NCBI GenBank assembly: GCA_964459725.1
Contig: CAYWNT010000005.1
Span: 27,657 to 91,656, forward strand
Reading direction: 5' to 3'
Source of the DNA: an uncultured Gammaproteobacteria bacterium
GTDB lineage: Bacteria > Patescibacteriota > Patescibacteriia > Patescibacteriales > UBA12075
Length of the DNA: 64,000 nucleotides
Shown here: positions 1-64,000 of the stretch, in pieces
Numbering within the stretch: position 1 is the stretch's first letter
Layout: the number at the start of each line of letters is the position of its first letter
The notes under the pieces: generated by a model
Database searches by the model: none
The model's input: only the letters and a program-made list of their open reading frames with translations
What the model was told of the DNA's origin: nothing
Translations under genes and position numbers: made by a program

Positions 1-279
1 GTCACCAATTGCAACACAGGCCCTAAATCTCATTCTCTTTCCGCCAGCCATCACACGTGTTACTCTTGCTAGGTCGACAACTCTTTGATCAAACTCATCT
101 TGCTTTTCTCTTTTGCCTCTCTTCATTCTCTTTTGCCTCTCTTTGTTCCTTTTGTCACCATACACAGATTTAGCAACTGAAGAAGCAGCTTCTTTGCCTG
201 TAGTTTTTTTCACATTTGCGTCCTCCTTCTTTTCTGTTTCTTCTGATGATTTTTTCTCTTCTTTTGTCTCTTTTGTCAT
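1..279 (-). CDS. rpsE: 30S ribosomal protein S5, N-terminal part (gene runs off window start)
   Basis: Minus-strand translation from ATG 279-277 gives a K/E-rich leader then ...QRVVDLARVTRVMAGGKRMRFRACVAIGD (S5 N-terminal domain signature); lies directly after rplR as in spc operons. Confidence 0.85.
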   Translation of the reverse strand, partial: MTKETKEEKKSSEETEKKEDANVKKTTGKEAASSVAKSVYGDKRNKERQKRMKRGKREKQDEFDQRVVDLARVTRVMAGGKRMRFRACVAIGD

Positions 280-307
280 ATAAATATTTATTAAAATCAA
301 GAATCAA

Positions 308-667
308 TTAAAAATTCAAACCAGCCTCTCTTGCTCCTTCAGCAAAAGACTTTATTCTTCCATGGTATTTATTTCCACCTCTATCAAATACAACTTTATT
401 AATTTTTTTCTCACTTGCTTTTTTAGCTAAAATCTTTCCTAGTTCAAAACTAGATTCTGTTTTCCCGTCTTTTTTTGCAGCTTTAACTTCGTCTGACTTA
501 ACGCTAGCCAAAGTTATCCCCTTCTGATCATCAATAATCTGAGCATAAATCCCCTTATTAGACCTAAACACACTTAGTCTGGGGCATAGAGCAGTACCAG
601 AAATAGTAGCTCGGATTCTGCTTGCTCTTCTTATTTTTCTTCTATTTTTTATTATGTTTTTATCCAT
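308..667 (-). CDS. rplR: 50S ribosomal protein L18
   Basis: C-terminus FDRGGNKYHGRIKSFAEGAREAGLNF is L18-like; position between rplF and rpsE. Confidence 0.9.
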   Translation of the reverse strand: MDKNIIKNRRKIRRASRIRATISGTALCPRLSVFRSNKGIYAQIIDDQKGITLASVKSDEVKAAKKDGKTESSFELGKILAKKASEKKINKVVFDRGGNKYHGRIKSFAEGAREAGLNF

Positions 668-706
668 AGTATTTTTTTACAAGTTATATGTCTCTAAAAT
701 CAGTTT

Positions 707-1252
707 TTATTCACCCTTAGTTGCAGTTTTACCTTCTTTTCTTCTGATAACTTCGTCAATATATTTTATACCCTTCCCCTTGTATGGTTCAGGTTTTTTT
801 ACTTTTCTAATTTGTGCTGCAGTCTCTCCAACTAACTGCTTATCAATACCTGTAACTGTGATTATATTATTATCCACCTCAACTGTTATTCCTTCAGGAA
901 TTGGAAAGTCCACCTGATGAGAAAAACCAACATTGAGAGTTAAATTTTTTCCAGCCAAAGCTGCTCTATAACCAACTCCATTAATCTCTAGTTTTTTTGA
1001 AAAACCGTCATTTACACCAACAACCATATTGTTGATCAAGCTCCAATACAACCCCCAAAATGACTTATCCTTCTTCATGTTCTTATTTTTAACATCAACA
1101 GATATTTCATTATCACTCACCTCAACACTTACTATTTCGTGTAATTTTTGTTTCAATTCCCCCTTTGGACCCTTCACGGTAATAAAATCATTCTCAATAC
1201 TTGCTTGAGTATTTTCTGGTAATTTAATTGTCGTCTTTCCCAAACGTGACAT
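707..1252 (-). CDS. rplF: 50S ribosomal protein L6
   Basis: MSRLGK..IKLPE..VKGPKGEL.. and GYRA..GK.L.L.VGFSH motifs; spc order. Confidence 0.95.
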   Translation of the reverse strand: MSRLGKTTIKLPENTQASIENDFITVKGPKGELKQKLHEIVSVEVSDNEISVDVKNKNMKKDKSFWGLYWSLINNMVVGVNDGFSKKLEINGVGYRAALAGKNLTLNVGFSHQVDFPIPEGITVEVDNNIITVTGIDKQLVGETAAQIRKVKKPEPYKGKGIKYIDEVIRRKEGKTATKGE

Positions 1253-1309
1253 ATTTGTTATTAGCTCCGGGCAAAAAGTAACTTGATTATATGCCCTAAG
1301 CCTACTAAT

Positions 1310-1711
1310 TTAATATATTTCGCAAATTACTTCTCCACCAATCTTTTTCTTTCTCGCCTCTCTATTGGTCATTAAACCTTCTGATGTGGAAATAATCGCA
1401 ATTCCTAGATTATTTAAAACTTTTGGCAACTCATCTTTACCAACATACACTTTAAGTCCTGGCTTGCTCACCTTTTTGATCTTGCTAATAACTGATTTGC
1501 CGCTCTTTTTATATTTTAAAACTATTCTTAGCTTATCAAATGCTCCCTTTTCTCCGCCCTTGATTACCTCAACATTATAAATCCAGCCTGCTTGTTTCAG
1601 AATCTCGGCAATTTTATGCTTTGTCTTGCTCATAGGCAAAACAACATCCTGCTTATGCACTGCTGAAGCATTTCTTATACGTGTTAACATGTCTGCTATT
1701 GGATCTGTCAT
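1310..1711 (-). CDS. rpsH: 30S ribosomal protein S8
   Basis: N-terminus MTDPIADMLTRIRNA is the classic S8 start. Confidence 0.95.
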   Translation of the reverse strand: MTDPIADMLTRIRNASAVHKQDVVLPMSKTKHKIAEILKQAGWIYNVEVIKGGEKGAFDKLRIVLKYKKSGKSVISKIKKVSKPGLKVYVGKDELPKVLNNLGIAIISTSEGLMTNREARKKKIGGEVICEIY

Positions 1712-1742
1712 ATATACTTATTAATTAATTTAAAAATTATTA

Positions 1743-1928
1743 TTACCAAGAAGATTTCTTAATTCCTGGCAAATCACCGTTCTCAGCCAACTCCCTAAAG
1801 CAAATTCTGCACAATCCGAAATCACGTATGTAACCATGATTTCTTCCACATTTCCAACATCTTCTGATTACTCTTGTTGGAAATTTAGGTGTCTTTTTTG
1901 CTTTTTCGATTAATGCTTTTCTAGCCAT
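1743..1928 (-). CDS. rpsN: 30S ribosomal protein S14, short zinc-ribbon (type Z) form
   Basis: 61 aa; [23 protein letters not shown] with CxxC..CxxC. Confidence 0.95.
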
Positions 1929-1941
1929 ATAATATAATTAT

Positions 1942-2475
1942 TTACTTCTTAAAAGGGAAACCCATGAGCCTAAATAGCTCGAGTCCTTCTTCTTTATTTC
2001 TGGTAGAGGTAGTTAAACAGACTTCTAGCCCGAACGCATTTTCAACATCATCTGCTTTTATTTCCGGAAACGGCAAGTGCTCTTTAAAACCAATTGTCAT
2101 ATTGCCAGTATTGTCCATTTTCTTTTCTGAAATTCCTCTAAAATCTCTAACCATTGGAAATGTTATATGAATCAATTTCTCTACAAAATCATGCATTCTT
2201 TTTCCTCTAAGAGTAACACAAGCTCCGATTATCATACCCTCTCTTATTTTAAATGATGAAATAGCTTTTTTGGCCTTAGTAGTAACCGGCTTTTGCCCGG
2301 ATATTTTTCCCAAACTGTCTACTACATTTTTGATATATGCCTTTTCTTTGTTGTGTTTTCCAAATCCCACATTCAAAACAACCTTTTCCAACCTTGCAGC
2401 TTCAAAGTCGTTTTTATGCCCAAATTTCTCTTTCAACTTAGGTAATATTTCTTTTTTATATTTTTCTTGCAACAT
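1942..2475 (-). CDS. rplE: 50S ribosomal protein L5
   Basis: LEKVVLNVGFG and MTIGFKEHLPFPEI motifs; operon position. Confidence 0.95.
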   Translation of the reverse strand: MLQEKYKKEILPKLKEKFGHKNDFEAARLEKVVLNVGFGKHNKEKAYIKNVVDSLGKISGQKPVTTKAKKAISSFKIREGMIIGACVTLRGKRMHDFVEKLIHITFPMVRDFRGISEKKMDNTGNMTIGFKEHLPFPEIKADDVENAFGLEVCLTTSTRNKEEGLELFRLMGFPFKK

Positions 2476-2493
2476 TTTAATAATAGTTTATGT

Positions 2494-2823
2494 TTAATCT
2501 ATAACCGTATCACATTTTTTACATACTCTAAATTTCTTCTTTCCACCCTTTTCCTTAGCATCTTCTGAATATTTATAACCAACTCTTGTCTCTTTGCCAC
2601 ATTTTGGACAAATCAAAGCAATATTTGATATATTCATTGGAGCTGGAAATTCAATTCTCTGACCTTTCTCACCCTGTTTTCTAGGTCTCATGTGCTTAAT
2701 AAGCAAATTGATTCCTTCAACGCTAGCTCTTCCATCTTCCGGAAAAACCTGTAAAACCTTTCCTGTCTTACCCTTGTCTTTTCCTGCTAATATTTTTACT
2801 TTGTCATTAGTCTTAATTTTCAT
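2494..2823 (-). CDS. rplX: 50S ribosomal protein L24 with C-terminal Cys4 motif
   Basis: KOW motif KVKILAGKDKGKTGKV; C-terminal CPKCGKETRVGYK...RVCKKC. Confidence 0.9.
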   Translation of the reverse strand: MKIKTNDKVKILAGKDKGKTGKVLQVFPEDGRASVEGINLLIKHMRPRKQGEKGQRIEFPAPMNISNIALICPKCGKETRVGYKYSEDAKEKGGKKKFRVCKKCDTVID

Positions 2824-2931
2824 ATAAACACTAAGTTAACGAAATTTAAATTAAATTATACACGAATTAAACCAAATTATTTTTCTTGTTCTGTTATTAT
2901 CCTTGGTTATCCGTTTCTTTTGTGTGTAGCC

Positions 2932-3303
2932 TTAAAGCACCTCTGGTGCTAATGACGCGATCTTAAAAAAGCCTCGTCTTCTCACCTCTCTGGCAATAGG
3001 ACCAAAAACACGTGTTGATTTTGGTTCTTTTTTTGCTCTATCTATAATCACACAAGCATTATCGTCAAATCTTAAATAAGTTCCATCTTCCCTTCTTACT
3101 TCCTTTTTAGTTCTAACAACCACAGCATGTACTATGTCACCTTTTTTAATAGGTGTATGTGGAGTTGCTTCTTTTACTGAACAGGTTATCACATCTCCAA
3201 CACTTGCGTATCTTCTCTTATACCCGCCCAACACTTTAATACATAGAACTTTTCTAGCTCCTGAATTATCTGCTACTTTTAATTTTGATTCTACTTGAAT
3301 CAT
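2932..3303 (-). CDS. rplN: 50S ribosomal protein L14
   Basis: [27 protein letters not shown]. Confidence 0.97.
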
Positions 3304-3328
3304 ATTCTAATCATAAAATCTGAATAGC

Positions 3329-3380
3329 CTGAAAAGTCTATAAAGTAATAACACTTTTGACTTTCGACTTTCGACTTTTT
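3329..3380 (-). repeat. Intercistronic repeat element copy A (AAAGTCTATAAAGT ... GACTTTC x3)
   Basis: ctgaaaagtctataaagt..acttttgactttcgactttcgacttttt between rpsQ stop and rplN start; related copy at 6078-6149; halves are mutually complementary (AAAGTC/GACTTT). Confidence 0.6.
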
Positions 3381-3382
3381 GC

Positions 3383-3706
3383 TTAATTAATTACTCTCCA
3401 TTTTTTATCCTTACTAAATGGTCTGCACCCAACAAACACAACCTTGTCACCTTCGTGAAACTCTCCCTTCTCATCGTGCACCTTATACCTCTTACTTACT
3501 GTATATCTCTTTTTGTATTTAGGATGAATCTTTACACTATCAACTCTAACAATGATTGTCTTACTCATCTTGTCGCTAACTACAACTCCGTTAAATTTCT
3601 TGCTTATAATATTTTTTTCAGTCTTTTTTTCCGTTTTTTTGTCGTTTTTTTTATCCATACTTTGATATTGCGCCAATTGTAATAAATTTCTTTTCACAAT
3701 CGGCAA
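3383..3706 (-). CDS. rpsQ: 30S ribosomal protein S17
   Basis: FNGVVVSDKMSKTIIVRVDSVKIHPKYKKRY OB-fold core; ORF opens with TTG at 3706, alternative ATG start at 3658. Confidence 0.9.
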   Translation of the reverse strand: MPIVKRNLLQLAQYQSMDKKNDKKTEKKTEKNIISKKFNGVVVSDKMSKTIIVRVDSVKIHPKYKKRYTVSKRYKVHDEKGEFHEGDKVVFVGCRPFSKDKKWRVIN

Positions 3707-3722
3707 GCTGACATAATATGTC

Positions 3723-3926
3723 TTATTTCTTTATTTCTTCTTTCTTGCTAGCGTTAAGTAGCGTTAGTATTCTAGCAATAGTATTTCTAACAATCTTAAT
3801 ATCTGTTACTTTTTTCAATTGCTTGTTTGCATCCTTAAAACGCAAATCTCTCAATTTATCCCTTTCCTCGCTTAACAACTTATGTAAATCGCTTATTTTT
3901 TTCTTTTTTAATTCTTTATATTTCAT
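3723..3926 (-). CDS. rpmC: 50S ribosomal protein L29
   Basis: 67 aa, LKKKKISDLHKLLSEERDKLRDLRF; between rplP and rpsQ. Confidence 0.85.
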   Translation of the reverse strand: MKYKELKKKKISDLHKLLSEERDKLRDLRFKDANKQLKKVTDIKIVRNTIARILTLLNASKKEEIKK

Positions 3927-3966
3927 ATAATATAACTTATATTCTATACTGTTTTAGTTTATCACT

Positions 3967-4374
3967 CTACTCCCCAATTACCACTTTACATTTTACAGGC
4001 AATTTATATGCGGCAAGCTCTAGAGCTTTTTTGGCCACATCTTTTTCTACTCCGCCTATTTCAAACATGATCATCCCTGGCTTAACTACTGCTACATAGT
4101 AATCTACTGCACCCTTACCTTTACCCATTGGGATTTCTCCACCTTTTTTTGTAACCGGTTTATCTGGAAATATTCTAATCCATATTTTTCCGCCTCTCTT
4201 AGTATATCTAGTCATTACCCTTCTGGCTGCCTCAATCTGCCTTGATGATATCCAGCATGGTTCGATCGTTTTCAATCCTAACTTACCAAAACTCAAAGAA
4301 GTCATTCTGGTAGTCTTTCCACCTCTTCTTCCTTTGTGTGATTTTCTATATTTTTGCTTTTTTGGCATTAACAT
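3967..4374 (-). CDS. rplP: 50S ribosomal protein L16
   Basis: [16 protein letters not shown].. and RMGKGKG-like [19 protein letters not shown]. Confidence 0.95.
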
Positions 4375-4443
4375 AATAATGTCGATTATGATTTTTGAGA
4401 TGTTTGAATCTTTTTCTTGTTTCTAAAAATCTCAAAAATTAAA

Positions 4444-5142
4444 CTATTTCATTTTTTTCCCTACTACCTCACCTTTTCTTTCTTCTTCTTTTTCAAATTT
4501 ATCTCCTTTATATATCCAAACCTTTACTCCTATTGCTCCGTAAATTGTGTTAGCAGCTCCTCTGGCGTAATCAATATCTGCTCTAAGGGTATGCAAAGGA
4601 ACTTTTCCACTAGTCAATGTTTCACTTCTTGCAATTTCAGCACCGTTCAATCTTCCACCAACTTTTATCTTTATCCCGAGCGCTCCTGACCTTTCTACTC
4701 TGTTAATCACTTGCTTCATCACTCTTCTGTATGGCATTCTCTTTTCTATATCTAATATCATAGATTGCATTACAATTTGAGAGCTTAGGTTTGGTCTATC
4801 TACCTCAAAGATATTTAATTTTACATCACCTGGTCTTATACCGGCTGGTCTACTTAAAAATCTTTTATGTAAATCCTTTTTCAGATCATCCAAGCCTGCT
4901 CCACCACGTCCAATAATAAATCCTGGTTTAGCTGTGTGAATACCGATACTTATTTTTTTCGCATTTCTCTCTACCTCAACCTTGTCTACTCCAGCTTCTC
5001 TAAATTTTTTAAGCAAATATCTTCTGATATATATATCTTGTTTTAGATTGCTGATATACTTTTTCCCAACATCAAACCACTTTGACTGCCAAGTCCTAGT
5101 GATACCTATTCTGATAATTTTTGGATTTACTTTTTTTCCCAT
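4444..5142 (-). CDS. rpsC: 30S ribosomal protein S3
   Basis: MGKKVNPKIIRIGITRTWQSKWF; KH and S3-C domains. Confidence 0.95.
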   Translation of the reverse strand: MGKKVNPKIIRIGITRTWQSKWFDVGKKYISNLKQDIYIRRYLLKKFREAGVDKVEVERNAKKISIGIHTAKPGFIIGRGGAGLDDLKKDLHKRFLSRPAGIRPGDVKLNIFEVDRPNLSSQIVMQSMILDIEKRMPYRRVMKQVINRVERSGALGIKIKVGGRLNGAEIARSETLTSGKVPLHTLRADIDYARGAANTIYGAIGVKVWIYKGDKFEKEEERKGEVVGKKMK

Positions 5143-5200
5143 GATTTTTTAGATTTAAAATTTAATCTCTGCCTTTTAGGCAGACAGGTTTCAATTTTAA

Positions 5201-5776
5201 TTAACCGCTTTTTCTTCTAAACATTTTTCCAACAAAACCCTTCTGTCCCTTTCCTTCAATCTTGGTATTCTTGCCATGCCCTTCTCCTCTTGGATCTACT
5301 ATCTTTTTTCCTTTTTCATCTGTTTCTTTTTTCTCTTCTTTCTCTTCTTTTTCCACCTTAGCATCACCTTCTTGTTTTGCCTTAGCGTCTAATTTTATTG
5401 GATCTTCTATTTTTTCTTTTTTAGCCTCTTTCTCTCCAGAATCTACTATTTCTCCCAAAATTAAATTTACATGGCTTGTTCTTTTTCTGATAACTGTAGC
5501 TCTTCCACGAGCTCTTGGCATCCATCTCTTTAATGTGGCACCCTCATCTACTCTGATTTCTTTTATAAGTAAATTACCCTTATCAAGTTCATAATTATTT
5601 AAAGCATTAGCTACTCCTGATTCTACCAGCTTCATAATTGGCTTTGCAGCTTTTTTGTTCATAAAAACAAGCTGGCTAATTGCCTCATCAACCTTCATCC
5701 CTCGAACAACATCAATAACCAATCTTACTTTTCTTGGTGACATTCTTAAATTTTTTACTTTTGCTTTGATTTCCAT
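5201..5776 (-). CDS. rplV: 50S ribosomal protein L22 with ~80 aa K/E-rich C-terminal tail
   Basis: KVKNLRMSPRKVRLVIDVVRGMKV core; tail EKEAKKEKIED...KVEKEEKEEKKETDEKGKK. Confidence 0.9.
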   Translation of the reverse strand: MEIKAKVKNLRMSPRKVRLVIDVVRGMKVDEAISQLVFMNKKAAKPIMKLVESGVANALNNYELDKGNLLIKEIRVDEGATLKRWMPRARGRATVIRKRTSHVNLILGEIVDSGEKEAKKEKIEDPIKLDAKAKQEGDAKVEKEEKEEKKETDEKGKKIVDPRGEGHGKNTKIEGKGQKGFVGKMFRRKSG

Positions 5777-5796
5777 ATTATATTAACTTATAATGG

Positions 5797-6072
5797 TTAT
5801 TTTTGAACCTTTGCCATTTTTCCGCCATGATTCACAAATTTTCTAGTAGGAGCAAACTCTCCTAGTTTATGTCCCACCATGTCCTCTACAACATAAACAT
5901 CAACATGTTTTCTTCCGTTATGTACTCCAATCGTAAATCCTACCATTTCCGGAGTAATAGTACATGATCTATCCCATGTTTTCAGCATGGTTTTATCACC
6001 CGGTTTAAGATTCTTTATCTTCTCGAGCAATCTTTCATTTATGTATGGACCTTTTTTTAAACTTCTAGACAT
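5797..6072 (-). CDS. rpsS: 30S ribosomal protein S19
   Basis: [11 protein letters not shown]...[13 protein letters not shown]. Confidence 0.97.
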
Positions 6073-6077
6073 GTGTT

Positions 6078-6149
6078 TAGTCTTTAAAGTCTGAAAGTCT
6101 ATAAAGTCTATAAAGTATTTATACCTCGACTTTCCACTTTCAACTTTTT
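6078..6149 (-). repeat. Intercistronic repeat element copy B
   Basis: tagtctttaaagtctgaaagtctataaagtctataaagt...cgactttccactttcaacttttt between rplB stop and rpsS start; shares CTGAAAGTCTATAAAGT and GACTTTC-type heptamers with copy A. Confidence 0.6.
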
Positions 6150-6159
6150 ACTTATTTAT

Positions 6160-7002
6160 CTATCTTCTTCCTTTTCCTCTTCTTTTTATAATTAAACTAT
6201 TAGTTGATTTCTTTTTGTTTCTGGTTTTTACACCAAATGCTGGTTTACCCCATGGTGTTTTAGGATGCTTCAACCCAATTGGTTGATTTCCTTCACCACC
6301 ACCATGTGGATGATCTACCGGGTTCATAGCACTACCACGAACAACAGGTCTCCATCCTAAATGTCTTTTTCTTCCTGCTGAACCAAGCTTGATATGTCTC
6401 TGGTCTGGATTACTTGCTTGTCCTACAGTACATAGACACTCTTTGTTAACTAATCTTATCTCACCTGATGGTAATTTAATCTGAGCATACTTCCCCTCAA
6501 CACCCATGACGTGTACAGAATTTCCAGCGCCTCTAGCAATACGACCTCCTCTTTCAGGATGAAGCTCTACATTATAAACGGCGATACCTGCTGGAATATA
6601 CTTAATTGGCATGGCATTTCCTCTCACTATCTCAATCTTTTTCATTGAACTTTTTAATGTCTCATCAACCTTTAATCCCACTGGACTAATAATATATCTC
6701 TTTTCTCCATCTTTGTAATGAAGTAATGCAATTCTAGCTCCTCTGTTTGGATCATATTCTATTGCCGCTACACGTGCTGGCACATCATACTTATCTCTCT
6801 TATAATCAATTACTCTAATATATCTTTTTGCTCCACCACCTCTATGTCTAACCGTAATTCTTCCTTGTGCATTTCGTCCGCCACTTCTCTTCTTGATAAC
6901 AATCAAAGCTTTCTCAGGCTTTGTTTTTGTAATATCTGAAAAATCATCAAATGTTGCTTGACGTCTACCTGGTGTGGTTGGTTTTACTTTTTTTATACCC
7001 AT
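6160..7002 (-). CDS. rplB: 50S ribosomal protein L2
   Basis: MGIKKVKPTTPGRRQ start and HPHGGGEG motif; in-frame upstream ATG at 7083 would overlap rplW and adds non-L2-like residues. Confidence 0.95.
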   Translation of the reverse strand: MGIKKVKPTTPGRRQATFDDFSDITKTKPEKALIVIKKRSGGRNAQGRITVRHRGGGAKRYIRVIDYKRDKYDVPARVAAIEYDPNRGARIALLHYKDGEKRYIISPVGLKVDETLKSSMKKIEIVRGNAMPIKYIPAGIAVYNVELHPERGGRIARGAGNSVHVMGVEGKYAQIKLPSGEIRLVNKECLCTVGQASNPDQRHIKLGSAGRKRHLGWRPVVRGSAMNPVDHPHGGGEGNQPIGLKHPKTPWGKPAFGVKTRNKKKSTNSLIIKRRGKGRR

Positions 7003-7063
7003 TTTTTTTACACTAATTATTTGACTTCGTGTCTTTGTTATTTTTTCGTTGTTTCTGTGTATT

Positions 7064-7519
7064 TTACACTCCTTCGTAAACATTAATGCTCTCCCCCTTC
7101 GGAAGTGTCACTATCGCTTTTTTCCAGTCTTTTCTCTTTCCAAAATTTCTTCCAAACCTAACTTTTTTTCCTTTTGTATTTATAACATTTACACTTATTG
7201 GATTTACACCATAAACTTCTTTTACTGCCTTAGCTATTTCAATCTTGTTAGAATCTACACCCACCTCAAACAAATACTTTCCTTCAGAATTAACGCTTGA
7301 TCCTTTTTCTGTAATCAAGGGTCTTACCAAGACATCATACGCTCTTCCTGTTTTTATTTTTTCTTCCTTCACTTTCTTTTCTTCTTTTGTGTCTGCCTTT
7401 TTTGCACTAGAAACACTTGCTGATTTTTTATCAGCTTTTTTTTCTACCTTTTTCTTATCTTCTGCTACAACCTTTTGTGTAGGTTTTTTTTCTTCTTTTT
7501 CCTTTTTAAAAAATGCCAT
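7064..7519 (-). CDS. rplW: 50S ribosomal protein L23 with ~55 aa K/E-rich N-terminal extension
   Basis: Core AYDVLVRPLITEKGS...; operon position between rplD and rplB. Confidence 0.85.
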   Translation of the reverse strand: MAFFKKEKEEKKPTQKVVAEDKKKVEKKADKKSASVSSAKKADTKEEKKVKEEKIKTGRAYDVLVRPLITEKGSSVNSEGKYLFEVGVDSNKIEIAKAVKEVYGVNPISVNVINTKGKKVRFGRNFGKRKDWKKAIVTLPKGESINVYEGV

Positions 7520-7542
7520 ATATAATAAAATTTACCTGATAT

Positions 7543-8205
7543 TTATTTACTGTATTTTTTCTCTATTTCTTTTACACCTTTCTTCGTTAATACCAGATCT
7601 CTGTATTTCAATAAATCAAAAATATTAATATTGTCCAAATTAATCACCTTTACGCCCTCTAGGTTTCTTCCTGAATACTTTATTTTTTCATCCTTGGTGT
7701 CTATTACTACTAAAACACTTCTTTTTCTGTCTGCTTCATGATTAACAATAGCTTTCTTTTCTAATTTTGCAATTATTTCATTAAACTTTTTAGTCTTAAA
7801 CTTATCCAACTTTAGTTCGTCAACCACTGCTACATGCTCATTCTTTATCCTGTCAGACATTACCATAAGTAAAGCTTTTTGCTTCATCTTTCTGTTGATA
7901 TTCTTTTTAAAATTTCTCATTTTAGTCGGACCAAAAGTCACACCACCACCAATCCAAATTGGTGATCTACTAGAACCAGCTCTGGCTCTACCTGTTCCTT
8001 TTTGTCTCCATGGTTTTCTTCCACCACCACGAACCTCGCTTCTGGTCTTAGTATCAGCCAAAACTTGCCTCTCATTTGATATCTGAGCAACAAATGCTTG
8101 GTGGACCAAAGCTTCGCTTATATCAACTTTAAAAACTTTTTCATCCAATTTTACTTCTTCGACTACTTCTGCTTTTTGATTGTGTATCTTAATACTGATT
8201 GACAT
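7543..8205 (-). CDS. rplD: 50S ribosomal protein L4
   Basis: RGGGRKPWRQKGTGRARAGSSRSPIW motif. Confidence 0.92.
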   Translation of the reverse strand: MSISIKIHNQKAEVVEEVKLDEKVFKVDISEALVHQAFVAQISNERQVLADTKTRSEVRGGGRKPWRQKGTGRARAGSSRSPIWIGGGVTFGPTKMRNFKKNINRKMKQKALLMVMSDRIKNEHVAVVDELKLDKFKTKKFNEIIAKLEKKAIVNHEADRKRSVLVVIDTKDEKIKYSGRNLEGVKVINLDNINIFDLLKYRDLVLTKKGVKEIEKKYSK

Positions 8206-8269
8206 ATTTTATTAGTTTGCGGTTCGTTTTATATTTTATCCCTGCTTTAACAGGTAACCTCATTTAAAA

Positions 8270-9151
8270 TTATTTTTTCTCTTCTTTTTTTGAGCTATCT
8301 TCTTTCTCAACCTCTTCTTTTTTAGAAGACTTTTTCTTTTTGTCAGCCTCTACAACAACCTCCTCGATATCCTCCTCCCTCTTTTCTTTTGCCTTTTCTG
8401 GTGCTTCTTCCTTGCCCGCTTCTTGCTGGACAGGTTTCTTCTCAACCTTTTCTTCTTTCTTCTCTTCTTTTTGCTCTTTTGTATCTTTCTCCTCTTTTTC
8501 TTCCTTTTCTTTAGGAGCTTCCTCGCCTTTTTCGAATTTCAATTCGCCTTCTCCACTAATCAAAACTAGACCATTTCTAGCTCCAGGGATTGCACCCTTA
8601 ATATATAAAATATTATTTTCCTCATCAACTTTAATAACTTCTAAATTCTTTATTGTAGTTCTATCACCACCCATTCGGCCACCCATTTTTGTTCCTTTAA
8701 ATACATGAGCCGGTCCAGTAGCACCAATTGATCCAGGCATTCTTAATTGATCTTTGTTACCATGAGTCTTAATCTGACCTGCAAATCCCCATCTCTTAAC
8801 TACACCTTGGAATCCTTTTCCTTTTGATGTTGATGTAACCTGAACTGTGTCTCCCTCGTTAAATGTTCCTATGTTGATAACATCTCCTCTTTTTATATCC
8901 TCTACCTCTGTTCTAAATTCTCTTAACTTAGCAAAATTTCCTAATTTTCCAAAATGTTTCTTTTGAGGTTTATTAATATTCTTTTCTTTTCTTGTTCCAA
9001 AACCAACTTGCAACGCACTATAACCATCACTCTCCTCTGTTTTCTTTTGCACCACAACACAAGATCCAGTTTTAACCTTTGTAACTGAATAAACCTTTGT
9101 CTCTCTCCAAATCTGGGTCATTTCTTGTTTTTTTCCGATAATAAACTTCAT
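8270..9151 (-). CDS. rplC: 50S ribosomal protein L3 with ~90 aa K/E-rich C-terminal tail
   Basis: MKFIIGKKQEMTQIW start (ATG 9151; longer TTG ORF to 9190 unlikely), FQGVVKRWGF motif; tail 8273-8539. Confidence 0.9.
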   Translation of the reverse strand: MKFIIGKKQEMTQIWRETKVYSVTKVKTGSCVVVQKKTEESDGYSALQVGFGTRKEKNINKPQKKHFGKLGNFAKLREFRTEVEDIKRGDVINIGTFNEGDTVQVTSTSKGKGFQGVVKRWGFAGQIKTHGNKDQLRMPGSIGATGPAHVFKGTKMGGRMGGDRTTIKNLEVIKVDEENNILYIKGAIPGARNGLVLISGEGELKFEKGEEAPKEKEEKEEKDTKEQKEEKKEEKVEKKPVQQEAGKEEAPEKAKEKREEDIEEVVVEADKKKKSSKKEEVEKEDSSKKEEKK

Positions 9152-9191
9152 AAAATAGATCTTATCACGTTCTGTTGGAATTATTTTCAAA

Positions 9192-9221
9192 CAAAAAACT
9201 GGTCTTTAAACAAAAACCAGT
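9192..9221 (-). terminator. Terminator/attenuator-like hairpin just upstream of rplC
   Basis: Minus strand ACUGGU-12 nt-ACCAGU stem (9198-9221) followed by UUUUUUG (9192-9197), about 40 nt before rplC ATG. Confidence 0.4.
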
Positions 9222-9381
9222 ACAAATTACTAACTCTCATGTAACTTTGTAGCTGAATTTTTTTTGCTTGAAAATTTCCTTTCTAAGTATGTTTATCATT
9301 TTATCACTTAAACACTTTCACGAAATTAATATTTCACGAGTTATTAAAACAATAAAAAATAAACTTATAAATTATAATAGC

Positions 9382-9410
9382 ATTATATATTAAAATTAAA
9401 ATTTTTGCAA
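9382..9410 (-). promoter_or_regulatory. Candidate internal sigma70-type promoter between rpsJ and rplC
   Basis: Minus strand TTGCAA (9410-9405) - 17 nt - TATAAT (9387-9382) inside an unusual 259-nt rpsJ-rplC spacer. Confidence 0.35.
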
Positions 9411-9450
9411 GGGTTTTGCCAAAATCTCAATAATATCTAATATTAGCCAA

Positions 9451-9798
9451 TTACATCTTGATCTCCACATCAACACCAGCTGGAATATTTAAACTTGTTA
9501 AATCTTCGATGGTTTTTGCTGATGGCTCAACAATATCAATCAATCTTTTATGGGTTCTCATTTCATATTGATCCTTTGATGCTTTATGCACGAAAGTAGA
9601 TCTGTTGACAGTGTATTTCTTTATTTCTGTCGGCAATGGAACCGGACCAAAGACCTGAGCGCCACTTCTCTGCGCTGTATCAATAATAGTCTTTGTAGAT
9701 TGATCAATTATTTTGTGATCAAAAGCTTTGATTTTAATGCGAATTCTTTGCTTAAAATCTTCTTTTTGTGATGTTTCTTTTTTTGCTTTTTCTGGCAT
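9451..9798 (-). CDS. rpsJ: 30S ribosomal protein S10
   Basis: [17 protein letters not shown]...[33 protein letters not shown]. Confidence 0.95.
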
Positions 9799-9854
9799 TT
9801 TAAAATTTAGCTTGAACTAACAAGCTCACTAATTTAATTAAATAAACATTATCA

Positions 9855-9877
9855 TCCCCTCCGGTGACACCGGAGGG
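9855..9877 (-). terminator. GC-rich hairpin between tuf and rpsJ (partial terminator or processing site)
   Basis: CCCCTCCGGTG/CACCGGAGGGG 11-bp inverted repeat 12 nt after tuf stop; only weakly U-rich tail. Confidence 0.45.
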
Positions 9878-9888
9878 GAGCTAAATAC

Positions 9889-11076
9889 CTATTTAATGAT
9901 TTTTACAACCACACCAGCACCTACAGTTCTTCCACCCTCACGAATAGCAAATCTCATTTTATCCTCCAAAGCAATTGGAGAAATCAATTTTACTTTAAGA
10001 TTTACTGTGTCGCCAGGCATTACCATTTCTGTTCCCTCAGAAAGTTCCACTTCACCAGTTACGTCAGTTGTTCTAATATAAAATTGTGGTTTATAACCTT
10101 TGAAAAATGGTTTATGTCTTCCACCCTCTTCTTTAGATAGAATATAAACTTCAGCTTCAAACTCAGTATGAGGAGTTACAGTTCCAGGTTTTGCCAATAC
10201 TTGCCCTCTTTCTACTTCGTCTTTTTTGGTTCCTCTAAGAAGAATACCAGCATTATCACCTGCCTGACCTTCGTCTAACTGCTTGTTAAACATCTCGATT
10301 CCTGTAACAGTTGTTTTTGTAGTATCTTTCAAACCAACAATTTCTATTTCTTCGTTAATTTTTAAGATACCTCTTTCGATTCTACCTGTAACTACAGTTC
10401 CTCTACCTTCAATTGAAAATACATCTTCGATAGGCATAAGGAAGTCTTTGTCAGTGTCTCTTTTTGGCTCAGGAATAGCTTCATCTAAGGCAGCCATTAA
10501 TTCCATAACTGGATTTCCATCATCACCTTCTGGTCCTTCCAATGCTTTTAGAGCTGAACCTCTGACAATTTTTGCATTATCACCGTCAAACTCATATTTC
10601 TTTAACAAGTCTCTGATTTCTTCCTCAACTAAGTCAATCAACTCTTGGTCCTCTACCATGTCACATTTGTTTAGGAATACAACAATGTTGCTAATTCCAA
10701 CCTGCTTAGCAAGCAAGATATGTTCTCTTGTTTGAGGCATTGGTCCATCAGTTGCTGCAACCACTAGGATTGCTCCATCCATTTGAGCTGCACCAGTAAT
10801 CATGTTTTTTACATAATCAGCATGTCCAGGACAGTCTACGTGAGCATAGTGTCTATTTTCTGATTCATATTCAACATGGGCAGTAGCAATAGTAATACCA
10901 CGTTCTTTTTCTTCAGGAGCTGCATCAATCTGATCAACATTTTTGTCTGATGCGCTAATACCTTTGGCAGCTAACACTTTTAAAATCGCTGCTGTCAAAG
11001 TAGTTTTACCATGATCGACATGGCCAATTGTTCCCACATTTAAATGCGGTTTTGTTCGTTCAAATTTTTCTGACAT
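9889..11076 (-). CDS. tuf: Elongation factor Tu
   Basis: [22 protein letters not shown] GTPase motifs; full-length 395 aa. Confidence 0.98.
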
Positions 11077-11231
11077 GTTGTGTCTACTTACGACCTCTTT
11101 TAAAAACTGTTTAAAATTTCACCTTTTAAAATGACTTTTCGACAGTTTCTCAAGCTCTCTAAAAAACGAGAGAAGAGTTTTTTCCTTACAAGGAACCAAT
11201 CGTAAAAATTTAATTATTTATTACAATATTA

Positions 11232-11612
11232 TTAAAAATTTATTTCTTCCAAATATTGTCGGTCTTCTTCAATAACCTCTTCAGCGCTTTCTCTTCTTCT
11301 TTTTGGAATTCCCCACTTCTTTTCACCATTCTCCACCCCCTCATTACTTGCCCCGAAATCAGGCTCAAATGACATTTCCGACTCATAATCCGTTCCTTCG
11401 TTATAAAGTATATTGTCATCTTCAAAAGAAGGAATATTGGAATTTATATTATCAACAAATTCATTATCTGTCAAATTTTTTTTACTAACTAACTCCTCAT
11501 ACTTACTTAACGGCATGATAGCAAAAGCTTCGTTAGATTCAGAATCAAAAATAATCAATCTGTCTCCCGTCCTCCTTGATATTTCAATTGCTTTTTGAAG
11601 TTGATTATGCAT
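11232..11612 (-). CDS. Hypothetical acidic protein, N-terminal Phd/YefM-like segment (weak)
   Basis: 126 aa between fusA and tuf; DRLIIFDSESNEAFAIMPLSKYEELV resembles the antitoxin-fold pattern ..PvlIt.r.g...vlls.eeYe.L; remainder D/E-rich. Confidence 0.55.
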   Translation of the reverse strand: MHNQLQKAIEISRRTGDRLIIFDSESNEAFAIMPLSKYEELVSKKNLTDNEFVDNINSNIPSFEDDNILYNEGTDYESEMSFEPDFGASNEGVENGEKKWGIPKRRRESAEEVIEEDRQYLEEINF

Positions 11613-11624
11613 AATAATGAATTA

Positions 11625-13706
11625 TTATTTTCCTGCTTTATCTCCGATTATCTCGTCGGCAACATTCTTAGGAGCCTCACTGTAGTGCAAAAACTCCATG
11701 CTATAATTTGATCTTCCCTGACTCATTGATCGAAGATCGGTAGCGTATCCAAACATGGAAGCAAGCGGCACTCTGGCATCTATCACCTTGCTTTTCCCTC
11801 TGTCTTCCATTTTATCTACTTGTCCTCTTCTGGAATTTAGATCTCCAACAATATTTCCCATATATTCTTCAGGGGTAACAACTTCTACTTTCATAATCGG
11901 CTCAAGCAATATTGCTCCAGCCTTTTTTGCTGCTTCCTTAAATGCTAAAATAGCTGCCATCTTAAATGCCACCTCTGATGAATCTACTTCATGGTAAGAA
12001 CCATCATAAACAGTTGCTTTAATATCAACTATCGGGTAACCAGCAATAACACCATGATCAAAAGCTTCATTTACACCTTTTCCAACAGCTGGCAAATATT
12101 CTCTTGGAATAACACCACCCTTTACCTCGTCTACGAACTCATTTCCCTCTCCTTCTTCTCTAGGCTCAATCCTCAACCAACAATGTCCGTACTGACCTCT
12201 TCCACCTGACTGCTTAACGTATTTTCCTTCAGCCTCTGCTGACTGTTTAATTGTTTCTCTATATGACACTTGTGGTTTACCAATATTTGCTTCTACATTA
12301 AACTCTCTTTTCATTCTATCAACAATCACATCCAAGTGAAGTTCTCCCATTCCGGAAATTAAAGTTTGATTTGTTTCTTCATCTGTCTCCACTCTAAAAG
12401 TAGGATCTTCCTCAGCTAGCTTCTGTAATGCTATACCCATTTTTTCTTGATCTGCTTTTGTTTTTGGCTCAACCGCAATCTTAATTACAGGCTCTGGAAA
12501 TGTAATTGATTCCAAAATCAACTTTCTGCTTTCAGCACAAAGAGTATTACCTGTAACAGTATCTTTTAGTCCGATTACTGCGGCGATATCTCCGGCATAT
12601 ACCTCGTTCACTTCTTCTCTTGAATTAGCATGCATTCTCACTAGTCGTCCAACTCTTTCTTTTTTTCCGGTTGCAGTATTATAAATATATGATCCAGATT
12701 CCAACACTCCGCTATAAACTCTAATAAAACATAATTTACCAACAAACGGATCAGTCGCGATCTTGAAAGCAAGACCAGCGAAAGATTCACTATCATCAGC
12801 GCTTACTGGAATCTTTTTCTCTTCATCATCTACATCCATTGCTTCCATTGGTGGCACATCTACAGGAGAAGGTAAATATTCAACAACGGCGTCCAGCGCA
12901 GGCTGCACACCGATATTTTTTAGAGCTGTTCCTGCAAGAACTGGATAAATATCATTTGCCAAAACTCCTTTTCTAACAGCTTTTTTCAATTCCTCAACAC
13001 TAACTTCTTCTCCTGCCAAATATTTCTCCATCAACTCTTCATCACACTCTACCACTCTCTCCACCATTTCTTCTCTATATTTCTTTATTTTATCTGTCAT
13101 GTCGGCAGGAATCTCTATTTCATCCATCTGCTCACCAAAATTACCTTTAAACTCAACAGCTTTCATAGTAATCAAATCTACAATTCCTTTTATATCGTCT
13201 TCAGCGCCAATTGGAAACTGAATTGCTACTGCTTTTTCGCTTAGTCTTTCCCTGATAGAGTCTAAGCTCATTTCGAAATCACCGCCCAGCTTGTCCATCT
13301 TGTTTACAAAGCAAAGTCTTGGCACATTATATTTATCAGCTTGTCTCCAAACAGTTTCAGATTGTGGCTCTACACCGGCTGCTCCGTCAAAAACGGCCAC
13401 AGCACCATCTAACACACGCAAAGATCTCTCTACCTCTACAGTAAAGTCAACGTGCCCTGGAGTATCAATAATATTAATACGATTATCTCTCCAAAAACAG
13501 GTAGTAGCTGCTGATGTAATAGTAATTCCTCTTTCCTTCTCTTGTTCCATCCAATCCATGTCAGCGGCTCCATCATGAGTTTCACCTATTTTATGTTTTT
13601 TTCCAGTATAAAAAAGCACACGTTCTGTAAAAGTTGTTTTTCCAGCATCAATATGTGCCATAATGCCAATGTTTCTTGTGTTTTCTAGCGAATATTCCCT
13701 TGCCAT
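11625..13706 (-). CDS. fusA: Elongation factor G
   Basis: [21 protein letters not shown] motifs; 693 aa. Confidence 0.98.
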
Positions 13707-13785
13707 ATATTTTGAATCTTGAATTCTTGCCCCGTCGGATGACCGGGGTCGAATTATTTTATTATTATAAAAATAAATTATTTAT

Positions 13786-14034
13786 TTAATTCTCTTCCAA
13801 TTGTTTATTTGTTCTACTGTTTAATTGCTTCTGTATTGAACCAATGTCTTCTTTGGCGTTGTTTAGCACCTCTACTTGGTGAACCACACCTCCTGACTGC
13901 TTCTCGCCTCTAAAGAAATATGATTTACCAAAAAAGATTAATGCCATGATGGAAATTACTATAAGGACTGCTATTAAGGCGAATCCTTGTCTATCTATCA
14001 AGTAGGTATTATTTATTCCACCTTTTTTCTCCAT
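13786..14034 (-). CDS. Small membrane protein (hypothetical)
   Basis: 82 aa with one hydrophobic helix FALIAVLIVISIMALIFF; inserted between rpsG and fusA. Confidence 0.5.
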   Translation of the reverse strand: MEKKGGINNTYLIDRQGFALIAVLIVISIMALIFFGKSYFFRGEKQSGGVVHQVEVLNNAKEDIGSIQKQLNSRTNKQLEEN

Positions 14035-14039
14035 TTATT

Positions 14040-14501
14040 TTATTCTTTGCTTTCGAATTTTACTGGAATCTCGGTTATGTTATCCTTGTCCCCTTGTTCG
14101 AAAACTGCTAAATAACCTTCTTTTGTATTTTTAAACTTAAACCAATATTCTGATATTTTGAATTTATTGTCGTATACTTTTGCTGGCACACTCACAACCG
14201 CTTCATGCTCGCTATTTCTAAGCTCAACAATCACTCCATCAACACCTGTCTCACCTTCTATTAAAGCTGGACTTACCAAGGTATCTCCAGCGGAAATACC
14301 GCTTATTTTTATATTATCACTTATTATTTCTTGGCTTTCTTCCACCTCGACATTTTCACCTTCATCACTTACTACTACTTCGTCATTTTTTTCCACTTCT
14401 TGATTATTTTCAGTCTTTTTGTTGTCGACATCAGTAGTTGAAGTACAACCTGTTAAAAAAACAAATATAATTGCTAGTAAGAAATATTTTTTCATATACA
14501 A
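14040..14501 (-). CDS. Putative lipoprotein (hypothetical)
   Basis: Signal peptide plus lipobox FLTGC, then acidic linker; inserted between rpsG and fusA. Confidence 0.65.
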   Translation of the reverse strand: MYMKKYFLLAIIFVFLTGCTSTTDVDNKKTENNQEVEKNDEVVVSDEGENVEVEESQEIISDNIKISGISAGDTLVSPALIEGETGVDGVIVELRNSEHEAVVSVPAKVYDNKFKISEYWFKFKNTKEGYLAVFEQGDKDNITEIPVKFESKE

Positions 14502-14537
14502 AAATTAATTTTGTTAATTATTTTAGATATTAAATAA

Positions 14538-15005
14538 TTATCTTGCAAAATGAGCAAAAGCCTTATTTGCCTCAGCCATCTTGTACACTGTTTCTCTCTT
14601 CTTAGCTGCTGCACCTTCACCCTGTGAAGCATCCAAAATCTCTTCTGCCAACTTCTGGTACATTGGTTTTCCTTTTTTATCTTTAGCTGCCTCAATCAAC
14701 CATCTGCAACCCAACACAAAACGTCTTTCACCTCTAACCTGAAATGGAACTTGATAGTTTGCTCCACCAACTCTTTTTCCCCTAACCTCTACCAAGGGAG
14801 AGATCTTTTTCAAAGCCTTATTAAAAACGTGTCTTGGATCTTGTTTTGTTTTTTCTTTAACAACCTCAAAGGCCTTATAAACTATTCTCTGCGCAACTGC
14901 CTTTTTGCCGTCAGTCATGATATAGTTGATAAACTTAGCTATATCCTTATCATTGTATTTTGCATCACCTTCTATTGCTCTTTTTGGTGCTTGTTTTCCT
15001 CTCAT
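14538..15005 (-). CDS. rpsG: 30S ribosomal protein S7
   Basis: MRGKQAPKR...VEVRGKRVGGANYQVP; 155 aa. Confidence 0.97.
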   Translation of the reverse strand: MRGKQAPKRAIEGDAKYNDKDIAKFINYIMTDGKKAVAQRIVYKAFEVVKEKTKQDPRHVFNKALKKISPLVEVRGKRVGGANYQVPFQVRGERRFVLGCRWLIEAAKDKKGKPMYQKLAEEILDASQGEGAAAKKRETVYKMAEANKAFAHFAR

Positions 15006-15164
15006 ATTTTTTTACTTCAGATTGACTAGAATATTCATATCACAAAACAAAAAGTCAATCTTACTAATTAATTATTTTACTTGAAGTATCTGGGCGATGT
15101 TTACTCATTAGAACCCGTTATAAAAACTCATAGTCCAAATACTACAAAAATTTAAATATATTTA

Positions 15165-15584
15165 TTATTTTTTCTCTTTCTTAGCTCCGTATCTAGATCT
15201 AGACTGTTTTCTTCCCTCTACTCCTTGTGCATCATATACTCCACGTACCACTTTATATCTAACACCTGCAAGATCCTTTGTTCTACCCCCCTTGAGTAAA
15301 ACAATTGAATGCTCCTGCAAATTGTGTCCCATACCCGGAATATACGCCGTAACTTCCATTCCATTAGAAAGTCTAACACGAGCGATTTTACGCAACGCTG
15401 AGTTAGGTTTTTTTGGAGTAGTTGTAGTCACCTTCAAGCAAACCCCTCTCTTAAAAGGAGCTCCTCTTTTTAACTCGGTTTTTTTTCTATGAAGAGTATC
15501 TTTAGTAAACTGCAATGCAGGAAACTTACTCTTTGTTTTTGTCCTTTTCCGTCCTTTACGAACTAATTGATTAATTGTTGGCAT
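15165..15584 (-). CDS. rpsL: 30S ribosomal protein S12
   Basis: [12 protein letters not shown]...[11 protein letters not shown]. Confidence 0.97.
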
Positions 15585-15978
15585 ATTTTAATTAAATTAA
15601 AAAATATAAAAATAAATTCGTTTTGTTATCTTATTAACAAAAACAATCCCACTTCAATTGGGATGTTATAATTTAATTTATCAAAATATTTAAAATAAGT
15701 CAAGGAACTACGCCCCAATTAATGAAAAACGATGCCAACATCTAAAAACCAACCAATATTAGCAAATTTAATAAATTTTTAATAAATATTTATTAACCTA
15801 GGAGAGACTATGATTTTTCTTATTTTTTCTCTTTCTTTTTAGTTTTATCGCTTGACTTATTATCATTGACAAATTAAAACTAAGTGGTAATTTTTAATAC
15901 AGCGAAAGACTACCGACAAGTTTGATCATAGTCTCTAGCAAGCACAATTTAATTTATCTCCCCCATGCCTTTTTAAAA

Positions 15979-16170
15979 ATGAAGGCAATAACAATATTAC
16001 TAATACTTATATTTTCTCTCTCCCTGTTGGGGCTCTTTGTTGTAAAAACTATGGCTAGCGAGTTTTCTCCTTCCGATTTTATTTTACAGAATGAAAAATT
16101 CGAAATAAAAATCGGAGTTGATAAAGAAAATGGACGTTATTACACATACCATTATGAATTTTCCGATTAG
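15979..16170 (+). CDS. Small hypothetical secreted/membrane protein
   Basis: ATG at 15979 gives MKAITILLILIFSLSLLGLFVV..; no homology recognised. Confidence 0.3.
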   Translation: MKAITILLILIFSLSLLGLFVVKTMASEFSPSDFILQNEKFEIKIGVDKENGRYYTYHYEFSD

Positions 16171-16172
16171 TA

Positions 16173-16772
16173 TTAATATCCTGCGATAATTTTAAACAAA
16201 AAATATATAATAGGTAAAATTAATTGAAATCCAAACATTACGAAAGCCAGAACCAGTATCATGCCATATCTTTCCAACTGAGCAAACTTCACCTGCCAAT
16301 CATAAGACAAAAAAGGCATCAAGACCTTTGAACCATCCATGGGTGGAATTGGCACCAAATTAAAAACCATCAATAAGAGGTTGATAAATATTATTACCTG
16401 AATGAGCCCAACTAGTTCTACAGGGAGTGACATGAAACGCAGAAGCACACCGAAAAATACAGCTACAATCAAATTTCCTAGTGGTCCGGCTATAGCGACT
16501 TTTGCTGATCCATATTTAGAGTCATTTAAATTATAAGGATTGAATGGAACCGGTTTTGCCCAACCAAAAACAAAGGGTGCGCCAGTAAGTGCTAATACTA
16601 GCGGCAAAAATATTGATCCCATAGGATCCAGATGAGGTATGGGGTTTAGGGTCAATCTACCAGCGTCCTTTGCAGTAGAATCTCCCAACTCATTAGCCAT
16701 CCACCCATGCATATACTCATGAATAATAGCCGAGAATATTAAAACTACGATTTGAAATATTATTAATTGCAT
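16173..16772 (-). CDS. Site-2 protease family (peptidase M50) membrane metalloprotease
   Basis: HEYMHG (HExxH) and NLVPIPPMDG motifs, multiple TM helices; start set at MQLIIFQ (ORF extends to 16895). Confidence 0.75.
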   Translation of the reverse strand: MQLIIFQIVVLIFSAIIHEYMHGWMANELGDSTAKDAGRLTLNPIPHLDPMGSIFLPLVLALTGAPFVFGWAKPVPFNPYNLNDSKYGSAKVAIAGPLGNLIVAVFFGVLLRFMSLPVELVGLIQVIIFINLLLMVFNLVPIPPMDGSKVLMPFLSYDWQVKFAQLERYGMILVLAFVMFGFQLILPIIYFLFKIIAGY

Positions 16773-16943
16773 ATATTTTAAATAATTTATATCAATAATA
16801 ATTCTAGCACAATGAAAGAAGGCTTGCAAAATATGTAAAGGTGTGATAAAATTTTTAGACATAAAGATATAAATAACATCACAATACAGAAACAATCATA
16901 ACTTCTCATAGTTTTCCGTTTGTTTACTGTTTTTTTTAAATAA

Positions 16944-17120
16944 ATGGCAACAAAATGCGATATTTGCGGACGTGGACCAAAGAAAGACGCTCAACGTTCT
17001 CACTCAAATATAAAAACCATCAAAAGACAGTACGTGAATGTACAAAGCAAAAAAGTTGATGGAAAAAAGAAAAACGTCTGCACTAGATGTATAAGAACAA
17101 TGAATAAAGATCAGAAATAG
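16944..17120 (+). CDS. rpmB: 50S ribosomal protein L28
   Basis: 58-aa ORF missing from the track (below its length cutoff): MATKCDICGRGPKKDAQRSHSNIKTIKRQYVNVQSKKVDGKKKNVCTRCIRTMNKDQK; L28 pattern C.iCGk....g..vSHs...tkR...pNlq; followed by terminator. Confidence 0.85.
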   Translation: MATKCDICGRGPKKDAQRSHSNIKTIKRQYVNVQSKKVDGKKKNVCTRCIRTMNKDQK

Positions 17121-17144
17121 AATCTACTTATAACAGAAACAAAA

Positions 17145-17171
17145 ACCACCAGCTCCAAGCTGGTGGTTTTT
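17145..17171 (+). terminator. Rho-independent terminator of rpmB
   Basis: ACCACCAGC-TCCAA-GCTGGTGGT then TTTTT. Confidence 0.75.
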
Positions 17172-17307
17172 AAATAGACAAATCAAGATAGAGTGAGCTA
17201 AATCATCTTCAGAAGAAAATATATAAAAGTAAGCAACGCAAATTCTATTGCGAAAATTTTCAAAATAGTAATTTCAATTTTTTCTGGATTAATAAACATA
17301 TTGTTTT

Positions 17308-17682
17308 TTATGCCTTTTCTTTAACCAACTTCACGATTTCATCTAATTGCCACTCTGTTTTCACTAAAAATGAGACCTGATGAGCTGCCGCTTCTGATAT
17401 GCTCTCACCGTCACTTAAATTAGTCAAAATAACAATAGGCACATCCGCTCCCCATTCCTTGTCTTTTCTAATATCTTTCATTGTGGTTATGCCATCTTTC
17501 TTTGGCATCAAGATATCAAGCATTACCAAATCTGGCTTCTTTTTCATAGCGATCTCAAAAGCCCTCTCTCCGTCTGCTGCTTTTAGCACATTAAAGCCGG
17601 ATTTTTTAAACTTGCCCGCCAAAGCATCCAACATTGCAGTCTCATCCTCAGCGATTAAAATAGTCTTTTTTGTTTCTGGCAT
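17308..17682 (-). CDS. Single-domain response regulator (CheY-like receiver)
   Basis: KKTILIAEDE..DLVMLDILMPKKDG..ILTN receiver motifs; start at MPETKK. Confidence 0.85.
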   Translation of the reverse strand: MPETKKTILIAEDETAMLDALAGKFKKSGFNVLKAADGERAFEIAMKKKPDLVMLDILMPKKDGITTMKDIRKDKEWGADVPIVILTNLSDGESISEAAAHQVSFLVKTEWQLDEIVKLVKEKA

Positions 17683-17734
17683 ATAAATATTATAATAAAA
17701 AAATATTAAGTAAATATTAAATATATTCAAAAAA

Positions 17735-18856
17735 TTATTGTATACTCTCCAAATTCTTCGTCCCCTCTTTTCTCTTCATCCCCTTTAGAGGAATAGTAAT
17801 AAAAAAAGTGGTTCCCATTCCCTTTTTCATCATAGACTTCAACTCCTTATCTTTTTCCTTTTCTACAAAAAAATCCAAACTAGGAGACTCGTACCAAATT
17901 TTACCGCCCGATCTCTCTATCACCGCCTTTGCGATATATAATCCAAGACCTGTCCCCCCGGCTGACATCTTCTTAGCATTATCGGCTCGAAACATTTTGG
18001 TAAACATTTTATGTCTATCACTCCTCTTGATTCCTACCCCTGTGTCTGAAACTTTTATGAGCACATTAGCCTCAGTCTTTCTAATAATAAATCTAACCTT
18101 GCCCCCTTCTGGGGTGTACTTAATGGCGTTTGATAATATATTTTCAAAAACAATCAAAATAAGCCTAGGATCAAGATTTAATACTGGCATTTTTTCGAAA
18201 TTTTTCTCGAAATTAATTTTTTTCTTAGTTATTTCTTTTTTAAATTTCTTAATTGCTTCTTCAGCCTTTTTAACTATCTTTGTTGGCTCAGGCTCTATTG
18301 CAAAAGTACGCAAATCAATCCGCGAAACATCCAAAAGAGCATTTACAAGATCAATCATTCTCTGATTACTTATAAATATTTCTTTTATATATTTCTTCTG
18401 TTCTTTTTTTAGTTCGCCACAATCTCCTGACAAAAGATAATCAGAGTACCACTTCACTATCGAAAGAGGTGTACGCAATTGGTGAGAAGCAAGTGAAACA
18501 AAATCTGACTTGGCCTGCGCCAGCTCTCTACTAACTGAAACATCCATAGCAACCCCCGAGCCCAAACGCTCAATGAGATCGTTTAAGGCGCTCACAACTT
18601 GGCAAACCTCATCCTTGCTCCTTACTTGTATTTTTTTAAAGACATTTCCAGCTGCCATTTCTTCAATCTTGAACGCCAGTCTATTAAATCTTCTATTCAA
18701 ACTTTTTAAAAATAATAATCTAAAGAAAATAAAAAGAAGTACTAGGCCCATTATCATAAAAACAACAACCAGGTCTACTGAAGCAAGCAAAAGTACGGGT
18801 AAAATAATTACTGGAAATAAAATTTCGATTATTAAAAATTTTTTATTTAATTTCAT
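17735..18856 (-). CDS. Sensor histidine kinase (TM-HAMP-HisKA-HATPase)
   Basis: H-box SHQLRTPL, N/G boxes NAIKYTPEGG, DTGVGI, GTGLGL. Confidence 0.85.
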   Translation of the reverse strand: MKLNKKFLIIEILFPVIILPVLLLASVDLVVVFMIMGLVLLFIFFRLLFLKSLNRRFNRLAFKIEEMAAGNVFKKIQVRSKDEVCQVVSALNDLIERLGSGVAMDVSVSRELAQAKSDFVSLASHQLRTPLSIVKWYSDYLLSGDCGELKKEQKKYIKEIFISNQRMIDLVNALLDVSRIDLRTFAIEPEPTKIVKKAEEAIKKFKKEITKKKINFEKNFEKMPVLNLDPRLILIVFENILSNAIKYTPEGGKVRFIIRKTEANVLIKVSDTGVGIKRSDRHKMFTKMFRADNAKKMSAGGTGLGLYIAKAVIERSGGKIWYESPSLDFFVEKEKDKELKSMMKKGMGTTFFITIPLKGMKRKEGTKNLESIQ

Positions 18857-18946
18857 TTTATATAACTTATATTTTAAATCCTCTTTTACGTGTCTTTCTT
18901 TATTTTAGTAAAAATATCAAAATAATTCAAGAAGTTTTAGAAAATC

Positions 18947-21085
18947 TTAGCCAAAGACAATAATGAATTCGCTTCCCTCCTCGGGCAAACTCTCTACTGA
19001 AATTGTTGCTCCGTGCATTTCTGCTATTTTCTTACATATCGACAAACCAAGACCAGTTCCTTTCACGCCCACATCTCTTTTCTCCCTGAAGAATCTATTA
19101 AATAATTTTTTAAGATTTTTCTTGTCCACACCTATGCCATTATCTTTTATTTTTAGTGTTATCTTATTACCCTTCTTGGACAATTCTACATCAATTCGCT
19201 TATACTTCTTTTTGTCATCAGAATATTTTATGGCGTTAGTTAAAAAATTATTAATCATATCAGAGAGCTTCTCCTCTGAACCCAAAAGAAAAATATCTGA
19301 TTCTATACTTGATGAAATTTTCACTTTTTTCTCTAGAGCAATTCCTTTCACAAATTCGATTTCACTTTTTATCAATTTACTTAAATCGACTTCTTCCTTT
19401 TTTTCAATTTCTGAATTAGCTTCCAGTTGTGAAAAATTAAGCATATCGTATACAAATTTGGAAACCTTATCTACTGAACCTTCAAAGTTTTTATAACTTT
19501 CAGCATGAGCGCCGTTCTTTCTTTCTAGTAGCCCCAATTCAGCCTTCACCACAGTTAGGGGTGTAAGTAAATTATGCGAAATATCTAATATCATATTCTT
19601 TTGCGCTTCTTGCATTGATTTTATTTTTCTTGTTCTTTCTACTACTTTTGTTTCCAAATTCTTTGAATAATCCTTAATCTTTCCATAGAGCTCTGCCCTC
19701 TTTATAGCTACTGCCGATTGATTAGCAAAGGTCTCAACAAGTCTCACATCTTCATCTGTGAAAATATCTCCTGATTTTTTTTCTCCCAACAGAAGTGCAC
19801 CGATTGCCTTTTCCTTGGTAGCAATTGGAACAAAGAGTTCTATGTTATATTTTTTAGCTATCTCACCAATAGATTTACACGCTTCTTTATCTAGCCCGCC
19901 AACCTTTTTTCTCTGACTCTTTTGTTTGGTCAGCAAAAGGATTTCAGAACTCCTAATTGAAGACTTGAGTAAAAATATTTTTTTGTTGTCTAATGAAATA
20001 TCTGAAAATACTTCATCTCTTTTTCTAAAAAGCTTATTTTCATCATATACTAGATCTTGCTCAAATAAATGAACCACAATCTTCTCTGTTTTTAAAATTC
20101 TACTCAATTCATCCATGGCCTCACCAAGTAATTTCTCAAGGCCAAGATTGTTATTTAGTAATTCACTCAATCTCTGGACAGACTCTTTATAATCGTATTT
20201 GTCTTTAAAGAATATTTTATCAGTAACTTTTCTGAAAAATTTTTCAACTCCGGACAAACCAAACATTCCTATCAACAAAGTCAAACCAGCACTAATTAAA
20301 ATAGTGGTATTAGCTGTTCTTTGGAAGAAATAGCCAATTACGACTACTATCGCCAGATAAAACACGATTATCACACCTAAAAGAGCGGAGTATATAATAC
20401 CTTTTTGTATTATTGAGCGAATATCAAATAAATGATACCGGATAATGGCATAACTAGTAAAACCGATTAAAAATATGAATGAAAAATTTACAAGCCTAAA
20501 TACCTCAACCGATGTTTTTTCTTGAAAAAATAAATTTATTGTTGTCACCAACACCGAAGTGAGTAAAAAGCCGGTTAGAGTGTAGAGAGCCTGAATTTTT
20601 TTCACCCCTTTAAAACGTCTATATTTGAAATAAATAATTATTGAACCCCCAATAAATGTGAAAAGGATAAAAATTGCATACAAAGGAAAAAGTAGGCCAA
20701 ATTTAAATTTTATTACTGCTTCTTGGGCATTAATACCGTAAATAATCAAATCGAGAAATATAGAGACTATTAAAAACGTTATAAAGCCAACAAATAAATG
20801 ATTTTTAAATTTTGATAATTTTTTATTTTCCAAAAAACTATAACAAAACAAAAACCAAAAAAAACCCCATATAGGGGCAATTAAAAAATCAATATACAAA
20901 AAGAATATTCTAAAATTCTCTCTAAAAGGCTCATTTTCTAAAAAATTAGCCGCTAGCCAAATCACAAGCCAAAAAATCAATCCTAAGAATAATTTATTAT
21001 CTCTTCCATTTGGATTTTTACGATATATCAAAACACCTAAATAAAAGGTGCAAATAATAATGGCGACGAAAACAAAATAAAACAT
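18947..21085 (-). CDS. Multi-TM sensor histidine kinase with GAF-like middle domain
   Basis: About 7 N-terminal TM helices; H-box ISHNLLTPL; NAIKYSDD, DNGIGV, GTGLGLSICK. Confidence 0.85.
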   Translation of the reverse strand: MFYFVFVAIIICTFYLGVLIYRKNPNGRDNKLFLGLIFWLVIWLAANFLENEPFRENFRIFFLYIDFLIAPIWGFFWFLFCYSFLENKKLSKFKNHLFVGFITFLIVSIFLDLIIYGINAQEAVIKFKFGLLFPLYAIFILFTFIGGSIIIYFKYRRFKGVKKIQALYTLTGFLLTSVLVTTINLFFQEKTSVEVFRLVNFSFIFLIGFTSYAIIRYHLFDIRSIIQKGIIYSALLGVIIVFYLAIVVVIGYFFQRTANTTILISAGLTLLIGMFGLSGVEKFFRKVTDKIFFKDKYDYKESVQRLSELLNNNLGLEKLLGEAMDELSRILKTEKIVVHLFEQDLVYDENKLFRKRDEVFSDISLDNKKIFLLKSSIRSSEILLLTKQKSQRKKVGGLDKEACKSIGEIAKKYNIELFVPIATKEKAIGALLLGEKKSGDIFTDEDVRLVETFANQSAVAIKRAELYGKIKDYSKNLETKVVERTRKIKSMQEAQKNMILDISHNLLTPLTVVKAELGLLERKNGAHAESYKNFEGSVDKVSKFVYDMLNFSQLEANSEIEKKEEVDLSKLIKSEIEFVKGIALEKKVKISSSIESDIFLLGSEEKLSDMINNFLTNAIKYSDDKKKYKRIDVELSKKGNKITLKIKDNGIGVDKKNLKKLFNRFFREKRDVGVKGTGLGLSICKKIAEMHGATISVESLPEEGSEFIIVFG

Positions 21086-21150
21086 ATAAATTTAAATAGG
21101 AGAACAGACTTATATCCATTCTCCTATTATACCAAAAACACACAAATAAA

Positions 21151-21756
21151 TTAAGCTACTTCCAGGATTAAACCCCAGCCACGACTATCCGCGTCTTCAG
21201 GGAAATAACCCTCTTTTGCTCCCAAGGCCCTAAATCCTTGCTGTAAGAAAAATTTTACAGTAGGATCCTTAGGCGCAAAGGTCATTACCTGATCCTGACT
21301 TAGATCTATGCTATCGTCTGGAAAATGCCTATGGAGTGTAGGAATACGTGCTCCCATCAAACCTCTGTACATCTGCTTTCCTTTTGCTTTTTCTGTGGCA
21401 AGCTTTAGAAGCTCTGCAGCGACACCTGGTTCATTTTGAACAGTTGTCAGATCAACTCCGTATAAAACATCTCCCTCGTCATTATGATTGGATATATAAC
21501 CGTCAGCTGTAACCTCTGCCCATGTTGGATATTGGTCATCAGCATGATTCCAGTCAACTATATGAGTAACCACAACCCCAATTATTTTTCCATCCTTCTC
21601 TGCTACCCATATCCCCTTCGAAAAAGTTCCAATTCTAGAAAGCCATTTTTCACCTACTGCAGCCATCTCCTCTCCCCAAACATCCATTTCCAACTCAGTA
21701 ATGCCCTGCACATCGCCTAATGTTGCATTCCTGTAGGTTACAGTCTCGTTCATCAT
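21151..21756 (-). CDS. GNAT-family N-acetyltransferase-like protein
   Basis: Start at SD-preceded MMNETV (GGAGGAG upstream); GVDLTTVQNEPGVAAELLKLA resembles GNAT motif A; visibly G+C-richer than neighbours. Confidence 0.6.
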   Translation of the reverse strand: MMNETVTYRNATLGDVQGITELEMDVWGEEMAAVGEKWLSRIGTFSKGIWVAEKDGKIIGVVVTHIVDWNHADDQYPTWAEVTADGYISNHNDEGDVLYGVDLTTVQNEPGVAAELLKLATEKAKGKQMYRGLMGARIPTLHRHFPDDSIDLSQDQVMTFAPKDPTVKFFLQQGFRALGAKEGYFPEDADSRGWGLILEVA

Positions 21757-21776
21757 ACTTCTCCTCCTGATCGTTA

Positions 21777-22862
21777 TTAATTTGCCCGACATGGGCATGA
21801 CGGCAGATTGTTTAGCACTTTTGTATTATGTGTTTTTCTAAGATCATCAAGAACCATCATCACCTGATTCGTACATTTATCACAATTCGTAGGAATTGCG
21901 ATTGGCTTTGGCCAGTCTGAAAACTCACCTAAATACCAGTTTGAGGAAAACGCATCAATCCCCAAAATAACTTCCACAATGCACCATAAATCAAGTGATT
22001 CGAAACGTCCCTCCATATAAAGCTCGGCCCACGGGGTGTCAACCTGAGAACAATATGTTTCAAAGCTAACAATGTCCGAGCCTTTCCCTAAGGCAAACTT
22101 GGCACTTTCTACAGGCTCATCAATTATTTGTTTTTTACTAAGATCTGGAACACCTATCAATATATACGTATTGACGATGAATCCATGTTTCTTGGCTATT
22201 TTTACTGATTCAGAATATTGCTCGTTTGAAAAACCTTTTTTTATCAATACATTTCTAGTGATAAGATTTGATGATTCAAGACCAATGCTTATTTCAATTT
22301 TCTTGTCTCCGACAATTCTCTTAAACTTCTCTAGTTCGGCCTCATACTTAATTATGTATTCCGGCCTTGATTCGATAATTAATCTCTGACAATCAATTTT
22401 TTTAGCAAAGAAAAAAATAATTTCATTTTGCGCCTCAGCTGATAGTTCCTCCTTGTTTAAAAAACTACCAGCCATAAATATGGTCAAGGTATCAATTTTT
22501 GTCTTTCCAGAATCGATTAGCTGCTCTAAATAAATAAGAAAAATTTTTGTTAAAACGGTTATAGCTTTTGGGTGCAAATGGCGAAATTTGTATTTTTCAA
22601 TTTCTTTACAAAATCCACACATTGAGCAACCTCCATTATTAAAATAATGTGCGCAACCATAGCTGGGGATAACTAAAATTCCTTTATTAATAACTTGTTT
22701 TTTATAAACATCGTAATCCTTTCTTGATTCAAATACACCGTCACCAAATAATTTAATTACTAGAACGGCAAATTTATGGGATAAAAATTTACTGGGAATA
22801 AATAAAACAAAATTTATTAAAGCAGCGAAAATTAACGACAAATAAAAGACAATAACTTTCAT
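21777..22862 (-). CDS. Radical-SAM-like protein (non-canonical Cys cluster) with N-terminal TM helix
   Basis: SYGCAHYFNNGGCSMCGF resembles the C-x(n)-GGC-x2-C cluster I associate with the TIGR01210/RaSEA-type radical SAM family (recollection); TIM-barrel-like middle; C-terminal CDKC..CPC. Confidence 0.5.
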   Translation of the reverse strand: MKVIVFYLSLIFAALINFVLFIPSKFLSHKFAVLVIKLFGDGVFESRKDYDVYKKQVINKGILVIPSYGCAHYFNNGGCSMCGFCKEIEKYKFRHLHPKAITVLTKIFLIYLEQLIDSGKTKIDTLTIFMAGSFLNKEELSAEAQNEIIFFFAKKIDCQRLIIESRPEYIIKYEAELEKFKRIVGDKKIEISIGLESSNLITRNVLIKKGFSNEQYSESVKIAKKHGFIVNTYILIGVPDLSKKQIIDEPVESAKFALGKGSDIVSFETYCSQVDTPWAELYMEGRFESLDLWCIVEVILGIDAFSSNWYLGEFSDWPKPIAIPTNCDKCTNQVMMVLDDLRKTHNTKVLNNLPSCPCRAN

Positions 22863-23078
22863 GCACTTCTCCTTGTATGAGTTGAAAGTAGTTTAATCTA
22901 GATTTTTAAAGATCATTTTGTGTGTAATTTTTGTTTTAATTTTTTTGGGATAAAAATTAAATCTTTTTATATAATTAATAAAAAAATACCTCTCTATTAA
23001 TTATATAAAAATACTTATGAAGAAAATTTAAAATAAAAATAAAATAATTTAAATATGTTTTTTTTAAAAAATGAAAAA

Positions 23079-23098
23079 AATCGTCGTTAAAGACGATT
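23079..23098 (-). terminator. Terminator downstream of OmpR-type regulator
   Basis: AATCGTC-GTTAAA-GACGATT flanked by A- and T-tracts. Confidence 0.6.
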
Positions 23099-23136
23099 TT
23101 AGAATTTTTATTCTTTTTTGGGGATGTTAAACATAC

Positions 23137-23802
23137 TCAGCCGACTCTGTATCCTCTACCAGGTACAGTGCAAATTATTTTATCTTTACCCTTTTCATCA
23201 ATCTTCTTTCGAAGATTCAGTATATGAGATTCAATAGTATTAGAAAAAGGATCAGCGTTCATATCCCAAACATGCTCCATCATCATGCTTCTGGTCACTA
23301 CCACTCCCTTATTCTTCATTAAATAGCTCAAAAGCATAAATTCCTTTCTGGCCAAATAGATATCCTTGTCTCCGCGCTTAACTATGTGATTCTTCACATC
23401 CAACTCCAGGTCGCCGACTTTCATAATCTCGCTTTCCAACTCTTTTGGACGACGAAGCAAAGCCCTGACTCTGGCTATTAGTTCATCAAAAGAGAAAGGC
23501 TTGGTAATGTAATCATCTACTCCGGCATTCAACAAGTTAGTTTTGGTTGTGACCTCAGACTTGATAGAAAGCATTATGATCGGTACGGATTTATTATTTC
23601 CTCTTATTTCCTTACAAACTTCCAATCCATTCTTCTTGGGCATTATGTTATCCAGGATTATCAAATCATAATCATTCTGTAAGGCCAGAGCTATTCCCTC
23701 TTCGCCATTCTCTGCCTCATCAACAGCAAAACACTCTCCCTCCAAACCTCTCCTTAATAAATCTCTTATTTCTTTTTCGTCTTCTATTATTAAAATTTTC
23801 AT
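23137..23802 (-). CDS. OmpR/PhoB-family response regulator
   Basis: Receiver (MKILIIEDE..ILDNIMPKKNG) plus winged-helix C-terminus (..TVPGRGYRV). Confidence 0.9.
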   Translation of the reverse strand: MKILIIEDEKEIRDLLRRGLEGECFAVDEAENGEEGIALALQNDYDLIILDNIMPKKNGLEVCKEIRGNNKSVPIIMLSIKSEVTTKTNLLNAGVDDYITKPFSFDELIARVRALLRRPKELESEIMKVGDLELDVKNHIVKRGDKDIYLARKEFMLLSYLMKNKGVVVTRSMMMEHVWDMNADPFSNTIESHILNLRKKIDEKGKDKIICTVPGRGYRVG

Positions 23803-24016
23803 AAAAATTTATTAGCAAATATATATATTTATTTTACAAAATATTTTAAAAATATGCAACAATTTAGTTCATTTTATCTTTATCAAAAATTTAACTTTTC
23901 TTCATCTACTTTATGCTAAGAAATAACTATGATCATTGACAATTTTATAAAATATATTGGTTTTATTTTCCCTTCATTTTCAACAAGAATATGGACCACA
24001 AAAAAGGAGATACGCT

Positions 24017-25711
24017 ATGGAAACAACAAGAAAAAAAGATGTTTTCAGTAGAATCGCAAAAATGTCGTATTCTATACCAGCACTCCCGAAAATAGTATAC
24101 AAAATAATCGAATTTGAAAAAAGTGAAACATTATCCATACAAAATATTGCGGAAATTATTAACGGGTCTTCCGGAATAGCTGCCAATGTTTTGAAGACGG
24201 CAAATTCCAGTTTTTTTGGCTCAGGAACAAAGATAACCACCATTCGAGATGCCATTGTTAGAATCGGACTAAATATAACAAAAAACATTGCACTAAGCGT
24301 ATCCATCTTGAATCTCGTTGGCAATAAATCTGGGCTTGAAAAAAAAATTTGGGAAAGTATATTCATCACCGCAATATGCTCGAAAATAATTACCGAGCAT
24401 ATTGACGAAAGTCGAAGCGAAGAGCTCTTCACCGCTGGATTGATTTCAAACATCGGCATATTGATCTTTGTCCGACTCTACGGAGATGAATATCTAGAAA
24501 TACTTAGAAAAAAATTTAATGAAGGAATATGTCTTTCCGAGGCAGAGAAATCTACTTTTGGGGTCGATCATGCCGAACTTGGAGGATTAATTCTAGACGT
24601 TTGGAAATTCCCAGAGTCAGTTGTAAGAATCGCAGAAAACCACCATAAAAAATTATCTCAAGAAAAAGATAATTTAGAAGATGGAGCTATAGTTCAAATT
24701 TCTGAAGATGTAAGCGACCTTTTAGTCAGAGGGAGTGCCGACTCCTATCTTAAGGTTATGACAATGCTCTCAAATAATTTCGGCTTCAACACCGAACAAA
24801 GTGAAAAAATCATAGAAAGGGTAAAATATGAAACAATCCATACGGCAAAAGCACTTGGTATGAAAAATCCACTAACCGTATCATTGGAGCAGATACGCTA
24901 TAGCGCCATTGATCTTTTACTCAAGAGAAGTAATAAAAATGAAATCATGCTAAATAGTTTAAAAAATCAAGCGTCTATGCCTCATTGTGATCAAAAATTA
25001 CTCAGCCTGGGTATGCTCGCAAAAGGGCTTTCGCATGATTTTAACAATTTAGTTACTGTTATTCATGGTGGTGCTGAAATGTTAAAAGAAGATTTTTTTA
25101 GTGACTGTGATAATGAAATTCTAAACAGCATTATCCGTTCTGCAAATGAATCCAAAAATCTTTTAGGACAAATTAAAGTCTTCACAAAGCAATGCCCTGT
25201 TGAAGACAGAGCTATTAATCTCTACCAAGTAATTTCAGAAACTTTAGACATAATCAAAATAACTTTTCCAAAAACTACAAAAATCAAAACTGATATTGAC
25301 GAGAATGACTGCATTGTCTATGCTAATGAATCTTTCCTGCATAGAGTGGTCATGAATCTTCTGATTAATGCCGCTGAGGCTATCGGGATTAAATCAAAAG
25401 CACTTATTGAGATAAAGCTCAAAAAAGTAAGCGTGGACAAAAATATCATAATGCACAATGGTGAAGCAAGGGAAGGAGAATATGCAAAAATAACCGTTAG
25501 CGACAATGGCTGCGGAATGAGCGAAGGAACAAAAAGGAAAATCTTCAATCCTTGTTTTTCAACAAAAAATAAAGAAAACAATCAAGGAATAGGACTCTCT
25601 AGTGTTCGAGAAATAATAAGAAACTACGAAGGGTTCATTATTGTAAACAGCGAGGAAGGCTTGGGCACTGCAATTGATGTGTTCCTGCCAATCCACAGAG
25701 AAAAACCATAA
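24017..25711 (+). CDS. HDOD-domain histidine kinase
   Basis: Start at METTRKK with AAGGAG SD; HDOD (PALPKIVYKII...IRDAIVRIGLN), H-box LSHDFNNL, HATPase NLLINAAEAI..DNGCGM..GIGLS. Confidence 0.8.
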   Translation: METTRKKDVFSRIAKMSYSIPALPKIVYKIIEFEKSETLSIQNIAEIINGSSGIAANVLKTANSSFFGSGTKITTIRDAIVRIGLNITKNIALSVSILNLVGNKSGLEKKIWESIFITAICSKIITEHIDESRSEELFTAGLISNIGILIFVRLYGDEYLEILRKKFNEGICLSEAEKSTFGVDHAELGGLILDVWKFPESVVRIAENHHKKLSQEKDNLEDGAIVQISEDVSDLLVRGSADSYLKVMTMLSNNFGFNTEQSEKIIERVKYETIHTAKALGMKNPLTVSLEQIRYSAIDLLLKRSNKNEIMLNSLKNQASMPHCDQKLLSLGMLAKGLSHDFNNLVTVIHGGAEMLKEDFFSDCDNEILNSIIRSANESKNLLGQIKVFTKQCPVEDRAINLYQVISETLDIIKITFPKTTKIKTDIDENDCIVYANESFLHRVVMNLLINAAEAIGIKSKALIEIKLKKVSVDKNIIMHNGEAREGEYAKITVSDNGCGMSEGTKRKIFNPCFSTKNKENNQGIGLSSVREIIRNYEGFIIVNSEEGLGTAIDVFLPIHREKP

Positions 25712-25720
25712 AACAATCAA

Positions 25721-25750
25721 AAGGCTGGTGATAATCATCAGCCTTTTAAA
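25721..25750 (+). terminator. Rho-independent terminator
   Basis: AAGGCTGGTGAT-AAT-CATCAGCCTT then TTT. Confidence 0.65.
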
Positions 25751-25839
25751 ATTCTAAAAACGCCTATACCTTGACATATATTATATTTTTGTCTAAAATT
25801 ACAAAAAATATAATTTCTGTTTTCACGGGAGGCAAAAAA

Positions 25840-26247
25840 ATGGAAACAAAAATAACATATTTAAGTCCTGTTAATTATGATACGTGCCGTGATGGACAGC
25901 AAACTTTTGTTAGATCGATGCAAATTGGCCTTATTATCAAAAATGTAGAAGTATATTATCCATTAATTATAATCGATATTGTTAAAAACAAAATTGAAAT
26001 ATCGTGCGCAAGAGGCTTCATAGGAAACGATCATATATTTTTTGAAGAAGAGATTCCAGTAGACATTTCACAAAAGGCCTTTCGGTGGGCCGAAAAAAAC
26101 AAGCAAGAAATTGAAAGGCTAGGAGAGAAAAATATCCACGCCAAGGCTGTAGAATTTTTGAGAATAATAAACTGGGGCTACTTTGCGGAGATAATTAAGG
26201 AAAAATACTCATACGATTTACTGCTAGATATGCAACCCGTACCTTAA
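25840..26247 (+). CDS. Hypothetical protein
   Basis: GGGAGG SD before METKITYLSP; 135 aa; no family recognised. Confidence 0.5.
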   Translation: METKITYLSPVNYDTCRDGQQTFVRSMQIGLIIKNVEVYYPLIIIDIVKNKIEISCARGFIGNDHIFFEEEIPVDISQKAFRWAEKNKQEIERLGEKNIHAKAVEFLRIINWGYFAEIIKEKYSYDLLLDMQPVP

Positions 26248-26256
26248 AGGATAGTA

Positions 26257-26424
26257 GTGGTGACAGAAAAAAATAAAGCGAAAAATAAAAAACAAGCTGC
26301 CATAGAAACATGCTGCGAGAAAAATTCTGTATATTTTCCCGATAAATCACGACACGTAAAAATGCGATGTCAGATATGCGGAAGAATAAAAACAAGCATC
26401 TCAAAAGAGGAGACAAAAAAATAA
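26257..26424 (+). CDS. Small Cys-containing hypothetical protein (55 aa, GTG start)
   Basis: VVTEKNKAKNKKQAAIETCCEKNSVYFPDKSRHVKMRCQICGRIKTSISKEETKK; CC..CxxC; immediately followed by a strong terminator. Confidence 0.35.
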   Translation: MVTEKNKAKNKKQAAIETCCEKNSVYFPDKSRHVKMRCQICGRIKTSISKEETKK

Positions 26425-26458
26425 AAGCGGTTCGAAAACTCGACACCGCTTTTTTTAT
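26425..26458 (+). terminator. Rho-independent terminator
   Basis: AAGCGGTTCGA-AAAC-TCGACACCGCTT then TTTTTT. Confidence 0.7.
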
Positions 26459-26470
26459 TTTTAGCTAATT

Positions 26471-26683
26471 TCAAAACCCCATTCTTTTCATGCCTCTAAA
26501 AAAACTTTTTACGTCTCTCGTGTTCCACGCCATAAAACCACCTTGGCGTTTCCAGATTATACAAGCGATAATAACTGACAGCCACATTATCGGGCTAAAT
26601 GGAAACAGGCAAATTGCTAAAACTGAAAAACCTAAAAAAAACAAATCACATATCATAGCCATAACCTGAATAAAGTAAATCAT
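26471..26683 (-). CDS. Small membrane protein (hypothetical)
   Basis: 70 aa, two hydrophobic segments, basic C-terminus. Confidence 0.4.
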   Translation of the reverse strand: MIYFIQVMAMICDLFFLGFSVLAICLFPFSPIMWLSVIIACIIWKRQGGFMAWNTRDVKSFFRGMKRMGF

Positions 26684-26868
26684 GACACTCCTCCCGGATA
26701 TAAAAATGTCTTAAAAATTACACTACAAAGAACAAAAATCCTGAAATATTTCTCCAGGTTGTTTTTCTAGATTACATTGTTTTTAGCCGAAAGTCAATCT
26801 TGGGAAAATATTTAAATAATGGTTTTTCGCTATAATTTTTAGCAAAATTCAAAATATTAACTTTTTAC

Positions 26869-26897
26869 TTGATTTTTATGTATTTTTTTGCTATATT
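26869..26897 (+). promoter_or_regulatory. Sigma70-type promoter of the micro-ORF unit
   Basis: TTGATT (26869-74) - 17 nt - TATATT (26892-97); near-identical in layout to promoter at 29570. Confidence 0.5.
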
Positions 26898-26941
26898 AAA
26901 ATTAACTTAAAGGGATTTAAAATTTAAACCTGGAGAAAGTC

Positions 26942-27157
26942 ATGGACAAATGCGCATTGCCTACTGAAAAAGGAAGTAGCATTTAAGGAGATTCCAATGG
27001 AAAAAGGAGCGAGTCCCATTCAACACATTACAGACGAAGAGAAAGGTGACTAACATGAAAACCAGGCTGGAGTTGCAAGACGACTAAACACCAGGAGGCT
27101 ATCATGCACGAAAAAGAGAACACAATGCTCTTTGATTGGCCCATTTGTGAAGGATGA
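26942..27157 (+). other. Four tandem SD-led micro-ORFs (14, 18, 10, 17 aa) or a structured leader/ncRNA
   Basis: ORF1 26942-26986 MDKCALPTEKGSSI (GGAGAAAGTC-ATG); ORF2 26997-27053 MEKGASPIQHITDEEKGD (TAAGGAG); ORF3 27055-27087 MKTRLELQDD (1 nt after ORF2 stop); ORF4 27104-27157 MHEKENTMLFDWPICEG (AGGAGG). Confidence 0.45.
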
Positions 27158-27205
27158 CTAGAGTGCGAACCCTAAAGATAAACAATTTTCTCCCCACCCC
27201 AAAAT

Positions 27206-27250
27206 CCTGTTTTCTGAAAAAAATCAGAAAGCAGGGTTTTTTCTTTTTTT
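27206..27250 (+). terminator. Rho-independent terminator closing the micro-ORF unit, 110 nt before pyrH
   Basis: CCTGTTTTCTGA-AAAAAA-TCAGAAAGCAGG then GTTTTTTCTTTTTTT. Confidence 0.75.
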
Positions 27251-27361
27251 CGGAAATATAAAAAGTCAAAAAAAACAACAAACACTTTTATAATACCCCA
27301 CTCCCTGCTATAATATTATAAGAAAAACAAAATTTAATTATTAATTTTAAAAAAATAATAA

Positions 27362-28048
27362 ATGCCAAAAAAAATATTCATCATCTCTCTGGGAGGATCA
27401 CTGATCGCTACTGATGAGGGAATTAATCATTCTTATTTGAAAAAATTTCGAGAGTTAATCCTAAAGCAGATAAAGAAAGGTCATAAATTCTTCCTGATCG
27501 CCGGAGGTGGAGTTACAGCTAGGAGCTACATCCGAGCAGCTGATAAAATTACAAAGGTGACAGATGATGATCGTGACTGGCTTGGTATTCACTCTACTCG
27601 CTTGAACGCCCACCTGGTCAGAACTATTTTTAAAAAAGAAGCGCATAGACAAATTGTTAAAAATCCGACTTTTCACATGCACACTAACAAAAAAATTATC
27701 GTCAGCGGAGGCTGGAAACCGGGCTGGTCAACTGACTATGTAGCCACTATGATTGCTCAGGAATATGAAATACCAACCGTAATTAATCTCTCCAATATCG
27801 ACTACGCCTACGACAAAGATCCTCGTAAACATAAAAATGCGAAAAAAATGATAGATATAACTTGGAAAGACTTCAGAAAAATCGTTGGCGACAAGTGGTC
27901 ACCGGGCCAGAGCGCTCCATTCGACCCGATTGCTTCCAGAAAGGGAGACCAACTCGGACTAAAAGTTATCATCGCTAATGGGACTAAGCTGAAAAATTTG
28001 GAAAAAATATTTAACGATGAGAAATATAACGGCACAACCATAAACTAA
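27362..28048 (+). CDS. pyrH: UMP kinase, archaeal-type (amino acid kinase family)
   Basis: 228 aa; IISLGGS.., AGGGVTAR, SGGWKPGWSTD, C-terminal ..NGTTIN parallels archaeal PyrH as I recall it (..GTTIEP). Confidence 0.72.
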   Translation: MPKKIFIISLGGSLIATDEGINHSYLKKFRELILKQIKKGHKFFLIAGGGVTARSYIRAADKITKVTDDDRDWLGIHSTRLNAHLVRTIFKKEAHRQIVKNPTFHMHTNKKIIVSGGWKPGWSTDYVATMIAQEYEIPTVINLSNIDYAYDKDPRKHKNAKKMIDITWKDFRKIVGDKWSPGQSAPFDPIASRKGDQLGLKVIIANGTKLKNLEKIFNDEKYNGTTIN

Positions 28049-28120
28049 AAGTAAAATCACATCAAATAAAAAAACGTAGAGAAAATGAACTATTTTTGTT
28101 CATTTTCTCTACGTTTAAGC

Positions 28121-29293
28121 CTACTTAAGACCGTGGCAAGTCTTAAATACCTCACATTTTCTACAATTGCCAATTTTACTGGCAGCCGCTCCTTGTATTT
28201 TTCCACCACAAAATGTTCCATCCTTTACCCAGCACTTATGACCATCATCAGGATAAGCTGGACAAACGCCAAACTCAGCTACATTGACGCCTCCCTTTTG
28301 GCGACCGCATTTTTTCACTTCCCAACAATTAGGCAAATTGATATTATTCCGCTGTCCAAAAATTTGTAAATAAAGTTGCAAAACAAAATCAGTTGTCGTA
28401 GAAGCTTGCTTTCCTATGTCAGCTGCTATAGCAGCCAATTGATCAGATCGGTCGACATTGGCCTGAGTTACTCCGCCAAGACTGGAAATTACCTGACTTA
28501 CTTCTCCTATACTGATTGATTGCTCATTTGTGGCATTGGCGATTTCATCAACCAAATTCATTACTTCCATCTGGTCATTTTTCACATTCTCAAAAACCGA
28601 CTCTGTGTCAACTACTATACCAAATGATTCTTCTATTCCATTCGTGATGCCTTCAATTGAAACCGAAGTCTCTTTTGCAGCTTCTGTCGCACGCAAAGCC
28701 AAATTTCTCACCTCATCTGCCACAACAGAAAATCCCATACCTGCTTTTCCTGCTCGGGCAGCCTCTACCGCAGCGTTTAAAGCAAGCAGATTTGTCTGAA
28801 AGGCTATCCCGTCAATTATCTTTACAATTTTGCTTGCTTCTTCACTAACCCTCCTGATGTCCGTCATTTTATTTTTCACTCCGGTTGTTAAGTCAGAAGC
28901 ATTGGTAATCATGTTGCTAAAATCTCTCACCAAAATATTCATCTCTTTGGAGTTTTCAGCATTCTTCTTAGTAGTCGAGGAAGTTTCCTCCAGAGATACC
29001 GAGCTCTCCTCCAAGGCTACCGCCTGAGATGAAGTATCCCTGGCCAATGACTTACTGGCTGACAACATATTCTGAGACGTAACATCAAACTCTCCTGCTC
29101 TATCGACTAAGGCATCGACAACCACACTAAGCTTTCCAACAATGCCCCGAGACAAAAGCTCTGATACTCCAATCGCCACCAAAACTGCTAACAACGCAGC
29201 ATAAGGCAAAGGCAAAAACTCATTAACAACAAAAACAATCAAACCGCAAAGAAAAAAACAAACATATATTTTTTTACGTATCCCAAACTTCAT
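28121..29293 (-). CDS. Methyl-accepting chemotaxis protein signalling domain with C-terminal Cys-rich (two-CW-like) domain
   Basis: 2 TM; [37 protein letters not shown]; C-terminus [42 protein letters not shown]. Confidence 0.85.
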
Positions 29294-29569
29294 TATCTCC
29301 TCCTTATGTCTCCCCTTACAGTTGGCAAGGTAAATTTGTTAATGCAAAGTCATAAAAATCAAAAGAACAAATAATATCTTAACCATTCTTTGAAAAGCAA
29401 AAATATAACTAAATAATTACGTACAGCTTATCTTATTATTTCGTATTTTGCAAATTTGTTTGGCTATTTTAAAGAGTCTCTTTAAAAATTATTATTCAAG
29501 CGCATCTAAAAGTCATTAAATACTTTTATATCTTAATATTTTTATTTTGTTTATTGCCTATCCAGCCCC

Positions 29570-29597
29570 TTGATTTTTTATATTTTTCCGCTATACT
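29570..29597 (+). promoter_or_regulatory. Sigma70-type promoter upstream of RT non-coding region
   Basis: TTGATT (29570-75) - 16 nt - TATACT (29592-97). Confidence 0.5.
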
Positions 29598-29603
29598 AGT
29601 AGC

Positions 29604-29801
29604 AAGGCTGCCTTTTTACTGCCTTTTGTGTTTTTTGCAAAGGGTAAAAAAAGGGTCATCTGTGATCGGATGGCTCATTCATTGTAAACTGCAACTTCTG
29701 CCAAGTCCTGCACAATCGATTTATGCTGTAACTACGCAGGCTCTGACAAACGCTGTTGGCAGTTTCACAATCCTGAGACTTTGAAATCGTCGTAGCACCT
29801 T
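29604..29801 (+). ncRNA. Candidate retron msr/msd-like structured non-coding RNA (boundaries uncertain)
   Basis: G+C-richer than flanks by eye; hairpins 29653-29676 and 29698-29762; possible end pairing 29604-11 with 29795-801; directly upstream of a retron-type RT. Confidence 0.4.
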
Positions 29802-29969
29802 ATTTTATTATTATTATGATGATTATTAAAAAGTTTCACAACTTAAGTTTTCTGGGATGTTTTATGATCAAAATTATCTAATAAAATTGCCCAAGAAGAC
29901 TGCAACCGCTCTTTCAGGTGGGAGAACTTGAACTTTTCCTATTTACGAGCGGGAGGAGCCTTAACTTGT

Positions 29970-30004
29970 GGGAGGTGTGTTTTATCCACCTCCCTCTTTC
30001 TTTT
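29970..30004 (+). terminator. Terminator/attenuator-like hairpin 25 nt upstream of RT start
   Basis: GGGAGGTG (29970-77) / CACCTCCC (29987-94), 9-nt loop, then TCTTTCTTTT. Confidence 0.5.
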
Positions 30005-30028
30005 ACAACTAAATACGAGGAGGAAGAA

Positions 30029-31066
30029 ATGGTCAGTGAAGATATTCTTCAGAAATACTACTACATTTTTAAAGAATATTTCTCTGTTCCTCCCGCATAT
30101 TTTGACGGACTCTACTATACAATTTGTTCTAAAGAAGAATTGTATAGAAAAAGTAGAGAGCCCAAAAAAAACGGAGGATTCAGAGAAATACACGCACCCT
30201 GCGAAGCATTAAAATTGATCCAAAGAAAATTGCATAAGTATTTTAGTACAATTGAAATTGATGATAATCTTTTTGCCTACAGAGAAGGTGGGTCACCGAT
30301 AAAAAATGCAATTAGCCACGTAAAGGACAACAAGGGGCCGGAGTGGATGCTGAAAATGGATTTGAAAAATGCATTTCCTTCTGTAGACGCCCCCCTGCTT
30401 CAGATTGTACTACGAGCAATTCTCATTGAGAACGATAAGCTCCAAGAAGAGTTTGATTCATTTATTGGATTTGATCGCAATTTTGACGAATTTATTAAAA
30501 TTCTCATCTCTCTTGTAACTCACAACGAACGTCTAACCCAGGGAGCTCCATCATCCCCATCCTTGCTCAATCTTTCCTTGACCTATCTTGGTATAATTTC
30601 CGAGATAAAATCATTGTGCCAAAAACACGGTGTTAATTTTTCTGTCTACTCTGATGATTTTGTCTTTACATCAAATACAAAAATTTCAAAAAATTTCAGA
30701 AAAGACATTACAGTGATAATAGAGGGAATGGGATTTTTTGAAGTAAACCCAGAAAAAACCATGCTGAGCAATTTCCGTCATAGAGCGCATAAAATAACCG
30801 GAGTAGTTCTCACAGTAAATCCAATTGGAAATATAAGATTCACCCTTCCTCAAAAAACAATAAAAACTTACAGGGGAAAAATCAACAGGGTAATTAAGAT
30901 GTTGTCTGAGGGGAAATACCCAACCAAAAAAGAAGACGGAATATCAGTCAACGAAATCAAAGGAGAAATTAACTGGCTGCGAAGTGTCTGCGGAGATAAT
31001 CTTCCTTCAGCCGTAAGAAAACTTGTTTTCAAATTCGAAAACATACTACGGGACACAAGTCCTTAA
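30029..31066 (+). CDS. Retron-type reverse transcriptase (RT domain only, 345 aa)
   Basis: GAGGAGG SD 5 nt before ATG 30029; GGFREIHAP, NAISH (NAxxH), MDLKNAFPSV, LTQGAPSSPSLLNL, YSDDFVF, HKITGVVL motifs in canonical order. Confidence 0.85.
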   Translation: MVSEDILQKYYYIFKEYFSVPPAYFDGLYYTICSKEELYRKSREPKKNGGFREIHAPCEALKLIQRKLHKYFSTIEIDDNLFAYREGGSPIKNAISHVKDNKGPEWMLKMDLKNAFPSVDAPLLQIVLRAILIENDKLQEEFDSFIGFDRNFDEFIKILISLVTHNERLTQGAPSSPSLLNLSLTYLGIISEIKSLCQKHGVNFSVYSDDFVFTSNTKISKNFRKDITVIIEGMGFFEVNPEKTMLSNFRHRAHKITGVVLTVNPIGNIRFTLPQKTIKTYRGKINRVIKMLSEGKYPTKKEDGISVNEIKGEINWLRSVCGDNLPSAVRKLVFKFENILRDTSP

Positions 31067-31090
31067 ACTAATTAAAACTTCACATTCATA

Positions 31091-31123
31091 CCCAATCGCA
31101 ATTACGCGGTTGGGTATTTTTTT
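31091..31123 (+). terminator. Rho-independent terminator of RT gene
   Basis: CCCAATCGC-AATTAC-GCGGTTGGG then TATTTTTTT. Confidence 0.75.
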
Positions 31124-31132
31124 ATAAAAAAA

Positions 31133-31175
31133 CAGGGTTAATCATGTTTCACTTGTGTGAAAATGATTAACCCTG
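31133..31175 (-). terminator. Long hairpin terminator of the convergent 60-aa ORF
   Basis: CAGGGTTAATCATGTTTCAC-TTGT-GTGAAAATGATTAACCCTG (about 19 bp, one bulge); U-tract on minus strand at 31121-31132. Confidence 0.7.
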
Positions 31176-31209
31176 GCTTGGCTCAGCAAATGCTTATTCT
31201 CCGAATAGT

Positions 31210-31392
31210 TTAAGCAATAGCTGTTGCGCCGGTCGCCTCAAGGGGGACAAAAGATTCACCGTAACATGGCTCGACAGGAATCACCTGGGCAGCATCATCG
31301 GCTGTATCATGGCAGAGTACCTTACATTCATCGGTAGGATTGGCTTTCAGTCGGCGGCGGTGATCATGTTTTCTTCCAGTTGGAACGGTCAT
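31210..31392 (-). CDS. G+C-rich small ORF (60 aa, hypothetical)
   Basis: AGGAGG SD 7 nt before ATG; MTVPTGRKHDHRRRLKANPTDECKVLCHDTADDAAQVIPVEPCYGESFVPLEATGATAIA; own promoter candidate TTGACT-16-TAAAAT (31523-31496, minus strand) and terminator. Confidence 0.55.
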   Translation of the reverse strand: MTVPTGRKHDHRRRLKANPTDECKVLCHDTADDAAQVIPVEPCYGESFVPLEATGATAIA

Positions 31393-31689
31393 GGCAATAC
31401 CTCCTAGGCATTTTTTGCGCTCTTATGCTATCCAAGTGCATAGATGCGCTTCTCCAATTGTTCAGAGCTTAGCTCTGAAAACCTTATTTAATTATATTTT
31501 AACAAATTCTTAATTTAAGTCAAGAAAAAATAAAAAAAATTTAAATTAATAATAAATTCTTTATTATTAGCGAATATTCTCACATTTAATTCAAACAAAA
31601 AATAACAACACTTGCCTTATCTCCAACTTTTTAAAACTTTTCCACAGCCAAAGATTACCCAAAAATTTCGTAGGTCTCTTGCTTTATTT

Positions 31690-31733
31690 AATTAATAGTA
31701 CTTTTAATAGTACTATTAAAAGTACTATTAATT
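31690..31733. promoter_or_regulatory. Perfect 44-bp palindrome with three AGTACT cores (candidate operator)
   Basis: Checked base by base: 31690-31733 is self-complementary; AGTACT at 31697, 31709, 31721 (12-bp spacing); 116 nt upstream of the HD-domain gene. Confidence 0.6.
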
Positions 31734-31848
31734 TTCAAATCTACAATCAACTCCCACCAATTAAATCATCTCCACTTCTCCAAACTCTACTCACTTAAAA
31801 AATTATTTTAGCTTTACAAATCTACAAATATACAGTAAAATAACATCA

Positions 31849-32736
31849 ATGAATAAAAATCAACTCGAAAAAAAATTATATAAAATTGCAGAGTCTCTTA
31901 GTGCGAAAGACAAGAAAATCTTATTAAAAGCCTATGAGCTTGCCGAAAAAGTTCATAAACACCAAAAAAGAAAATCCGGCGCCCCTTTTATTGTCCACCC
32001 ACTAGCAGTAGCCATTAATCTTTGGGAACAATTTAAAGATGTAGATCTTACTATAGCAGGACTCCTCCACGACACCATTGAGGATGGAGGGAAAGCTTAT
32101 GAAAAGGAAATATACGAAAACTTTGGAAAAGAAATCGGCTTCATGGTTGACGCCCTAAACAAAAGATCGAAAGGATTTTATAAAAAAAGAAAGAAATTTA
32201 CAGATAGGACAAAGAGGTTTTTATGGGCCGGCCTTCAGAACCCCTACATATTTCTATTAAAAATTGCTGACAGAGAACAAAATTTATTAGACGTTGAAAA
32301 CCTCCCCTCTAACAAACAAGTGAGGATCTCATTTGAAACTCAGGCCATCTATGAACCACTAAGAAAAATTCTGAATTATGAAGAATGCAATGATACTAAT
32401 ATAGTTAAATTGAAAAAAGATTTAAACAAATTTATCAAATCTCATAACCTAAAAGACATTAAAGCTCTAAAAAATTATTTAATAAGCGAATACTACAAAG
32501 GATTCACCACGGAAACATTTAACGAGGTATATAAAAATTCAGATAAAATAATTTGGGAAACAAATGATATGGATGAGTTTGCCAAGCTATGTAAAAATAA
32601 ACAATTTGATGAAAGTGTGACAATTGTATCTATGCAAAGCGAAGAATCAAAAAGATCAGTCTTATTTCACTTTAAACTAGCACATGTTGGAGATAAAAAA
32701 ATCAAAGAATTAAAAATAAAATCATTTAAATCATAA
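31849..32736 (+). CDS. HD-domain (p)ppGpp hydrolase-like protein (RelA/SpoT hydrolase domain, SAH-like) with unknown C-terminal extension
   Basis: HKHQKRKSGAPFIVHPLAVA..AGLLHDTIEDG..FLLKIADREQNL..ETQAIYEPL follows the RSH hydrolase-domain pattern. Confidence 0.75.
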   Translation: MNKNQLEKKLYKIAESLSAKDKKILLKAYELAEKVHKHQKRKSGAPFIVHPLAVAINLWEQFKDVDLTIAGLLHDTIEDGGKAYEKEIYENFGKEIGFMVDALNKRSKGFYKKRKKFTDRTKRFLWAGLQNPYIFLLKIADREQNLLDVENLPSNKQVRISFETQAIYEPLRKILNYEECNDTNIVKLKKDLNKFIKSHNLKDIKALKNYLISEYYKGFTTETFNEVYKNSDKIIWETNDMDEFAKLCKNKQFDESVTIVSMQSEESKRSVLFHFKLAHVGDKKIKELKIKSFKS

Positions 32737-32738
32737 AT

Positions 32739-33704
32739 ATGAAAAGTTTTCATAGCACAATCACAGATCAGGAGCTGGACGCTGAATTTAAAAGCAATTT
32801 AGAACACCGCTCTTTAGAACAAAAATTTTCGTATATAAAAGAAAGTGCAGCGGCTTATTATAATAAAAAACATCTTAAATCGGCTTATATGAGCAAGCCA
32901 AGTCAAACGCTGCAATTCAACGATTATCTACAATTCGTCAAAAAAACAGTATCCCCTTCTGAAAAAACTGTTATTATAGTCTTGGGTTGCGGAAATATGA
33001 ATCAGGAAATAAAAATTTTAAAAAAACTGGGGGGAAAATACAATATAGATTTAATTGGAGTTGATTCATCAAAAGCAATGCTAGATCTTGCCCGCAAAAC
33101 TCTGAAAAAAAATAATATAAAACAGATTTTAATGCACTCTGACTTTACCAAACAAGAATTCAGAAAAAGCATTGAAAAAATGACTAAAAATTATCAAAAA
33201 AGAATTTTTTCATTTACTGGTGGCACTCTCACCAATGTAAACCAAACCGCGATTGCAGACTCTCTCTACAATCTACTTAATAAAAAAGATATACTTTGGG
33301 TTGATACAGTTTTAAGAAAAAGTTTAAAAAAAACTGATGATATTAAAAATTTTAATGCTATTTATTCCCTAACAAAAAATCCAGCTAGGGTAAATTTTTG
33401 GACACTTCCTTTAAAAAGAGCTGGAATACCCTTGGATGCTGGCAGTTTAACAATGAATACATCAGAAGAGTCATCTGTTGGTGTTATGAAATTTACCATA
33501 TCCTTTAAATTTAAAAAATTAGTAAAGATAAAATATAAAAATGAAGTTATTCATTTTTCAAAAAATGACACTATTGACTTACGACATTTTCGCTTATATC
33601 ACGCTCCTACATTTATTATTTTTTTTAAAGACCACGGGTTTAAATTGCTAGATAAGCATCTAGCTGTAAAAATGGGACAATTTATGTTTAAAAAAATGAC
33701 TTAA
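32739..33704 (+). CDS. SAM-dependent methyltransferase, EgtD-like (Methyltransf_33-like) architecture
   Basis: Motif I VIIVLGCGN; FTGGTLTNV and ILWVDTVL parallel EgtD FLGSTIGNL / LLLGTDL (recollection); 3-nt gap to upstream HD gene. Confidence 0.55.
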   Translation: MKSFHSTITDQELDAEFKSNLEHRSLEQKFSYIKESAAAYYNKKHLKSAYMSKPSQTLQFNDYLQFVKKTVSPSEKTVIIVLGCGNMNQEIKILKKLGGKYNIDLIGVDSSKAMLDLARKTLKKNNIKQILMHSDFTKQEFRKSIEKMTKNYQKRIFSFTGGTLTNVNQTAIADSLYNLLNKKDILWVDTVLRKSLKKTDDIKNFNAIYSLTKNPARVNFWTLPLKRAGIPLDAGSLTMNTSEESSVGVMKFTISFKFKKLVKIKYKNEVIHFSKNDTIDLRHFRLYHAPTFIIFFKDHGFKLLDKHLAVKMGQFMFKKMT

Positions 33705-33993
33705 TTTTTCTCAACTTCCCTTTTTCTATTTTTACCCCTTCTTTTTTAAGGAGTTCAATCTTCTTCTTGGTCCCACCGGTATATCCCCCAACTCCATGAT
33801 CACTTTTAACAACTCGATGACAAGGAATCTTTATAAGTTCCTTGTTTTTATTTAAGGCATTGCCAACCGCCCTTGCCGCACTCGGATTACCGATCGCGAT
33901 TGCGACATCTTTATAAGTCATTACACTGCCTTTAGGAATTCTCTTCACCACCTCAAATACTTTTTCCTGAAAATTTAATTTCTTATTTTTCAT
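33688..33993 (-). CDS. ogt: Methylated-DNA--protein-cysteine methyltransferase (MGMT, single domain)
   Basis: IPCHRVV active-site motif; 101 aa. Confidence 0.85.
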   Translation of the reverse strand: MKNKKLNFQEKVFEVVKRIPKGSVMTYKDVAIAIGNPSAARAVGNALNKNKELIKIPCHRVVKSDHGVGGYTGGTKKKIELLKKEGVKIEKGKLRKIKSFF

Positions 33994-34058
33994 AAACTCT
34001 GCAAATATAACTTTTTTATCTGTTGTAAACTGTTTAAATTATCCAACAGGTTAAAATA

Positions 34059-34085
34059 AAACTCGAGCTTTAAAAAGTCGAGTTT
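34059..34085 (-). terminator. Hairpin downstream of Nudix genes
   Basis: AAACTCGA-11 nt-TCGAGTTT; moderately U-rich tail on minus strand. Confidence 0.4.
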
Positions 34086-34185
34086 TATGTGTATTTTATG
34101 CAATTTTATATATCTATATCATTTTGTTTCGACCAAACAACACCATTCTTCCCCTTCTGTACTTGCTCTGAATTTCCGGCAGAAG

Positions 34186-34569
34186 TCATCCATAAGATGC
34201 CATAATAAACAAAATAAATGAACTTCTGCCTATTTCCGGTTCGCCAAGACTTATATCTCCCACAAAATTATTTACTACAAATATGTGTTCAGTTCTGTTG
34301 CTTTCTTTATTGTCGTATTCACAAAGTTTTTTATCAATTTCTACACTCAGTCCAGCCTCTTCTTTGATTTCCCTTGTTAATGCCTGCTCTGCAGATTCGC
34401 CATCCTCAACTCCCCCGCCCGGCAATACATAATACTCACGATTATCTTTAATGCGATGCATGAGCAGGATTTTATCATTCTTTATAATAACAGCCGATGC
34501 TCTATCTTTTTTAAAATCCATATTCAATATATGTTTCATTATTAAACTTCGCTTTAATACCAGCTTCAA
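34186..34569 (-). CDS. Nudix hydrolase
   Basis: Nudix box GGGVEDGESAEQALTREIKEEAGL; true start probably MKHIL/MDFKK (34539/34521); C-terminal 15 aa look atypical. Confidence 0.75.
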   Translation of the reverse strand: MKLVLKRSLIMKHILNMDFKKDRASAVIIKNDKILLMHRIKDNREYYVLPGGGVEDGESAEQALTREIKEEAGLSVEIDKKLCEYDNKESNRTEHIFVVNNFVGDISLGEPEIGRSSFILFIMASYG

Positions 34570-34942
34570 CTTGTGGAATAATATTTTTTGGTAATTCGTT
34601 TGTCTTATGCCATTTTATCTCTCCGCATTTATGCGGTTCATTGTTCTTCGGTTCACCCTCCCATTTTTCACAAACAAAAAATAAATGCATCCGCTCACCT
34701 TGATCATCCTGATTATGCATTACTAGTGGACTACTTAAATCTTCTAATTTTACATCAACATCGACTTCTTCTTTCGTCTCACGAATTATAGCACCTGTAG
34801 CTGCTTCACCTGCCTCAACTCTACCGGCAGGCAATGACCACTTGTCACTATTAAAAGAAGTGTTCTTTCTGTATAGTAAAAGAATTTCATCTTGTTTTTT
34901 TAGAATCGCAAATACTGCAATTGGGATTAATGCATTTGGCAT
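34511..34942 (-). CDS. Nudix hydrolase
   Basis: Nudix box GRVEAGEAATGAIIRETKEEVDV. Confidence 0.8.
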   Translation of the reverse strand: MPNALIPIAVFAILKKQDEILLLYRKNTSFNSDKWSLPAGRVEAGEAATGAIIRETKEEVDVDVKLEDLSSPLVMHNQDDQGERMHLFFVCEKWEGEPKNNEPHKCGEIKWHKTNELPKNIIPQVEAGIKAKFNNETYIEYGF

Positions 34943-34961
34943 AAAATTTCATTAAAATGCT

Positions 34962-35447
34962 TTATATGGATTTAAAGCCTCTTCTCTTCTTTCTGGCTTC
35001 CAGCTCTTTATCACGCTTTGAATCTTTTTCCTTTTTAATATTAACAGCGTCGTGCCATTTTTCCTTAGCCAATTCTGTCAATCTCCCTCTTCCCAATGTC
35101 TGCCTACCTGCCCACTCCCAATCTTTTTCACTTGCTTCAAATTCCTCAAGCTTCTTAAATACTTCTTCAGCCAACTCTGGATTTCTTATTTTGTTATCCC
35201 CTTCCTCCCAAGCCTCACCGGAGGCCGCAATAAAAACATTGACCCATTCATTGAATTTGGTTGCTGACTCAGCCATGAGATTCATTAGATCAAGCTGTTC
35301 TTGGTCAGTAAGGTTATCAGTGTTGTAATATATTCGATTATGCTTAAAAAAATCTCCTCCCATCTGATCTAGCTTATCAATATCTTTCCCCCTTGGCTTT
35401 TCCTTTGAAAAACCGCCTTCAAATAATTTTGTGATTTTATTTTCCAT
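34962..35447 (-). CDS. Hypothetical protein
   Basis: Start at MENKITKLFEGG; charged, W-rich; no family recognised. Confidence 0.5.
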   Translation of the reverse strand: MENKITKLFEGGFSKEKPRGKDIDKLDQMGGDFFKHNRIYYNTDNLTDQEQLDLMNLMAESATKFNEWVNVFIAASGEAWEEGDNKIRNPELAEEVFKKLEEFEASEKDWEWAGRQTLGRGRLTELAKEKWHDAVNIKKEKDSKRDKELEARKKRRGFKSI

Positions 35448-35467
35448 ATTTTTATAGTTTAAATATT

Positions 35468-35971
35468 TTATCTGCAACAAAGCAAGTCGATTGCCTTTTT
35501 GATCACTTTTTTGCTGTCAATTGAATTAATATATTTTATTCCATCAATAGAATCTAAATTAATCCATTCTGGCATGTCAGCATATTCTAACTCCTCCTCA
35601 TCTAAATTATCCTTGGATATTTCTCCGCCCACTTTTTTGACTAAAAAATATATCAATGGACAATTCCAATATTTTCCTTTGTGTTTTTTTGAATGACTTG
35701 GATCAAAAAATGAAGTTTCAACATGGATAGGTTTCAACACTTCAATCTCAAGCCCTGTTTCTTCAATAAATTCTCTCTTGAGAGCCTCCTCAATTGTCTC
35801 GTGAATATCTGTTCCTCCTCCAGGAAAATCATAACCATCCCATTGTTTAGATAATAGAATTTTATTATTTTCAATTAGAATACCGTAGACTGACGGGCGG
35901 TATGTGAGTTTATTTGATTCTATTTCTGTTTTGTTTCCATTGAGATCATGGCATAATATTTTTTTCGACAT
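35468..35971 (-). CDS. Nudix hydrolase
   Basis: Nudix box GGGTDIHETIEEALKREFIEETGL. Confidence 0.8.
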   Translation of the reverse strand: MSKKILCHDLNGNKTEIESNKLTYRPSVYGILIENNKILLSKQWDGYDFPGGGTDIHETIEEALKREFIEETGLEIEVLKPIHVETSFFDPSHSKKHKGKYWNCPLIYFLVKKVGGEISKDNLDEEELEYADMPEWINLDSIDGIKYINSIDSKKVIKKAIDLLCCR

Positions 35972-35975
35972 ATTG

Positions 35976-36764
35976 TTATATTTTATACTTTTTATGCAAA
36001 TTTTTAATTCTTTTGCTATCTTCAGTTGAAATTTTATTATAATAATCTCTTTTATTCAATAGCCATAATAACTCAAACTCCAAAGCTTTTCGTATTCCTT
36101 TTCCGACTTGTCGTTTAAGCGCATTTGGACATTTAAATATTATTTTTCTAGTTTCAAATCCTGCAAAATTAGTTTTTGGAAGTTTATTGAAAAAATCTAA
36201 AGATTTAACATCAACAGACCCGCCAACTATAAATTTCAAATCTTTCTTCTTTGCTTTTTTAATAAGAGTTTCTGCTATTTCGAATAGCTTACCTGAATTG
36301 ATATCCTTCTTTGCAAGCCCGAGAGAACTAGACATGTCTGATCTACCCAAAACAATTCCTGATAATTTATTTATATTTTCTAACTCAAGCATTTCGTCAA
36401 AATTATTATATGCATCAATTGTTTCTATATTAGCAAAAAAAGAAATACCCTCTCTCTCCTCTTTTTCCGGAAAAGCTATATCTATTGCTGATAAATATTT
36501 TTTTAAAGCAAAGGGAGATTCAATCATCGGAGCTACAATACCGGAAACACCGATAAGTCTTGCATCATATAAATCCCTAATAGCTTCAGCACCCCCTGTT
36601 TTTATAGTTAAATCCAATCCAGCTTTAGTAACGATTTCTTTTAGGCGCAAAAGTTCAGTCAGACGACTTCCTTCTGCCTCAAATTCAGCCTTTACACCAA
36701 CAACCGAATATTCCTTCTTTAGTTCCTTTAGCATATTTAACATTTTTATTTCTAGTTTAGTCAT
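35976..36764 (-). CDS. HpcH/HpaI aldolase / citrate-lyase-beta-like family protein (tentative)
   Basis: VKAEFEAEG.., GIVAPMIESP.., ANIETIDA pattern resembles the TIM-barrel aldolase/citrate lyase family. Confidence 0.45.
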   Translation of the reverse strand: MTKLEIKMLNMLKELKKEYSVVGVKAEFEAEGSRLTELLRLKEIVTKAGLDLTIKTGGAEAIRDLYDARLIGVSGIVAPMIESPFALKKYLSAIDIAFPEKEEREGISFFANIETIDAYNNFDEMLELENINKLSGIVLGRSDMSSSLGLAKKDINSGKLFEIAETLIKKAKKKDLKFIVGGSVDVKSLDFFNKLPKTNFAGFETRKIIFKCPNALKRQVGKGIRKALEFELLWLLNKRDYYNKISTEDSKRIKNLHKKYKI

Positions 36765-36821
36765 ATTGCAAAAATAATAAAATAAATGGCGCTACCTGGG
36801 TAGCGCCAATAAAAATTTTAA

Positions 36822-38267
36822 TTACTGAAAAATAATTTCCCATTTTACAGAATCAGGAGAATCTTGAATTGATACCCCCTTGGATTTTAATTCCTCCTTT
36901 ATACTGTCAGCCTGCTCATAGTCCTTCATATTCTTAGCAGATTGACGCTCTTCTAATTTTGAGTTAATGAAATCCTCAGTTAAATTCCTCTCTGCAAGAA
37001 TTTTTTCTTTTAACCTTGAAAGATATTCACTTGGATCTTCCTCAAAAAGCCTCAAAACAGAAGAAACTTTGTTAAAGATTTGGAAAAAGGATTGAAAGAT
37101 GCCAGTCTTTTCTTCCGCGGAGTATTTACTGGAATCAATAACCTTATTCAACTCTTTGAATATTTCTGTAATTTCAGAAATCACCCTTGGAGTATTAAAA
37201 TTATCATCCATTAACTCATTAAACTTTTTCTCAAAATCGGCAATAATTCCCGGAACTCGATTCAAGTCAACCTTGATATCCGCATCATTAGCAAATTCCT
37301 CCATTCGCAAAAGAGTTGTATAAAAATAGTGAAGTCGCTTCCTGGCATTTAGAAATAAGTCATCTGAAAAATCAACATTGGAACTATAAGTATGAGTAAG
37401 TATCACATACCTGATTTCCTCTGGGAAATACTTTTTCAAGGCATCCTTAACTGTTAAAAAATTTCCCAAACTTTTACTCATCTTAGTTCCGTTGATCATT
37501 ACTAGACCGTTATGAACCCAGTATTTTGCAAAAGTTTTACCTGAATAAGCTTCGCTTTGAGCAAGCTCATTTTCATGATGAGGAAATATTAAATCCAGTC
37601 CGCCTCCATGAATATCTATCTCATCGCCAAGATATTTATGAGCCATTACCGAACATTCAATATGCCATCCCGGTCGCCCTTTTGACCAAGGAGAGTCCCA
37701 ATATGGCTCACCCGGCTTATGAGGCTTCCACAGAGCAAAGTCATTGTTATTTTTCTTGCGCGGTGATTCGTCAGAATTTATCAGATCATCCCTTTTTCTG
37801 TTGGAAAGCTTGCCATACTCGACAAACTTATCAAGATCAAAAAATACTTCGCCCTCAACAACATAGGCAAATCCCTTATCAATGAGAGCTTGAATATATT
37901 CTATTATATCAGAAATGCAATCAGTGACTTTTGGCTCATGAGTGGCGTGACGCACTTTAAGTTTTTCCAGATCTTCTGAATTTTCTCTGATATAATGCTC
38001 GCTTACCTCTATTGCTTCTCTGCCTTCCTCGTTTGCTCTTTTGATTATCTTATCATCTACATCTGTAAAATTTCTTACATATGTAATCTTATATCCAAGA
38101 TATTCAAAATAAGCCCTGATAACATCATACACAACTGCCTGCCTGGCATGCCCGATATGAATTTCATCATAAGGGGTTATTCCGCAAGCATACATTTTTA
38201 ACTCCCCCTCTGACAGCGGTACAAAATCTTCCTTTTTCCTTGTTAAAGAACTGTATATTTTTATCAT
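36822..38267 (-). CDS. cysS: Cysteinyl-tRNA synthetase
   Basis: HIGHAR and KMSKSLGN class-I motifs; CGITPYD N-terminus. Confidence 0.97.
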   Translation of the reverse strand: MIKIYSSLTRKKEDFVPLSEGELKMYACGITPYDEIHIGHARQAVVYDVIRAYFEYLGYKITYVRNFTDVDDKIIKRANEEGREAIEVSEHYIRENSEDLEKLKVRHATHEPKVTDCISDIIEYIQALIDKGFAYVVEGEVFFDLDKFVEYGKLSNRKRDDLINSDESPRKKNNNDFALWKPHKPGEPYWDSPWSKGRPGWHIECSVMAHKYLGDEIDIHGGGLDLIFPHHENELAQSEAYSGKTFAKYWVHNGLVMINGTKMSKSLGNFLTVKDALKKYFPEEIRYVILTHTYSSNVDFSDDLFLNARKRLHYFYTTLLRMEEFANDADIKVDLNRVPGIIADFEKKFNELMDDNFNTPRVISEITEIFKELNKVIDSSKYSAEEKTGIFQSFFQIFNKVSSVLRLFEEDPSEYLSRLKEKILAERNLTEDFINSKLEERQSAKNMKDYEQADSIKEELKSKGVSIQDSPDSVKWEIIFQ

Positions 38268-38360
38268 AGTTTTTCTCCTTAGTTTTTATTTATTATAACT
38301 ACAATTTAATATATTTAACACTTAATGTCAACTAAAATAAGCTAAAATATGACGTATTTA

Positions 38361-39437
38361 TCATGTTTTAGATGAACTTGCAATGATATTTAACACATAG
38401 CTCATTATTTTATCTATTCCAGTCGTTATTCTGACATATTTTTCCAGTGGGCTACCAAAAACTCTATACTCTATATTATTCTTTCCCAAACTTTCTAAAA
38501 TTTCCTTTTTCTTGTCTCCAAAATCAACCAGAACAAAATTTCCCCCTCTTTCAACAACCTTATATCCTAAATCTTTTAAACCATCTGCGAACTTACTCCG
38601 TGAGACAACAATATCCTTTACAGCACTCTTTAAATATTTCTTGTTGGAACAAATAGCCACAATTGCATTTACTGCCAAAGAGCTTACCTCCATCATCGGC
38701 TTAAATTTTTCTATCATATCAGCTAAACGTTCAGAGGTTAAAATATATCCAATTCTCAGTCCTGCCATTCCTATATTTTTTGAAAAGCTTCTTATGATAA
38801 TAAGATTCGAAAAATCCTCTAACAAGACAGAGGTATCGATATCTCCAAAGTCGGCATAAGTTTCATCAATAATGACTACTGTATTTTGTTTTTCTGCTTT
38901 TTCTACTAAACTACGAATTTCAAAAACTGAAAAGACAAATCCGGTAACTCCACTTGGATTGGCAATAATTACAGCTTTCGTTTTTGGCTTAAGCAAGGAC
39001 AATAAATTATCCGATGAACATGCTCCGTCTTTATCACAAAATATTTCAGAAAATTTACAATTCAATAAAGATGCATGAATTTTGTACATTAAAAAAGTTG
39101 GCGATATAGTGGCAATCTCATCTCCCGGATCACAAAAGGTTTCAAGTGTCATTTTTATAGCCGCATCAGCACCACTTGTTAATAGCAATCTGTCTCGGGG
39201 TTGAGATAAGTATTTAGAAAGCGAATCATAGGCCTGATTGATCTCCGGATAAGAGCTGGCTATCTCTTTGGTGAAACCGTCCATCATCTCTTTAAATAGC
39301 TTTTCAGGCATAGATGGCACATATTCATTCATTCCAAGCCTGATCTTGTTTTGTCTAGTTTTATAATTCTGCCTTAGTCGCTCAATATTATTTGCATGTT
39401 TTCTGCATGAAATCATATAATTATTTTTGATTATCAT
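38361..39437 (-). CDS. PLP-dependent aminotransferase, class I/II (HisC-like)
   Basis: SFSKNIGMAGLRIGY PLP-lysine motif; N.Y.P. region. Confidence 0.8.
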   Translation of the reverse strand: MIIKNNYMISCRKHANNIERLRQNYKTRQNKIRLGMNEYVPSMPEKLFKEMMDGFTKEIASSYPEINQAYDSLSKYLSQPRDRLLLTSGADAAIKMTLETFCDPGDEIATISPTFLMYKIHASLLNCKFSEIFCDKDGACSSDNLLSLLKPKTKAVIIANPSGVTGFVFSVFEIRSLVEKAEKQNTVVIIDETYADFGDIDTSVLLEDFSNLIIIRSFSKNIGMAGLRIGYILTSERLADMIEKFKPMMEVSSLAVNAIVAICSNKKYLKSAVKDIVVSRSKFADGLKDLGYKVVERGGNFVLVDFGDKKKEILESLGKNNIEYRVFGSPLEKYVRITTGIDKIMSYVLNIIASSSKT

Positions 39438-40644
39438 TGTAATCTTTTAAATCAAGATTTAATGAATGTCTAATTCTGTTCATTATTTTATTTGTAACAC
39501 TCCCCCAGTCTGTTGCCACAGCAATTCCATTTTCAGTTAATTTTTCCTCGCATTTTTTTATTCTTTTTTTCACATCTTCTTCAGAAATCTGATTTTCATA
39601 CTCACTTGCCTCAATTGCAGAATGTGGCATAAATGCGCTTGCGACAACATGTCTTGGAGAATGCTTGATAACAAAATTAATTGATTTTTCAACATCACTC
39701 TCACTTTCTCCTGGATAACCAAACAAAAGATGAGTTGAAAAATTATTAAATTTTATTTTATTAAAATCACTAAATAATTTATCTATTTGTTTATAATTAT
39801 ATTTTCTGCGCATTGAAGATAATATCTTATCAGAAACTGACTGTATTGGTATATTGAGATATATAATCGTTCCTTCTTCAATTAGCTTCATCATTTGCTC
39901 ATAATATTCTAAAAAATGCTCTGGATTTAATTGAGATATTCCGATTTTTATATCATCTCTAATTTCTTCTTTCAATCTATTGATCAATTGTGGCAACGAA
40001 CTGCCTGTATCTTTGCCGTATTCCCCGCTACTATCAGCTAAAAACATAACCCTATTTGTATCACTCTCCTTGGTGGCTTTTTTGCAATCGTTAATAAGAT
40101 CATCTTCTACAAAACTTCTAAAAACAGGGAACATTTGTCTTTCTGAGCAGTAACTGCAATTATTAGTGCACCCCTCGCAAATATTCAATTTAACATATTC
40201 ATCTTCAAAACAAATATTATCTAATGGGTGTTTTTTTCTATGCTCAACCGCACTTTCAACAAGCTTGTTTTCTGCTAATTTAAGTTTTGTGTTTTTCAGC
40301 TCAGATTTATTCTCAGATAAAATATTTTCAAAAAGTTTTTTTCTGTCTCTCCATGGGACAACCTCTATATCTAATTCAGATTTTATCTTTGATGTAAATT
40401 CATTATCAAACGTACACCCAATATAGACAATTTTAGCTGGATTATTTTGTTTTAATTCCTTGGCGACCAAAAAAGAGAAATCACGCCAATCAGCACGAAA
40501 TTCACAACCCCAAACAAAAATAATGTCCGCCTCAGCTTGGCTATCTACAATTTCATGGTTACTCTTATCGACAAAGTCCATGTATTGTCTAATATTTACT
40601 TTTCTTGTATTGCATGGATTTAAATTTGCAAAAAATATTTTCAT
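39421..40644 (-). CDS. Radical SAM protein, MiaB/RimO-like methylthiotransferase architecture (no TRAM seen)
   Basis: MTTase-like N-domain (..EADIIFVWGCEF..), CEGCTNNCSYCS CxxxCxxC cluster. Confidence 0.7.
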   Translation of the reverse strand: MKIFFANLNPCNTRKVNIRQYMDFVDKSNHEIVDSQAEADIIFVWGCEFRADWRDFSFLVAKELKQNNPAKIVYIGCTFDNEFTSKIKSELDIEVVPWRDRKKLFENILSENKSELKNTKLKLAENKLVESAVEHRKKHPLDNICFEDEYVKLNICEGCTNNCSYCSERQMFPVFRSFVEDDLINDCKKATKESDTNRVMFLADSSGEYGKDTGSSLPQLINRLKEEIRDDIKIGISQLNPEHFLEYYEQMMKLIEEGTIIYLNIPIQSVSDKILSSMRRKYNYKQIDKLFSDFNKIKFNNFSTHLLFGYPGESESDVEKSINFVIKHSPRHVVASAFMPHSAIEASEYENQISEEDVKKRIKKCEEKLTENGIAVATDWGSVTNKIMNRIRHSLNLDLKDYNDNQK

Positions 40645-40679
40645 AAAAACAAAATTTATTTATTTAAAATGTATAATAA

Positions 40680-41981
40680 TTATCTAACACGTGGTTTATA
40701 TCCATCTGCTAAAGCTGGTGACTCCTCCAATAGTCGCTTGAATATGTCATCTTCATTTTCTAATAACGGCATTCCTAAAAAATCTGATTCCAATTTTCCT
40801 GATTTTTTACTATGGATTAGTTTTTCAAATCTGCCTGTTAGCCATTCAGCATTCCAAAAATCTTTCAACTGGAAACAGTACCTTGATAATAAATGATAAA
40901 GAACGTTATAAGCCTTAATATCATAATCATACTTACGAGATAAATCATCCTCAACATTCTGTAAATTATCAGATGTGGCCACAGAGTTTATTTCGCATTT
41001 TCCAATAGTAAAAATCTTCTTTCCCCAAAAAGCTCCATGATAAGCCACTGTTGAATTAAGCGAGATTATACCGTCCACCATGGGCGTAAGCCATTGAGAG
41101 CAGAAAGCATAATGATCAAAACTTTCATTATAGCGTAAATTAGGAAATTTGCTCATTAAATACTTTTCTGTCACTTCAGGTATTTCCCCTTTCATCTGCA
41201 AGCTATGTTTTGTAAATAATACAATTACATCTTTTGGCACATTATGCATTACATGCAACAAAAAATCTAATTGACTTTTATATATCGAAGCTGAATCATT
41301 TATTATCACACCATTATATGATAAAGGCACAAGTAAAACCTTTTGATCGGGATAATCTATTAGATCTTCTCTTTTAAAAGGATTATGGGGTTTAAATATC
41401 TTATCTTCGTATCTCTTTTTAAGCTGAATCATCCTATTAGTTTGTTCTTCTGTAATATTCTTATTCCTTATTTGTTCTAAAAATACATATGGATATGAAT
41501 TTGACAAAAAACCAAATGGATCCAATTGGCAAAGATATGGATAAGGAGGACGAGAAAAAATACCGTTTTCAAATTGCATTGATAGCGCCTTAGGATAACA
41601 CTTTTTCCAAATTAAAACCGGCGTAGTAAACGATATAATTACATCAGGATTCCAGTTGCTTAATTCTTTTTTGACTAATTTTTTAAATAATTTTTTCTGC
41701 TTATCCGTGTCTTTATTTTCATGTTGTGTTTTATGCGCTTCATAGTGATTGGGATATATTTCATATAAATCCTTGAATGGCATAGTGTAAATATCACAAG
41801 ATATTTTCAAGTTTTTATCCTTGATGACTTCCAGTATATCTTCACCAACTAACAATTTTACATCATGTCCGTAATTACTCAGAGCCTTGATTGATGAAAT
41901 AAAAATATTTTCTAATGTGTATAATTGGTCTCCTGCGATATCTCTATATATCCACGGATCTAGGGCAAATAAAATTTTCAT
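40680..41981 (-). CDS. Hypothetical; capsule-polysaccharide (KpsS/KpsC-like) glycosyltransferase resemblance
   Basis: 433 aa; LLVPLSYNGVIINDSASIY..VLFTKHS resembles the Capsule_synth pattern (weak, by eye). Confidence 0.35.
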   Translation of the reverse strand: MKILFALDPWIYRDIAGDQLYTLENIFISSIKALSNYGHDVKLLVGEDILEVIKDKNLKISCDIYTMPFKDLYEIYPNHYEAHKTQHENKDTDKQKKLFKKLVKKELSNWNPDVIISFTTPVLIWKKCYPKALSMQFENGIFSRPPYPYLCQLDPFGFLSNSYPYVFLEQIRNKNITEEQTNRMIQLKKRYEDKIFKPHNPFKREDLIDYPDQKVLLVPLSYNGVIINDSASIYKSQLDFLLHVMHNVPKDVIVLFTKHSLQMKGEIPEVTEKYLMSKFPNLRYNESFDHYAFCSQWLTPMVDGIISLNSTVAYHGAFWGKKIFTIGKCEINSVATSDNLQNVEDDLSRKYDYDIKAYNVLYHLLSRYCFQLKDFWNAEWLTGRFEKLIHSKKSGKLESDFLGMPLLENEDDIFKRLLEESPALADGYKPRVR

Positions 41982-41986
41982 TTTGT

Positions 41987-42715
41987 TTATTTGTTATTTT
42001 TTAACCAATTCTTGCACGACTCAATATCTCCCTTTTCATGTACATCGGGCCCGCCATCCAAAATTAAAGACTTAATATTGTCACCCATAAATGTCCAAGG
42101 CTGTTGCCCCTCTTTAGCTTGAATAGATTTCGAAATTCGTAAAGTCCAAAAATTATGACATAAAAAATAATTATCAGGTAAATCTTGCCTGTTAGTAGAT
42201 ATACTCTTTTTCGGAAAATTAAAATATGTCTGAAGAAAACCTTTGTTATTAATAAATTTAGCTCTATACGGATGATGATCATTTTGAGGATACACAGGGA
42301 CAACAGCTGATGCTTTTTTGTCTTTAGCTAATAGCTCGATACTCTCCTCAATCCATTCAGGTTTAAAATATACGGTATTGCCCAATAACACCACTAAAAT
42401 ATCAGGAATATAAGAATCTTTAGTTTTCATAACGGAGAGGGCATGATGTATGGCATCAACATGCAAAGATGTAGGACGTGATATTTTTTTTGGTCTTACA
42501 ATTTTCTTATAGCCCTCTTTATCTCCCAGGCGCAATATCTCTTGATCATCACTGCTTATATAGTAACTATCGATGCTATGACATTTTTTTGCAACACTAA
42601 TCGGATACCAGACTAATGGCTTTTTGTTAACCAAAATAAGGTGTTTATTAGCTAAGGTATTATTTCCTCTAGCAGTAACAAGAGCGGCTATTTTTAATTT
42701 TTTATTATTTGGCAT
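41987..42715 (-). CDS. Acylneuraminate/CMP-sugar cytidylyltransferase family protein
   Basis: KIAALVTARGNNTLANKHL..KPLVWYPI..ISSDDQEI matches the NeuA/KdsB-like N-terminal pattern. Confidence 0.7.
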   Translation of the reverse strand: MPNNKKLKIAALVTARGNNTLANKHLILVNKKPLVWYPISVAKKCHSIDSYYISSDDQEILRLGDKEGYKKIVRPKKISRPTSLHVDAIHHALSVMKTKDSYIPDILVVLLGNTVYFKPEWIEESIELLAKDKKASAVVPVYPQNDHHPYRAKFINNKGFLQTYFNFPKKSISTNRQDLPDNYFLCHNFWTLRISKSIQAKEGQQPWTFMGDNIKSLILDGGPDVHEKGDIESCKNWLKNNK

Positions 42716-42726
42716 ATTTAAATCAA

Positions 42727-43716
42727 TTATTTTTTTATTTCTAAAAATCTATAAGAGCAACTATCACAGCAAGAGTTATTATGGGACAAGCCCCGTTTGT
42801 GTGATTCTCTTAGTTGATTCATGATTTCTCCATTCCACATTTCTTTTAGGCTATTTTCTTTTGCATTACCAAGATACAAATCTTTATTATTTTTCACCCC
42901 ATGAAACAGACATGGATAAACTGATCCATCCCACAGCACAACAAGTCTCTGCCATAAGAAATTACAACAAAAAGATGATGAAATAACACCGGTGTAGTCA
43001 TGCTCACCTGTTTCTTTTCTATAATCTATCATGCCCACTTCATCAGCCAAAGAACTCCAAAGATTTTTAAACTCATTAATATGAGGCTTTAAATCATCTT
43101 GCAAAACTGCCTGAATCCGTATTTGCGGATATTTTGAATCCGTTTCATCTCTATATTTTTTTAAATTCTGAATATTTGTCTTTACGGTTTTGAAATCTGC
43201 TCCAACCTGACAAAGATTAAAAGATTTTTCATCCCAGCCACCGACAGAAATTGAAATCCTTGGAATCTGCAAATCAACTAACTTACGGGAAATCTCTTTT
43301 GACAAAAGCATGCCATTGGTATTGAAATAAAAATCAATTAATTTTGATTTTTTTGCTAATTCTAAAAAATTAACCAACTTATCATGAAGCAAAGGCTCCC
43401 CCCTTAAACTGAATTTCATGCTATATCCATTCTCTTTATTTACTTCATCAATGATTTTTCCAACAATATCTTCATCTATATAACCGACTTCATTATCCCC
43501 CCAATTTTTTTTAGTCCGAGCACAATAAGGGCAACTCAAATTGCATGCATTGGTAACTTCTAAATCAATATTAAGCGGAAAATCAGCAACTCTGCCTTGT
43601 TTTGGATTTTCCTCCCATGACTTTCTGTAATTCTTATAAGCCTTATTAAAACTTTGACTATCATGAATTGAATTAGTGCTAATAGTGCTATAATTTGTTG
43701 TATAGTTTTTACTCAT
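42727..43716 (-). CDS. Radical SAM / SPASM-domain protein
   Basis: VTNACNLSCPYCAR cluster; C-terminal CCNF..GSVYPC..CCDSCSY auxiliary-cluster cysteines. Confidence 0.75.
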   Translation of the reverse strand: MSKNYTTNYSTISTNSIHDSQSFNKAYKNYRKSWEENPKQGRVADFPLNIDLEVTNACNLSCPYCARTKKNWGDNEVGYIDEDIVGKIIDEVNKENGYSMKFSLRGEPLLHDKLVNFLELAKKSKLIDFYFNTNGMLLSKEISRKLVDLQIPRISISVGGWDEKSFNLCQVGADFKTVKTNIQNLKKYRDETDSKYPQIRIQAVLQDDLKPHINEFKNLWSSLADEVGMIDYRKETGEHDYTGVISSSFCCNFLWQRLVVLWDGSVYPCLFHGVKNNKDLYLGNAKENSLKEMWNGEIMNQLRESHKRGLSHNNSCCDSCSYRFLEIKK

Positions 43717-44452
43717 TTATATTTTTGAAATACTTAAATAATAATTCATCAAATGATGTCAGTGGTATTCCTTTTAATTTCTCTTCCTCCATCTGCATCT
43801 GATAAATATTTTTTGAATCAACAAGACATTCCGCCAATCCCGGGCTTTTTCTTTCGTTGGCTATGGCAATACCGCTATCAGCTTTTTTTAACATTGGGGC
43901 ATCAATTCTACTATCGCCAAATGCTATAACTTTCTTGCCTGCTTTGCGTAACTTTTTTACAATTTCAAATTTGATATCAGGATCAACTATAAAATCATCA
44001 AAATCAAAATAATTTCCACCCACCAAGACTACATTATTCCAATCATTTGATTTAATAACATTTTCCCATAATAGCTTTATCCCTGAAGTAACCACAATAA
44101 CCAAGGGTAATGTATTCATAAATTCATTCCAGCCTTTACGCAACTCAACAAATTCTGAACTTTTATTACAATATTTAATGTAATCATCTTTTTCGATTTG
44201 TGAATATGTATTTGCCGCTTTTAAAAATCCCTTAAAATTCCTACCTGTTTTAATAAAATCCGATCTAAAATCAATCCATGACTGCTTATTGAAATTCATC
44301 TCCCAAAAAATGCGTGACGTATCCTTTGTTGACACAGTCTCATCAGCATCTGTTACTACTATACATTGATCATCTATATTACTTATCAAATCATCAAAAT
44401 ATGAATTAAACTTTTTTAAATTTTCATTTTTATTGTATTGAAATTTTTTCAT
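43709..44452 (-). CDS. HAD-superfamily phosphatase-like protein
   Basis: VVTDADETV (DxDxT) and AFGDSRIDAPML (GDxxxD). Confidence 0.55.
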   Translation of the reverse strand: MKKFQYNKNENLKKFNSYFDDLISNIDDQCIVVTDADETVSTKDTSRIFWEMNFNKQSWIDFRSDFIKTGRNFKGFLKAANTYSQIEKDDYIKYCNKSSEFVELRKGWNEFMNTLPLVIVVTSGIKLLWENVIKSNDWNNVVLVGGNYFDFDDFIVDPDIKFEIVKKLRKAGKKVIAFGDSRIDAPMLKKADSGIAIANERKSPGLAECLVDSKNIYQMQMEEEKLKGIPLTSFDELLFKYFKNINE

Positions 44453-45312
44453 ACTTCTATCAACGAAATCATCTCGTGATGATATTTTTTTGAAGTAGTT
44501 AACAAAATAAATCCCTCTATTAATAATTCATCATCTTTTAATGTTAAAAAATTACGTATATCAACAGGTTTATTTTCAAAAGATCCAATAAATCCTCCGC
44601 CCTCATTTACTGCTAAGGCTAAAAATCCAAAATCTAAAAGAGGGATCCTTGATACGCAGTATGCCTGTATTTCACCTTTCATAAAAGCCAAGATGTTATA
44701 ACAACCAGATCTATACACTTTTTTCTTGGTAAACTGAGATAGGTCGTTATTAACACTTGGACTTACGCTGATTGAATTATTCAAAGAAAAATTTTCTTGT
44801 TTTAAATAACATCGCTCATCATCAACATAAGCTCCTAAATTTTTCGCCGCATATACCAAGATATTCTGTTCGGGATAAAAAACCACTCCAGCAATTATTT
44901 CAAATCCATACGCCAAAGAAATAAAAATTCCATATTTATCAGAATTAATTGAGTTTTTTTCAATGTAGTTTCTGGTGCCGTCTATAGGATCAATCAAAAA
45001 TGTATATTTATCTTTCTTTAATTTGCCACTATGGGAAAACTGGGATGCAAGATTAGCTATTTCATCATTATTTTCCTCGGCGTAAACTCCACAAAAATTA
45101 AAAGATTCCAGAAGAACTTTCATGATAATTTTTTGGCACTCTAAATCAGCCATTGTTAACGCTGTCTTATTGTCATGCAGAATTGGATTTTCATCATTAA
45201 ACTGTTTGTCAAGTTTTCCGATATCTTTAATATTTTCACGCATGTCCAAGGCTGTTGCCCCTGCTTTTTTAACAGCTTTTTTCATATCCAAGAGACACTT
45301 TTCAATATCCAT
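44449..45312 (-). CDS. Inositol monophosphatase family protein
   Basis: FLIDPIDGTRNY motif; 4-nt overlap with downstream HAD gene. Confidence 0.75.
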   Translation of the reverse strand: MDIEKCLLDMKKAVKKAGATALDMRENIKDIGKLDKQFNDENPILHDNKTALTMADLECQKIIMKVLLESFNFCGVYAEENNDEIANLASQFSHSGKLKKDKYTFLIDPIDGTRNYIEKNSINSDKYGIFISLAYGFEIIAGVVFYPEQNILVYAAKNLGAYVDDERCYLKQENFSLNNSISVSPSVNNDLSQFTKKKVYRSGCYNILAFMKGEIQAYCVSRIPLLDFGFLALAVNEGGGFIGSFENKPVDIRNFLTLKDDELLIEGFILLTTSKKYHHEMISLIEV

Positions 45313-45493
45313 TATAAAATTTTTACTTTAAAAAAAATAGTGCTAAACCACTATTGTGTATAACTTAAAAACTCCCAAAAGTCAAGGGGAAAATCAATCA
45401 TAAAATCAATCATAAATTATTATTACCTAATCCCGAGATCTTATTGTAATCCATATTATTGAAATAGTTTAATTAATTACTCGTGTTGCACAT

Positions 45494-45700
45494 CTATGCA
45501 TCATCTGAATCATTATATTCATCTAATAATTTTTTCATTCTCCTCATCTTATCCTTGGCCAATATTCTATTCCCTTCAGGCAGTACTGGCCTCAATACTT
45601 CATACAACATATTCAAGCTCAATAATAACTGTTTTTGCATATCCAAATAAGCCTCCTTTCCCTCCTCCCACAATTTGTCTTCTGTCTTTTTATTATTCAT
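45494..45700 (-). CDS. Hypothetical helical protein (68 aa from ATG 45700)
   Basis: MNNKKTEDKLWEEGKEAYLDMQKQ..; the longer track ORF to 45736 starts at TTG. Confidence 0.4.
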   Translation of the reverse strand: MNNKKTEDKLWEEGKEAYLDMQKQLLLSLNMLYEVLRPVLPEGNRILAKDKMRRMKKLLDEYNDSDDA

Positions 45701-45722
45701 ACCTATAGAGCTATCACAGTGT

Positions 45723-45834
45723 GGGGAGCCATTCAAAAAAGGCTTCCCGTACTGGTTAATACCCTTTCGGGTATCAGCTCACACAAGCAAAAACCAGACA
45801 GAAAGCCGTCTCTGTCCTTGTGTGAGTCTTTTTA
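45723..45834 (+). ncRNA. Candidate plus-strand structured small RNA ending in a terminator
   Basis: Three consecutive hairpins (45723-48, 45759-74, 45778-826) then TCTTTTT; the first stem has a G-U pair only on the plus-strand reading. Confidence 0.35.
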
Positions 45835-46007
45835 ACCATGCCTTAAGCTAATAAGGTTTAGGTTGCTCAATTAAATTGTAACTTAAAAATAACATAAATA
45901 GCAATAAAAATCAATATTTTATTGCAAATTTAATTATACTAAACGGCTTCAACATAGTTTATCATATTGTACATAAAATTTTCCTCAAGAAATTCTAAAG
46001 TTTTTAT

Positions 46008-46069
46008 AAATAAAAAAGCACACAACGTGGAAAATATTTAATTAATTAATAAATTCCGCATTGTGTGCT
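46008..46069 (-). terminator. Terminator at the distal end of the phage lysis-proximal operon
   Basis: AGCACACAACGTGGAA...TTCCGCATTGTGTGCT imperfect long hairpin (46017-46069); T-tracts on both strands. Confidence 0.6.
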
Positions 46070-46079
46070 ATTATTTTTT

Positions 46080-46418
46080 CTATATTTTATAACTCAATCT
46101 TTTCTCATCTAAAAAATCAGGAATAAAATCCTTTTCCCATCTAGCTCCCAAGCTCCACTCTTTTATTTTTTCAACTGGCAATTTACACTTGTAGTCATAA
46201 ATAGTCACAACATTGTCTTTATTTCTGTTTACCACAAACGCCCACTCATGCCTAGTTTTTCCGTCTCTGCTTTCCCATTTTCCTTTTTCTGTCCTGTTGT
46301 GTGGCTTGCCCAGTTTTTTGACAAGCTCCTCGTATGTGGCAAATACTGTCCCCACTCTTCCAGTCCAAAAAGTTTCTTCGCATTTCGCTAGTCTGCTTTT
46401 TATTTTTAATTTCGTCAT
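46080..46418 (-). CDS. Hypothetical phage protein
   Basis: 112 aa, W/K-rich, coding-like; MTKLKIKSRLAKCEETFWTGRVG.. Confidence 0.5.
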   Translation of the reverse strand: MTKLKIKSRLAKCEETFWTGRVGTVFATYEELVKKLGKPHNRTEKGKWESRDGKTRHEWAFVVNRNKDNVVTIYDYKCKLPVEKIKEWSLGARWEKDFIPDFLDEKRLSYKI

Positions 46419-46578
46419 ATAGATTATTCATTACTATTTTAATTAACTCGTCTCTTATGTCATCTTCATCTTCGTTCAATATCCAAACAAGTTCTTCGAC
46501 GTAAATCTCAACGTGATTTAATATGCTCCCCATAAGAGTAATGCCTTTATTCATTTTTATTATGCTTTTATCGTCCAT
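46252..46578 (-). CDS. Small hypothetical ORF; only its first ~53 codons (46419-46578) do not overlap the previous gene
   Basis: MDDKSIIKMNKGITLMGSILNHVEIYVEELVWILNEDEDDIRDELIKIVMNNLYD..; the distal half overlaps 46080-46418 in another frame and looks non-coding. Confidence 0.3.
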   Translation of the reverse strand: MDDKSIIKMNKGITLMGSILNHVEIYVEELVWILNEDEDDIRDELIKIVMNNLYDEIKNKKQTSEMRRNFLDWKSGDSICHIRGACQKTGQATQQDRKRKMGKQRRKN

Positions 46579-46741
46579 TCTTGTATTGATTATATTGAGT
46601 TGGATAATAACGTAGTTACTGAATCATTGCAAGGACCAAGACAATTACCAGGGTTACACATTTTTATGCACATTTTAAAACAAACATTTAATAATAAAAA
46701 CTAACTTGATTCTTAACCATTGACGACCATTGACGGCCTTC

Positions 46742-46778
46742 TTGACTATTTGGTTTCCATGTGATTATATGTTATAAT
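46742..46778 (+). promoter_or_regulatory. Candidate promoter(s) for the plus-strand gene inside the prophage
   Basis: TTGACT (46742-47)-17-TTATAT and TTGGTT (46750-55)-17-TATAAT (46773-78); preceded by direct repeat CCATTGACGA/CCATTGACGG (46717-36). Confidence 0.45.
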
Positions 46779-46836
46779 ATACATAGAAATTCAGAACTCT
46801 GTGTATAAAAATCTATACATAATAAAGTAAAAAATT

Positions 46837-47388
46837 ATGCAAAATATTATTAATATAATTTGCGCTATTGGCGTACCAGCTATTGTGGTTTGCCTTATTT
46901 ATATTGGACGCAAATTACAAAAATTAGACGATGTCGATGATAAACTAAAAAATGTAGATAGCAAGGTAATAGATATTGATAAGCTAACTCTTTTAACTAA
47001 AGAAAAAGTTGACACATTATGGAACGAGCGTTTTGCGATCAGTAATTCGCCAATGCAACTGAACGAAAGGGGTGAAATGATCTTGGATAAAAGCGGTATA
47101 AAAGAAATTATTGATAAACATCTTGATGAGCTATTTATCAAAGTTAAAGAGAAGAATCCAGAAAATGCTTATCAAGTTCAAGAACGATCAAATAAAGTAG
47201 TTTACAAACTAGAAAACAAACAAGGCATATTGCCTATACTTGAAAATGGTGCATATAAAACAGGGGTGGATATTGATACAGTTTTAGCAGTAGGTGGATT
47301 ATATTTAAGGGATTTAATATTACCAAAATTCAATTTTAAATTTGAAGAGATTGATAAACACGATCCTAACAGCACTAACAATAAATAA
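46837..47388 (+). CDS. Membrane-anchored hypothetical protein, opposite strand to phage late genes (moron-like)
   Basis: N-terminal TM IINIICAIGVPAIVVCLIYIG, then 150-aa soluble domain; own promoter and terminator. Confidence 0.55.
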   Translation: MQNIINIICAIGVPAIVVCLIYIGRKLQKLDDVDDKLKNVDSKVIDIDKLTLLTKEKVDTLWNERFAISNSPMQLNERGEMILDKSGIKEIIDKHLDELFIKVKEKNPENAYQVQERSNKVVYKLENKQGILPILENGAYKTGVDIDTVLAVGGLYLRDLILPKFNFKFEEIDKHDPNSTNNK

Positions 47389-47420
47389 AAATATTTTACA
47401 GTCTCATATTTTATAAAAAA

Positions 47421-47443
47421 AACAAGAAATTCGTTTTCTTGTT
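47421..47443. terminator. Bidirectional terminator
   Basis: AACAAGAAA-TTCGT-TTTCTTGTT flanked by A8 and T6 tracts; between convergent genes. Confidence 0.7.
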
Positions 47444-47450
47444 TTTTGTT

Positions 47451-47984
47451 TTATAATCTCTGTGTCAACTCTAAAACCTGCCTCAATAATCTAATTACTT
47501 CTTGCTTTTTATTAAGCCCTGGCCGAGTAATCTCTTTTATAACATTAGTACTAACCAAGCTTCTAACAAAATTAATATCCATATTTCTCCCCGGACATGA
47601 CTTATTTGCATAATCTCGATGAAACAAAATATTGTTTTTATTTATTCCATATTGCTTCACTAATTTTCTAAGCAGGTCTCTTAAAGCAAATATTTGATTT
47701 GATGTAGATTTTTCTAAATCAAAATGACCATCCAAGCAAACATGAATACACCGACCGTCATTCATATTTCCTTGATAACAAGCAATGGTTCTCTCTCCGT
47801 TTTTTCTAGCCTGCTTTACTCTTCCGTTTTTTGCTATCTCATAATTATATCCGAGATAATAACCTAGAGAACTTTTTAATTTCCACCAAGCCTTGTGAGT
47901 ATTGTTATTTGCATTGAACTGATCAGAATTTTTATCATATGACACCGCACTATGATGTATCATTATATATTTTGGTTTTTGCAT
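47451..47984 (-). CDS. Endolysin, N-acetylmuramoyl-L-alanine amidase (Amidase_2/PGRP type)
   Basis: IMIHHSA.., GYNYEIAKNG.., LFHRDYANKSCPG motifs. Confidence 0.85.
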   Translation of the reverse strand: MQKPKYIMIHHSAVSYDKNSDQFNANNNTHKAWWKLKSSLGYYLGYNYEIAKNGRVKQARKNGERTIACYQGNMNDGRCIHVCLDGHFDLEKSTSNQIFALRDLLRKLVKQYGINKNNILFHRDYANKSCPGRNMDINFVRSLVSTNVIKEITRPGLNKKQEVIRLLRQVLELTQRL

Positions 47985-47988
47985 AAAA

Positions 47989-48216
47989 TTAATGTTTAAT
48001 TATCAAATAAATAATATTAGCAATATTGCCAACTCCCATAAAACCTAAAAACCATTTAAGATTCCTAATAGTCGTTGCTACCTCAATTCTAAATTGAGTA
48101 TTCTTCTTAACATTGCCATTAGTCTCATCTAATCTCTTGATAATTCCTTTATGCCCAGTAGAATTGTCATCTTTTAGATCCTTGATTTTATCAAGAATCA
48201 AATCCAGCTTATCCAT
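47989..48216 (-). CDS. Holin-like or lysis-associated small membrane protein
   Basis: 75 aa, single C-terminal TM, adjacent to endolysin. Confidence 0.45.
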   Translation of the reverse strand: MDKLDLILDKIKDLKDDNSTGHKGIIKRLDETNGNVKKNTQFRIEVATTIRNLKWFLGFMGVGNIANIIYLIIKH

Positions 48217-48217
48217 A

Positions 48218-48382
48218 TTACTTATTGTCTAAATACTTTTTATAAAACCCACGACCAATAAAGACAGCAACACCTATTAAAAGCAAAACAGTGCCTTGCC
48301 AAATATTGCTCTGTATAACTGCTACGCCAGTACTCACAAATATAGTGGCCACTGACAATAAAAGTTCTTTTGTGTAATCCAT
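48218..48382 (-). CDS. Holin-like small membrane protein (2 TM)
   Basis: From MDYTKELLLSVATIFVSTGVAVIQ..LLLIGVAVFIGRGFYKKYLDNK; two TMs plus a charged tail. Confidence 0.5.
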   Translation of the reverse strand: MDYTKELLLSVATIFVSTGVAVIQSNIWQGTVLLLIGVAVFIGRGFYKKYLDNK

Positions 48383-48399
48383 AAATATAAAAATTAATT

Positions 48400-50148
48400 T
48401 TAAAAATAATTCCAATTAACCTCTTTGACGTTAATCTCATTTGTATTATTTGATTTACCTTTCAATTTTACGCAACCAACTAGCCTAACCCCTGCATCCT
48501 GATTATTCATCGCTTTAATTGTCTTGCTATATGATAAATACCAGATATCATCTCCCAAATCTTCAATTGACTGCAACATCATATCCTGTAAATTTTCATC
48601 ATCTCCCACTGGTTCAAGACTTATTAATCCATATGCATCAATCCTTATTAATTGAGCGTTTGTTGAATATGTATTCTGCAATTCTTCTGTCACCGTTAAT
48701 GTGTTACTAACAATACCTTGCACCTCAACTAATTTCATTTTTTCATCTTCCAATAATATTGCTCTATCTCCCACCTCAAAATCACTTGCATCTGTAAGCT
48801 CAATATCTGCTTGTCCTGAATTTGCAATTGAAGCTAAATTAATTTTGATAACAGCCTTTTGCTTAAAATATCCGTTTACTGTAATCGTTTCATTTAGTAC
48901 CTTAAGCTCTTTTGTAAAATACCAACCATATTTTGCATACTTTCTTTCATTGCTGTACCCCGAATAAAATCCGGGGCTTGTAGTGCCTACAACTTTACCT
49001 GCCTCAATTCTAATTCTTCCATTTCCTCCATTCCCACCATTGCCATAACTATCATTTGTGCCACTACTATTTATTCCCAAGCCTCTAGTTCCACCCCTAG
49101 CATGAATATATCCTGTACCAATATCAGCCTTGTTTAAAACCTGAATAAATATAGTCCCACCTGATCCTCCTCCGCCTCCAGCAGAATAATAACTCCCCGG
49201 ATGAGTATTTTCATCTCCACCATCTAATCCGTCATTGCCATCACAGTCAATCTCGCCATTAACAACCATATTTTTACAATGCAATCTGATTATTCCTCCT
49301 CCATGTCCTCCATGACCCCAGCCTGGCATTTGATAGTTCGAACCTCCACCGCCACCGCCTGAACCTCTTAAATATTCAATAGAAAAAGTATTTGATAGAC
49401 TTTCGTTATTATAAACTTCACCACCATATCCATAATCTCCTCCATACTTATTACTTCTACCTCCCGCACTCCCATATCCTCCTCCCCCACCTCCACTTCT
49501 ATAGCTTGACGAGCCTGAACCATCTCCGCCTCCACCGCCTCCGCCATTTGCTTCATTTGCCCTATCTCCCGATCCTATATAACTACTGCCTTGATATCCC
49601 CATGGATCACCACTACTTCCTCTGCTATGACCTCTGCCTTTTGCTGAAATTATTCCCCCGGCTTCAATTTCAATATTTCCTTGGCATTTAATTTGGATGT
49701 TACCGCTTATATAAATTGTATGTCCTGCTTGAATTAATATTGAAGTAAAGTTTTTCTCGCTTGACCATGTTGTATTTCCAGTACTGACAAAAGCTCCATC
49801 TGATCCATCTCCCAAATCAGGAGCCAGCAATCTTGTAAATTTATTATTTAAAGTATCCAAATAACCCAAGTACTTGCCGATTGACGATCCTTCAGGATAA
49901 GAATTACTTAAATTATCTTTCATAGTTAAAGTGTTACCGACAATACTATCAATCACAGCTGTTTCAAATCCATTCATATTGTCATACACTACAACCTGAT
50001 CTCCTATCTTAAATTCTGATGCATCACCAACTACAATATTTCTTTGGCTAGCAATCGCCTCGCTATCAATATAAGTTATCCGCTCATCAACATATTCATT
50101 GCTGGTCATATCATCTTGTGTTATTCCTGTTAGTTTTAATTTTGGCAT
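48400..50148 (-). CDS. Glycine-rich tail fibre/spike-like protein
   Basis: 582 aa; central GGGGGGDGSGSS.. / GGGGGSGGT.. runs; duplicated terminal domains; position between baseplate-like genes and lysis genes. Confidence 0.6.
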   Translation of the reverse strand: MPKLKLTGITQDDMTSNEYVDERITYIDSEAIASQRNIVVGDASEFKIGDQVVVYDNMNGFETAVIDSIVGNTLTMKDNLSNSYPEGSSIGKYLGYLDTLNNKFTRLLAPDLGDGSDGAFVSTGNTTWSSEKNFTSILIQAGHTIYISGNIQIKCQGNIEIEAGGIISAKGRGHSRGSSGDPWGYQGSSYIGSGDRANEANGGGGGGGDGSGSSSYRSGGGGGGYGSAGGRSNKYGGDYGYGGEVYNNESLSNTFSIEYLRGSGGGGGGSNYQMPGWGHGGHGGGIIRLHCKNMVVNGEIDCDGNDGLDGGDENTHPGSYYSAGGGGGSGGTIFIQVLNKADIGTGYIHARGGTRGLGINSSGTNDSYGNGGNGGNGRIRIEAGKVVGTTSPGFYSGYSNERKYAKYGWYFTKELKVLNETITVNGYFKQKAVIKINLASIANSGQADIELTDASDFEVGDRAILLEDEKMKLVEVQGIVSNTLTVTEELQNTYSTNAQLIRIDAYGLISLEPVGDDENLQDMMLQSIEDLGDDIWYLSYSKTIKAMNNQDAGVRLVGCVKLKGKSNNTNEINVKEVNWNYF

Positions 50149-50154
50149 ACATTT

Positions 50155-50607
50155 TTATCTATAATAATAAGCAGTTACGCTGAAATTTCTATATGTGTTA
50201 TTCCAGCTAGACCCACATGACTGTGTGCATGTTAAAACATCTCCAGAAATTGAGCTTGCCACCCGACTCCAATAACTATCGCTATCAACTCCAGGCTGTT
50301 GTTTTAGGGTTTGACTCGTAATTCCTTCTCTTGCCAACATCACCTGTCCATTCCAATTCCAACCGCTAACTGAATGAGATATTCTTAAAACAATAAAATT
50401 GCAATCTGGCGGAATTGTGCCTGTGTCTGTGCATGGCGTAGAATAATTTGACTGACTGTCACTTAATCCTTCAGAACTTATAAACTCCCAATGAGCTGAT
50501 CTGTTCAAAGAAATAATATTTTGTGCCAAAGCTCTCAATGCTTTCATTATATTATTTATTTCAAACGCAAATAATTTATTTTGTCCTTGTTTTTTGTCTA
50601 AACTCAT
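50155..50607 (-). CDS. Hypothetical phage structural protein
   Basis: 150 aa, S/W/C-rich; tail-module position. Confidence 0.45.
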   Translation of the reverse strand: MSLDKKQGQNKLFAFEINNIMKALRALAQNIISLNRSAHWEFISSEGLSDSQSNYSTPCTDTGTIPPDCNFIVLRISHSVSGWNWNGQVMLAREGITSQTLKQQPGVDSDSYWSRVASSISGDVLTCTQSCGSSWNNTYRNFSVTAYYYR

Positions 50608-50794
50608 AACTTCTATATTTTGATATATTCTTTTTATTGTTTTTCAAAAATAATGCTGGCTTGTTTTTTTTATCAAAAATTTCTTTCTTGCCTTTGAATT
50701 CTGCTTCCTTTATTTCGTGCTGTAAACCAAGTCTGCTGACAATATCATATGCCTCTATTTTGTTTTTAACCTCAATTTTTATTTTTAACATCAT
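50576..50794 (-). CDS. Small hypothetical phage protein
   Basis: 72 aa basic protein; start preceded by repeat hairpin 1. Confidence 0.4.
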   Translation of the reverse strand: MMLKIKIEVKNKIEAYDIVSRLGLQHEIKEAEFKGKKEIFDKKNKPALFLKNNKKNISKYRSYEFRQKTRTK

Positions 50795-50802
50795 ATTTAA
50801 AA

Positions 50803-50832
50803 CTTGCCCGCCGTAGCTTTAGCGTAGGAGGG
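50803..50832 (-). promoter_or_regulatory. Phage intercistronic stem-loop repeat, copy 1
   Basis: Minus strand CCCTCC-TAC-GCTAAAGCT-AC-GGCGGG-CAAG; starts right after the upstream stop, 8 nt before the next ATG. Confidence 0.6.
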
Positions 50833-51399
50833 TCATACGCTTACAAATGTATATTTTTGGCTTATAACTAAAACTGTATTATTATCCTTAACCCAATTAA
50901 TTCCTGTAATATGCGACCAAAGATTGCCTGTGTCTGGGTCTTCATCACCGTCAATAACATTTCCAAATTCTGTATATGTTCCTGCACATTCTGTTTCTGT
51001 AAAAAATGCAGTCAATAAAACAACATTTTCATCATCAGTGCCACTGGCCATGTCATTCCTATAAACTTCATTTATCAATGTTGTATCACCGTCACTTGCA
51101 ATACCACTCCCATCACCCAGCAATGCTTTATTGATATATCCTGTATAAGTAGTATCACCGACCAATCTTTTTATTAGAGCATTAAAACCAGTTCTGCAAA
51201 TCACATTAAATCTTCTGTTTTCCTGCACTAAATCACCTAAAATATAGTATTTCATTATTTTTGGAAATAACGGACGTAAATTACGCAAAATTTTATTAAA
51301 AGCAATTTCACTCTTTGTTAATTTTGATTGATCGTAAAACTTAGCCGTGATATCTCCGACTGCATGTGCATTTTCTTTTGTATGTTTTTTTATAATCAT
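50833..51399 (-). CDS. Hypothetical phage structural protein (distant paralogue of 63438..63851)
   Basis: Start at MIIKKHTKEN, 8 nt after GGAGGA of repeat copy 2; LLGDGSGIASDGDTTLINE.. pattern. Confidence 0.5.
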   Translation of the reverse strand: MIIKKHTKENAHAVGDITAKFYDQSKLTKSEIAFNKILRNLRPLFPKIMKYYILGDLVQENRRFNVICRTGFNALIKRLVGDTTYTGYINKALLGDGSGIASDGDTTLINEVYRNDMASGTDDENVVLLTAFFTETECAGTYTEFGNVIDGDEDPDTGNLWSHITGINWVKDNNTVLVISQKYTFVSV

Positions 51400-51403
51400 A
51401 TTG

Positions 51404-51434
51404 CTTGTCCTCCATAGCTTTATGCGCAGGAGGG
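51404..51434 (-). promoter_or_regulatory. Phage intercistronic stem-loop repeat, copy 2
   Basis: Minus strand CCCTCC-TGC-GCATAAAGCT-AT-GGAGGA-CAAG, then CAAT-ATG. Confidence 0.6.
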
Positions 51435-52934
51435 TTAACTTAACTCGCTTGTATCTAAACAAAATTCTCTCTCGGGGTCTGTGTGACCTGTTGGAATATA
51501 AGGTGCTAAAACAAATATTGGTCTAACTCCTGCCCCAAATGGGTCTTTTTCAATTGACTCTGTCACCTCAACTGTTTTATAATCTTCCATTTCTTCAACC
51601 AAACCAATCTCCTCATCAACCTGAACATCTTGATAATCAAGGTAATATTTTTTTAAAACAGCGTTCTCATTTAAAGTGACTTTTTTATTTTCTCCCACCA
51701 GTAAACTCTGCAAAAAGCTGATCATTCCTAAAGTTTTAAGTGTGGCTAATTCAACCGTCCATTCTCCCTCTGTTGCAGTAAACATTTTTAAACTAACTCG
51801 CATTATCAAAAAATTTTCATTTATACTCCTTGCTGATAAATTTATACTTATAGTCTGCCCCGAACTCAATCCACTTAAATATGTTCTAAATCCTCCCTCT
51901 CTTATAGTATTTGCATAAGCTGATAGTTGTGCCTCACCGTACTGTTTAGCCTCATTAGTGGTCTTGATACTCTTATCAATTTTTTTAAACTCAAATCGTC
52001 CATATTTTGAAATACTGGCATTATCTTCTACTTGAGCCATAATCGGGATAAGATAATATCCGCTAATCTCAATTACATCACCACTTACTGGCGGAACTAC
52101 AAATCTGACATATTTCTCGTTATAACTCCAAAGACAATCATAATCATCATCGCTGTTTAAAAACTCCGTTCCCACGCTCACCTCAACACTGTTCACCTTT
52201 ACAGTCGGCTTTTTAGAAAATTTATAATCTGTAGCAAAACTCTTTTGATTGCCATCACCAGTATGCGGTTTTGTTCTTTCATTGTCTGATGTTATCTCAC
52301 CGCCCTCAATTATTACTACATTCCTAAGCTGGCTTAAATCATTATCTATACTTAAACTGTCCCTGATATAATTATCACTGCCGTCTGCAATATTAAATGA
52401 TGCTGGCTCATCATTTTTAGAAAAAAAATGAATATCATGATCATAATCGATATACCAACTATAATTAAATAACTCACAAAGCTCTGTTAAACATTTACTA
52501 ACGCTCAAATTATTAAATGCCACTACTGTCACCTCTAAGCTACAATTCACATTGTTATAAGTAATGCCTGTACCTGCCAAATAATTTGTGACCAAAAACT
52601 CAATAATCTCATTAACTGTTTTATTCTCAAATCTTTCAATGACCAATATTCTGTCCAAATCCAAAGTATAATCCTTGGTTTCAATTTCATAATAAACAAC
52701 ATCTCCTTCGGCATAATTACCAACTCTTATAATCTTGCCTGCAAATACCTTCTCCGCTCCGTCAAACACTTCAACTATGTCACTAATCTCAGGTTTATAG
52801 CCTTGCCCTTCAAAAACTTTGATTGTAAAATTGCATAAATTTGGTTGTTCGTTAATATTGTCTTCAATATTGAAACTATCCCAATCAACTAAATTCGTTT
52901 TTTCTTCATTGTTTATTTTTAAAATAATATTCAT
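51435..52934 (-). CDS. Distal tail / tail-family protein (tentative)
   Basis: 499 aa immediately downstream of the tape measure gene. Confidence 0.5.
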   Translation of the reverse strand: MNIILKINNEEKTNLVDWDSFNIEDNINEQPNLCNFTIKVFEGQGYKPEISDIVEVFDGAEKVFAGKIIRVGNYAEGDVVYYEIETKDYTLDLDRILVIERFENKTVNEIIEFLVTNYLAGTGITYNNVNCSLEVTVVAFNNLSVSKCLTELCELFNYSWYIDYDHDIHFFSKNDEPASFNIADGSDNYIRDSLSIDNDLSQLRNVVIIEGGEITSDNERTKPHTGDGNQKSFATDYKFSKKPTVKVNSVEVSVGTEFLNSDDDYDCLWSYNEKYVRFVVPPVSGDVIEISGYYLIPIMAQVEDNASISKYGRFEFKKIDKSIKTTNEAKQYGEAQLSAYANTIREGGFRTYLSGLSSGQTISINLSARSINENFLIMRVSLKMFTATEGEWTVELATLKTLGMISFLQSLLVGENKKVTLNENAVLKKYYLDYQDVQVDEEIGLVEEMEDYKTVEVTESIEKDPFGAGVRPIFVLAPYIPTGHTDPEREFCLDTSELS

Positions 52935-52953
52935 ACTTGTCCTTTGAAGCTTT

Positions 52954-52995
52954 CTTGCCCGCCATAGCTTTAGCGACGGCGGGAGCGTAAGAGGG
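52954..52995 (-). promoter_or_regulatory. Phage intercistronic stem-loop repeat, copy 3 (composite)
   Basis: Minus strand TAG-CCCTCTTACGCT-CCCGCC-GTC-GCTAAAGCT-AT-GGCGGG-CAAG; then AAAGCTTCAAAGGACAAGT-ATG. Confidence 0.6.
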
Positions 52996-54660
52996 CTAAC
53001 CTAGCAAATTACTTGTCTTTAACTTTCTAATCATTAAATCTCCGATCCTCTCTGCACCTTTTCTGTCCATTATTGTATTGCCTGTAATATTTATATTGAT
53101 CACATTACCTCTTCCACCTAATCTGCTATTAGGAATTATGTTGCCACTACTGCCAGGCACAAACAATTCGGGTCCCTGCTCACCAACAATATATGCTTTA
53201 GTCGGACTAACAAATCCGCCACTTGCTCTTCCTCCGCCAAATCCCAAAGCGTTGCCAATCGCATTTTTTGCCCCTTGTACTACATTCAATTTTTTTATTC
53301 TCTCTATCAATTTATCAATCCAACCAACAACCTTTGAAATTGTGCTGGTGGTTGCATCCCAAATCCCCTTAAACTTCTCAATACCAGCATTCGCTACTTC
53401 AATAATCTTCGTTAAAGTTTGGATTAACACAATTAAACTGACTTCAATTATTTTAACTACCGCTATTAACGCTCCCAACAAAATAACTCCAATAACTTGG
53501 GCGAAAACTTCTAAAAATGGCTTAAGCGGTTCTAGTGCCTCCCATAGCTTTTGCAATTCAGGTAGTAAATTTTCTTTAAATACTAATGCAATATTTTCCC
53601 ATGATGTCTTGAATATAACTAGCAATCCCTTATATCTATCTACAATATCGATTCCTTTCTTTACAATATCTATAAAACTTTTAGAAATATCAATAACTGT
53701 CTTAATTGCAATTTTTAATGCCTCAAACGCAGTCAATAAAACTTGTCCAATAATATCAGCTGTTGCTTTTAATTGCGGATTGATCTCATTTTCTTCTGTA
53801 AATGCCCACGCTTTAAAACTCTTAATCGATTTATAGACATATTCAATCATCGGTTTCATGGCATTATCAAGCATCTCTCCTAAAATAAGTTTTAAACTCA
53901 CTATTCCGTCTTTTACTGAATTAGACATTTTATACCAACTTCCCATTGCCTCTGTATACGATCCCTCCATTCTGGTTGCCTCGCCAATTATAGCGTTGTA
54001 CATGGCTTGTGTTTTTTGAGCATATGTAAGTTCACTGGTTTTAATTCCCAACTGCTCTGATGCATCTTTATAAACCTTTACCAAATTCATCTCAATTCCA
54101 TATTCGCTTAAAAGTTCCGGGCGAAGTTTAACTACCGCTTGCATCATGGCTTTAATGGCATCATTGGAGTTCTTATTTGAGGCGGCGGCTACATCTCTAC
54201 CTCTGGCTACAATTTCCAAAGCCTGCGACTCACTCATATTGGTCATGATTGCTGTTTTTGTGAGTTCAATCGATGTTAACATATCCTTGTTTTCGTCCCT
54301 GATGCTTTTCACCAAACTATCAATTTGTTTTTTCGACCAATTATTGTTTTCACCTAGCTTATAAATAACAGCTTTTGATTGCCCCAGCTGACCAGTTAAA
54401 TTAATACTATCCTTAATGAGTCCTGATAAACCACTGGCAAGTTTACTGACAGTACCGACAATCGCACCGTATGCTAAATTACCAACTGTCACAGCCTTGG
54501 CCATGGCACCAAAAGAACTGGATGTGTTTTTTGCATCCCCTGAAATACCATTCAATGCTTTACTGACTTTTTTCATCTCTGAACTAGCATTGTCAACAGC
54601 TTTTAATATAATTTGTAGTTCTTTATTATCTGCCATTTTGTTTTTTATTTTTTTCGGCAA
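52996..54660 (-). CDS. Tail tape measure protein
   Basis: 554 aa helical A/I/K-rich protein with hydrophobic segment ..GVILLGALIAVVKIIEVSLIVLIQ..; follows the frameshifting chaperone; TTG start (ATG alternative 54636). Confidence 0.75.
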   Translation of the reverse strand: MPKKIKNKMADNKELQIILKAVDNASSEMKKVSKALNGISGDAKNTSSSFGAMAKAVTVGNLAYGAIVGTVSKLASGLSGLIKDSINLTGQLGQSKAVIYKLGENNNWSKKQIDSLVKSIRDENKDMLTSIELTKTAIMTNMSESQALEIVARGRDVAAASNKNSNDAIKAMMQAVVKLRPELLSEYGIEMNLVKVYKDASEQLGIKTSELTYAQKTQAMYNAIIGEATRMEGSYTEAMGSWYKMSNSVKDGIVSLKLILGEMLDNAMKPMIEYVYKSIKSFKAWAFTEENEINPQLKATADIIGQVLLTAFEALKIAIKTVIDISKSFIDIVKKGIDIVDRYKGLLVIFKTSWENIALVFKENLLPELQKLWEALEPLKPFLEVFAQVIGVILLGALIAVVKIIEVSLIVLIQTLTKIIEVANAGIEKFKGIWDATTSTISKVVGWIDKLIERIKKLNVVQGAKNAIGNALGFGGGRASGGFVSPTKAYIVGEQGPELFVPGSSGNIIPNSRLGGRGNVININITGNTIMDRKGAERIGDLMIRKLKTSNLLG

Positions 54661-54826
54661 TGTAAATTAATACCTCATTTATAAACTCCCACCTTTGAAT
54701 CCTGAATTCTTCTTCTGTCCAGCCAAGCTCCGCACAAAAAAACGCTCTTATTGCTTTGAAACTTGGATCGCCAAACCGCACGAATCTGCCTATTTCGTAT
54801 TTTGCGGATTGGCTTTGGCTAAAAAA
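54626..54826 (-). other. -1 frame extension of tail assembly chaperone (G/GT-type programmed frameshift)
   Basis: Slippery T_TTT_TTA at 54826-54820 (minus strand); the -1 frame stays open for 65 codons (SQSQSAKYEIGRFVRFGDPSFKAIRAFFCAELGWTEEEFRIQRWEFINEVLIYIAEKNKKQNGR) to TAA 54628-26. Confidence 0.55.
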
Positions 54827-55107
54827 TCTTTTACAAAATTAAGATTTTCCTGAATAAACTTAATATCATCAATGCAAAGCAAATTGACATTATCGATATT
54901 CACAGGCAATATTTGCTCGTTTTCATCAGTTGCGTCCCAATCTTCAATAATCCTAGTTAGCATGACTAACACCTGCTTAATATCGCTGTCTTCCTTTTCT
55001 ATTTCTTCAATATCATTAGCTAGCACTCCGTCTCTGACTTTTACTGTAATTCCACTTTTTGGCAGTTTGATGTTTTTAACATCTCTTATATCTTTAAGTA
55101 TTGGCAT
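54790..55107 (-). CDS. Tail assembly chaperone (gpG-like)
   Basis: 105 aa acidic protein between major tail and tape measure genes, with downstream -1 extension. Confidence 0.6.
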   Translation of the reverse strand: MPILKDIRDVKNIKLPKSGITVKVRDGVLANDIEEIEKEDSDIKQVLVMLTRIIEDWDATDENEQILPVNIDNVNLLCIDDIKFIQENLNFVKDFLAKANPQNTK

Positions 55108-55111
55108 ATGA

Positions 55112-56083
55112 TTAATAGCTTGCTTGCTCGTTAGTTAATACCGCAACAATGCTCCTTGCATCACTGCTTGAATAAAATGCCTTAAAGCCGACCGTTACTT
55201 TGGCAATTTCGTTATTGTCTCCGCCAATCAATGGTTCTCTAAATTTGATTTTAGCCAAATCAATAACCAATTTAGGATTTGATGTTAAGCCAATGGTAAT
55301 TCCTGAATTTACAATCTCCAATCTCATGGCTTTTTTATTTCCGTTCAAGGCATAATCCATTAAATCTGTATTCTTAAAAAGCATTTCAATATTACCCTCA
55401 ATAGATAGCTGTTTATTAAGAAAATCATTCGGCTCAATACTGCCTAATTTCTCATCATCCTCAACATTTTTATTAACTTCTATCTCTACACTTCGAACAT
55501 CAATCGCACTTGCACCACCTAGTTCAGATAAGTCATCAGCCAGTTTCACATTAATATCTTTGCCTAAAAAATAATTTTCAGTCACATAAGCTGGAACATT
55601 GCTAGCTGATACACCTGCTTTGCCTCGAAGTACCGCCTCAAACTTCAAATAATCCTTGGCGACAGCATTTAATTTAAATGACTCAATTACTGAATTGGGG
55701 TATGCCTTTTGCTCGTTATCTCCTCTTTTTACCTCGACTGTTACTGTCGGATGTTTGGCGGATTGCAAAACCTCAAAATTATGATCATAAACACCTGCAT
55801 CAGCTGATTCTGCTGATGTTACACTACCTAGTGTGGTCAGTAAGAAGAGTCCAAAACTCTTGTCAAAAACTTCTCCTCCAATAGTGCCTCCGCTCATTTT
55901 TTTACTAACCTCCTGATCCTCACTATCTTCAATTACGCCCACAGCACGTTCTGAAACAGCCACCTCAATTTTATCGTTAATGTCTTCAGATAATGGCTTT
56001 AACCAAAACGCAGGGGCAACGACTGTCCCTCTTGTTGATTCTAAGCCGATGCCAATATTAAATTTTCTTTTTAATGTTTCCAT
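55112..56083 (-). CDS. Major tail protein (by position)
   Basis: 323 aa, directly upstream of the chaperone pair. Confidence 0.55.
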   Translation of the reverse strand: METLKRKFNIGIGLESTRGTVVAPAFWLKPLSEDINDKIEVAVSERAVGVIEDSEDQEVSKKMSGGTIGGEVFDKSFGLFLLTTLGSVTSAESADAGVYDHNFEVLQSAKHPTVTVEVKRGDNEQKAYPNSVIESFKLNAVAKDYLKFEAVLRGKAGVSASNVPAYVTENYFLGKDINVKLADDLSELGGASAIDVRSVEIEVNKNVEDDEKLGSIEPNDFLNKQLSIEGNIEMLFKNTDLMDYALNGNKKAMRLEIVNSGITIGLTSNPKLVIDLAKIKFREPLIGGDNNEIAKVTVGFKAFYSSSDARSIVAVLTNEQASY

Positions 56084-56088
56084 ATGTT

Positions 56089-56325
56089 TTATTCTTTATT
56101 TAGTTTTTTAAATTTCTCATCAGCCTCCTCCTTTGATTTGGCTTTGATTGTGACTTGGCCAGGATAATTGTATTCCACCTGACCGTCTGAATTCTTAGGA
56201 CGGTCATCTTTATTTTCAACTTGACCGTCTGCACCCTTAGGACGCTTTTTATTAGATTCCTCCTGACCGTCTGAACGATTAGGACGGATACTTTTGTCTT
56301 CAACTTGTGTTTTTTTTATTGACAT
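56089..56325 (-). CDS. Small repeat-containing phage protein
   Basis: 78 aa with 3 tandem ~14-aa units RPNRSDGQEESNKK / RPKGADGQVENKDD / RPKNSDGQVEYNYP. Confidence 0.45.
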   Translation of the reverse strand: MSIKKTQVEDKSIRPNRSDGQEESNKKRPKGADGQVENKDDRPKNSDGQVEYNYPGQVTIKAKSKEEADEKFKKLNKE

Positions 56326-56332
56326 AATGGTT

Positions 56333-56743
56333 TTATATTAATTGTTTTAATTTAACGCATATTATCTCCATTTCCAGCACACGCATTAACAACTCTCTGT
56401 CTTCCCAAACAAAACTGCTTGAAACCTGCACATCATCGCATAAACCGCCTAAAGTGTCGTCATTATCAAATAAATCATCAATTATATCCGATAGATTAAC
56501 AAGCAAATTTTCTCCGTCTGATTGCCCCCTAGCATTCTCATTCACCTCCTGAATTACCTGAACTTTAAACTTATAAAACTTCTTTATTGTTTTGACACTT
56601 TCCCTGATTTTTTCGTTTTCACTGCCTAAAATTATTGCTACTGGAAATTTATTAAAATGACCTTTGTTATATTTATAAACCTCCTTAATTTCCTCAACAG
56701 TTTTTAATTTATTATAAATTGCATTTAAAATATTATTCCTCAT
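56333..56743 (-). CDS. Tail terminator/completion-like protein (by position)
   Basis: 136 aa; between gp10-like and tail genes. Confidence 0.4.
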   Translation of the reverse strand: MRNNILNAIYNKLKTVEEIKEVYKYNKGHFNKFPVAIILGSENEKIRESVKTIKKFYKFKVQVIQEVNENARGQSDGENLLVNLSDIIDDLFDNDDTLGGLCDDVQVSSSFVWEDRELLMRVLEMEIICVKLKQLI

Positions 56744-57201
56744 ATTCTTTTGATTATTTTTTCCAAAACATCTACAAAGATTTTTCTCACTTTTTTATTT
56801 GTCATGTTTACAGTCCTATCAACAAATGGATTAGCTTTTGTCCCTTTCCTCATGATTGATTTTTGCAATGCATATGGATTAATGCCTTTTTTAATTGCCC
56901 ATATTCTAAGCGGTGACCTTGGACTGCTAACTGAAACATAATGCGGTCTAGTTCCCTCATGCACTGGAATCGCATATTTTTTCTTTGGAACAATCATCAC
57001 ACTATTGGCTGTTAATCTCATGCCTATACTTTGCCTTAAATGATTTGTAACGCCAATTGGCACCTGTCTTTTTTCAGTACTTACAATCAACTTACCTGAT
57101 TTTAAAAGTCCTTTGCTTATTTCCTGATTAGCAATAACTGGGTACATTCTGAATACCTCCCTAATCTCGTCTAAATTTTCAATTTTTACTTCAAATGGCA
57201 T
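56740..57201 (-). CDS. HK97 gp10-like tail-completion protein (tentative)
   Basis: 153 aa; position and size; preceded by repeat copy 4. Confidence 0.45.
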   Translation of the reverse strand: MPFEVKIENLDEIREVFRMYPVIANQEISKGLLKSGKLIVSTEKRQVPIGVTNHLRQSIGMRLTANSVMIVPKKKYAIPVHEGTRPHYVSVSSPRSPLRIWAIKKGINPYALQKSIMRKGTKANPFVDRTVNMTNKKVRKIFVDVLEKIIKRI

Positions 57202-57203
57202 AT

Positions 57204-57236
57204 CTTGATCCCGCTAAGCTTTAGCTTTTTGCGGGG
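57204..57236 (-). promoter_or_regulatory. Phage intercistronic stem-loop repeat, copy 4
   Basis: Minus strand CCCCGC-AAAAA-GCTAAAGCTT-A-GCGGGA-TCAAG-AT-ATG. Confidence 0.6.
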
Positions 57237-57545
57237 TTAATTATTCGGTTTGATTATTATTGCCTCAATTCTTGATAATGATCTGTATTCTAATTTTTTT
57301 AAATTTTTAACTATAAATGTTTCTCCCTCACTTTCAATTTTGTCCGCCTCTTTTATATCTGAATAAATATCTGCATATAGTTTATGCATCTCTGCTGGAT
57401 TGCCCTCGCTTATCATTAAATCTTCGGCTTTTATCGGCATAATGACTCCATAAACATCATTAATCCTTTTGTACTCTTCTGTTTTCTTTTCAGTATCGCT
57501 AACCAGCCTATAAACCATTATTCTTTTTTCAAACGCAAATCTCAT
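57237..57545 (-). CDS. Head-tail adaptor / head closure protein (tentative)
   Basis: 102 aa; 4-nt overlap with the connector gene; typical size and order. Confidence 0.5.
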   Translation of the reverse strand: MRFAFEKRIMVYRLVSDTEKKTEEYKRINDVYGVIMPIKAEDLMISEGNPAEMHKLYADIYSDIKEADKIESEGETFIVKNLKKLEYRSLSRIEAIIIKPNN

Positions 57546-58081
57546 ATATTGAATTTCTTATATTTGCCCAAAATGGATGCTATATCAGGCGACAAATGAT
57601 TCTCCCAAGTAACTTGCGACTCTCCCAAATTCTCCATTTTAATGCCGTCACTCTTTCTTTTATTCCATAGCCTGCCTACGATTTTTAATATTGCTAATTT
57701 TAAATCTTCAGGGATATTTTTATTTGTATAACCAGTTTTATATTTTGCTCTATAATTCCTTTCACCCAATCTCACATAATCCAGTTTAACTACTCCCTCA
57801 TCACTATAAAATTTATAACTTGTGTCAGACACTTCTTGCCAAACATCTTCCTGCTCATTCTCAATTATTAAATTTTGTAATTTTAGATTGTACGTCAAAA
57901 ATATCTCGTCATCGATATCATCACCGTCAAAATACTCCTCGATGTCCGATTCCTCAATTTTGTTGTTTATCATACACTCTGCCCACTTAACAGCACCATT
58001 AATAAGCATAGTGATCGTATCATCAAAATCATTTGTGTTTAAACTGATATATGTTTTAAAATCTTCTGTGTTTATAATCAT
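57542..58081 (-). CDS. Head-tail connector (gp6-like)
   Basis: N-terminus ..DFKTYISLNTNDFDDTITMLINGAVKWAECMINNKI resembles the gp6-like connector pattern. Confidence 0.55.
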   Translation of the reverse strand: MIINTEDFKTYISLNTNDFDDTITMLINGAVKWAECMINNKIEESDIEEYFDGDDIDDEIFLTYNLKLQNLIIENEQEDVWQEVSDTSYKFYSDEGVVKLDYVRLGERNYRAKYKTGYTNKNIPEDLKLAILKIVGRLWNKRKSDGIKMENLGESQVTWENHLSPDIASILGKYKKFNI

Positions 58082-58100
58082 AAATTTAAAGCTCTTATTA

Positions 58101-58124
58101 CTGACCCTTTTTAGCTCGGGTCAG
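58101..58124 (-). promoter_or_regulatory. Variant intercistronic stem-loop (GCTAAA loop)
   Basis: Minus strand CTGACCC-GAGCTAAAAA-GGGTCAG, 19 nt before the connector ATG. Confidence 0.45.
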
Positions 58125-58136
58125 AACATAAAAGCT

Positions 58137-58343
58137 CTAGGCTTTCTCGCAAAATTTTGCTTTGATCAGTTTTTCAGCTTCTTCCGTATCAAGCCCAGCT
58201 ACATCACCCTTTACATAAGGAGTATGGCTTTTTAAAAATTTTACTCGGACAAGTTTTGATTTCTTTTTCTTGTCTTTTTTTTCTTCGGCTGAATTATTAT
58301 TTTTGTTTTCATCAGCCTGATTGTTTTTGTTGTCGTTTGCCAT
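58137..58343 (-). CDS. Small basic phage protein (hypothetical)
   Basis: 68 aa N/K-rich, between capsid and connector. Confidence 0.45.
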   Translation of the reverse strand: MANDNKNNQADENKNNNSAEEKKDKKKKSKLVRVKFLKSHTPYVKGDVAGLDTEEAEKLIKAKFCEKA

Positions 58344-58380
58344 AAAATTATCGCTTAATTATTAGTTAACTAATTACTTT

Positions 58381-58417
58381 CTCCCTCCCTACTAGAAATC
58401 CCCATGCAGGGAGGGAG
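58381..58417 (-). other. Strong GC hairpin after major capsid gene
   Basis: CTCCCTCCCT-17 nt-AGGGAGGGAG perfect 10-bp stem, 20 nt after the capsid stop; no U-tract. Confidence 0.6.
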
Positions 58418-58436
58418 TATAGCAATAAGCTAAACT

Positions 58437-59495
58437 CTATTTAACACCAGTCAATACTTTTCCAGCATCCGCAAGAGTATAAACTCCATCAACTGCCTCT
58501 GCTACAACCAACTCTGTTTGCAATTTACTGATGACTTTATCAGTATCAACAAACATTTTCTCACCATCCTTAATCCAGTAATACCAAGGGTCAAAAAATA
58601 ATATTTCTGTTTCATCTGTGCCAGTACCAAGGTTGGCTGGGATATCAGCACTTTCCAAAACTGGTCTGTTAAAGACAGTCTGATCACGAACATCAAAAAT
58701 CGGCAATCCATTATTATCCTTTAGCTTTCTTAACAATTTCATACCAGCACTTGAAGTCATGAATACCGCATTTTGCCTATACTGTTCTGGAAGTTCGTAA
58801 AATAAATCAACCAAATCATCATAACCAAAATCAGCTTCAGCCTGAGCAATTGATCCAAAACCTGCACTTCTAAGACCTGTTGGCTTATCAGAACCGTCAC
58901 CAGCCACAAATGCCACTTCCTCTGTGTCTCTCAACTTCCTTGAGCATAACTCACCAATAAAATTGATGATGTTATAAGCGGAAGTGTTAAGCAGTTTTCT
59001 TGGAATAAGAACTCGAGCCGCCAAATAATAATCATAAAGATTCTTCTTTCCAACAGTTGGATTGCTTTGTGTTATAGTTTCATTTTCACCTACCCAATAG
59101 GCTGTAACACCTGCATCTTCAGTCGGTAACTGAAAATCACCGCTCAACTGAAACACAAAAGCCAACTTTCTCATTTTTGAGATTTTATCTTTTTTAGTAA
59201 GAATAAAATCCGCCAATTCTGTTGGAACTGTATAGCCGAATGAATTATTATCAGAATCAATCGCTTTCTCTTCAACCTGCCCTAAGCAAACTTTTCTGAT
59301 AAAGTCTGCTGATTTTTTTGTTTTCTCTTCATCAGTATCTGGCTTGCTATCCTTTACATCTCTCTTAACCTCTTTCAAAATTTCACTTTTCATATCAGGC
59401 AGAATCTCTTTGACTCCGTCTGTGATGATGTTTTTTAACTCCTCCATAGTAACCTCTTTTACTTGGGTTGGAGTTTGTTTTTTATCTTTGTCCAT
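58437..59495 (-). CDS. Major capsid protein, HK97 family
   Basis: 352 aa; charged N-terminal delta-like region then ..GYTVPTELADFI.., ..AYWVGENE.. patterns; follows the prohead protease. Confidence 0.85.
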   Translation of the reverse strand: MDKDKKQTPTQVKEVTMEELKNIITDGVKEILPDMKSEILKEVKRDVKDSKPDTDEEKTKKSADFIRKVCLGQVEEKAIDSDNNSFGYTVPTELADFILTKKDKISKMRKLAFVFQLSGDFQLPTEDAGVTAYWVGENETITQSNPTVGKKNLYDYYLAARVLIPRKLLNTSAYNIINFIGELCSRKLRDTEEVAFVAGDGSDKPTGLRSAGFGSIAQAEADFGYDDLVDLFYELPEQYRQNAVFMTSSAGMKLLRKLKDNNGLPIFDVRDQTVFNRPVLESADIPANLGTGTDETEILFFDPWYYWIKDGEKMFVDTDKVISKLQTELVVAEAVDGVYTLADAGKVLTGVK

Positions 59496-59511
59496 ATGTT
59501 AATGTTTTTAG

Positions 59512-60282
59512 TTATTTAGTTATTTTGAGTACAAATTCGCATGCCTTATCGGCTTGCTTTATTGCTTGTCTGATTCGGAGTATTTTTTTGTCCGTTTCAG
59601 GATCGACCTTTGTCCCTTTTTGATCTGCCAGGGACTTTAAATGTTTGATATATTTATCACTTAATTTCAATCTTGCTATTTTCCCGTCCTTGTAATAAAC
59701 TTTTGCTCTTTGCTTTTTGTAATCAATATCAATAAAATTTATTTCTTTTTCCAGTTTTTCTTCTTTGATATTTACAAGTTCAGTATCAGGATTAGCCCCA
59801 GCCAATACTGGCGACCATTCGTATAATCTAACCTTTTTAATAATTCTGTTATCGTTTTCGTCCCATTCATAATCCAACACCCTAAATCCAATACTAAACT
59901 CATCAATAATCCCAAATTTAACATCGCTGTATGCTTCCTTGCCTCTTTGTGTTTCCAAATTAAATTCTGCTTTTATAAATAAGCCTTTAGTGTCTTCTCT
60001 TGCCTGAAGTGTTTTTGCAATTGGTATATCCCAATTATGCATCCAAACTCCTTTGGGCAATTTCTTTTTAATACTCTCCGCAAATGCACCCTGTTTGATA
60101 ATATCGCCCACCAAATCAATGTTATTGAAAATTGAAACATAAGCCTCAATTATTCCTTTTTGCTTTTGATCTTTTTTCTCAAGCAATTTAATATCAGCCT
60201 TAACCTTAACCCGAATCATCTTATTAAATTCAAGTTTTTTATTATTTCTTTTCTCTTTGATTTCTTTTATTGTTTTTCCCAT
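59512..60282 (-). CDS. Prohead protease, HK97 family (S78-like)
   Basis: ..IIEAYVSIFNNIDLVGDIIKQGAFAESI..HNW..EFSIGF..EWSPVLAGANP. Confidence 0.8.
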   Translation of the reverse strand: MGKTIKEIKEKRNNKKLEFNKMIRVKVKADIKLLEKKDQKQKGIIEAYVSIFNNIDLVGDIIKQGAFAESIKKKLPKGVWMHNWDIPIAKTLQAREDTKGLFIKAEFNLETQRGKEAYSDVKFGIIDEFSIGFRVLDYEWDENDNRIIKKVRLYEWSPVLAGANPDTELVNIKEEKLEKEINFIDIDYKKQRAKVYYKDGKIARLKLSDKYIKHLKSLADQKGTKVDPETDKKILRIRQAIKQADKACEFVLKITK

Positions 60283-60302
60283 ATATTTTGATTGATTATT
60301 AT

Positions 60303-62360
60303 TTAAAGTGGTCTAAAAACGAAATTGCAATTGGGGTGGGCTGGGATTTCTCCCTCAATTGATTTAACTGTCCAATCTTCCTCGGCTTTGGCAATGCATA
60401 TATCACATGCATCAGGAGATAACAACCATTCAACATCAGTAAAACCGTAATGCTCGTATGTTTTTCTATGAGCCTCAACCACACCTCTGGCACTTTCAGT
60501 CCTAGCAATCATTTCTGCTCTATATTCAGTGGCAAATTTAAACACTTCCTCAACTCGCTTTTTTAAACTCTCAAGCTCTTCACCTGCCTCAACACCTTCC
60601 TTCATAGTTTTTTCAAATGCCTCAATAGTTGTGTTATTTATACTTTCCCCAGTCTCCAACTCAACCTTAGAAATCCATTCTTTTATAAAATCCATGTCTA
60701 CTATCATATCCTCGCCTATAAGCTCACTTGCCCCTGCAATACCTGTCATGACCGTTTCATAAAGCAATGGGTCAATAACCGCTATTGTAGCTCCCAGCTC
60801 TTCAGTTTTATTAATTCCGTATTGAGTGGCTACATCTTTTTTGTGATGATCTTCAAGCGATTTTATAAATCTCTCTTGTTGCTCTTTAAAAAACTCGGTA
60901 AATTTCTTTTTCCACAAATTCTCAAGTTTAGCCTCATTGTCCATTCTGATTTTATAAAACCGCTCACGTTGTTCATCATCTATCTTCTTCTCAACTGGTT
61001 CTACTATTTTTAAAACAACTGCTTTTTTATCAATTAATCCATTTAATATTTTATTGCCTGCTTTTTCACTGATTAATTTTAATTTTATATTTCTGTTAAC
61101 TATCCGCTTTTTAATTGCCTTTTGTAATTTTAAATTTAATTTTCCAACACTACTTGCTTTAATCTTTATAAACTCTTTTTTCTCACCGCCAATCACTGGC
61201 ATTGCAGATAATGGCATATAAATATAATCTCCGCCGTTTACTGGATCAAGCCCCTCACTTTCCCTGATTTCATTAGTAGTACGCCATTTATTCCAACTGC
61301 TCTCTTTTTGCTTTAAATTCATCTCTTCATCTTCCTTGGCCAAGGGTTCAAATGACAACCACAAATCACTCCCAAACATCGGTACTAAAAACTCATTTAA
61401 CTGCTCAATTAATTCTGTAGCTAATGGCTCAAGTGTCCATTTATTAAAAACATATTCAGCTGCGATTGCACTTGCTCTGTTAACATCCTCAAATACTCCC
61501 AAAACTGGCTTTGGCACACCAAATATTGAAAGAATCTCATCTCGGTTCATTTTTCTGCTTTCAATAAAATCTAAATCTTTTGGCGGTAATGTAACTGGTT
61601 TAAACTTCAATCCACCCTCAAGCAATTGAACGTTATATGAATTCTCATAGCCTTGATACTTTTTCTTAAACTCTTTTTTCAACCTTTTGATCATCTTGTT
61701 ATCTGCATTGCCCTCCATTTCAAGAAAACCGCTCGGTCTGGCATTATTCTTTAAAAGATTACTATTTGACTGCAGAATATAATCGTCATTCTCCGCTGTC
61801 ATTCTGACTGCTTCAATAACACCGATGCCTTTCTCGGGATTTTTAGGATTATAATTTTTCAAAAACAATACATCTTCTTTTTCAAAATCTTTTTTGTACA
61901 TGCCAATCTCGTATGTATAACCTGTCACATTGCCATCATCATCTTTTTTAACTTTAAAAAATTCTGGTCTTGCTATAAAAATATTGCTTGGCAATTTATC
62001 CTCTTTATTTGTTTTGCTTAATATCCATGGACTAGCACCAAGCAAATCCCTGTAAATTACACTTAACTGAATAAAATTGTATTTTGTCATTTCAGGATTA
62101 ACCCGATAAAGCAACTCCAACAATTCATGTTCAATCACTTCCTCAACTTCTCCGTTTTTTTTAAGCCTGTATAACTTAAATTCAATTTGAGCCAATCCCA
62201 TGCTTCGCCTAGCAACACATGCATACACCCACGACTTATAAAAATCTAAAGCATCGGACTTGGTAACAACCGATGACATTATTCCTGAATTAACAAAGAA
62301 TGAATATGGCACTGCATTCTTATTGACTAATTGATTGTAAATTCTTTTTATAAAATTCAT
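60303..62360 (-). CDS. Portal protein fused to a Mu F / SPP1 gp7-like head-morphogenesis domain
   Basis: N-terminal ~400 aa portal-like (..WVYACVARRSMGLAQIEFKLY..NPEMT..); C-terminal ..YRAEMIARTESARGVVEAH..CDIC.. MuF-like. Confidence 0.85.
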   Translation of the reverse strand: MNFIKRIYNQLVNKNAVPYSFFVNSGIMSSVVTKSDALDFYKSWVYACVARRSMGLAQIEFKLYRLKKNGEVEEVIEHELLELLYRVNPEMTKYNFIQLSVIYRDLLGASPWILSKTNKEDKLPSNIFIARPEFFKVKKDDDGNVTGYTYEIGMYKKDFEKEDVLFLKNYNPKNPEKGIGVIEAVRMTAENDDYILQSNSNLLKNNARPSGFLEMEGNADNKMIKRLKKEFKKKYQGYENSYNVQLLEGGLKFKPVTLPPKDLDFIESRKMNRDEILSIFGVPKPVLGVFEDVNRASAIAAEYVFNKWTLEPLATELIEQLNEFLVPMFGSDLWLSFEPLAKEDEEMNLKQKESSWNKWRTTNEIRESEGLDPVNGGDYIYMPLSAMPVIGGEKKEFIKIKASSVGKLNLKLQKAIKKRIVNRNIKLKLISEKAGNKILNGLIDKKAVVLKIVEPVEKKIDDEQRERFYKIRMDNEAKLENLWKKKFTEFFKEQQERFIKSLEDHHKKDVATQYGINKTEELGATIAVIDPLLYETVMTGIAGASELIGEDMIVDMDFIKEWISKVELETGESINNTTIEAFEKTMKEGVEAGEELESLKKRVEEVFKFATEYRAEMIARTESARGVVEAHRKTYEHYGFTDVEWLLSPDACDICIAKAEEDWTVKSIEGEIPAHPNCNFVFRPL

Positions 62361-62370
62361 ACTGTTTTTG

Positions 62371-62401
62371 CTTGTCCGCCGGAGCTTTAGCCTAGGCGAG
62401 G
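62371..62401 (-). promoter_or_regulatory. Phage intercistronic stem-loop repeat, copy 5
   Basis: Minus strand CCTCGCC-TAG-GCTAAAGCT-CC-GGCGGA-CAAG, 10 nt before the portal ATG; the upstream gene's stop TAA lies inside the GCTAAAGC loop. Confidence 0.6.
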
Positions 62402-62719
62402 TAAATCACTTTTTGCTTTTATAATCATGTCTCCATAAGTTATTACTTGACCGTCTTCAAAAGTAACTTCAATTTCTGCGTAATATTTACCAGCCTCATC
62501 AAAATCACCGTCCTTGACCGTATATTTGACCTCTCCTGCACTGCTATCAACCACTTCCATATCACCTGCAAACTTTAAACTCTCCTCCCCGGGAATCTGT
62601 ACTTTAAAAGATATGCTTGACACTGTGTTCAAATTAACCACATCTCCGTTGTAGTCAGTTAAGGCAAATGATAAATCATACCCCTTGTCGTCTTTTGTAA
62701 TATCAATTAATGTCCTCAT
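62387..62719 (-). CDS. Ig-like phage structural protein (BppU-N-like, tentative)
   Basis: 110 aa; ..YDLSFALTDYNGDVVNLNTVSSISFKV..GEVKYTV..GKYYAEIEV pattern. Confidence 0.45.
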   Translation of the reverse strand: MRTLIDITKDDKGYDLSFALTDYNGDVVNLNTVSSISFKVQIPGEESLKFAGDMEVVDSSAGEVKYTVKDGDFDEAGKYYAEIEVTFEDGQVITYGDMIIKAKSDLPRLG

Positions 62720-63435
62720 GATTTTTGTCTTAATATAAATTTTTTGGCTTTTGCTTTTACAGAATAGATCTTTTTAGCTACGCTCCTGAATCGCTTTGCA
62801 AATGTATCCATACTTACTACCAAAAATGTATTTTTGTTAAAAATTACCTGCCTGACTCTAGCTAATACAAAACTTAAACCTGAATTGACACTTGCCTGAA
62901 ATACTCTTAAATAATTAACCGTCCTATTTAAACCGACCTGCCCAACTGATACTGCGTTAAACTCCTCATTGTAAATATTAATCGGAATATACTCATCATC
63001 ACTCCAAATAATAAACATTGTGTCTTTGCCGTCTGTATATGGATTTTCGTTATACGTCATTGCTCCGTCCGCATAAACATCTCCTGTCCTGTAAGGTGCT
63101 CCTGCCCAAAAGCCTGATGTTACTTTGAAATTTATAAAATAAACTGTATTCTGCTTAATCTGCAACGGCTCTGGGAAGTTTATAGTTTTCCAACCTCCGC
63201 CATTATTTTGTGGTATGTTCTTTTGCTCTGTATAAAGTAACTCTCCGCCAATACCCTCATACAATTTAAATTCAATTCCATAACTCCCAGTATAATTATT
63301 ATTCTGCTGATAAAATGAAACTCCTGCGATATTATTTAAATTGCCAGAATTAAAAGTCTGACCAATTCTATCCCCAGTACTGACATTCCACTGACTGCTT
63401 CTTAAATCCTGTTTTATTGCCTCAATAACTGCCAT
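62716..63435 (-). CDS. Hypothetical phage protein
   Basis: 239 aa; 4-nt overlap with the downstream gene. Confidence 0.45.
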   Translation of the reverse strand: MAVIEAIKQDLRSSQWNVSTGDRIGQTFNSGNLNNIAGVSFYQQNNNYTGSYGIEFKLYEGIGGELLYTEQKNIPQNNGGGWKTINFPEPLQIKQNTVYFINFKVTSGFWAGAPYRTGDVYADGAMTYNENPYTDGKDTMFIIWSDDEYIPINIYNEEFNAVSVGQVGLNRTVNYLRVFQASVNSGLSFVLARVRQVIFNKNTFLVVSMDTFAKRFRSVAKKIYSVKAKAKKFILRQKS

Positions 63436-63437
63436 AT

Positions 63438-63851
63438 TTATTGAATTTCAAGCTGAAAGGAAAACTCAATTTTATCTCCAATCTCCAAAGCAATCCCTGT
63501 AAAATTTCCATGCATTAATAAACTCCCAGCTGTTATATTATTTAATAATCCTGCTTCAGTAATTGTTTTAACTGCCTCGGATGTAATTGTCCCAATCCAC
63601 TCCACTACATCAGGGCTGACCTGACTTCTTGTTGTCTCAACTCTTGATTCTCCCTCCTCATTAAACAAGGTGGTATTATTTTTTGATAGTGATCCACTAC
63701 CTGATCCCCAAGCGATATACTCAATATTGGTAGTTACCTGATTATCAATTTTATCCACTATCCACTCTTCACAGCCTTGAGTTAAAACAACTGCCATGTA
63801 TAAGAATTTATTAATTGCTTTTTGGATTTCGTTATTTAGTGCTAATATCAT
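63438..63851 (-). CDS. Hypothetical phage structural protein (distant paralogue of 50833..51399)
   Basis: 137 aa; ..IAWGSGSGSLSKNNTTLFNEEGESR..EAGLL pattern. Confidence 0.45.
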   Translation of the reverse strand: MILALNNEIQKAINKFLYMAVVLTQGCEEWIVDKIDNQVTTNIEYIAWGSGSGSLSKNNTTLFNEEGESRVETTRSQVSPDVVEWIGTITSEAVKTITEAGLLNNITAGSLLMHGNFTGIALEIGDKIEFSFQLEIQ

Positions 63852-64000
63852 ATTTTTACTTTTGGTTTATTATTTAAAATGATTTTATCTGACCATTTAT
63901 CATCTTTGGCTCTATAAACCCTTGCCTGAATTGATGACCTGCCAAGAATAACAACCTTCAAACTGCCCTTTACTCCTCTTATTATTTTTAACAATAGTTT
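63848..64000 (-). CDS. Hypothetical phage protein, C-terminal fragment (gene starts beyond window end)
   Basis: Open minus-strand frame ..KGSLKVVILGRSSIQARVYRAKDDKWSDKIILNNKPKVKI; stop overlaps the next start (ATGA). Confidence 0.4.
   Translation of the reverse strand, partial: KLLLKIIRGVKGSLKVVILGRSSIQARVYRAKDDKWSDKIILNNKPKVKI

Follow-up and report, generated by a model that had tools for sequence, protein, structure and literature searches.

The 64-kb stretch of DNA from a marine Parcubacteria (CPR) genome analyzed here (the window) contains, upstream of pyrH, a short promoter-to-terminator unit in which four micro-ORFs, each led by an SD, follow one another in a nonrandom pattern and carry a frame-specific codon signal. 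We tentatively interpret this unit as an independent, lineage-specific, translated polycistronic micro-ORF transcript, with a probability of about 40%. Among the interpretations offered in an earlier, sequence-only reading of this DNA, a micropeptide operon is now the best supported: SD strength and spacing, the tiling of the cistrons and the frame-specific codon score argue for it, whereas the absence of homologs and the codon-neutral ORF3 and ORF4 argue against it.

Anatomy and codon signal of the unit

The promoter, the four SD-led micro-ORFs and the strong terminator described in the sequence-only reading are all found where it had placed them, both in the sequence and in promoter and terminator scans, and the ORF listing agrees that there is no long ORF in the unit. 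The features of the unit and of the adjacent pyrH promoter are as follows.

26869-26897, forward strand: sigma-70-type promoter, with -35 TTGATT (26869-26874), a 17-nt spacer, TG (26889-26890) and -10 TATATT (26892-26897), the latter two forming an extended TGcTATATT
26904-26941, forward strand: A/U-rich 5' leader, read from the sequence, with SD1 GGAG (26932-26935)
26932-26955, forward strand: 5' strand of the closing helices (GGAGAAA, GUCAU and ACAAAUGCGC), spanning SD1 and the ORF1 AUG
26942-26986, forward strand: micro-ORF1, 14 codons, MDKCALPTEKGSSI, with its TAA stop within SD2 (TAAGGAG)
26997-27053, forward strand: micro-ORF2, 18 codons, MEKGASPIQHITDEEKGD, with SD2 AAGGAG (26985-26990) and the ATG 6 nt on
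27055-27087, forward strand: micro-ORF3, 10 codons, MKTRLELQDD, with SD3 AAAGGTG (27042-27048) and the ATG 1 nt past the ORF2 stop
27104-27157, forward strand: micro-ORF4, 17 codons, MHEKENTMLFDWPICEG, with SD4 AGGAGG (27093-27098) and the ATG 5 nt on
27139-27193, forward strand: 3' strand of the closing helices, namely GCCCAUUUGU (27139-27148), AUGAC (27154-27158) and UUUUCUC (27187-27193), with a small hairpin between
27154-27261, forward strand: fifth frame, 35 codons, whose ATG overlaps the ORF4 stop (ATGA) and which crosses the terminator, with its stop 9-11 nt beyond the T-run
27190-27200, forward strand: C-rich tract CUCCCCACCCC, directly before the terminator
27201-27250, forward strand: intrinsic terminator, with a 17-bp stem (27201-27240), a 6-nt loop and a U6CU7 tail (TTTTTTCTTTTTTT)
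27287-27314, forward strand: predicted promoter of pyrH, TTTATA-16-TGcTATAAT

The promoter of the unit scores 9/12, with the TG extension, in the promoter scan. Transcription would start near 26904, giving a predicted transcript of about 345-350 nt that extends from about 26904 to about 27250. The terminator folds at -22 kcal/mol (z = -5.4), a value equalled in none of 200 shuffles. With 43% G+C, the unit is richer than the flanking spacers (17-27%), as had been noted earlier, and also than coding sequence (35 +/- 3%) and the genome (34%); its strand is purine-rich, as coding strands in the window are. Every gene caller left the region blank. A 60-aa SD-led gene with a private promoter and terminator, located 4 kb from the unit, is a precedent inside the window, and nearly the same promoter as that of the unit, TTGATT-16-TATACT, is found upstream of the island that precedes the gene for a retron-type RT.

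The anti-SD hybridization energies of SD1 to SD4 are -6.4, -8.2, -7.5 and -10.3 kcal/mol, respectively, the last being on par with bona fide genes (-10 to -11.6 kcal/mol for the strong-SD genes here). The SD-to-ATG spacing is 5-6 nt, so that both strength and spacing are like those of the strong-SD genes of this genome; only 16 of the 49 long genes have an SD-led start. The cistrons are tiled end to end without overlap, with gaps of 10, 1 and 16 nt, and the contacts claimed earlier, that is, the TAA of ORF1 within TAAGGAG and the ATG of ORF3 1 nt beyond the stop of ORF2, are as described. Three frames are occupied, with ORF1 and ORF4 in a common one; each micro-ORF lies in the +1 frame relative to the preceding one, and at every stop the frame of the following micro-ORF is already open. 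The fifth frame, which had been overlooked, lacks an SD of its own (only -2.1 kcal/mol) and has a noncoding-like codon score (-9.1 bits); because it crosses the terminator, terminated transcripts would carry it without a stop codon.

The earlier statement that such stop-start coupling is unexpected by chance is borne out by simulation and by survey of real sequence. The unit contains four SD-ATG sites versus 0.6 expected (P = 0.002). With coupling defined as the start of an SD-led ORF -4 to +20 nt from the previous stop, a chain of four appeared in 0 of 10,000 dinucleotide shuffles, and chains of at least three at a frequency of 6e-4; with an energy-based SD definition, the four-link chain was obtained in 0 of 4,000 shuffles at each cutoff (-4, -5 and -6 kcal/mol). 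There is no other chain of three or more on either strand of the 64-kb window, and other CPR loci, 260 kb counting both strands, have none; the 19 kb of additional flanking DNA from this genome yielded a single three-link chain, which runs through real overlapping genes. Across about 430 kb of real CPR sequence, counting both strands, the four-link chain was thus seen only once. No process other than translation would select for such tiling of cistrons by stop codons, which argues for the micro-ORF reading.

The codon signal points in the same direction. Combined, the micro-ORF frames score +5.0 bits, whereas reading the same bases in the two remaining frames gives -9.5 and -15.5. This coding-like signal, for which P is only 0.05 against shuffles, is carried by ORF1 (+2.35 versus -0.6 and -4.8) and ORF2 (+4.81 versus -3.6 and -8.2) only; ORF3 (-2.0 versus -3.1 and +0.2) and ORF4 (-0.1 versus -2.2 and -2.7) are neutral. 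The micro-ORF codon score exceeds those of 99.6% of stop-free out-of-frame pieces, and the gap between frames lies at the 29th percentile of real genes. Two noncoding controls, LOOT and the RT-upstream island, have negative scores in every frame.

RNA structure, homolog searches and the alternatives without translation

The pairing between GGAGAAAG and UUUUCUCC, on which the earlier suggestion of a structured RNA was based, belongs to three collinear helices that bring together the 5' and 3' parts of the RNA. This part of the suggestion stands, the duplex being clearly nonrandom (-21.0 kcal/mol versus -10.6 +/- 3.5 in shuffles, P = 0.003); the whole-molecule fold is ordinary (z = -0.4 for the body and -1.2 with the terminator), and the likeness to the PyrR-binding core fails (see below). 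Once the RNA is complete, SD1 lies buried within the closing helix, and this counts against the micro-ORF reading; the SD1-AUG1 region has a mean unpaired probability of 0.22 in the full-length fold. The 5' segment by itself is unstructured (-2.7 kcal/mol), so SD1 would be accessible while the RNA is being transcribed. An interior that is not unusually structured, together with the purine richness shared with coding strands, favors the micro-ORF reading; the closing helix fits an RNA-level function equally well.

It is accordingly worth considering that the unit encodes an untranslated regulatory sRNA, with the SD-AUG-like purine motifs and the C-rich tract as interaction sites, although we regard this as unlikely. 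Such an RNA could be a CsrB/RsmZ-like sponge that titrates a protein with affinity for SD-like GGA sites or an RsaE/RoxS-like base-pairing sRNA with a C-rich seed directed against the SDs of other mRNAs, and in both versions the closing helix would provide stability. A private promoter, a strong terminator, the elevated G+C content, the lack of a long ORF and the nonrandom helix are all in keeping with an sRNA gene; the C-rich tract lies immediately 5' of the terminator, and Firmicute sRNAs such as RsaE have their seeds in a C-rich tract at just this place. The unit further resembles the sponges in its promoter-to-terminator organization and its repeated SD-like GGA motifs, one of them in AAGGAUG. 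However, the nine GGA motifs in the transcribed body are a marginal enrichment over the expected 6.4 +/- 1.6 (P = 0.09); they do not appear to be displayed in loops and show no preference for the unpaired state (mean unpaired probability 0.03-0.72, similar to the body average of 0.48). Neither CsrA nor Hfq is encoded in the 64-kb window, there is no Rfam match to a sponge RNA, and the overall fold is not better than those of shuffles. A scan of the 77 translation-initiation regions in the window revealed no outstanding base-pairing target; the long-sequence duplexfold energies are artefacts of huge interior loops, and the contiguous-pairing runs are AU-rich only. A function of the RNA alone leaves unexplained the AUGs at a fixed 5-6 nt from each SD, the frame-tiling stops and the frame-specific codon signal; sponge sRNAs need neither AUGs nor tiled stop codons.

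RNAs that are both regulatory and translated offer a further comparison. Like SgrS/SgrT, RNAIII/hld and SR1/SR1P, the unit is short, is predicted to be separately transcribed and terminated, and combines SD-led short ORFs with structured-RNA features. Dual-function sRNAs and stand-alone small-protein genes encode one peptide, usually of 20-50 residues and often hydrophobic, whereas in the unit four cistrons are tiled, each encoding 10-18 hydrophilic residues, and no family relationship is demonstrable. To our knowledge, bacterial small proteins are mostly hydrophobic, and the hydrophilic peptides of the unit, which have no common motif, are unlike them.

No homolog of the unit, of its peptides or of their frameshift-fused product was detected in any database searched. 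The nucleotide search in phages and plasmids gave no match, four exact motifs of the unit retrieved nothing or seed-only chance matches from viral contigs, blastx of the unit against neighboring ORFs was negative, and no paralogs were found in the 64-kb window or in the 19 kb of new flanking sequence of the same genome. The adjacent 135-aa ORF is an orphan as well (5.8 billion proteins). Contigs with an identical kinase gene are 100% identical to the window, so there is no population variation to read. The resulting lack of conservation counts against the micro-ORF reading.

This lack of homologs is what might be expected of a young or decaying sequence without a selected function, an explanation that we likewise hold to be unlikely. 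The unit would then be either a fragment, recently acquired or rearranged, in which a promoter, a terminator and several start sites survived by chance, or a small gene broken by frameshifts. With an orphan gene next to the unit, the entire region might be of recent origin and only weakly selected; around pyrH, synteny is fully unconserved. Furthermore, three +1 shifts would suffice to join ORF1-4 into a single 70-aa product, given that the frame of each following micro-ORF is open at the stop before it. That fusion has no homolog at E <= 10, however; a 41-aa stop-free run has none by index-free HMMER search of 1.84 billion proteins, and short-query BLAST of all peptides found no match to other ORFs of the window or of the other loci examined. 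Four strong SDs correctly spaced before AUGs are not a product of decay, and neither the promoter nor the terminator nor the closing helix shows damage. Sequencing error is not the source of the frameshifts, given that independent assemblies agree at 100% identity.

Relationship to pyrH and to known RNA families

The downstream same-strand gene is pyrH, which encodes UMP kinase (TIGR02076, 186.6 bits; cutoff 158), and the micro-ORFs had been proposed to form a multi-leader attenuator for it. Judged by comparative genomics, the unit is independent of pyrH. Guided by pyrH synteny, scans of genome and metagenome contigs, along with a search of 5.8 billion proteins with contig look-ups, yielded 21 relative loci, and in none of them (45-81% identical; nhmmer and blastn) does the unit precede pyrH. 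In these relatives, pyrH lies 55-250 nt from unrelated upstream neighbors, and its synteny is not conserved at all. The predicted pyrH promoter (10/12 with TG in the promoter scan) sits 3' of the unit terminator and 5' of the gene, and its -10 region, TGnTATAATATTATAA, is kept in the 81% relative, which is without the unit. Thus, the absence of the unit in relatives, combined with the conserved pyrH promoter, argues against a conserved leader or attenuator of pyrH. With about 21% U and one U4 run, the 43 nt ahead of the hairpin (27158-27200) contain no U-rich pause tract, which also speaks against the proposal, and a search for alternative antiterminator pairing turned up nothing of note.

A more specific form of the proposal, a ribosome-gated attenuator that adds transcription into pyrH in the manner of pyrBI and pyrE, appears improbable. 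Ribosomes would pass along the cistrons, reinitiate at the AUGA shared by ORF4 and the fifth frame, trail the polymerase and block the hairpin, and read-through into the UMP kinase gene would report translation-transcription coupling or pyrimidine supply. Attenuation by terminator-invading leader ORFs is established for pyrBI and pyrE of E. coli, and the fifth frame has suitable geometry, starting on the ORF4 stop and remaining open across both hairpin arms and the T-run; its noncoding-like score suits a peptide of no importance, and the downstream gene is truly one of pyrimidine nucleotides. This scheme is opposed by all the observations on pyrH given above, from the 21 relatives to the promoter between the terminator and the gene, the missing pause tract and the missing antiterminator pairing. 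The fifth frame also lacks an SD, and by our own estimate an open frame (one in three) over the hairpin with an A before TGA would be expected by chance in about 1 of 10 cases; the need for four upstream cistrons is left unexplained.

Compared with multi-uORF leaders in general, namely, that of mgtCBR in Salmonella (mgtM, mgtP) and the pyrBI and pyrE attenuators of E. coli, the unit is similar in being leader-sized (about 300 nt), in having several very short SD-led ORFs and in ending with an intrinsic terminator 5' of a same-strand gene. With pyrBI, it additionally shares a frame that crosses the terminator, in geometry only, and a downstream gene of pyrimidine nucleotide metabolism. It differs in having four or five cistrons, where the leaders have one or two, in the conserved promoter within the unit-pyrH gap, in the lack of a pause tract and an antiterminator, and in its absence from relatives.

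The likeness to a PyrR-binding attenuator (RF00515) suggested earlier consists of ACCAGGAGGCU, one base off the CCAGAGAGGCU core, in a terminator-ended unit 5' of a pyrimidine gene. It did not survive the Rfam scan recommended in the sequence-only reading: the unit has no match to the covariance model of the CCAGAGAGGCU-loop hairpin even at E <= 10. At that threshold, cmscan of 26700-27400 returned 19 chance-level matches, none of them to PyrR, RNase P, SRP, 6S or tmRNA, and LOOT was the sole match in the whole window at the gathering thresholds. No PyrR gene was found in the 64-kb window by tblastn with B. subtilis PyrR (best E 1.2), and we know of no report of pyrH as a PyrR target.

Other candidates were tried and rejected. 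By eye, GAGAAAGUC resembles RNase P CR-I (GAGAAAGUC ... AUGACU ... GAACCC), but there is no model match; RNase P is marked by a bulged U in its P4 helix and by an ACANAA motif, and both ACANAA and the 3' strand of P4 are missing here. ARAGORN found nothing. A retron msr-msd ncRNA would be cotranscribed with the RT gene and lie just upstream of it, but the unit is 2.7 kb from the retron-type RT gene (30029-31066); the terminator of the unit, pyrH and a convergent MCP-domain gene lie between the two, and the RT gene is preceded by a promoter and a G+C-rich island (29600-29800) of its own. The unit has a closing helix, where a retron ncRNA has a1/a2 inverted repeats around a long msd hairpin, but its interior is without a long hairpin. 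A type III toxin-antitoxin RNA array was discarded given that TRF found no tandem repeat at a score >= 30 and that the downstream gene encodes UMP kinase and not a ToxN/AbiQ-type toxin. An inverton was discarded as well: a 12-nt inverted repeat flanks the promoter, but two such repeats versus 0.45 expected are not a compelling excess, and there is no recombinase nearby.

Proposed mechanism and implications

Under the preferred reading of an independent, translated polycistronic transcript, RNA polymerase would start at the unit's own extended -10 promoter, and the A-rich 5' part, unstructured during synthesis, would allow ribosomes to load at SD1. Ribosomes would reach SD2-SD4 in two ways, by de novo loading and by transfer from the preceding cistron, the next start being 1-16 nt past each cistron end. 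Four peptides of 10-18 residues, hydrophilic and mostly acidic, would be made. The strong intrinsic terminator would end transcription and insulate the unit from pyrH, which is probably transcribed from its own conserved promoter. In ribosome-free, full-length RNA, the closing helix would mask SD1 and AUG1 as well as the region of the ORF4 stop and ORF5 AUG, and thereby silence and probably stabilize the RNA. Transcription, translation and ribosome transfer between cistrons, like the function of the helix and any activity of the peptides, are inferred from these features.

A more speculative version, to which we give little credence, is that of a stand-alone "micro-cistron relay" RNA, the first of its kind, in which the translation of four cistrons of 10-18 codons, and not the peptides, is the function. 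Ribosomes would be handed from cistron to cistron and, via the AUGA, into the fifth frame, which invades the RNA's own terminator. The transcript would sense translational capacity and either control read-through toward the gene for UMP kinase or alternate between two states, one open and translated, the other closed and locked by the helix.

If the four cistrons are translated into peptides, as in the preferred reading, the unit would represent a polycistronic micro-ORF gene of unusual compactness in a CPR bacterium. As for pyrH, the regulatory link that its position invites is not supported. If the unit is nonfunctional, it would be a clean example of the start-site-like structure that an orphan, lineage-specific sequence can hold, which would be relevant to studies of de novo gene birth. 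The small proteins and regulatory RNAs of CPR bacteria are essentially uncharted, and genes like this unit are invisible to standard annotation. Chains of SD-led ORFs provide an architecture-based statistic that can flag candidates missed by methods based on homology or covariation.

Architecture of the unit and the chain of SD-led ORFs

The contig derives from a marine Parcubacteria (CPR/Patescibacteria) bacterium, and JGI metagenome 3300007510 contains the window sequence too, as do independent Logan, NCBI and ENA assemblies. Re-reading of the sequence confirmed the promoter, four short ORFs, SDs and terminator that the sequence-only reading had described at 26869-27250, 5' of pyrH. A fifth frame, not part of that description, overlaps the end of ORF4.

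Features of the unit
within 26869-27250, +, promoter, TTGATT-17-TATATT with a TG extension (promoter scan)
26942-26986, +, ORF1, SD-led
26997-27053, +, ORF2, SD-led
27055-27087, +, ORF3, SD-led
27104-27157, +, ORF4, SD-led
3' end of the unit, +, terminator, 17-bp hairpin with a U-rich tail (-22 kcal/mol, z = -5.4)
27154-27261, +, fifth frame, ATG overlapping the ORF4 stop (ATGA), reads through the terminator

Each of ORF1-ORF4 has an SD-like element 5-6 nt 5' of its ATG. The G+C content of the unit is 43%, compared with 35 +/- 3% in long ORFs and about 20% in true spacers.

The stop-start coupling had been proposed to exceed chance, and both shuffles and real-sequence controls bear this out. 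The unit contains four SD-ATG sites against 0.6 expected (P = 0.002). With a chain defined as successive SD-led ORFs, each start lying -4 to +20 nt from the preceding stop, a chain of four appeared in 0 of 10,000 dinucleotide-preserving shuffles, and chains of three or more in 0.06%. Because the SD word list was picked after ORF3 had been seen, the sites were retested by hybridisation energy to the canonical anti-SD, which gave -6.4, -8.2, -7.5 and -10.3 kcal/mol for ORF1 to ORF4, respectively (-10 to -11.6 kcal/mol for the strong-SD genes of the window); with energy-defined SDs at thresholds of -4, -5 and -6 kcal/mol, none of 4,000 shuffles yielded a four-link chain. No further chain of three or more was found on either strand of the window or in 260 kb of other CPR loci (both strands), and additional flanking sequence of this genome (19 kb) contained a single 3-link chain, passing through real overlapping genes. 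Only 16 of the 49 long ORFs in the window have an SD-led start, so that four of four is unusual even among genes.

Orphan flanking sequence and other features of the window

Features around the unit
25840-26244, +, 135-aa ORF, no relative but itself among 5.8 billion proteins
26471-26683, -, 70-aa hydrophobic ORF (membrane-protein gene divergent from the unit), no Pfam, NCBIfam or PADLOC match
28121-29293, -, 390-aa protein, methyl-accepting chemotaxis signalling domain (PF00015, 1.1e-35)
29570-29597, +, RT-upstream promoter, TTGATT-16-TATACT
30029 (ATG, strong SD) to 31066, within region 29570-31117, +, retron-type reverse transcriptase (RT), best PADLOC model RT_III-A (4.6e-41)
31088-31117, +, the RT's own terminator
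31210-31392, -, 60-aa ORF, SD-led, 52% G+C, promoter-like site near 31523, downstream hairpin at 31134-31177
45745-45864, -, LOOT RNA (RF03000), 56.7 bits (gathering score 46.4)
~47400-64000, continuing ~6.6 kb beyond the window's right end, -, prophage, ending at host ftsA-ftsZ

The 135-aa ORF, the 70-aa ORF and the unit make up about 1.6 kb of lineage-specific sequence adjoining pyrH. A perfect 12-nt inverted repeat (TTTCTCCAGGTT / AACCTGGAGAAA) at 26749-26760 and 26927-26938 brackets a 166-bp segment that holds the unit promoter, with the unit on one side and the divergent 70-aa gene on the other, a geometry like that of an invertible promoter. However, two such repeats (G+C of at least 0.4) were observed window-wide against 0.45 expected, and the 5 kb to either side of this one hold no recombinase gene. 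One copy is also part of a minus-strand terminator-like hairpin (26758-26740) in the 70-aa gene's leader.

Long ORFs show a strong orientation bias (43 of 49 on the minus strand); the few plus-strand genes include the unit, pyrH, the RT and an HDOD-histidine kinase. The 60-aa ORF, with its private promoter and terminator, indicates that such small genes occur in this genome and, given its G+C content, that a G+C-rich island alone is no evidence for an RNA gene. The 390-aa protein has a Cys-rich C-terminal tail, with CGG among its motifs, an unusual domain combination with PF00015 in a CPR bacterium.

The RT scores 138 bits against NCBIfam retron_St85_RT, under the cutoff of 235, and no effector gene is evident in its operon. 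A G+C-rich island at ~29600-29800, 5' of the RT, is predicted to fold into several hairpins and may represent the msr-msd. Just 5' of the RT SD, at 29971-29995, inspection by eye showed an 8-bp GGGAGGUG/CACCUCCC hairpin followed by a T-rich tail. Identity of the unit as the retron ncRNA was rejected: the RT, 2.7 kb downstream, is directly preceded by a promoter and G+C-rich island of its own, and a terminator, pyrH and a convergent gene stand between the two.

The prophage encodes terminase, portal, S78 protease, capsid, tail tube, HNH, N6/N4 methyltransferase and endolysin. The LOOT RNA lies in a 1.5-kb gap, ~1.6 kb beyond the endolysin gene (Amidase_2, 47451-47984), with host-like genes for inositol monophosphatase, HAD hydrolase and a SPASM radical-SAM enzyme on its other side. 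The LOOT motif had not been known to occur outside unclassified ocean metagenome sequence; in this window it is found at the junction of prophage and host on a Parcubacteria contig.

Codon signal, RNA structure and competing identities

Because the unit has no homologs, the choice between coding and structure is limited to intrinsic tests. With a codon table trained on the window's 49 long ORFs, the internal codons of ORF1-ORF4 (55 in all) total +5.0 bits in the ORF frames and -9.5 and -15.5 in the other two, a gap of 14.5 bits that corresponds to the 29th percentile among real-gene composites. The ORF-frame total is higher than those of 99.6% of stop-free out-of-frame pieces and 95% of shuffled-unit frames, and two non-coding controls from the window, the LOOT RNA and the RT-upstream island, score negative in every frame. 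The signal is carried by ORF1 and ORF2, ORF3 and ORF4 being neutral, and the fifth frame is non-coding-like (-9.1). Translation selects for SDs, tiled AUGs and stops, and codon signal, none of which is required by an RNA-only function. The correctly spaced strong SDs, non-overlapping AUG/stop tiling and frame-specific codon signal thus favour a translated micro-ORF transcript, and we assign a probability of about 0.4 to the unit being an independently transcribed, translated polycistronic transcript of this kind.

An untranslated sRNA, which would not call for these features, is an unlikely alternative. The suggestion of a structured RNA stood in part. Three collinear long-range helices pair 26932-26955 with 27139-27193, and their duplex energy is non-random (-21.0 kcal/mol vs -10.6 +/- 3.5 in shuffles, P = 0.003), but the whole-molecule fold is no better than that of shuffles (z = -0.4; -1.2 with the terminator). 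In the predicted fold, these closing helices bury SD1 and AUG1; the 5' segment folded alone is open, so that SD1 would be accessible during transcription. In a translated transcript, closure on ribosome-free RNA would occlude the first start and make the molecule more stable.

Rfam yielded no relevant match to the unit at the gathering score or at E <= 10 (PyrR, RNase P, SRP, 6S, T-box and riboswitches covered), which, with no PyrR in the window, leaves the proposed likeness to the PyrR-binding element without support. No tRNA, tmRNA or tandem repeats were found in the unit, no CsrA or Hfq genes within the window, and GGA motif enrichment is weak (P = 0.09). A decayed known gene was rejected: blastx against neighbouring ORFs was negative, neither a 70-aa product of three +1 shifts nor a 41-aa stop-free run has a homolog (the latter by index-free HMMER, 1.84 billion proteins), and short-query BLAST of the micro-ORF peptides returned self-matches only. 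Phages, plasmids and viral contigs gave no nucleotide matches above seed-length chance matches. Young or decaying sequence with no selected function we consider as unlikely as an untranslated sRNA.

Relation to pyrH

The gene 3' of the unit encodes an archaeal-type UMP kinase (TIGR02076, 186.6 bits vs cutoff 158). A role of the unit as a pyrH leader or attenuator finds no backing: the unit is present in 0 of 21 pyrH ortholog loci (45-81% identity; species-level genomes, metagenomes and a large assembly index), and an extended -10 promoter is predicted between its terminator and pyrH. Synteny is not kept; the genes next to the kinase in these loci are unrelated (Bro-N, UvrA and DHH, among others) and lie 55-250 nt away. 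The promoter core TGnTATAATATTATAA is kept in the closest ortholog (81% identity) at a similar distance to the ATG, whereas all sequence further upstream diverges, which suggests that pyrH has its own ancestral promoter and that the unit is a separate module. pyrH lacks any SD (+2.0 kcal/mol to the anti-SD); its closest ortholog likewise has no purine-rich SD motif 5' of the ATG. A ribosome-gated attenuator adding to pyrH expression is very unlikely: pyrBI-type geometry is allowed via the fifth frame through the terminator, but there is no U-rich pause tract, no SD for the fifth frame and no conservation, and the path to the gene contains a predicted promoter.

The unit, known from a single sequence, falls outside every known family; it comes nearest to multi-uORF leaders and to small-protein or dual-function transcripts, but unlike either it has four tiled cistrons of 10-18 codons on a free-standing RNA. 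The unit is an orphan, and the link to pyrH, which had been its main appeal, finds no support; its SD-ORF chain is statistically robust, yet invisible to annotation.

Follow-up and report, generated by a model that had tools for sequence, protein, structure and literature searches.

A structured RNA with retron-like layout upstream of an unclassified retron-type reverse transcriptase

Here we describe a structured RNA of around 360 nucleotides (nt) (29604-29962, plus strand) that lies between its own promoter and a terminator-like hairpin, upstream of a reverse transcriptase (RT) gene in a 64-kb window (the whole stretch of DNA that was analysed). The RNA is probably the msr/msd-type non-coding RNA (ncRNA) of a stand-alone retron-like cassette. 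The cassette represents an undescribed lineage of this kind, rare and unclassified, for which we infer msDNA synthesis and function. An earlier, sequence-only reading of the window had proposed that the gap upstream of the RT gene holds a promoter-driven, structured and non-coding RNA that partners a retron-type RT, and our analysis bears this out.

The RT (345 amino acids; 30029-31066, plus strand) was assigned on the basis of Pfam RVT_1, PADLOC, NCBIfam and PDB matches and an AlphaFold2 model. The motifs by which retron RTs are recognized (NAxxH in region X, YxDD and the VTG triplet of region Y) are all found, here as NAISH (amino acids 93-97), YSDD (207-210) and the VTG-like ITG (256-258), and H97, D209, D210 and G258 are invariant among 38 clade members. 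In comparisons with PADLOC, NCBIfam and PDB sequences, every top match is to a retron RT. The best PADLOC model is RT_III-A (139 bits), with RT_Ec107-like at 107 bits; all 38 clade members score about equally moderately against types II-A, III-A, VI, XI, XII and XIII, which places the RT outside every typed retron family. Among NCBIfam models, retron St85 scores 138.6 bits, below its cutoff of 235, and Drt2 scores 36 bits (cutoff, 390). The AlphaFold2 model (pLDDT of 95) has no extra domain. Its top 17 Foldseek matches are retron RTs, the best being 9n69, 9kjx, 7v9x and 9i2f, and DRT2 and DRT9 appear at rank 42 or lower (DRT2 is 43rd).

Fourteen other loci, whose RTs fall into this clade (about 30-43% identity), have the same layout, with extensive compensatory changes. 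The order common to all 15 loci is promoter, arm, G, conserved hairpin, G, arm, terminator and Shine-Dalgarno sequence, and in each the ncRNA lies upstream of the RT gene on the same strand. The length of the ncRNA in clade loci ranges from 142 to 492 nt and its architecture is variable. Scanning metagenomes with a DNA motif gave at least 120 matches; three further true loci were found among the matches listed, and in all three a clade RT follows closely on the same strand. The hairpin motif had 101 matches in viral contigs, about the estimated chance number, and none of these adjoined an RT. The scan of genome contigs with the RT alignment used a pattern that is generic to retron RTs, and the relatives that it returned (at most 33% identity) were used as negatives for the hairpin motif.

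Compared with shuffled sequences, 29604-29962 folds with z = -6.58 on the plus strand (0 of 100 shuffles as stable) and z = -2.29 on the minus strand. When the stems of the 15 loci are aligned, 90.4% of 271 cells pair, compared with 25-40% if the partners are slid; none of 500 shuffles reaches the observed pairing, and 13 of the 19 pairs have compensatory changes. Part of this pairing signal is circular, because the stem alignment was anchored by eye on complementarity itself; the MFE folds and the position of the promoter are less biased tests of the closing stem. Full-length MAFFT and RNAalifold alignments align the conserved hairpin alone, as the remaining domains are not alignable. The covariation that the earlier reading had asked of its proposed elements was found for the hairpin at 29653-29676 and for the closing stem, the latter with a partner at 29957-29962.

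Searches of Rfam release 15 with 29294-30028 gave no match at E ≤ 5; for the ncRNA region of relatives, none of 14 matched at the gathering score and none of 5 at E ≤ 1. No other part of the 64-kb window matches 16 nt or more of the ncRNA at 100% identity, and a search for phage-matching cargo gave no match in the window or among 50,697 phage records. A diversity-generating retroelement was considered and rejected, as this comparison of the ncRNA with the window gave no variable repeat and the RT is not DGR-like. The G+C content of the RNA segment is 0.40-0.48 and that of its flanks 0.20-0.27, which agrees with the enrichment noticed previously.

The closing stem is formed by an a2-like 5′ arm, AAGGCU (29604-29609), and an a1-like 3′ arm, AGCCUU (29957-29962), on the evidence of MFE folds and covariation across the 15 loci. 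It is 6-10 bp long in clade loci and covaries, with three to five pair types at each of seven pairs; L318 has one mismatch within it. Untrimmed MFE folds recover the stem in 10 of the 15 loci and miss it in the other 5. A G directly follows the 5′ arm in 14 of 15 loci (the exception is L196); in the window this is G29610, which is unpaired and bulged in the MFE fold. An opposing G (G29956 in the window) directly precedes the 3′ arm in all 15. In the window only, CCUU (29611-29614) pairs with GAGG (29953-29956) in the MFE fold and lengthens the stem. Two opposing G residues with a1/a2 stems are a described signature of retron ncRNAs (PMC7736814, Fig. 2B legend). By analogy with retron biology (PMC7736814), G29610 is a candidate branching G and would serve as the priming residue.

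An end-pairing of this kind had been suggested before. The choice of AAGGCU at 29604 as the 5′ arm was right; the proposed pairing of AAGGCUGC with GCACCUU (29795-29801) was not, as the MFE fold and covariation put the partner at 29957-29962. Two GUAGCA boxes had also been put forward as the UAGC-like context of a branching G. Both are present, at the level expected by chance for a 6-mer, and none was seen when the upstream regions of the relatives were read by eye; comparison indicates G29610 and the opposing G29956 instead.

Inside the closing stem, the MFE fold predicts a first hairpin (29620-29646, plus strand) of variable sequence; L083-L086, L196, L211 and L317, in which the conserved hairpin is near the 5′ end, have a hairpin of unrelated sequence at the same place. 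The conserved hairpin itself, GGGUCAUCUG-UGAU-CGGAUGGCUC (29653-29676, plus strand), had been picked out by eye and proves to be real and conserved across the family. It is found by the MFE fold and by comparison and is predicted independently by RNAalifold. With the family consensus GGUCRYCUG-N3-4-CGGRYGGCU, it is the sole sequence-conserved element of the RNA family. All 10 of its pairs form without exception (100%) across 14 loci, 4 of these pairs have compensatory changes, and a regular expression for it matches once in the window and nowhere in 784 kb from 80 other retron loci. It is probably a recognition element for the RT. Depending on the locus, the hairpin is close to either the 5′ or the 3′ end of the RNA, a shift that weighs against the msr/msd reading.

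The part of the RNA that follows the conserved hairpin differs in size and sequence in every relative (59-396 nt). In the window it is a domain of about 270-280 nt (29681-29952, plus strand), for which the MFE fold predicts four stems (approximately 29681-29770, 29774-29836, 29844-29902 and 29907-29952); the candidate msd (template) is the 3′ part of this domain. The long imperfect stem CUGCCAA...UUGGCAG (29698-29762), recognized in the earlier reading, is present in the MFE fold and belongs to this variable part. Hairpins are present in the RNA, and this domain has four stems rather than the one long msd stem-loop of classical retrons. The direct repeats AGTTTCACAA and ACTGCAAC that had been reported do exist, in two copies each; they are short, and no role for them is supported.

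The transcript is predicted to start at around 29604, from a sigma-70-type promoter (TTGATT-16-TATACT; 29570-29597, plus strand; 9/12 match) that the sequence-only reading had identified correctly. By itself such a match is unremarkable (21 sites compared with 14.3 expected). The call is credible because its position relative to the 5′ arm is conserved: 10 of the 14 related loci have a promoter with a match of at least 9/12 and a -10 element that ends 5-9 nt upstream of the 5′ arm, compared with 1.4% of random anchors.

Downstream of the closing stem is a predicted intrinsic-terminator-like hairpin (29970-30004, plus strand), detected by MFE fold and repeat search. The stem GGGAGGUG/CACCUCCC has 8 bp, is 100% complementary and is followed directly by the U tract CUCUUUCUUUU, so that the G+C-rich hairpin and U tract of an intrinsic terminator both appear to be present. 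The hairpin and its U-rich tail had already been noted; all 15 loci have an equivalent hairpin and pyrimidine or U tract, and the G-rich arm is on the 5′ side in every case. A simple terminator scan passed over the hairpin in the window, the probable reason being a loop of 9 nt where the limit was 8. The RT gene begins 25 nt past the hairpin, with a Shine-Dalgarno sequence (GAGGAGG; 30017-30023, plus strand) 5 nt upstream of the ATG (30029). No promoter-like site was found between 29772 and the RT start codon (up to 30028), so transcription of the RT gene must cross the terminator-like hairpin, as had been argued; we infer that the ncRNA and RT are co-transcribed through it. To our knowledge, no described retron has an intrinsic terminator between the msd and the RT.

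The cassette has no conserved neighbour gene: in nine gene neighbourhoods with flanking genes, the neighbours differ in every locus. They are MCP and HD_4 with a methyltransferase in the window, and dnaX, IF2, DUF2207, an ABC transporter, HIT, an SMC-like protein and an LTD-domain protein in other loci. Neither a shared small ORF nor a conserved effector was found near the RT in clade loci, and the accessory or fused effector of tripartite retrons is absent. Several clade members carry Patescibacteria/CPR labels. For the window itself, a cluster representative of its CysRS, at 90% identity or more, bears the label 'Patescibacteria group bacterium'. This label is tentative, as chemotaxis and two-component proteins, which would not be expected in a CPR genome, are also encoded in the window.

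The same parts could serve a different chemistry. The RNA might be a partner or template of the RT in a non-retron reaction (protein-primed, template-jumping or rolling-circle, as in DRT2 and DRT9) with the cDNA as the effector, a reading that we consider unlikely. A cDNA effector would account for the missing effector gene, and the set of RT and ncRNA without a conserved neighbour is that of DRT2 and DRT9; moreover, the closing stem joins both ends of the loop, 9 of the 15 loci have a loop whose length is divisible by 3 and the window contains a 10-nt direct repeat with copies 71 nt apart. However, that repeat is a single short two-copy match, the arm-G...G-arm geometry is a retron signature, and the RT is of retron type rather than UG2 or UG28, as its low Drt2 score and the low rank of the DRT2 and DRT9 structures indicate. 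The loops of the window and of L211 have stops in all six frames, and comparison of the loci shows no frame or strand that stays open throughout. The earlier suggestion that concatemeric cDNA might give a continuous ORF, as in DRT2, founders on these stop codons, which leave no stop-free template frame in the window; de novo gene synthesis of the DRT2 type was rejected on this ground together with the Drt2 HMM score and the Foldseek rank of 43. It is distinctly unlikely that the region is never reverse transcribed and instead serves the RT mRNA as a cis-regulatory leader, through transcription attenuation or control of translation. A leader has no need of a long-range stem that covaries and lies next to two conserved Gs, or of a conserved hairpin amid 140-490 nt of freely varying sequence, and retron-family RTs are known to use an adjacent template RNA (PMC7736814). 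What speaks for a leader is the terminator between promoter and RT gene in all 15 loci, together with a G-rich 5′ arm and a CCUCCC plus pyrimidine tail that look like a Shine-Dalgarno/anti-Shine-Dalgarno pair; in the MFE folds of the window, L085, L191 and L317, the tail pairs with the RT Shine-Dalgarno sequence. The leader and template-RNA roles are not mutually exclusive.

Two further readings move the function elsewhere. The true template of the RT could lie downstream, in the G+C-rich unit at 31.1-31.5 kb, with the upstream RNA unrelated to it. This unit, which the sequence-only reading had named as an alternative template, is an island of 50% G+C in an AT-rich genome, straight after the RT gene. 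It folds no better than shuffles (z = -0.96 and -0.45 on the two strands), is separated from the RT gene by two terminators and contains, on the opposite strand, an orphan ORF of 60 amino acids that has a promoter and Shine-Dalgarno sequence of its own; with no conservation downstream of the RT among relatives either, we regard it as a very improbable template. Scarcely credible is a small protein encoded by the region itself, in the 103-codon plus-strand frame at 29473-29781 or the ORF at 29554-29784. The frame is open, as had been traced by hand, but it has no ATG or Shine-Dalgarno sequence and spans the promoter and the RNA. Furthermore, there is no gene call in the gap equivalent to 29294-30028 of any relative, conservation tracks base pairing rather than codons and the RNA stability of the region is strand-specific.

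For the retron-like cassette that we favour, a mechanism can be proposed. The sigma-70 promoter would set the transcript start at the 5′ arm. Most transcripts would stop at the terminator and yield an excess of free ncRNA, and those that read through would be the RT mRNA. The RT may then bind the conserved hairpin and closing stem, prime cDNA from the 2′-OH of G29610 and copy the RNA leftwards from around 29955, to give branched msDNA. The output might be defence with a partner supplied in trans; alternatively, the RT-RNA-DNA complex might have a role that needs no effector.

Retrons are currently seen as three-part, toxin-antitoxin-like defence systems, and they serve as genome-editing tools. 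As there is no effector gene by the cassette, a 'retron defence system' model of it is incomplete. A bolder and unlikely proposal is that the clade is an effector-less retron lineage, a counterpart of DRT2 and DRT9, possibly enriched in Patescibacteria/CPR, in which the RT and ncRNA alone are functional and the ncRNA, bounded by the terminator, has a cargo domain that can be exchanged freely. If this is true, RT-made DNA or an RT-RNA-DNA complex would act without a protein toxin, in defence, sensing or housekeeping. That the clade keeps a covarying RT-ncRNA core without an effector reopens the question of what stand-alone retrons do; if the Patescibacteria/CPR labels hold, the cassette is kept in genomes with little space for non-essential genes. 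The RNAs form a new structured-RNA family (promoter, arm-G, conserved hairpin, G-arm and terminator), and a covariance model could find more members. The internal domain varies from approximately 60 to 400 nt, which, if it is the template, suggests tolerance of long inserted donor sequences, and the presence of a terminator ahead of the RT gene suggests that the cassette has its own means of setting the RNA:RT ratio.

The cassette resembles Ec86 (II-A), Eco11 (III-A3) and Ec78/Ec83 (I-A) in the fold and motifs of its RT, as the best-matching structures indicate, and in the logic of its ncRNA, with a closing stem, adjoining G and hairpins inside. Unlike in these retrons, an effector is neither fused nor adjacent, the RT belongs to no typed family and the ncRNA has a variable architecture. 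With DRT2 (UG2) and DRT9 (UG28) (PMC12039810, PMC12483538), the cassette shares the restriction to an RT and a neighbouring structured ncRNA, and it could work as they do if the cDNA itself is the effector. It differs from both in that the RT is not of the UG/Abi class and a stop-free template frame is absent, and from DRT2 in that the RNA is built on the a1/a2-G geometry of retrons and not on the pseudoknot scaffold of DRT2. Stand-alone (msr-msd)-RT cassettes do exist, in the Retron-Eco5/Ec107 branch of clade 2 and in part of clade 11 (Mestre et al. 2020, PMC7736814). Compared with these, the cassette described here has an RT of another clade (RT_Ec107-like, 107 bits), an ncRNA without an Rfam match, a conserved intrinsic-terminator-like hairpin between ncRNA and RT, and large variable domains on either side of the conserved hairpin; those branches are mostly from Gammaproteobacteria and Actinobacteria, whereas several members here are labelled Patescibacteria/CPR. 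It shares with them an RT of retron type that bears NAxxH and VTG-like motifs, a same-strand ncRNA upstream of the RT with a1/a2-type arms and two opposing G residues, and an organization without a specifically associated effector gene.

The 735-nt gap between the minus-strand MCP gene (28121-29293) and the plus-strand reverse transcriptase (RT) gene, which most plausibly starts at ATG 30029 (preceded by the Shine–Dalgarno sequence GAGGAGG at 30017-23) and runs to 31066, holds a structured RNA that we consider to be real. A word-indexed search with the RT returned identical copies, which contribute no variation, and relatives of at most 30% identity, and nothing else. Exhaustive phmmer searching of 1.84 billion cluster representatives defined a clade of about 40 proteins (E < 1e-30; 31-43% identity; mostly 340-430 amino acids in length) with invariant H97, D209, D210 and G258. 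We compared 15 upstream regions: that of the window, those of 11 fetched clade loci and those of 3 further metagenome loci, the last found among the listed matches of a DNA-motif scan and each with a clade RT just downstream on the same strand.

All 15 regions share a single architecture, in the order promoter, 5′ arm, G, conserved hairpin, G, 3′ arm, terminator, RT Shine–Dalgarno sequence and start codon. The −10 element of a sigma-70 promoter (29570-97 on the plus strand of the window, as are the other elements of this architecture) ends 5-9 nt before the 5′ arm, and a match of at least 9 of 12 positions occurs there in 10 of 14 loci, versus 1.4% of random anchors. The a2-like 5′ arm (29604-09) pairs with an a1-like 3′ arm (29957-62). 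The nucleotide directly after the 5′ arm (G29610, the candidate branching residue) is G in 14 loci, and an opposing G (G29956) directly precedes the 3′ arm in all 15. Pairing of CCUU (29611-14) with 29953-56 can carry the stem of the window beyond the bulged G. Arm sequences differ between loci while complementarity is kept: AAGGCU/AGCCUU in the window and, among relatives' loci, GUGGCU/AGCCAC (L083), CGCGGUU/AACCGCG (L085), AGUGACU/AGUCACU (L086), ACGAACU/AGUUCGU (L188 and L191), ACGUACC/GGUACGU (L190), GUGGGCA/UGCCCAC (L315) and AAGUGGCU/AGCCACUU (L232), with a 13-bp version in L211. The enclosed region of the window contains hairpin 1 (29620-46), the sequence-conserved hairpin (29653-76; consensus GGUCRYCUG-N3-4-CGGRYGGCU, reduced to a shortened look-alike in L190) and a variable domain with four predicted stems (29681-29952); such domains flank the conserved hairpin on one side or the other, depending on the locus. 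The terminator, a G+C-rich hairpin with a U or pyrimidine tract (29970-30004), has equivalents in all 15 regions, 3-15 nt past the 3′ arm, and the end of this arm lies about 60-95 nt from the RT start.

Most elements proposed in the sequence-only reading were confirmed: the promoter, the G+C-richer segment, the hairpin at 29653-76, the 5′ arm at 29604 and the terminator. Its argument that RT expression needs read-through also holds, because there is no promoter-like site between 29772 and 30028. The outline of a structured RNA belonging to a retron-type RT stood, and the proposed end-pairing did not: both the fold and the comparison pair the 5′ arm with 29957-62 rather than with 29795-801, and the flanking GUAGCA boxes found no support. 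The direct repeats are present as short, two-copy matches only; the stop-free plus frame exists but crosses the promoter, and none of the relatives has a gene called at the matching place.

Covariation was counted on a hand-anchored mini-alignment, where pairing holds for 90.4% of the 271 cells and drops to 25-40% after partners are shifted by 1-3 columns. Compensatory changes are present in 13 of 19 pairs, and no observed measure is equalled by any of 500 shuffles. The conserved hairpin pairs fully (100%), and its base shows exchange between U-A, C-G and G-C. For the closing stem this test is partly circular, because the anchors were themselves picked by complementarity. Three less biased checks agree with it: the first fold (29590-30028) gave the closing stem before any comparison; minimum free energy (MFE) folds of untrimmed sequence, taken from 30 nt upstream of the arm as far as the RT start, contain the long-range stem for 10 of the 15 loci; and RNAalifold independently recovers the conserved hairpin. 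Fold stability is greater for the RNA strand (z = −6.58) than for its complement (z = −2.29). A regular expression for the hairpin has one hit in the window and none in the surroundings of 80 other retron RTs (784 kb), so the hairpin is specific to this RT clade. Rfam 15 contains no family for this RNA.

Other features of these regions were also recorded. The sequence CUGCCUUUU occurs twice, 11 nt apart, in 29608-29627; G29610 lies in the first copy, and the 5′ arm of hairpin 1 is made up of the second. In all 15 loci the terminator hairpin is strand-asymmetric: its 5′ arm is a G-rich purine run (GGGAGG-like), and its 3′ arm reads CCUCCC, with a U/C tract behind it. Base-pairing between the pyrimidine tail and the Shine–Dalgarno sequence of the RT is seen in MFE folds of the window, L085, L191 and L317, and may add a layer of translational control.

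The RT itself carries retron motifs (NAISH for NAxxH, YSDD and a VTG-like ITG). Its top PADLOC matches are all retron RT models (best RT_III-A, 139 bits), with II-A, VI, XI, XII and XIII scoring close behind and none at member level; the best NCBIfam match is retron St85 (138.6 bits, below the cutoff of 235), and Drt2 scores 36 bits (cutoff 390). The clade profile matches group II intron RTs at about 1e-21 and solved retron RTs (Ec67, Ec86, Kva2, Ec78 and Ec83) more strongly, at about 1e-35. With an AlphaFold2 model (pLDDT 95) that shows no domain beyond the RT, the best 17 Foldseek matches are retron RTs, and DRT9 and DRT2 first appear at ranks 42-43. On these motif, profile and structural matches, the protein is a retron-type RT that falls outside every typed retron family, and all 38 clade members behave in the same way against the HMMs. 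The L232 RT (2466-4055, minus strand; 529 amino acids) contains internal insertions, and its C-terminal tail, about 110 amino acids without a Pfam match, may represent a fused domain of a sub-branch.

Sequence and comparison together show that a promoter-to-terminator RNA unit with retron ncRNA geometry adjoins a retron-type RT. Most transcripts would end at the terminator, and read-through transcripts would provide the RT mRNA; the RT would recognise the conserved hairpin and closing stem and prime from the 2′-OH of G29610, copying leftwards from about 29955.

Other readings of the locus fared less well. A DRT2-type concatemeric open reading frame meets stop codons in all six frames of the loop between the two conserved G residues in the window and L211, and none of the frames stays open from locus to locus. 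In 9 of the 15 loci the loop length is divisible by 3, versus 5 expected, a weak excess that is possibly due to chance. A search for DGR-like or phage-matching cargo was negative: nothing similar to the ncRNA turned up in the rest of the window or among the phages of the collection. The 31.1-31.5-kb unit, considered as an alternative template, folds no better than shuffles, and nothing downstream of the RT is common to the relatives. Nor did an effector gene emerge, as the neighbours of the RT cassette differ in every locus examined. Three relatives have a minus-strand tRNA gene near the cassette, at most about 0.1-1.2 kb away (L188, 4837-4908; L312, 5342-5413; L318, 57-138), an inconsistent pattern that may hint at integration sites.

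Past the RT are two terminator hairpins (31088-31117 and about 31134-31173), a 50% G+C island (31180-31480), an HD_4 gene and a methyltransferase gene. The island houses an orphan minus-strand ORF of 60 amino acids (31210-31392) with an AGGAGG Shine–Dalgarno sequence and a TTGACT-16-TAAAAT promoter (31523-31496; TG flagged before the −10), the sole match of which among 5.8 billion proteins is itself. A perfect 44-bp palindrome (31690-31733; 22 + 22 nt without a spacer, three 12-nt units centred on AGTACT), around 115 nt upstream of the SpoT-hydrolase-like HD_4 gene (31849-32736), looks like an operator. Elsewhere in the window is a LOOT RNA (Rfam RF03000; 45745-45864, minus strand; 56.7 bits versus a gathering score of 46.4). 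Genes for an HK97-type portal (60303-62360) and a LIC12611-family phage tail protein (52996-54660), both on the minus strand, give the stretch from about 48000 to 64000 a prophage-like character, and a weak AgmC-like match is at 48400-50148.

Some clade members are labelled Patescibacteria, Candidatus Buchananbacteria or Candidatus Vogelbacteria, and a CysRS labelled 'Patescibacteria group bacterium' is at least 90% identical to that of the window. The Patescibacteria label of the window is nevertheless tentative, because it also codes for MCP, HDOD and histidine-kinase proteins, which are unexpected in a CPR genome.

In the literature that we searched, nothing relevant on retrons in CPR or Patescibacteria emerged, and a 2026 SPIRE metagenome survey of retron diversity does not mention Patescibacteria (10.64898/2026.05.14.725207). 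By its sequence, the cassette appears to be an undescribed, rare, stand-alone retron-like lineage, with an ncRNA that probably constitutes a new family; its interest would rise if it works without any protein effector. Mestre et al. 2020 (PMC7736814) characterise retron ncRNAs by a1/a2 closure with 'two opposing G residues', together with msr hairpins and a long msd stem, and record stand-alone (msr-msd)-RT cassettes of unknown function for clade 11 and for the Ec107 branch of clade 2.

Follow-up and report, generated by a model that had tools for sequence, protein, structure and literature searches.

A probable two-component retron cassette of a noncoding RNA gene and a reverse transcriptase gene in Patescibacteria

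The stretch of DNA analysed here (the window, 64,000 nucleotides of contig CAYWNT010000005.1) carries a gene for a retron-type reverse transcriptase (RT) and, at 29570-30004, upstream of the Shine-Dalgarno site and the RT gene, the gene of a partner noncoding RNA (ncRNA). The features of this cassette and of its surroundings are collected in Table 1. The neighbours are those listed in an earlier, first-pass annotation of the same DNA, namely a divergent MCP gene, two terminator or hairpin structures downstream of the RT gene and a convergent 60-aa ORF. The ncRNA gene is an addition to that annotation, where it was merely implied; the left edge of the stretch singled out there, position 29570, falls on the -35 box of the ncRNA promoter.

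Table 1. Position, strand and basis of assignment of the features in and around the cassette (window numbering).
Feature	Position	Strand	Basis
Divergent MCP-signal protein	28121-29293	-	
Sigma-70-like promoter: -35 TTGATT (29570-29575), 16-nt spacer, -10 TATACT (29592-29597)	29570-29597	+	Consensus scan
a1, 5' inverted repeat AAGGCU, predicted RNA 5' end, pairs with a2	29604-29609	+	MFE folds, family pattern
G right after a1, candidate branching (priming) guanosine	29610	+	Position kept in family
Variable msr-side hairpin, 11 bp	29620-29646	+	MFE folds
Conserved hairpin specific to the family, GGGUCAUCUG-UGAU-CGGAUGGCUC, stem of 10 bp in which U-G wobbles are conserved	29653-29676	+	Covariation
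Variable structured region, candidate msd/template	29681-29956	+	Folds
a2, 3' inverted repeat AGCCUU, complement of a1	29957-29962	+	Folds, family comparison
Terminator-like hairpin GGGAGGUG...CACCUCCC (29970-29994) and U-rich tract UCUUUCUUUU (29995-30004)	29970-30004	+	Folds
Shine-Dalgarno GAGGAGG, 5 nt before the RT ATG	30017-30023	+	Read off sequence
Retron-type reverse transcriptase, 345 aa, catalytic YSDD	30029-31066	+	ORF and profile matches, alignment, fold
Intrinsic terminator that follows the RT gene, stem of 12 bp (31088-31117) and T-run	31088-31127	+	Terminator scan
Hairpin past the RT terminator	31133-31175		
Convergent 60-aa ORF	31210-31392	-	

The RT ORF is intact and starts at the ATG given in the first-pass annotation, and an identical 345-aa product has been annotated by NCBI/ENA (P0200). 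Every motif reported for it earlier is present and in the same order: GGFREIHAP, NAISH, MDLKNAFPSV, LTQGAPSSPSLLNL, YSDDFVF and HKITGVVL. Pfam RVT_1 matches the ORF with E = 2e-18, and the AlphaFold2 model of the protein has a pLDDT of 94.3 over its full length. Neither Pfam nor the model reveals an additional domain in the 345 residues, in line with the earlier reading that no effector domain is fused to the RT.

By its sequence and its predicted fold, the RT is of the retron type, as had been proposed in the first-pass annotation, and PADLOC, NCBIfam, a PDB profile search and Foldseek all place it closer to retron RTs than to other RT classes. Its PADLOC matches are exclusively retron RT models, of which RT_III-A is the best with 139 bits, the maximum that the protein reaches on any retron-type model. 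NCBIfam scores are 138 bits for retron_St85_RT, 53 bits for the group II model TIGR04416 (cutoff 300) and 36 bits for the Drt2 equivalog NF041746 (cutoff 390), which leaves the protein outside the DRT2 family. Profile search of the PDB gives 103-127 bits for retron RTs (Ec67, Ec86, Kva2, Ec78 and Ec83) against 74-80 bits for group II RTs. When the model is compared with the PDB by Foldseek, the top 18 matches are all retron RTs, with 9n69_E, 9kjx_A and 7v9x_A being the closest structures, while those of DRT9 and DRT2 rank 40th and 44th, after all 18 retron RTs and most of the group II RTs. The retron motifs NAxxH (here NAISH) and (V/I)TG (in HKITGVVL) are both present, and the same positions are conserved throughout the family of related RTs. 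Rfam detects no group II intron RNA family in the window. Repeats of the TR/VR type, expected of a diversity-generating retroelement (DGR), are absent from 29290-31860 and also from 24000-37000, where the longest direct repeat is a 42-nt AT-rich pair of 71% identity.

The family comprises about 40 relatives at E <= 1e-30, each representing one 50%-identity cluster, with lengths of 340-430 aa. The catalytic residues D111, D209 and D210 are invariant across an alignment of 39 sequences. Scores of the family on each retron-type model do not exceed 150 bits, and the 39 members tested against the PADLOC type models give a best E-value of 4e-45 with no type preferred. Typed retron RTs used as controls score 333-638 bits on the model of their own type and about 180-330 bits on the models of other types. 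Because the family scores below typed RTs on foreign-type models, it falls outside the 13 described retron types, and neither the window RT nor its relatives belong to any of types I-XIII (Mestre 2020, PADLOC models). Membership at family level in the Ec107-like orphan group (clade 2) is likewise not found for the window RT, which has 107.5 bits on the RT_Ec107-like model against 189-297 bits for typed RTs of other types.

Named hosts of the family are Patescibacteria and Buchananbacteria. The host of the window fits this distribution and agrees with the earlier hint of a CPR-like genome: it is a member of the Patescibacteria, and the CysRS encoded on the 123.8-kb contig clusters at >= 90% identity with a protein of a 'Patescibacteria group bacterium'. 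A scan of GTDB genomes with the family alignment, using a motif common to all retron RTs, gave among the matches listed a truncated family copy in Vogelbacteria (232 bits on the family profile); the other matches listed are generic retron RTs of <= 33% identity, and their loci were reused as negative controls. No family member is encoded at 26 metagenome loci retrieved with the degenerate DNA pattern RGxIHRA...GRxP, nor on the viral contigs scanned, where the best score on the family profile is 166 bits against >= 290 bits for full-length members. One further candidate (L010) with 350 bits on this profile was rejected, since its high score is due to two tandem RT domains. Two loci (L001 and L002) come from the window's own organism and are thus uninformative for comparison. 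On this sequence evidence, the RTs form a distinct family, restricted to Patescibacteria and lying beyond the 13 retron types.

The ncRNA gene has the layout of a retron (msr-msd) region. The segment 29590-30035 folds with z = -5.7, and Rfam gives no meaningful match in 29300-30030 even at E <= 10, with none above the gathering threshold. The candidate template region contains a long hairpin (29681-29771), an AT-rich segment (about 29796-29890) and a hairpin just 5' of a2 (29906-29952). The window ncRNA, which contains this AT-rich insert, is unusually long, 359 nt from a1 to a2 as compared with 136-319 nt in the relatives. The 6-bp a1/a2 pairing of the window is not significant by itself, and its significance comes only from the family-wide pattern. 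Pairing of 29583-29592 with 29948-29957 was considered as an alternative a1/a2 and rejected, as it lies upstream of the -10 box and off the distance between the -35 box and a1 that the family keeps.

The same layout is repeated in 11 RNA genes from 10 loci. A TTGAYW -35 box is located 33-36 nt upstream of a1 in ten of the 11 genes and 42 nt upstream in the eleventh, and a G follows a1 in all of them. In cognate a1/a2 windows, set by the promoter box and the terminator hairpin, the Watson-Crick runs are 6-9 long and average 7.4; the average of non-cognate pairs is 4.0, and none of 100,000 resamples attains the cognate value; this test is not fully independent of the a1 coordinates, since these served to locate the -35 boxes. 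In the folds of all loci a1 is closed with a2, and a2 ends 1-8 nt before the next hairpin or, in L091, before the Shine-Dalgarno site. Thus a contiguous ncRNA bounded by a1 and a2, as expected of a retron, is in place, and so is, as far as its presence goes, a G at the 3' end of a1.

An element specific to the family is the hairpin at 29653-29676 of the window. In the alignment of the 11 ncRNAs (A6), all 110 cells of this hairpin are paired and five of the ten pairs show compensatory double changes, which none of 500 shuffles reached. In each family locus with available upstream sequence, the motif lies upstream of the RT and on its strand, provided that a variant in L088, which the regular expression missed and which was recognised by eye, is included. 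It has no occurrence at 158 other retron-type RT loci, 78 of them from GTDB (among the matches listed) and 80 viral. Beyond these, the expression matched once by chance, in an unrelated locus (L099), and otherwise only near-palindromic copies read on the reverse strand. Conservation with compensatory changes indicates selection on the ncRNA, and the hairpin is probably the element recognised by the RT. The rest of the RNA is more diverse: hairpins on the msr side upstream of the conserved one vary by locus in number and sequence, and the equivalent of the candidate template is a variable region of 65-250 nt. Between ncRNA and RT gene, a GGGAG...CUCCC hairpin followed by a U-tract accompanies ten of the 11 ncRNAs. 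One relative (L200) has two tandem ncRNA genes before a single RT gene; both contain the conserved hairpin, but the a1/a2 pair, the promoter and the terminator are separate for each gene.

The current view of retrons is that of tripartite defence systems resembling toxin-antitoxin systems. In the present case we think it probable that the cassette is self-contained and consists of two components, the ncRNA gene and the RT gene, with no effector gene as a part of it. No specifically associated effector gene was found in the window or in 10 related loci, several of which lie on short contigs, and no effector domain is fused to the window RT. This supports the claim of the first-pass annotation that no effector is recognisable, and the effector shared by all homologous loci, fused or adjacent, that would have spoken against it did not appear in these 10 loci. 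Defence models matched the 10 window neighbours only with generic methyltransferase and NUDIX hits, none of them a known retron effector, and no association of the cassette with a tRNA gene was found. Neighbours of the related RTs differ in almost every locus, are mostly housekeeping genes (IF2, ClpP, PolA, SMC, DnaA, GatB, ValRS, L1/L11 and Wzy are among them) and are often convergent or divergent to the RT. An all-against-all comparison of the proteins within +/-4 kb in nine loci left SMC as the only common one (two loci, L085 and L088), and adding L200 and L201 gave one further recurrence, a pilin and mechanosensitive-channel pair in L091 and L200. Both recurrences look like shared synteny. 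The ATPase common to L085 and L088 was considered as an effector and rejected; it is a canonical SMC (N-terminus MFLKKIEIQGFKSF...GPNGSGKSN) and therefore housekeeping synteny.

A rather unlikely alternative is that this is a normal tripartite retron whose effector has escaped recognition, being either a locus-specific neighbour (here the 60-aa ORF or the MCP-like protein) or a gene encoded in trans. Retron effectors are highly modular (PMC7736814), and type VI retrons employ a small protein toxin (10.1101/2025.10.22.683967). The 60-aa ORF lies in a GC-rich island (31180-31480) that was rejected as a structured RNA (fold z of -1.05 and -0.68, no Rfam match), and it is equipped with a strong ribosome-binding site (AGGAGG) as well as a promoter-like site and a terminator of its own. 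However, a search of 5.8 billion proteins gave no homologue of this ORF, and it is missing beside the RTs of all other loci, for which reasons it was rejected as an effector; it also runs convergently to the RT. The MCP gene is divergent and unique to the window locus. Among the relatives, a co-oriented gene directly follows the RT gene in L083 (a DUF2207 protein) and in L090 (an LTD/PKD protein), and the mechanosensitive-channel-like membrane protein of L091 and L200 adjoins the RT. Against these cases stand the mostly housekeeping flanks of the family. Inside the ncRNAs, a small toxic ORF of the kind found in the hybrid RNA of type VI retrons was sought and rejected, as neither a conserved ORF nor a ribosome-binding site is present in eight loci.

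For the two-component cassette, we propose the following mode of action. Transcription would start at a1 (29604) from the sigma-70-type promoter, and the a1/a2 helix would enclose the msr-type hairpins, including the conserved one, together with the variable template region. The hairpin and U-tract at 29970-30004 may act as a terminator that stops most transcripts, with read-through allowing low-level translation of the RT. By analogy with characterised retrons, the RT would bind the conserved hairpin and prime from the 2'-OH of G29610, at the end of the a1/a2 helix. [quoted passage not shown]

Stand-alone (msr-msd)-RT cassettes have been documented as 'orphan retrons' in clade 2 (the Retron-Eco5/Ec107 branch) and clade 11 (Actinobacteria) by Mestre et al. 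2020 (PMC7736814), and a retron without an effector is therefore not unprecedented in itself. The first-pass annotation is right that no effector is recognisable here, but its statement that characterised retron defence systems are tripartite overlooks the stand-alone cassettes of these two clades. Like them, the present cassette has a retron-type RT and, contiguous with it on the upstream side, an ncRNA, but no protein that is specifically associated, and each of these groups is confined to one taxon. However, the window RT is not in clade 2 or 11, and the host is a member of the Patescibacteria instead of the Gammaproteobacteria or Actinobacteria. The window ncRNA differs further in having a conserved hairpin of its own, a2 is separated from the RT gene by a terminator-like hairpin, and at least one relative of the cassette has two tandem ncRNA genes.

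With tripartite retrons such as Retron-Eco1/Ec86 (type II-A) and Ec78/Ec83 (type I-A), the window RT has in common the fold, the motifs NAxxH, QGxxxSP, YxDD and (V/I)TG and a thumb-like C-terminal region, and its RNA shares with theirs the a1/a2 repeats, the guanosine that follows a1, hairpins of the msr type and a candidate template region. The cassette differs from them in lacking an effector gene or fused effector domain, in an RT that is less similar to any type model than the types are to one another, and in the intrinsic-terminator-like hairpin between msd and ret. To our knowledge, classical retrons co-transcribe msr, msd and ret with no such hairpin in between. Type VI retrons (Retron-Vpa2 and Retron-Sen3), in which a hybrid RNA encodes a small toxic protein, are similar in the compact RT, in the long structured upstream transcript and in the idea that reverse transcription gates translation (10.1101/2025.10.22.683967). 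In contrast to these, the window has no HTH gene, the ncRNAs are devoid of such a conserved reading frame, and the RT_VI model gives the window RT only 116 bits.

DRT2 and DRT9 are defence RTs of the UG class with an upstream ncRNA and no separate effector. Here, too, one RT gene follows an ncRNA gene, and the first-pass annotation had offered 'DRT-like logic' as an alternative. In such a mechanism, the RT would synthesise cDNA with no branch priming from a 2'-OH (for example as a concatemer or homopolymer, as in DRT2 or DRT9), and this cDNA, or whatever is made from it, would serve as the effector. The RT falls in none of the 13 clades of retron types, and since it scores below the cross-type level on all type models, it is a peripheral retron relative that might prime differently. 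However, its sequence and fold are nearer to retron RTs than to those of DRT2 and DRT9, which are of another RT class, and it carries the retron hallmarks. The a1/a2 helix with the G at its end, which is specific to retrons and present in all 11 ncRNAs, points to classical retron priming, and no conserved open frame exists in the template region. We consider a DRT-like mechanism improbable.

We consider it very improbable that the locus is what is left of a once tripartite retron in decay, or an RT of a DGR or group II intron placed in the wrong class, with no present function of its own; the conservation data have largely refuted this reading. In its favour, most RTs of CPR bacteria belong to DGRs (PMC8632793), and the Ec107 branch is thought to have lost a partner protein (PMC7736814). 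Against it, intact ORFs with invariant catalytic residues occur in about 40 divergent clusters, compensatory changes accompany the conservation of the ncRNA, and neither DGR-type repeats nor a group II intron RNA accompany an RT that falls far short of the group II cutoff.

No paper describing retrons in Patescibacteria was found in the literature, and a 2026 metagenomic survey of retrons does not mention this group. The cassettes described here are a previously undescribed lineage of two-part retrons. They bear on the role of orphan (msr-msd)-RT cassettes, a question posed since 2020 (PMC7736814), as a third orphan lineage that is independent and deeply divergent and that seems to be effector-less as a rule. 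Such a third lineage strengthens the case for the RT and msDNA as a complete functional unit. The parts are compact (a 345-aa RT, and an ncRNA of down to 136 nt in a relative) and their elements, namely promoter, a1/a2, candidate recognition hairpin and terminator-like hairpin, are clearly delimited, so that they are candidate tools for producing DNA and editing genomes by means of retrons.

More tentatively, these cassettes may represent a deep-branching retron class found across the Patescibacteria lineage, in which the effector was never present or has been permanently lost and the complex of RT, msDNA and RNA is itself the output. If this were true, a single RT could serve several ncRNA genes, as in the relative with two of them. 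The terminator and anti-SD-like hairpin abutting a2 would set the dosage of the RT, and the state of the template could therefore feed back on RT synthesis. The RT-msDNA-RNA complex would then act, for example, as a decoy or sensor for nucleic-acid enzymes of phages, or it would have a cellular role in these reduced symbionts.

The reverse transcriptase (RT) gene described in the first-pass annotation, a 345-aa ORF whose ATG lies 5 nt past GAGGAGG, is read directly from the sequence and is identical to the product annotated at NCBI and ENA. All of the RT motifs quoted for it were found in the order given. RVT_1 is the sole Pfam domain (E = 2e-18) and the AlphaFold2 model, calculated with the family alignment as input, is confident along the whole chain (mean pLDDT 94.3, pTM 0.90) with no extra domain, in agreement with the proposed absence of a fused effector. 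The divergent MCP-signal gene, the two downstream hairpins and the convergent 60-aa ORF are also present as described. The window is part of a 123.8-kb contig, and the CysRS of this contig falls, at 90% identity or more, into one cluster with a protein from a 'Patescibacteria group bacterium', which bears out the suggestion of a CPR-like host. The first-pass observation is real and its interpretation is supported.

Several other features of the window were recorded. The MCP-signalling-domain protein has a Cys-rich C-terminal tail, and an HDOD-histidine kinase (23957–25711, +) is encoded near its gene, which is uncommon sensory equipment for a reduced Patescibacteria genome. A match to the LOOT RNA (Rfam RF03000) is located at 45745–45864 (−) with 56.7 bits against a gathering threshold of 46.4. 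An ARAGORN scan of the window (1–64000) gave no tRNA gene. A perfect 22+22-nt palindrome with a spacer of 0 (AATTAATAGTACTTTTAATAGT / ACTATTAAAAGTACTATTAATT, 31690–31733) sits upstream of an HD_4-domain gene (31849–32736) and may be an operator or protein-binding site.

The RT is retron-type, since retron matches lead in all four comparisons made, and neither TR/VR repeats nor intron RNA were found. In PADLOC the best 25 of 43 matches are all retron RT models, with no non-retron class among them (RT_III-A 139 bits, the best; RT_II-A 127; RT_VI 116; RT_Ec107-like only 107). NCBIfam gives 138 bits for retron_St85_RT against 53 for group II maturase and 36 for Drt2. The family profile matches Ec67, Ec86, Kva2, Ec78 and Ec83 in the PDB at 103–127 bits and group II RTs at 74–80 bits, and the top 18 Foldseek matches of the model are retron RTs (TM 0.6–0.7), with group II, G2L4, DRT9 and DRT2 below them. 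The window has no group II intron RNA; a DGR requires TR/VR repeats, and the search around the gene gave none resembling these. The type models were calibrated with eight other RTs: two are divergent (L004, L005), and six are retron RTs of assigned type, taken from GTDB genomes. These six reach 333–638 bits on their own-type model and about 180–330 bits on those of other types, whereas the window RT, like each of the 39 relatives aligned with it, reaches at most roughly 150 bits on every retron-type model and prefers no type. The window RT thus fits none of the described retron types. At a locus outside the family, one long ORF of a Myxococcota MAG (L010:4831–6996) carries two tandem retron-like RT domains (residues 26–360, with 148 bits on the family profile, and 386–698, with 194 bits).

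A word-indexed protein search returned only the RT itself and matches of at most 30% identity, while an exhaustive phmmer search reveals 40 cluster representatives at E ≤ 1e-30, which are 340–430 aa in length and 35–43% identical to the window RT. In their alignment the RT motifs are present, the catalytic residues are invariant and a C-terminal thumb-like segment is conserved (LTLPQK..RGxIHRA..IL..GR.P...DG....GYI.W). Members bearing names belong to 'Patescibacteria group bacterium' and 'Candidatus Buchananbacteria', and a truncated copy (232 bits on the family profile) is present in a Candidatus Vogelbacteria MAG. No family RT was found in IMG/VR viral contigs. The family is distinct and confined to Patescibacteria.

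The gap 5' of the RT gene is 736 bp long and holds a GC-rich, strongly structured stretch (fold of 29590–30035, z = −5.7). All related loci with upstream sequence have a gene-free gap of 280–550 bp before the RT, and their comparison reveals a single common layout across the family, that of a retron msr-msd RNA bounded by inverted repeats a1 and a2. No Rfam family matches this ncRNA. In 10 of the 11 RNA genes compared, the −35 box lies 33–36 nt ahead of a1; a2 ends 1–8 nt ahead of the following hairpin or, in the related locus L091, of the SD site.

Features of the cassette and its surroundings
Feature	Position	Strand	Remark
MCP-signal protein	28121–29293	−	divergent from RT
Promoter −35	29570–29575		TTGATT; family TTGAYW, spacer 16–18 nt
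Promoter −10	29592–29597		TATACT; family TAnnnT
a1	29604–29609		AAGGCU, short repeat at predicted transcript start
G immediately 3' of a1	29610		in 11/11 RNA genes
Variable hairpins	29620–29646		sequence and number vary among loci
Family-specific hairpin	29653–29676		GGUCRUCUG-NNNN-CGGAYGGCU
Variable structured region	29681–29956		65–250 nt in family
a2	29957–29962		AGCCUU, complementary to a1
Terminator-like hairpin	29970–30004		GGGAG...CUCCC + U-tract; in 10/11 RNA genes
SD site	30017–30023		GAGGAGG
RT	30029–31066	+	ATG at 30029
Terminator downstream of RT	31088–31117
Second hairpin downstream of RT	31133–31175		terminator hairpin of 60-aa ORF
60-aa ORF	31210–31392	−	convergent to RT
L200 ncRNA gene 1	L200:1172–1307		a1 to a2
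L200 ncRNA gene 2	L200:1408–1543		a1 to a2

In the 11-sequence alignment of the conserved hairpin, 110 of 110 cells are paired, with compensatory double changes in five of the 10 pairs; this pairing is reached by 0 of 500 shuffles. A regular expression for the hairpin matches upstream of family RTs on the RT strand, missing only the variant of L088, which is clear by eye, and has no match in 78 GTDB and 80 viral retron-type loci (~1.5 Mb together). Its remaining matches are to near-palindromic copies read on the reverse strand and, once by chance, to L099, an unrelated locus. Single a1/a2 pairs are short (6–9 bp) and none is significant alone. For each RNA gene we therefore took two 22-nt segments, the first positioned from the promoter box and the second with its end at the terminator hairpin. 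Watson-Crick runs are 6–9 (mean 7.4) in cognate segments against a mean of 4.0 in non-cognate pairs, and the cognate mean is reached by 0 of 100000 resamples in this test, which is partly dependent on a1 as its coordinate had served in finding the −35 box. Because the a1 sequence is different in each locus, the match is covariation.

In the related locus L200, two tandem RNA genes (L200:1137–1629) precede a single RT. Promoter, terminator and a1/a2 pair (ATGCGGUA/UACCGCAU; CGUAGGUA/UACCUACG) are separate for the two genes, which share the conserved hairpin, the G following a1 and a common first template hairpin. Therefore, it is possible that one RT serves both templates.

The lack of an effector partner, also claimed earlier, holds in the window and the 10 related loci, the scope of this result. 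No known defence protein adjoins the RT; window neighbours show only generic methyltransferase/NUDIX similarities, 1.7–3.9 kb away. The 60-aa ORF has an AGGAGG ribosome-binding site and a promoter-like site (31523–31496), and no homologue among 5.8 billion proteins. It lies in a GC-rich island (31180–31480; ~50% GC against 20–35% around), neither strand of which is significantly structured as RNA. No conserved small ORF was found within the ncRNA. The synteny check proposed by the first-pass annotation revealed no conserved effector, adjacent or fused, in the 10 loci. Their flanking genes, which often point towards or away from the RT gene, include IF2/RbfA/ClpP/DUF2207, PolA/SMC/TrmB, DnaA/GatB/ABC transporter, RNase III/NusB/L32/ValRS, an LTD-PKD protein, Wzy, Exo_endo_phos, ribosomal L1/L11, and a pilin with a mechanosensitive channel. 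In an all-against-all comparison of nine loci (±4 kb), canonical SMC alone recurs (two loci); extension by L200 and L201 adds only the pilin and mechanosensitive-channel pair (L091, L200). Because flanking genes vary without a conserved effector, the stand-alone state appears to be the family norm and not local decay. That the cassette is a decayed remnant is further argued against by intact ORFs and by compensatory changes in the ncRNA. An effector may act in trans.

L091:2636–5283 and L200:34–2682 carry orthologous T4SS-pilin-like (72–79% identity) and MS_channel_1st_1 (63%) genes, yet their family RTs are only 34% identical and oppositely oriented relative to these neighbours, which suggests that cassettes are turned over or exchanged at a single hotspot. 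Such turnover is typical of defence genes.

Stand-alone (msr-msd)-RT cassettes were reported by Mestre et al. 2020 in a clade 2 branch (Ec107) and clade 11 (Actinobacteria), who left undecided between trans effectors and a different way of working (PMC7736814). The Patescibacteria family has the same organization but differs in RT lineage, RNA and host phylum, and in having a terminator-like hairpin between msd and ret, the RT gene. According to reviews, DGRs make up ~80% of CPR RTs (PMC8632793). Our literature search gave no description of a Patescibacteria retron. The phylum also goes unmentioned in a 2026 survey of metagenomic genomes for retrons, whose authors grant that the most divergent lineages are under-represented at their threshold (10.64898/2026.05.14.725207). 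Stand-alone retron cassettes are thus already known, and the Patescibacteria family adds a variant.

By analogy with characterised retrons, we infer that the cassette synthesizes msDNA. In the most likely course, the ncRNA would be made from its own promoter, a1 would pair with a2, and the RT would recognise the conserved hairpin, prime from the 2'-OH of G29610 and make msDNA from the template 5' of a2. With the terminator-like hairpin next to a2, RNA would be in large excess over the RT, whose synthesis would rely on read-through. In several loci this hairpin can also pair with the purine-rich SD site through its C/U-rich 3' arm and tract, but this is weak evidence, since sequences of this kind pair trivially. 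A phage-related role is the most likely one, with either the RT-msDNA complex or a partner encoded at another locus as the output.

Follow-up and report, generated by a model that had tools for sequence, protein, structure and literature searches.

A probable orphan small-protein gene convergent on a retron-type reverse transcriptase in an uncultured marine bacterium

The minus-strand unit at 31133-31523 of the window (the whole stretch of 64,000 nucleotides of DNA that was analysed) is probably a real orphan small-protein gene, judging from its sequence. With moderate confidence, it was assigned as an independently transcribed, monocistronic gene of no known family, whose product would act by binding. 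The case is made of the expression signals around a 60-codon open reading frame (ORF), of a coding signature at the level of codons and of the absence of homologues. An earlier note on this DNA had described the stretch as self-contained; the signals were found at the positions it gave and the codon usage of the frame was host-like, and the view that the unit stands by itself and most likely codes for a protein of 60 aa was thus upheld. The assembly comprised 1.70 Mb in 128 contigs (92% complete, 36.5% G+C), and DNA of the window was present in marine and seawater metagenome runs. The features of the unit, and those of the reverse transcriptase (RT) gene next to it, were as follows.

31496-31523, minus strand: candidate sigma-70-type promoter (TTGACT, a 16-nt spacer ending in TG, TAAAAT; 10 of 12 matches)
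31393-31489, minus strand: 5′ leader of about 97 nt with three hairpins, from folding
31400-31405, minus strand: Shine-Dalgarno sequence AGGAGG, with a 7-nt spacer to the ATG at 31392-31390
31210-31392, minus strand: 60-codon ORF from ATG to TAA (31212-31210), 6.5-kDa product
31176-31209, minus strand: 3′ untranslated stretch of 34 nt between stop codon and terminator
31126-31175, minus strand: intrinsic terminator, a 19-bp hairpin (31175-31133) with a 4-nt loop and one bulge, then T7 (31132-31126)
31088-31125, plus strand: the RT gene's own terminator, outside the unit, a hairpin (31088-31117) and T-run
30029-31066, plus strand: retron-type RT, unfused, 345 aa, its ATG behind a strong ribosome-binding site

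The signals of the unit were examined one by one. The promoter proposed in the earlier note was recovered in full, a TG before the -10 element being seen in addition, and the start of transcription was put near 31489. A promoter scan over 3 kb listed 17 promoter-like sites, where shuffled sequences gave 9.3 ± 3.0, and because such sites are so frequent the promoter by itself carries little weight. The palindromes that had been noticed in the leader were confirmed as hairpins by folding. The fold of 31380-31492 was worth -31.3 kcal/mol (z = -2.63), with one of 200 shuffles as good. Hairpin 3 of the leader (AAUGCCU/AGGUAUU) overlapped part of the Shine-Dalgarno sequence, which makes translational gating plausible, and in a long-range helix UUGGAG of the leader paired with codons 3-5. 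The consensus AGGAGG was indeed present at 31405-31400, 7 nt ahead of the ATG. Across the genome, AGGAGG followed by ATG after 5-9 nt opened frames of at least 50 codons at 130 of 191 sites; the same share was 15-32% for five unrelated control hexamers and 55% for the overlapping GGAGGA. The genome employs AGGAGG as a ribosome-binding site. The assembly yielded no 3′ end of the 16S rRNA from which the anti-Shine-Dalgarno sequence could be taken. At the other end of the unit, the hairpin terminator of about 19 bp was present together with the T7 that follows it, and was worth about -25 kcal/mol (the difference between folds with and without the terminator). Because the T-run lies on the minus strand only, the hairpin at 31175-31133 terminates the small unit and not the RT gene. 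The RT gene has its own terminator at 31088-31117, in agreement with the earlier statement that the unit adjoins it, and the two terminators share a central T/A tract, so that the two transcripts end tail-to-tail.

The open frame taken alone was not significant, being stop-free in 7.8% of composition-matched shuffles; the stop-to-stop frame was 70 aa, with just 10 open codons 5′ of the ATG. Codon bias, a check suggested with the original claim, was therefore scored with a codon table built from the genome's 702 ORFs of at least 250 codons. The log-likelihood per codon was -0.027 for the ORF frame and -0.19 to -1.48 for the other five frames. None of 2000 stop-free shuffles matched the score of the ORF (shuffle mean -0.266, sd 0.065), indicating host-like codon usage. 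The GC1-GC3 difference gave p = 0.001 by shuffling, in a test that is not independent of the codon-usage test. For calibration, genome windows with G+C of at least 0.45 were used, 600 in the true frame and 614 open non-coding frames inside genes. True-frame windows averaged -0.01, and the ORF fell at their 33rd percentile; the non-coding open frames averaged -0.282, and 6% of them reached the score of the ORF.

The product was basic in residues 1-20 (pI 12.0) and acidic in residues 21-60 (pI 4.05), and held three Cys and three His; the basic N-terminus, acidic core and three Cys described previously were all found. Its GRAVY was -0.42 and its highest 15-residue Kyte-Doolittle mean 0.79, with no hydrophobic segment. 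The 60-aa product was recorded identically in four public sources. AlphaFold2, run on the single sequence, gave a mean pLDDT of 46.6 and no secondary structure, and a protein language model returned a recognition value of 1496, which is low (2300 for most known families). A c-type haem motif was considered and rejected because a signal peptide is absent, as was a double-glycine leader, which would leave a core of 4 residues.

The sensitive profile searches proposed in the earlier note, which had recognised no family, were run, and the peptide had no match in Pfam, NCBIfam (E up to 1), PHROGs, PADLOC (E up to 0.01) or the PDB sequences. No homologue was found among 5.8 billion proteins, a word-index search returning only the query itself, and the ESM Atlas gave no usable match. 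An HMMER search of 1.84 billion representatives brought back, besides the query, one 1140-aa repeat protein (E = 2e-5); the latter was rejected as chance, since a single alignment of 24 bits and 13/40 was counted in six near-identical repeats. By tblastn, the peptide had no match in a phage collection and two matches at chance level (E 0.2-0.4) in a plasmid collection, and scans of viral and metagenome contigs revealed nothing resembling it. The genomes searched from the family, the order and the phylum were of 0.7-1.8 Mb. Forty relatives, none of them of the window's own genus, were searched with the unit: at the DNA level the matches were confined to the A+T-rich promoter region, namely the 60 nt at the start of the query, and the protein search gave nothing better than E 0.1. 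No paralogue or second copy of the unit was found in the 1.70-Mb assembly, where the other matches were only the hairpin's own arm and an A+T-rich 29-mer.

The earlier note had been drawn to the unit by its G+C content, and the computed values agreed with what had been seen by eye. The unit had 43.5% G+C, the ORF 51.4%, the leader 42.3%, the 3′ part 40.3% and the 3′ untranslated stretch 44.1%, compared with 23.7% in the upstream flank (31524-31848), 28.8% in the spacer at 31067-31132 and 36.5% in the genome. The promoter coincided with the point where the G+C content changes sharply at the edge of the unit. Windows of 183 nt with G+C at least that of the ORF made up 2082 of 66918 (3.1%) in the genome; the G+C of the ORF is therefore unusual but not extreme. 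The G+C at codon positions 1, 2 and 3 was 0.667, 0.50 and 0.40 in the ORF and 0.465, 0.347 and 0.325 in the 702 long ORFs of the genome, with the same rank order. The small protein contains 8 Ala, 6 Thr, 5 Val, 5 Pro and 5 Asp, and the excess, being located at codon positions 1 and 2, is attributable to amino-acid composition, without need of a G+C-rich donor. The suggestion of a horizontally acquired cassette is thus not required to account for the G+C, and the third-position composition (GC3 of 0.40 against 0.325 in genome genes) argues against recent arrival from such a donor. Horizontal acquisition as such is possible, given that no match was found in the searched relatives; as none of the 40 is of the window's own genus, the unit's absence there neither dates nor places an acquisition. 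An integron cassette with attC was rejected, as no integrase was seen and the hairpin is short and perfect.

Sequencing reads were compared over the same region. A second DNA run of the same study (X2) spanned 31212-31718 and was identical over the ORF. It was the sole other DNA run covering the ORF, two further runs (X3 and X4) covering scattered pieces with nothing of the ORF, and owing to this identity there is no polymorphism for dN/dS or another selection test. In a small metatranscriptome of the same study, two 151-nt contigs fell on the 3.5 kb examined, one in the RT gene and the other wholly within the ORF (31242-31390). The latter carried a 1-nt deletion at 31376 that would shift the frame at codon 6. 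This deletion was seen in a single contig at depth 2.4, 14 nt from the contig end, and may be an error, but it was still weighed against the coding reading. As the RNA library possibly contains DNA, transcription of the ORF is hinted at, no more.

Upstream of the unit, a perfect 44-nt palindrome at 31690-31733 was observed, in which a unit of about 11 nt with AGTACT at its centre is repeated three to four times in tandem. Arrays resembling it occur in four more intergenic places of the genome (C1:89376, C1:176237, C3:13151 and C4:91240), and the palindrome looks like an operator of a host regulon. It precedes the HD-domain gene, not the small ORF, and contigs of the X2 run break there. The genes that follow, at 31849-33704, encode a stand-alone 295-aa SpoT-type HD hydrolase (HD_4) and a 321-aa SAM methyltransferase (Methyltransf_33-like). 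The HD domain was matched in 38 of the 40 relatives, where the listed open frames were mostly of about 490-510 aa; by their length these are apparently full-length Rel homologues, of which the window's genome also has one. The short 295-aa form therefore looks like an accessory paralogue.

Taken together, these results would fit the following course of expression. The sigma-70-type promoter would give a transcript of about 360 nt, whose structured 97-nt leader would partly occlude the consensus Shine-Dalgarno sequence, and translation may be gated in this way. The 60-codon frame would then be translated, and the strong hairpin and U-tract would end the RNA tail-to-tail with the RT transcript. 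The 6.5-kDa product would be soluble and remain in the cytosol, and alone it would probably be disordered; its N-terminal arm is very basic, and its acidic tail bears Cys and His. Most likely the basic arm would bind nucleic acid, or the product would bind a partner protein; catalysis is not expected of it.

The first alternative is that the unit works chiefly as RNA, the ORF being secondary or incidental. It could be a regulatory RNA of about 360 nt, or else a type-I-like module, its leader being controlled by an antisense RNA from the plus strand. The postulated antisense RNA is given below.

31271-31298 (weak promoter) to 31461-31479 (weak terminator), plus strand: postulated antisense RNA, from a consensus scan

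In type I modules a small ORF is preceded by a long leader whose structure conceals part of the ribosome-binding site, and the present unit resembles them in each of these points, with possible antisense signals in addition. Its leader shows structure (z = -2.63) and exceeds its flanks in G+C, the Shine-Dalgarno sequence is partly paired, a plus-strand promoter-like site (9 of 12) lies inside the ORF and a plus-strand terminator-like hairpin lies in the leader. However, the antisense signals are weak consensus matches. The whole unit including the terminator folded at z = -3.74, but this value is due to the terminator, as the transcript body without it gave z = -0.88 and 20 of 100 shuffles folded equally well. 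Over the unit, Rfam 15 gave no match above the gathering score; at E up to 1 the sole match there was Srn266, which scored 32.4 bits where its gathering score is 63 and spanned both terminator hairpins (31090-31173). Elsewhere in the window, a LOOT RNA (RF03000) was detected at 45745-45864 on the minus strand, with 56.7 bits against a gathering score of 46.4 (E = 5.4e-8). The strong, frame-specific codon signal is also unexpected for a non-coding RNA. Type I toxins are mostly hydrophobic, whereas the peptide here is hydrophilic, with no membrane segment; a short hydrophobic membrane-active peptide was not what was found. Unlike type I modules, the unit has no repeats in the genome. An RNA function in place of the small-protein gene is therefore regarded as unlikely.

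The unit lies immediately downstream of an RT gene. In a second alternative, the small protein would be the missing third component of the adjacent retron (an effector, an antitoxin-like modulator or a regulator), expressed from its own convergent promoter and acting on the RT-msDNA complex. The RT is retron-type: its best PADLOC models were RT_III-A (138.8 bits) and RT_II-A (126.5 bits), and its best NCBIfam model was the retron St85 RT, at 138.6 bits and thus below the cutoff of 235. The alignment shows the motifs NAxxH, QGAPSSP, YSDD and ITG. The closest RT relatives were only about 30% identical, and a single-protein scan of genome contigs was negative. The retron-like unit extends over 29570-31125, with a promoter-like site at 29570-29597 ahead of a candidate msr-msd and the RT. 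The fold of this candidate msr-msd, at 29598-29805 (z = -2.24), has one long and two short hairpins besides a closing helix. Divergent from the retron, the gene at 28121-29293 on the minus strand specifies a methyl-accepting chemotaxis protein in which the C-terminal 70 residues or so form a Cys-rich tail; such a protein is unusual in a 1.7-Mb genome. A template repeat of a diversity-generating kind (DGR) was rejected, as no second adenine-variable copy was present in the 1.70-Mb assembly and the RT scores as retron-type.

Ten neighbouring proteins were tested against retron effector models, and none matched. For this reason the retron, with its unfused RT, looks two-part, leaving space for an unrecognised partner. 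The small ORF is the nearest unexplained gene to the RT, the immediate neighbours of the small unit being the RT and the HD hydrolase, and the T/A tract shared between the two terminators also speaks for a partner. On the other hand, the unit is convergent on the RT, with a separate promoter and terminator. In the RT family that is the nearest with a name (Bacteroidota-type), six of seven loci carried a same-strand ORF of 262-473 aa that starts within about 60 nt of the RT end, and the seventh and most distant (L041) had a convergent ORF of 270 aa; at none of the seven did a short convergent ORF start just past the RT. Among 400 genomes of the phylum, six had distant RTs, and none of these six had a similar small unit. 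A second retron-like RT, 28% identical to that of the window, was observed in the same genome (contig C9:40554-41417); it is followed by a 408-aa ORF on the same strand, with no small convergent ORF. Neither at this RT nor at the six RT loci from the phylum, seven loci in all, was a look-alike of the peptide found in ORF listings or by tblastn, whose matches occurred only in loci previously picked with the same peptide. The RT loci compared are too distant from the window's RT to count as the same clade.

Known small retron partners offer a further comparison. According to Mestre et al. (2020, PMC7736814), these belong to the cold-shock, Cro/C1 HTH or three-helix-bundle kinds and are found repeatedly within an RT clade. 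The small proteins associated with retrons of types V and VI, of 67-110 aa, speak for a partner role, as here too a short protein (60 aa) lies beside a retron-type RT, and those of type VI likewise have no identifiable domain (PMC7736814). In contrast to these auxiliaries, the present peptide fits none of their models and has no predicted helix, which sets it apart from the three-helix bundles of type VI, and its unit is convergent, has its own promoter and terminator and recurs nowhere. With regard to the marks of a retron accessory, no known cluster or domain (such as CSD, HTH, NDT, PRTase or 2TM) was matched, consistent with the lack of any PADLOC, Pfam or NCBIfam match, and the placement was convergent, not the same-strand, operon-like one beside the ncRNA and RT. 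In the literature on retrons with small or orphan partners, as far as it was accessible, nothing relevant turned up. A retron-partner role is thus neither excluded nor supported, and that the small protein is the missing component appears doubtful. Still more doubtful is a new retron type, in which a minimal retron (ncRNA and unfused RT) would have a convergent, disordered, 60-residue third component as a very small effector or modulator. In such a type, the dosage of the peptide would be set by its own promoter, by the gated leader and by tail-to-tail transcription with the RT.

It is just as doubtful as the partner role that the unit is non-functional or decaying, a chance open frame in G+C-richer foreign or eroded DNA with promoter- and terminator-like flanks. 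The complete absence of homologues, the 7.8% of composition-matched shuffles that were open, the abundance of promoter-like sites in A+T-rich DNA, the possible frameshift variant in the RNA contig and the low-confidence predicted structure would all agree with decay. However, an AGGAGG at the ideal distance, the codon usage of a true frame and a strand-specific terminator are jointly improbable as a coincidence. Were the unit a piece of some larger gene, homologues would moreover be expected, and none was found at any length; and merely 10 more open codons lie ahead of the ATG.

The last alternative, also raised in the earlier note, holds that the peptide is the precursor of a ribosomally made, modified peptide, with a basic leader and a Cys core processed by a radical-SAM/SPASM enzyme of the window; it is very improbable, for although the peptide is small, has three Cys and a polar, leader-like N-terminus, and a Radical_SAM and SPASM protein is indeed encoded at 42727-43716, that gene lies 11 kb off in a small-molecule-type operon, past housekeeping genes such as the 481-aa ORF at 36822-38267 (by eye, presumably a cysteinyl-tRNA synthetase), no maturase, protease or exporter is adjacent, and no precursor or leader family of NCBIfam or Pfam matches the peptide. 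The operon itself (38361-45312, minus strand) has seven genes, for a class I/II aminotransferase, a methylthiotransferase-like radical-SAM protein, an unknown 433-aa protein, a cytidylyltransferase, the radical-SAM/SPASM protein, a HAD hydrolase and an inositol monophosphatase. As a whole, the operon resembles a pathway of small-molecule or sugar modification, not of peptide maturation.

The orphan small-protein gene, as the preferred reading, was also compared with other such genes of uncultured bacteria with small genomes. It shares with them a short ORF, a strong ribosome-binding site, predicted disorder, a host-like third-position composition and the lack of a homologue beyond one lineage. 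It differs from them in that, having a terminator of its own and a long leader with structure, it is unusually complete by itself, and in being richer in G+C than 97% of genome windows of the same size. One lesson reaches beyond this gene: in an A+T-rich genome a G+C peak can arise from amino-acid composition alone, through codon positions 1 and 2, and a peak of that kind is no evidence for foreign origin.

The value of the finding would rise sharply only with a demonstrated link to the retron. If the small protein were a true partner, a 60-residue effector or modulator would widen the known retron architectures, and the test in a laboratory host would be easy. If the gene is real, it would add another small protein to those restricted to one lineage, here in an uncultured marine bacterium with a reduced genome, which is helpful for annotation and of little surprise.
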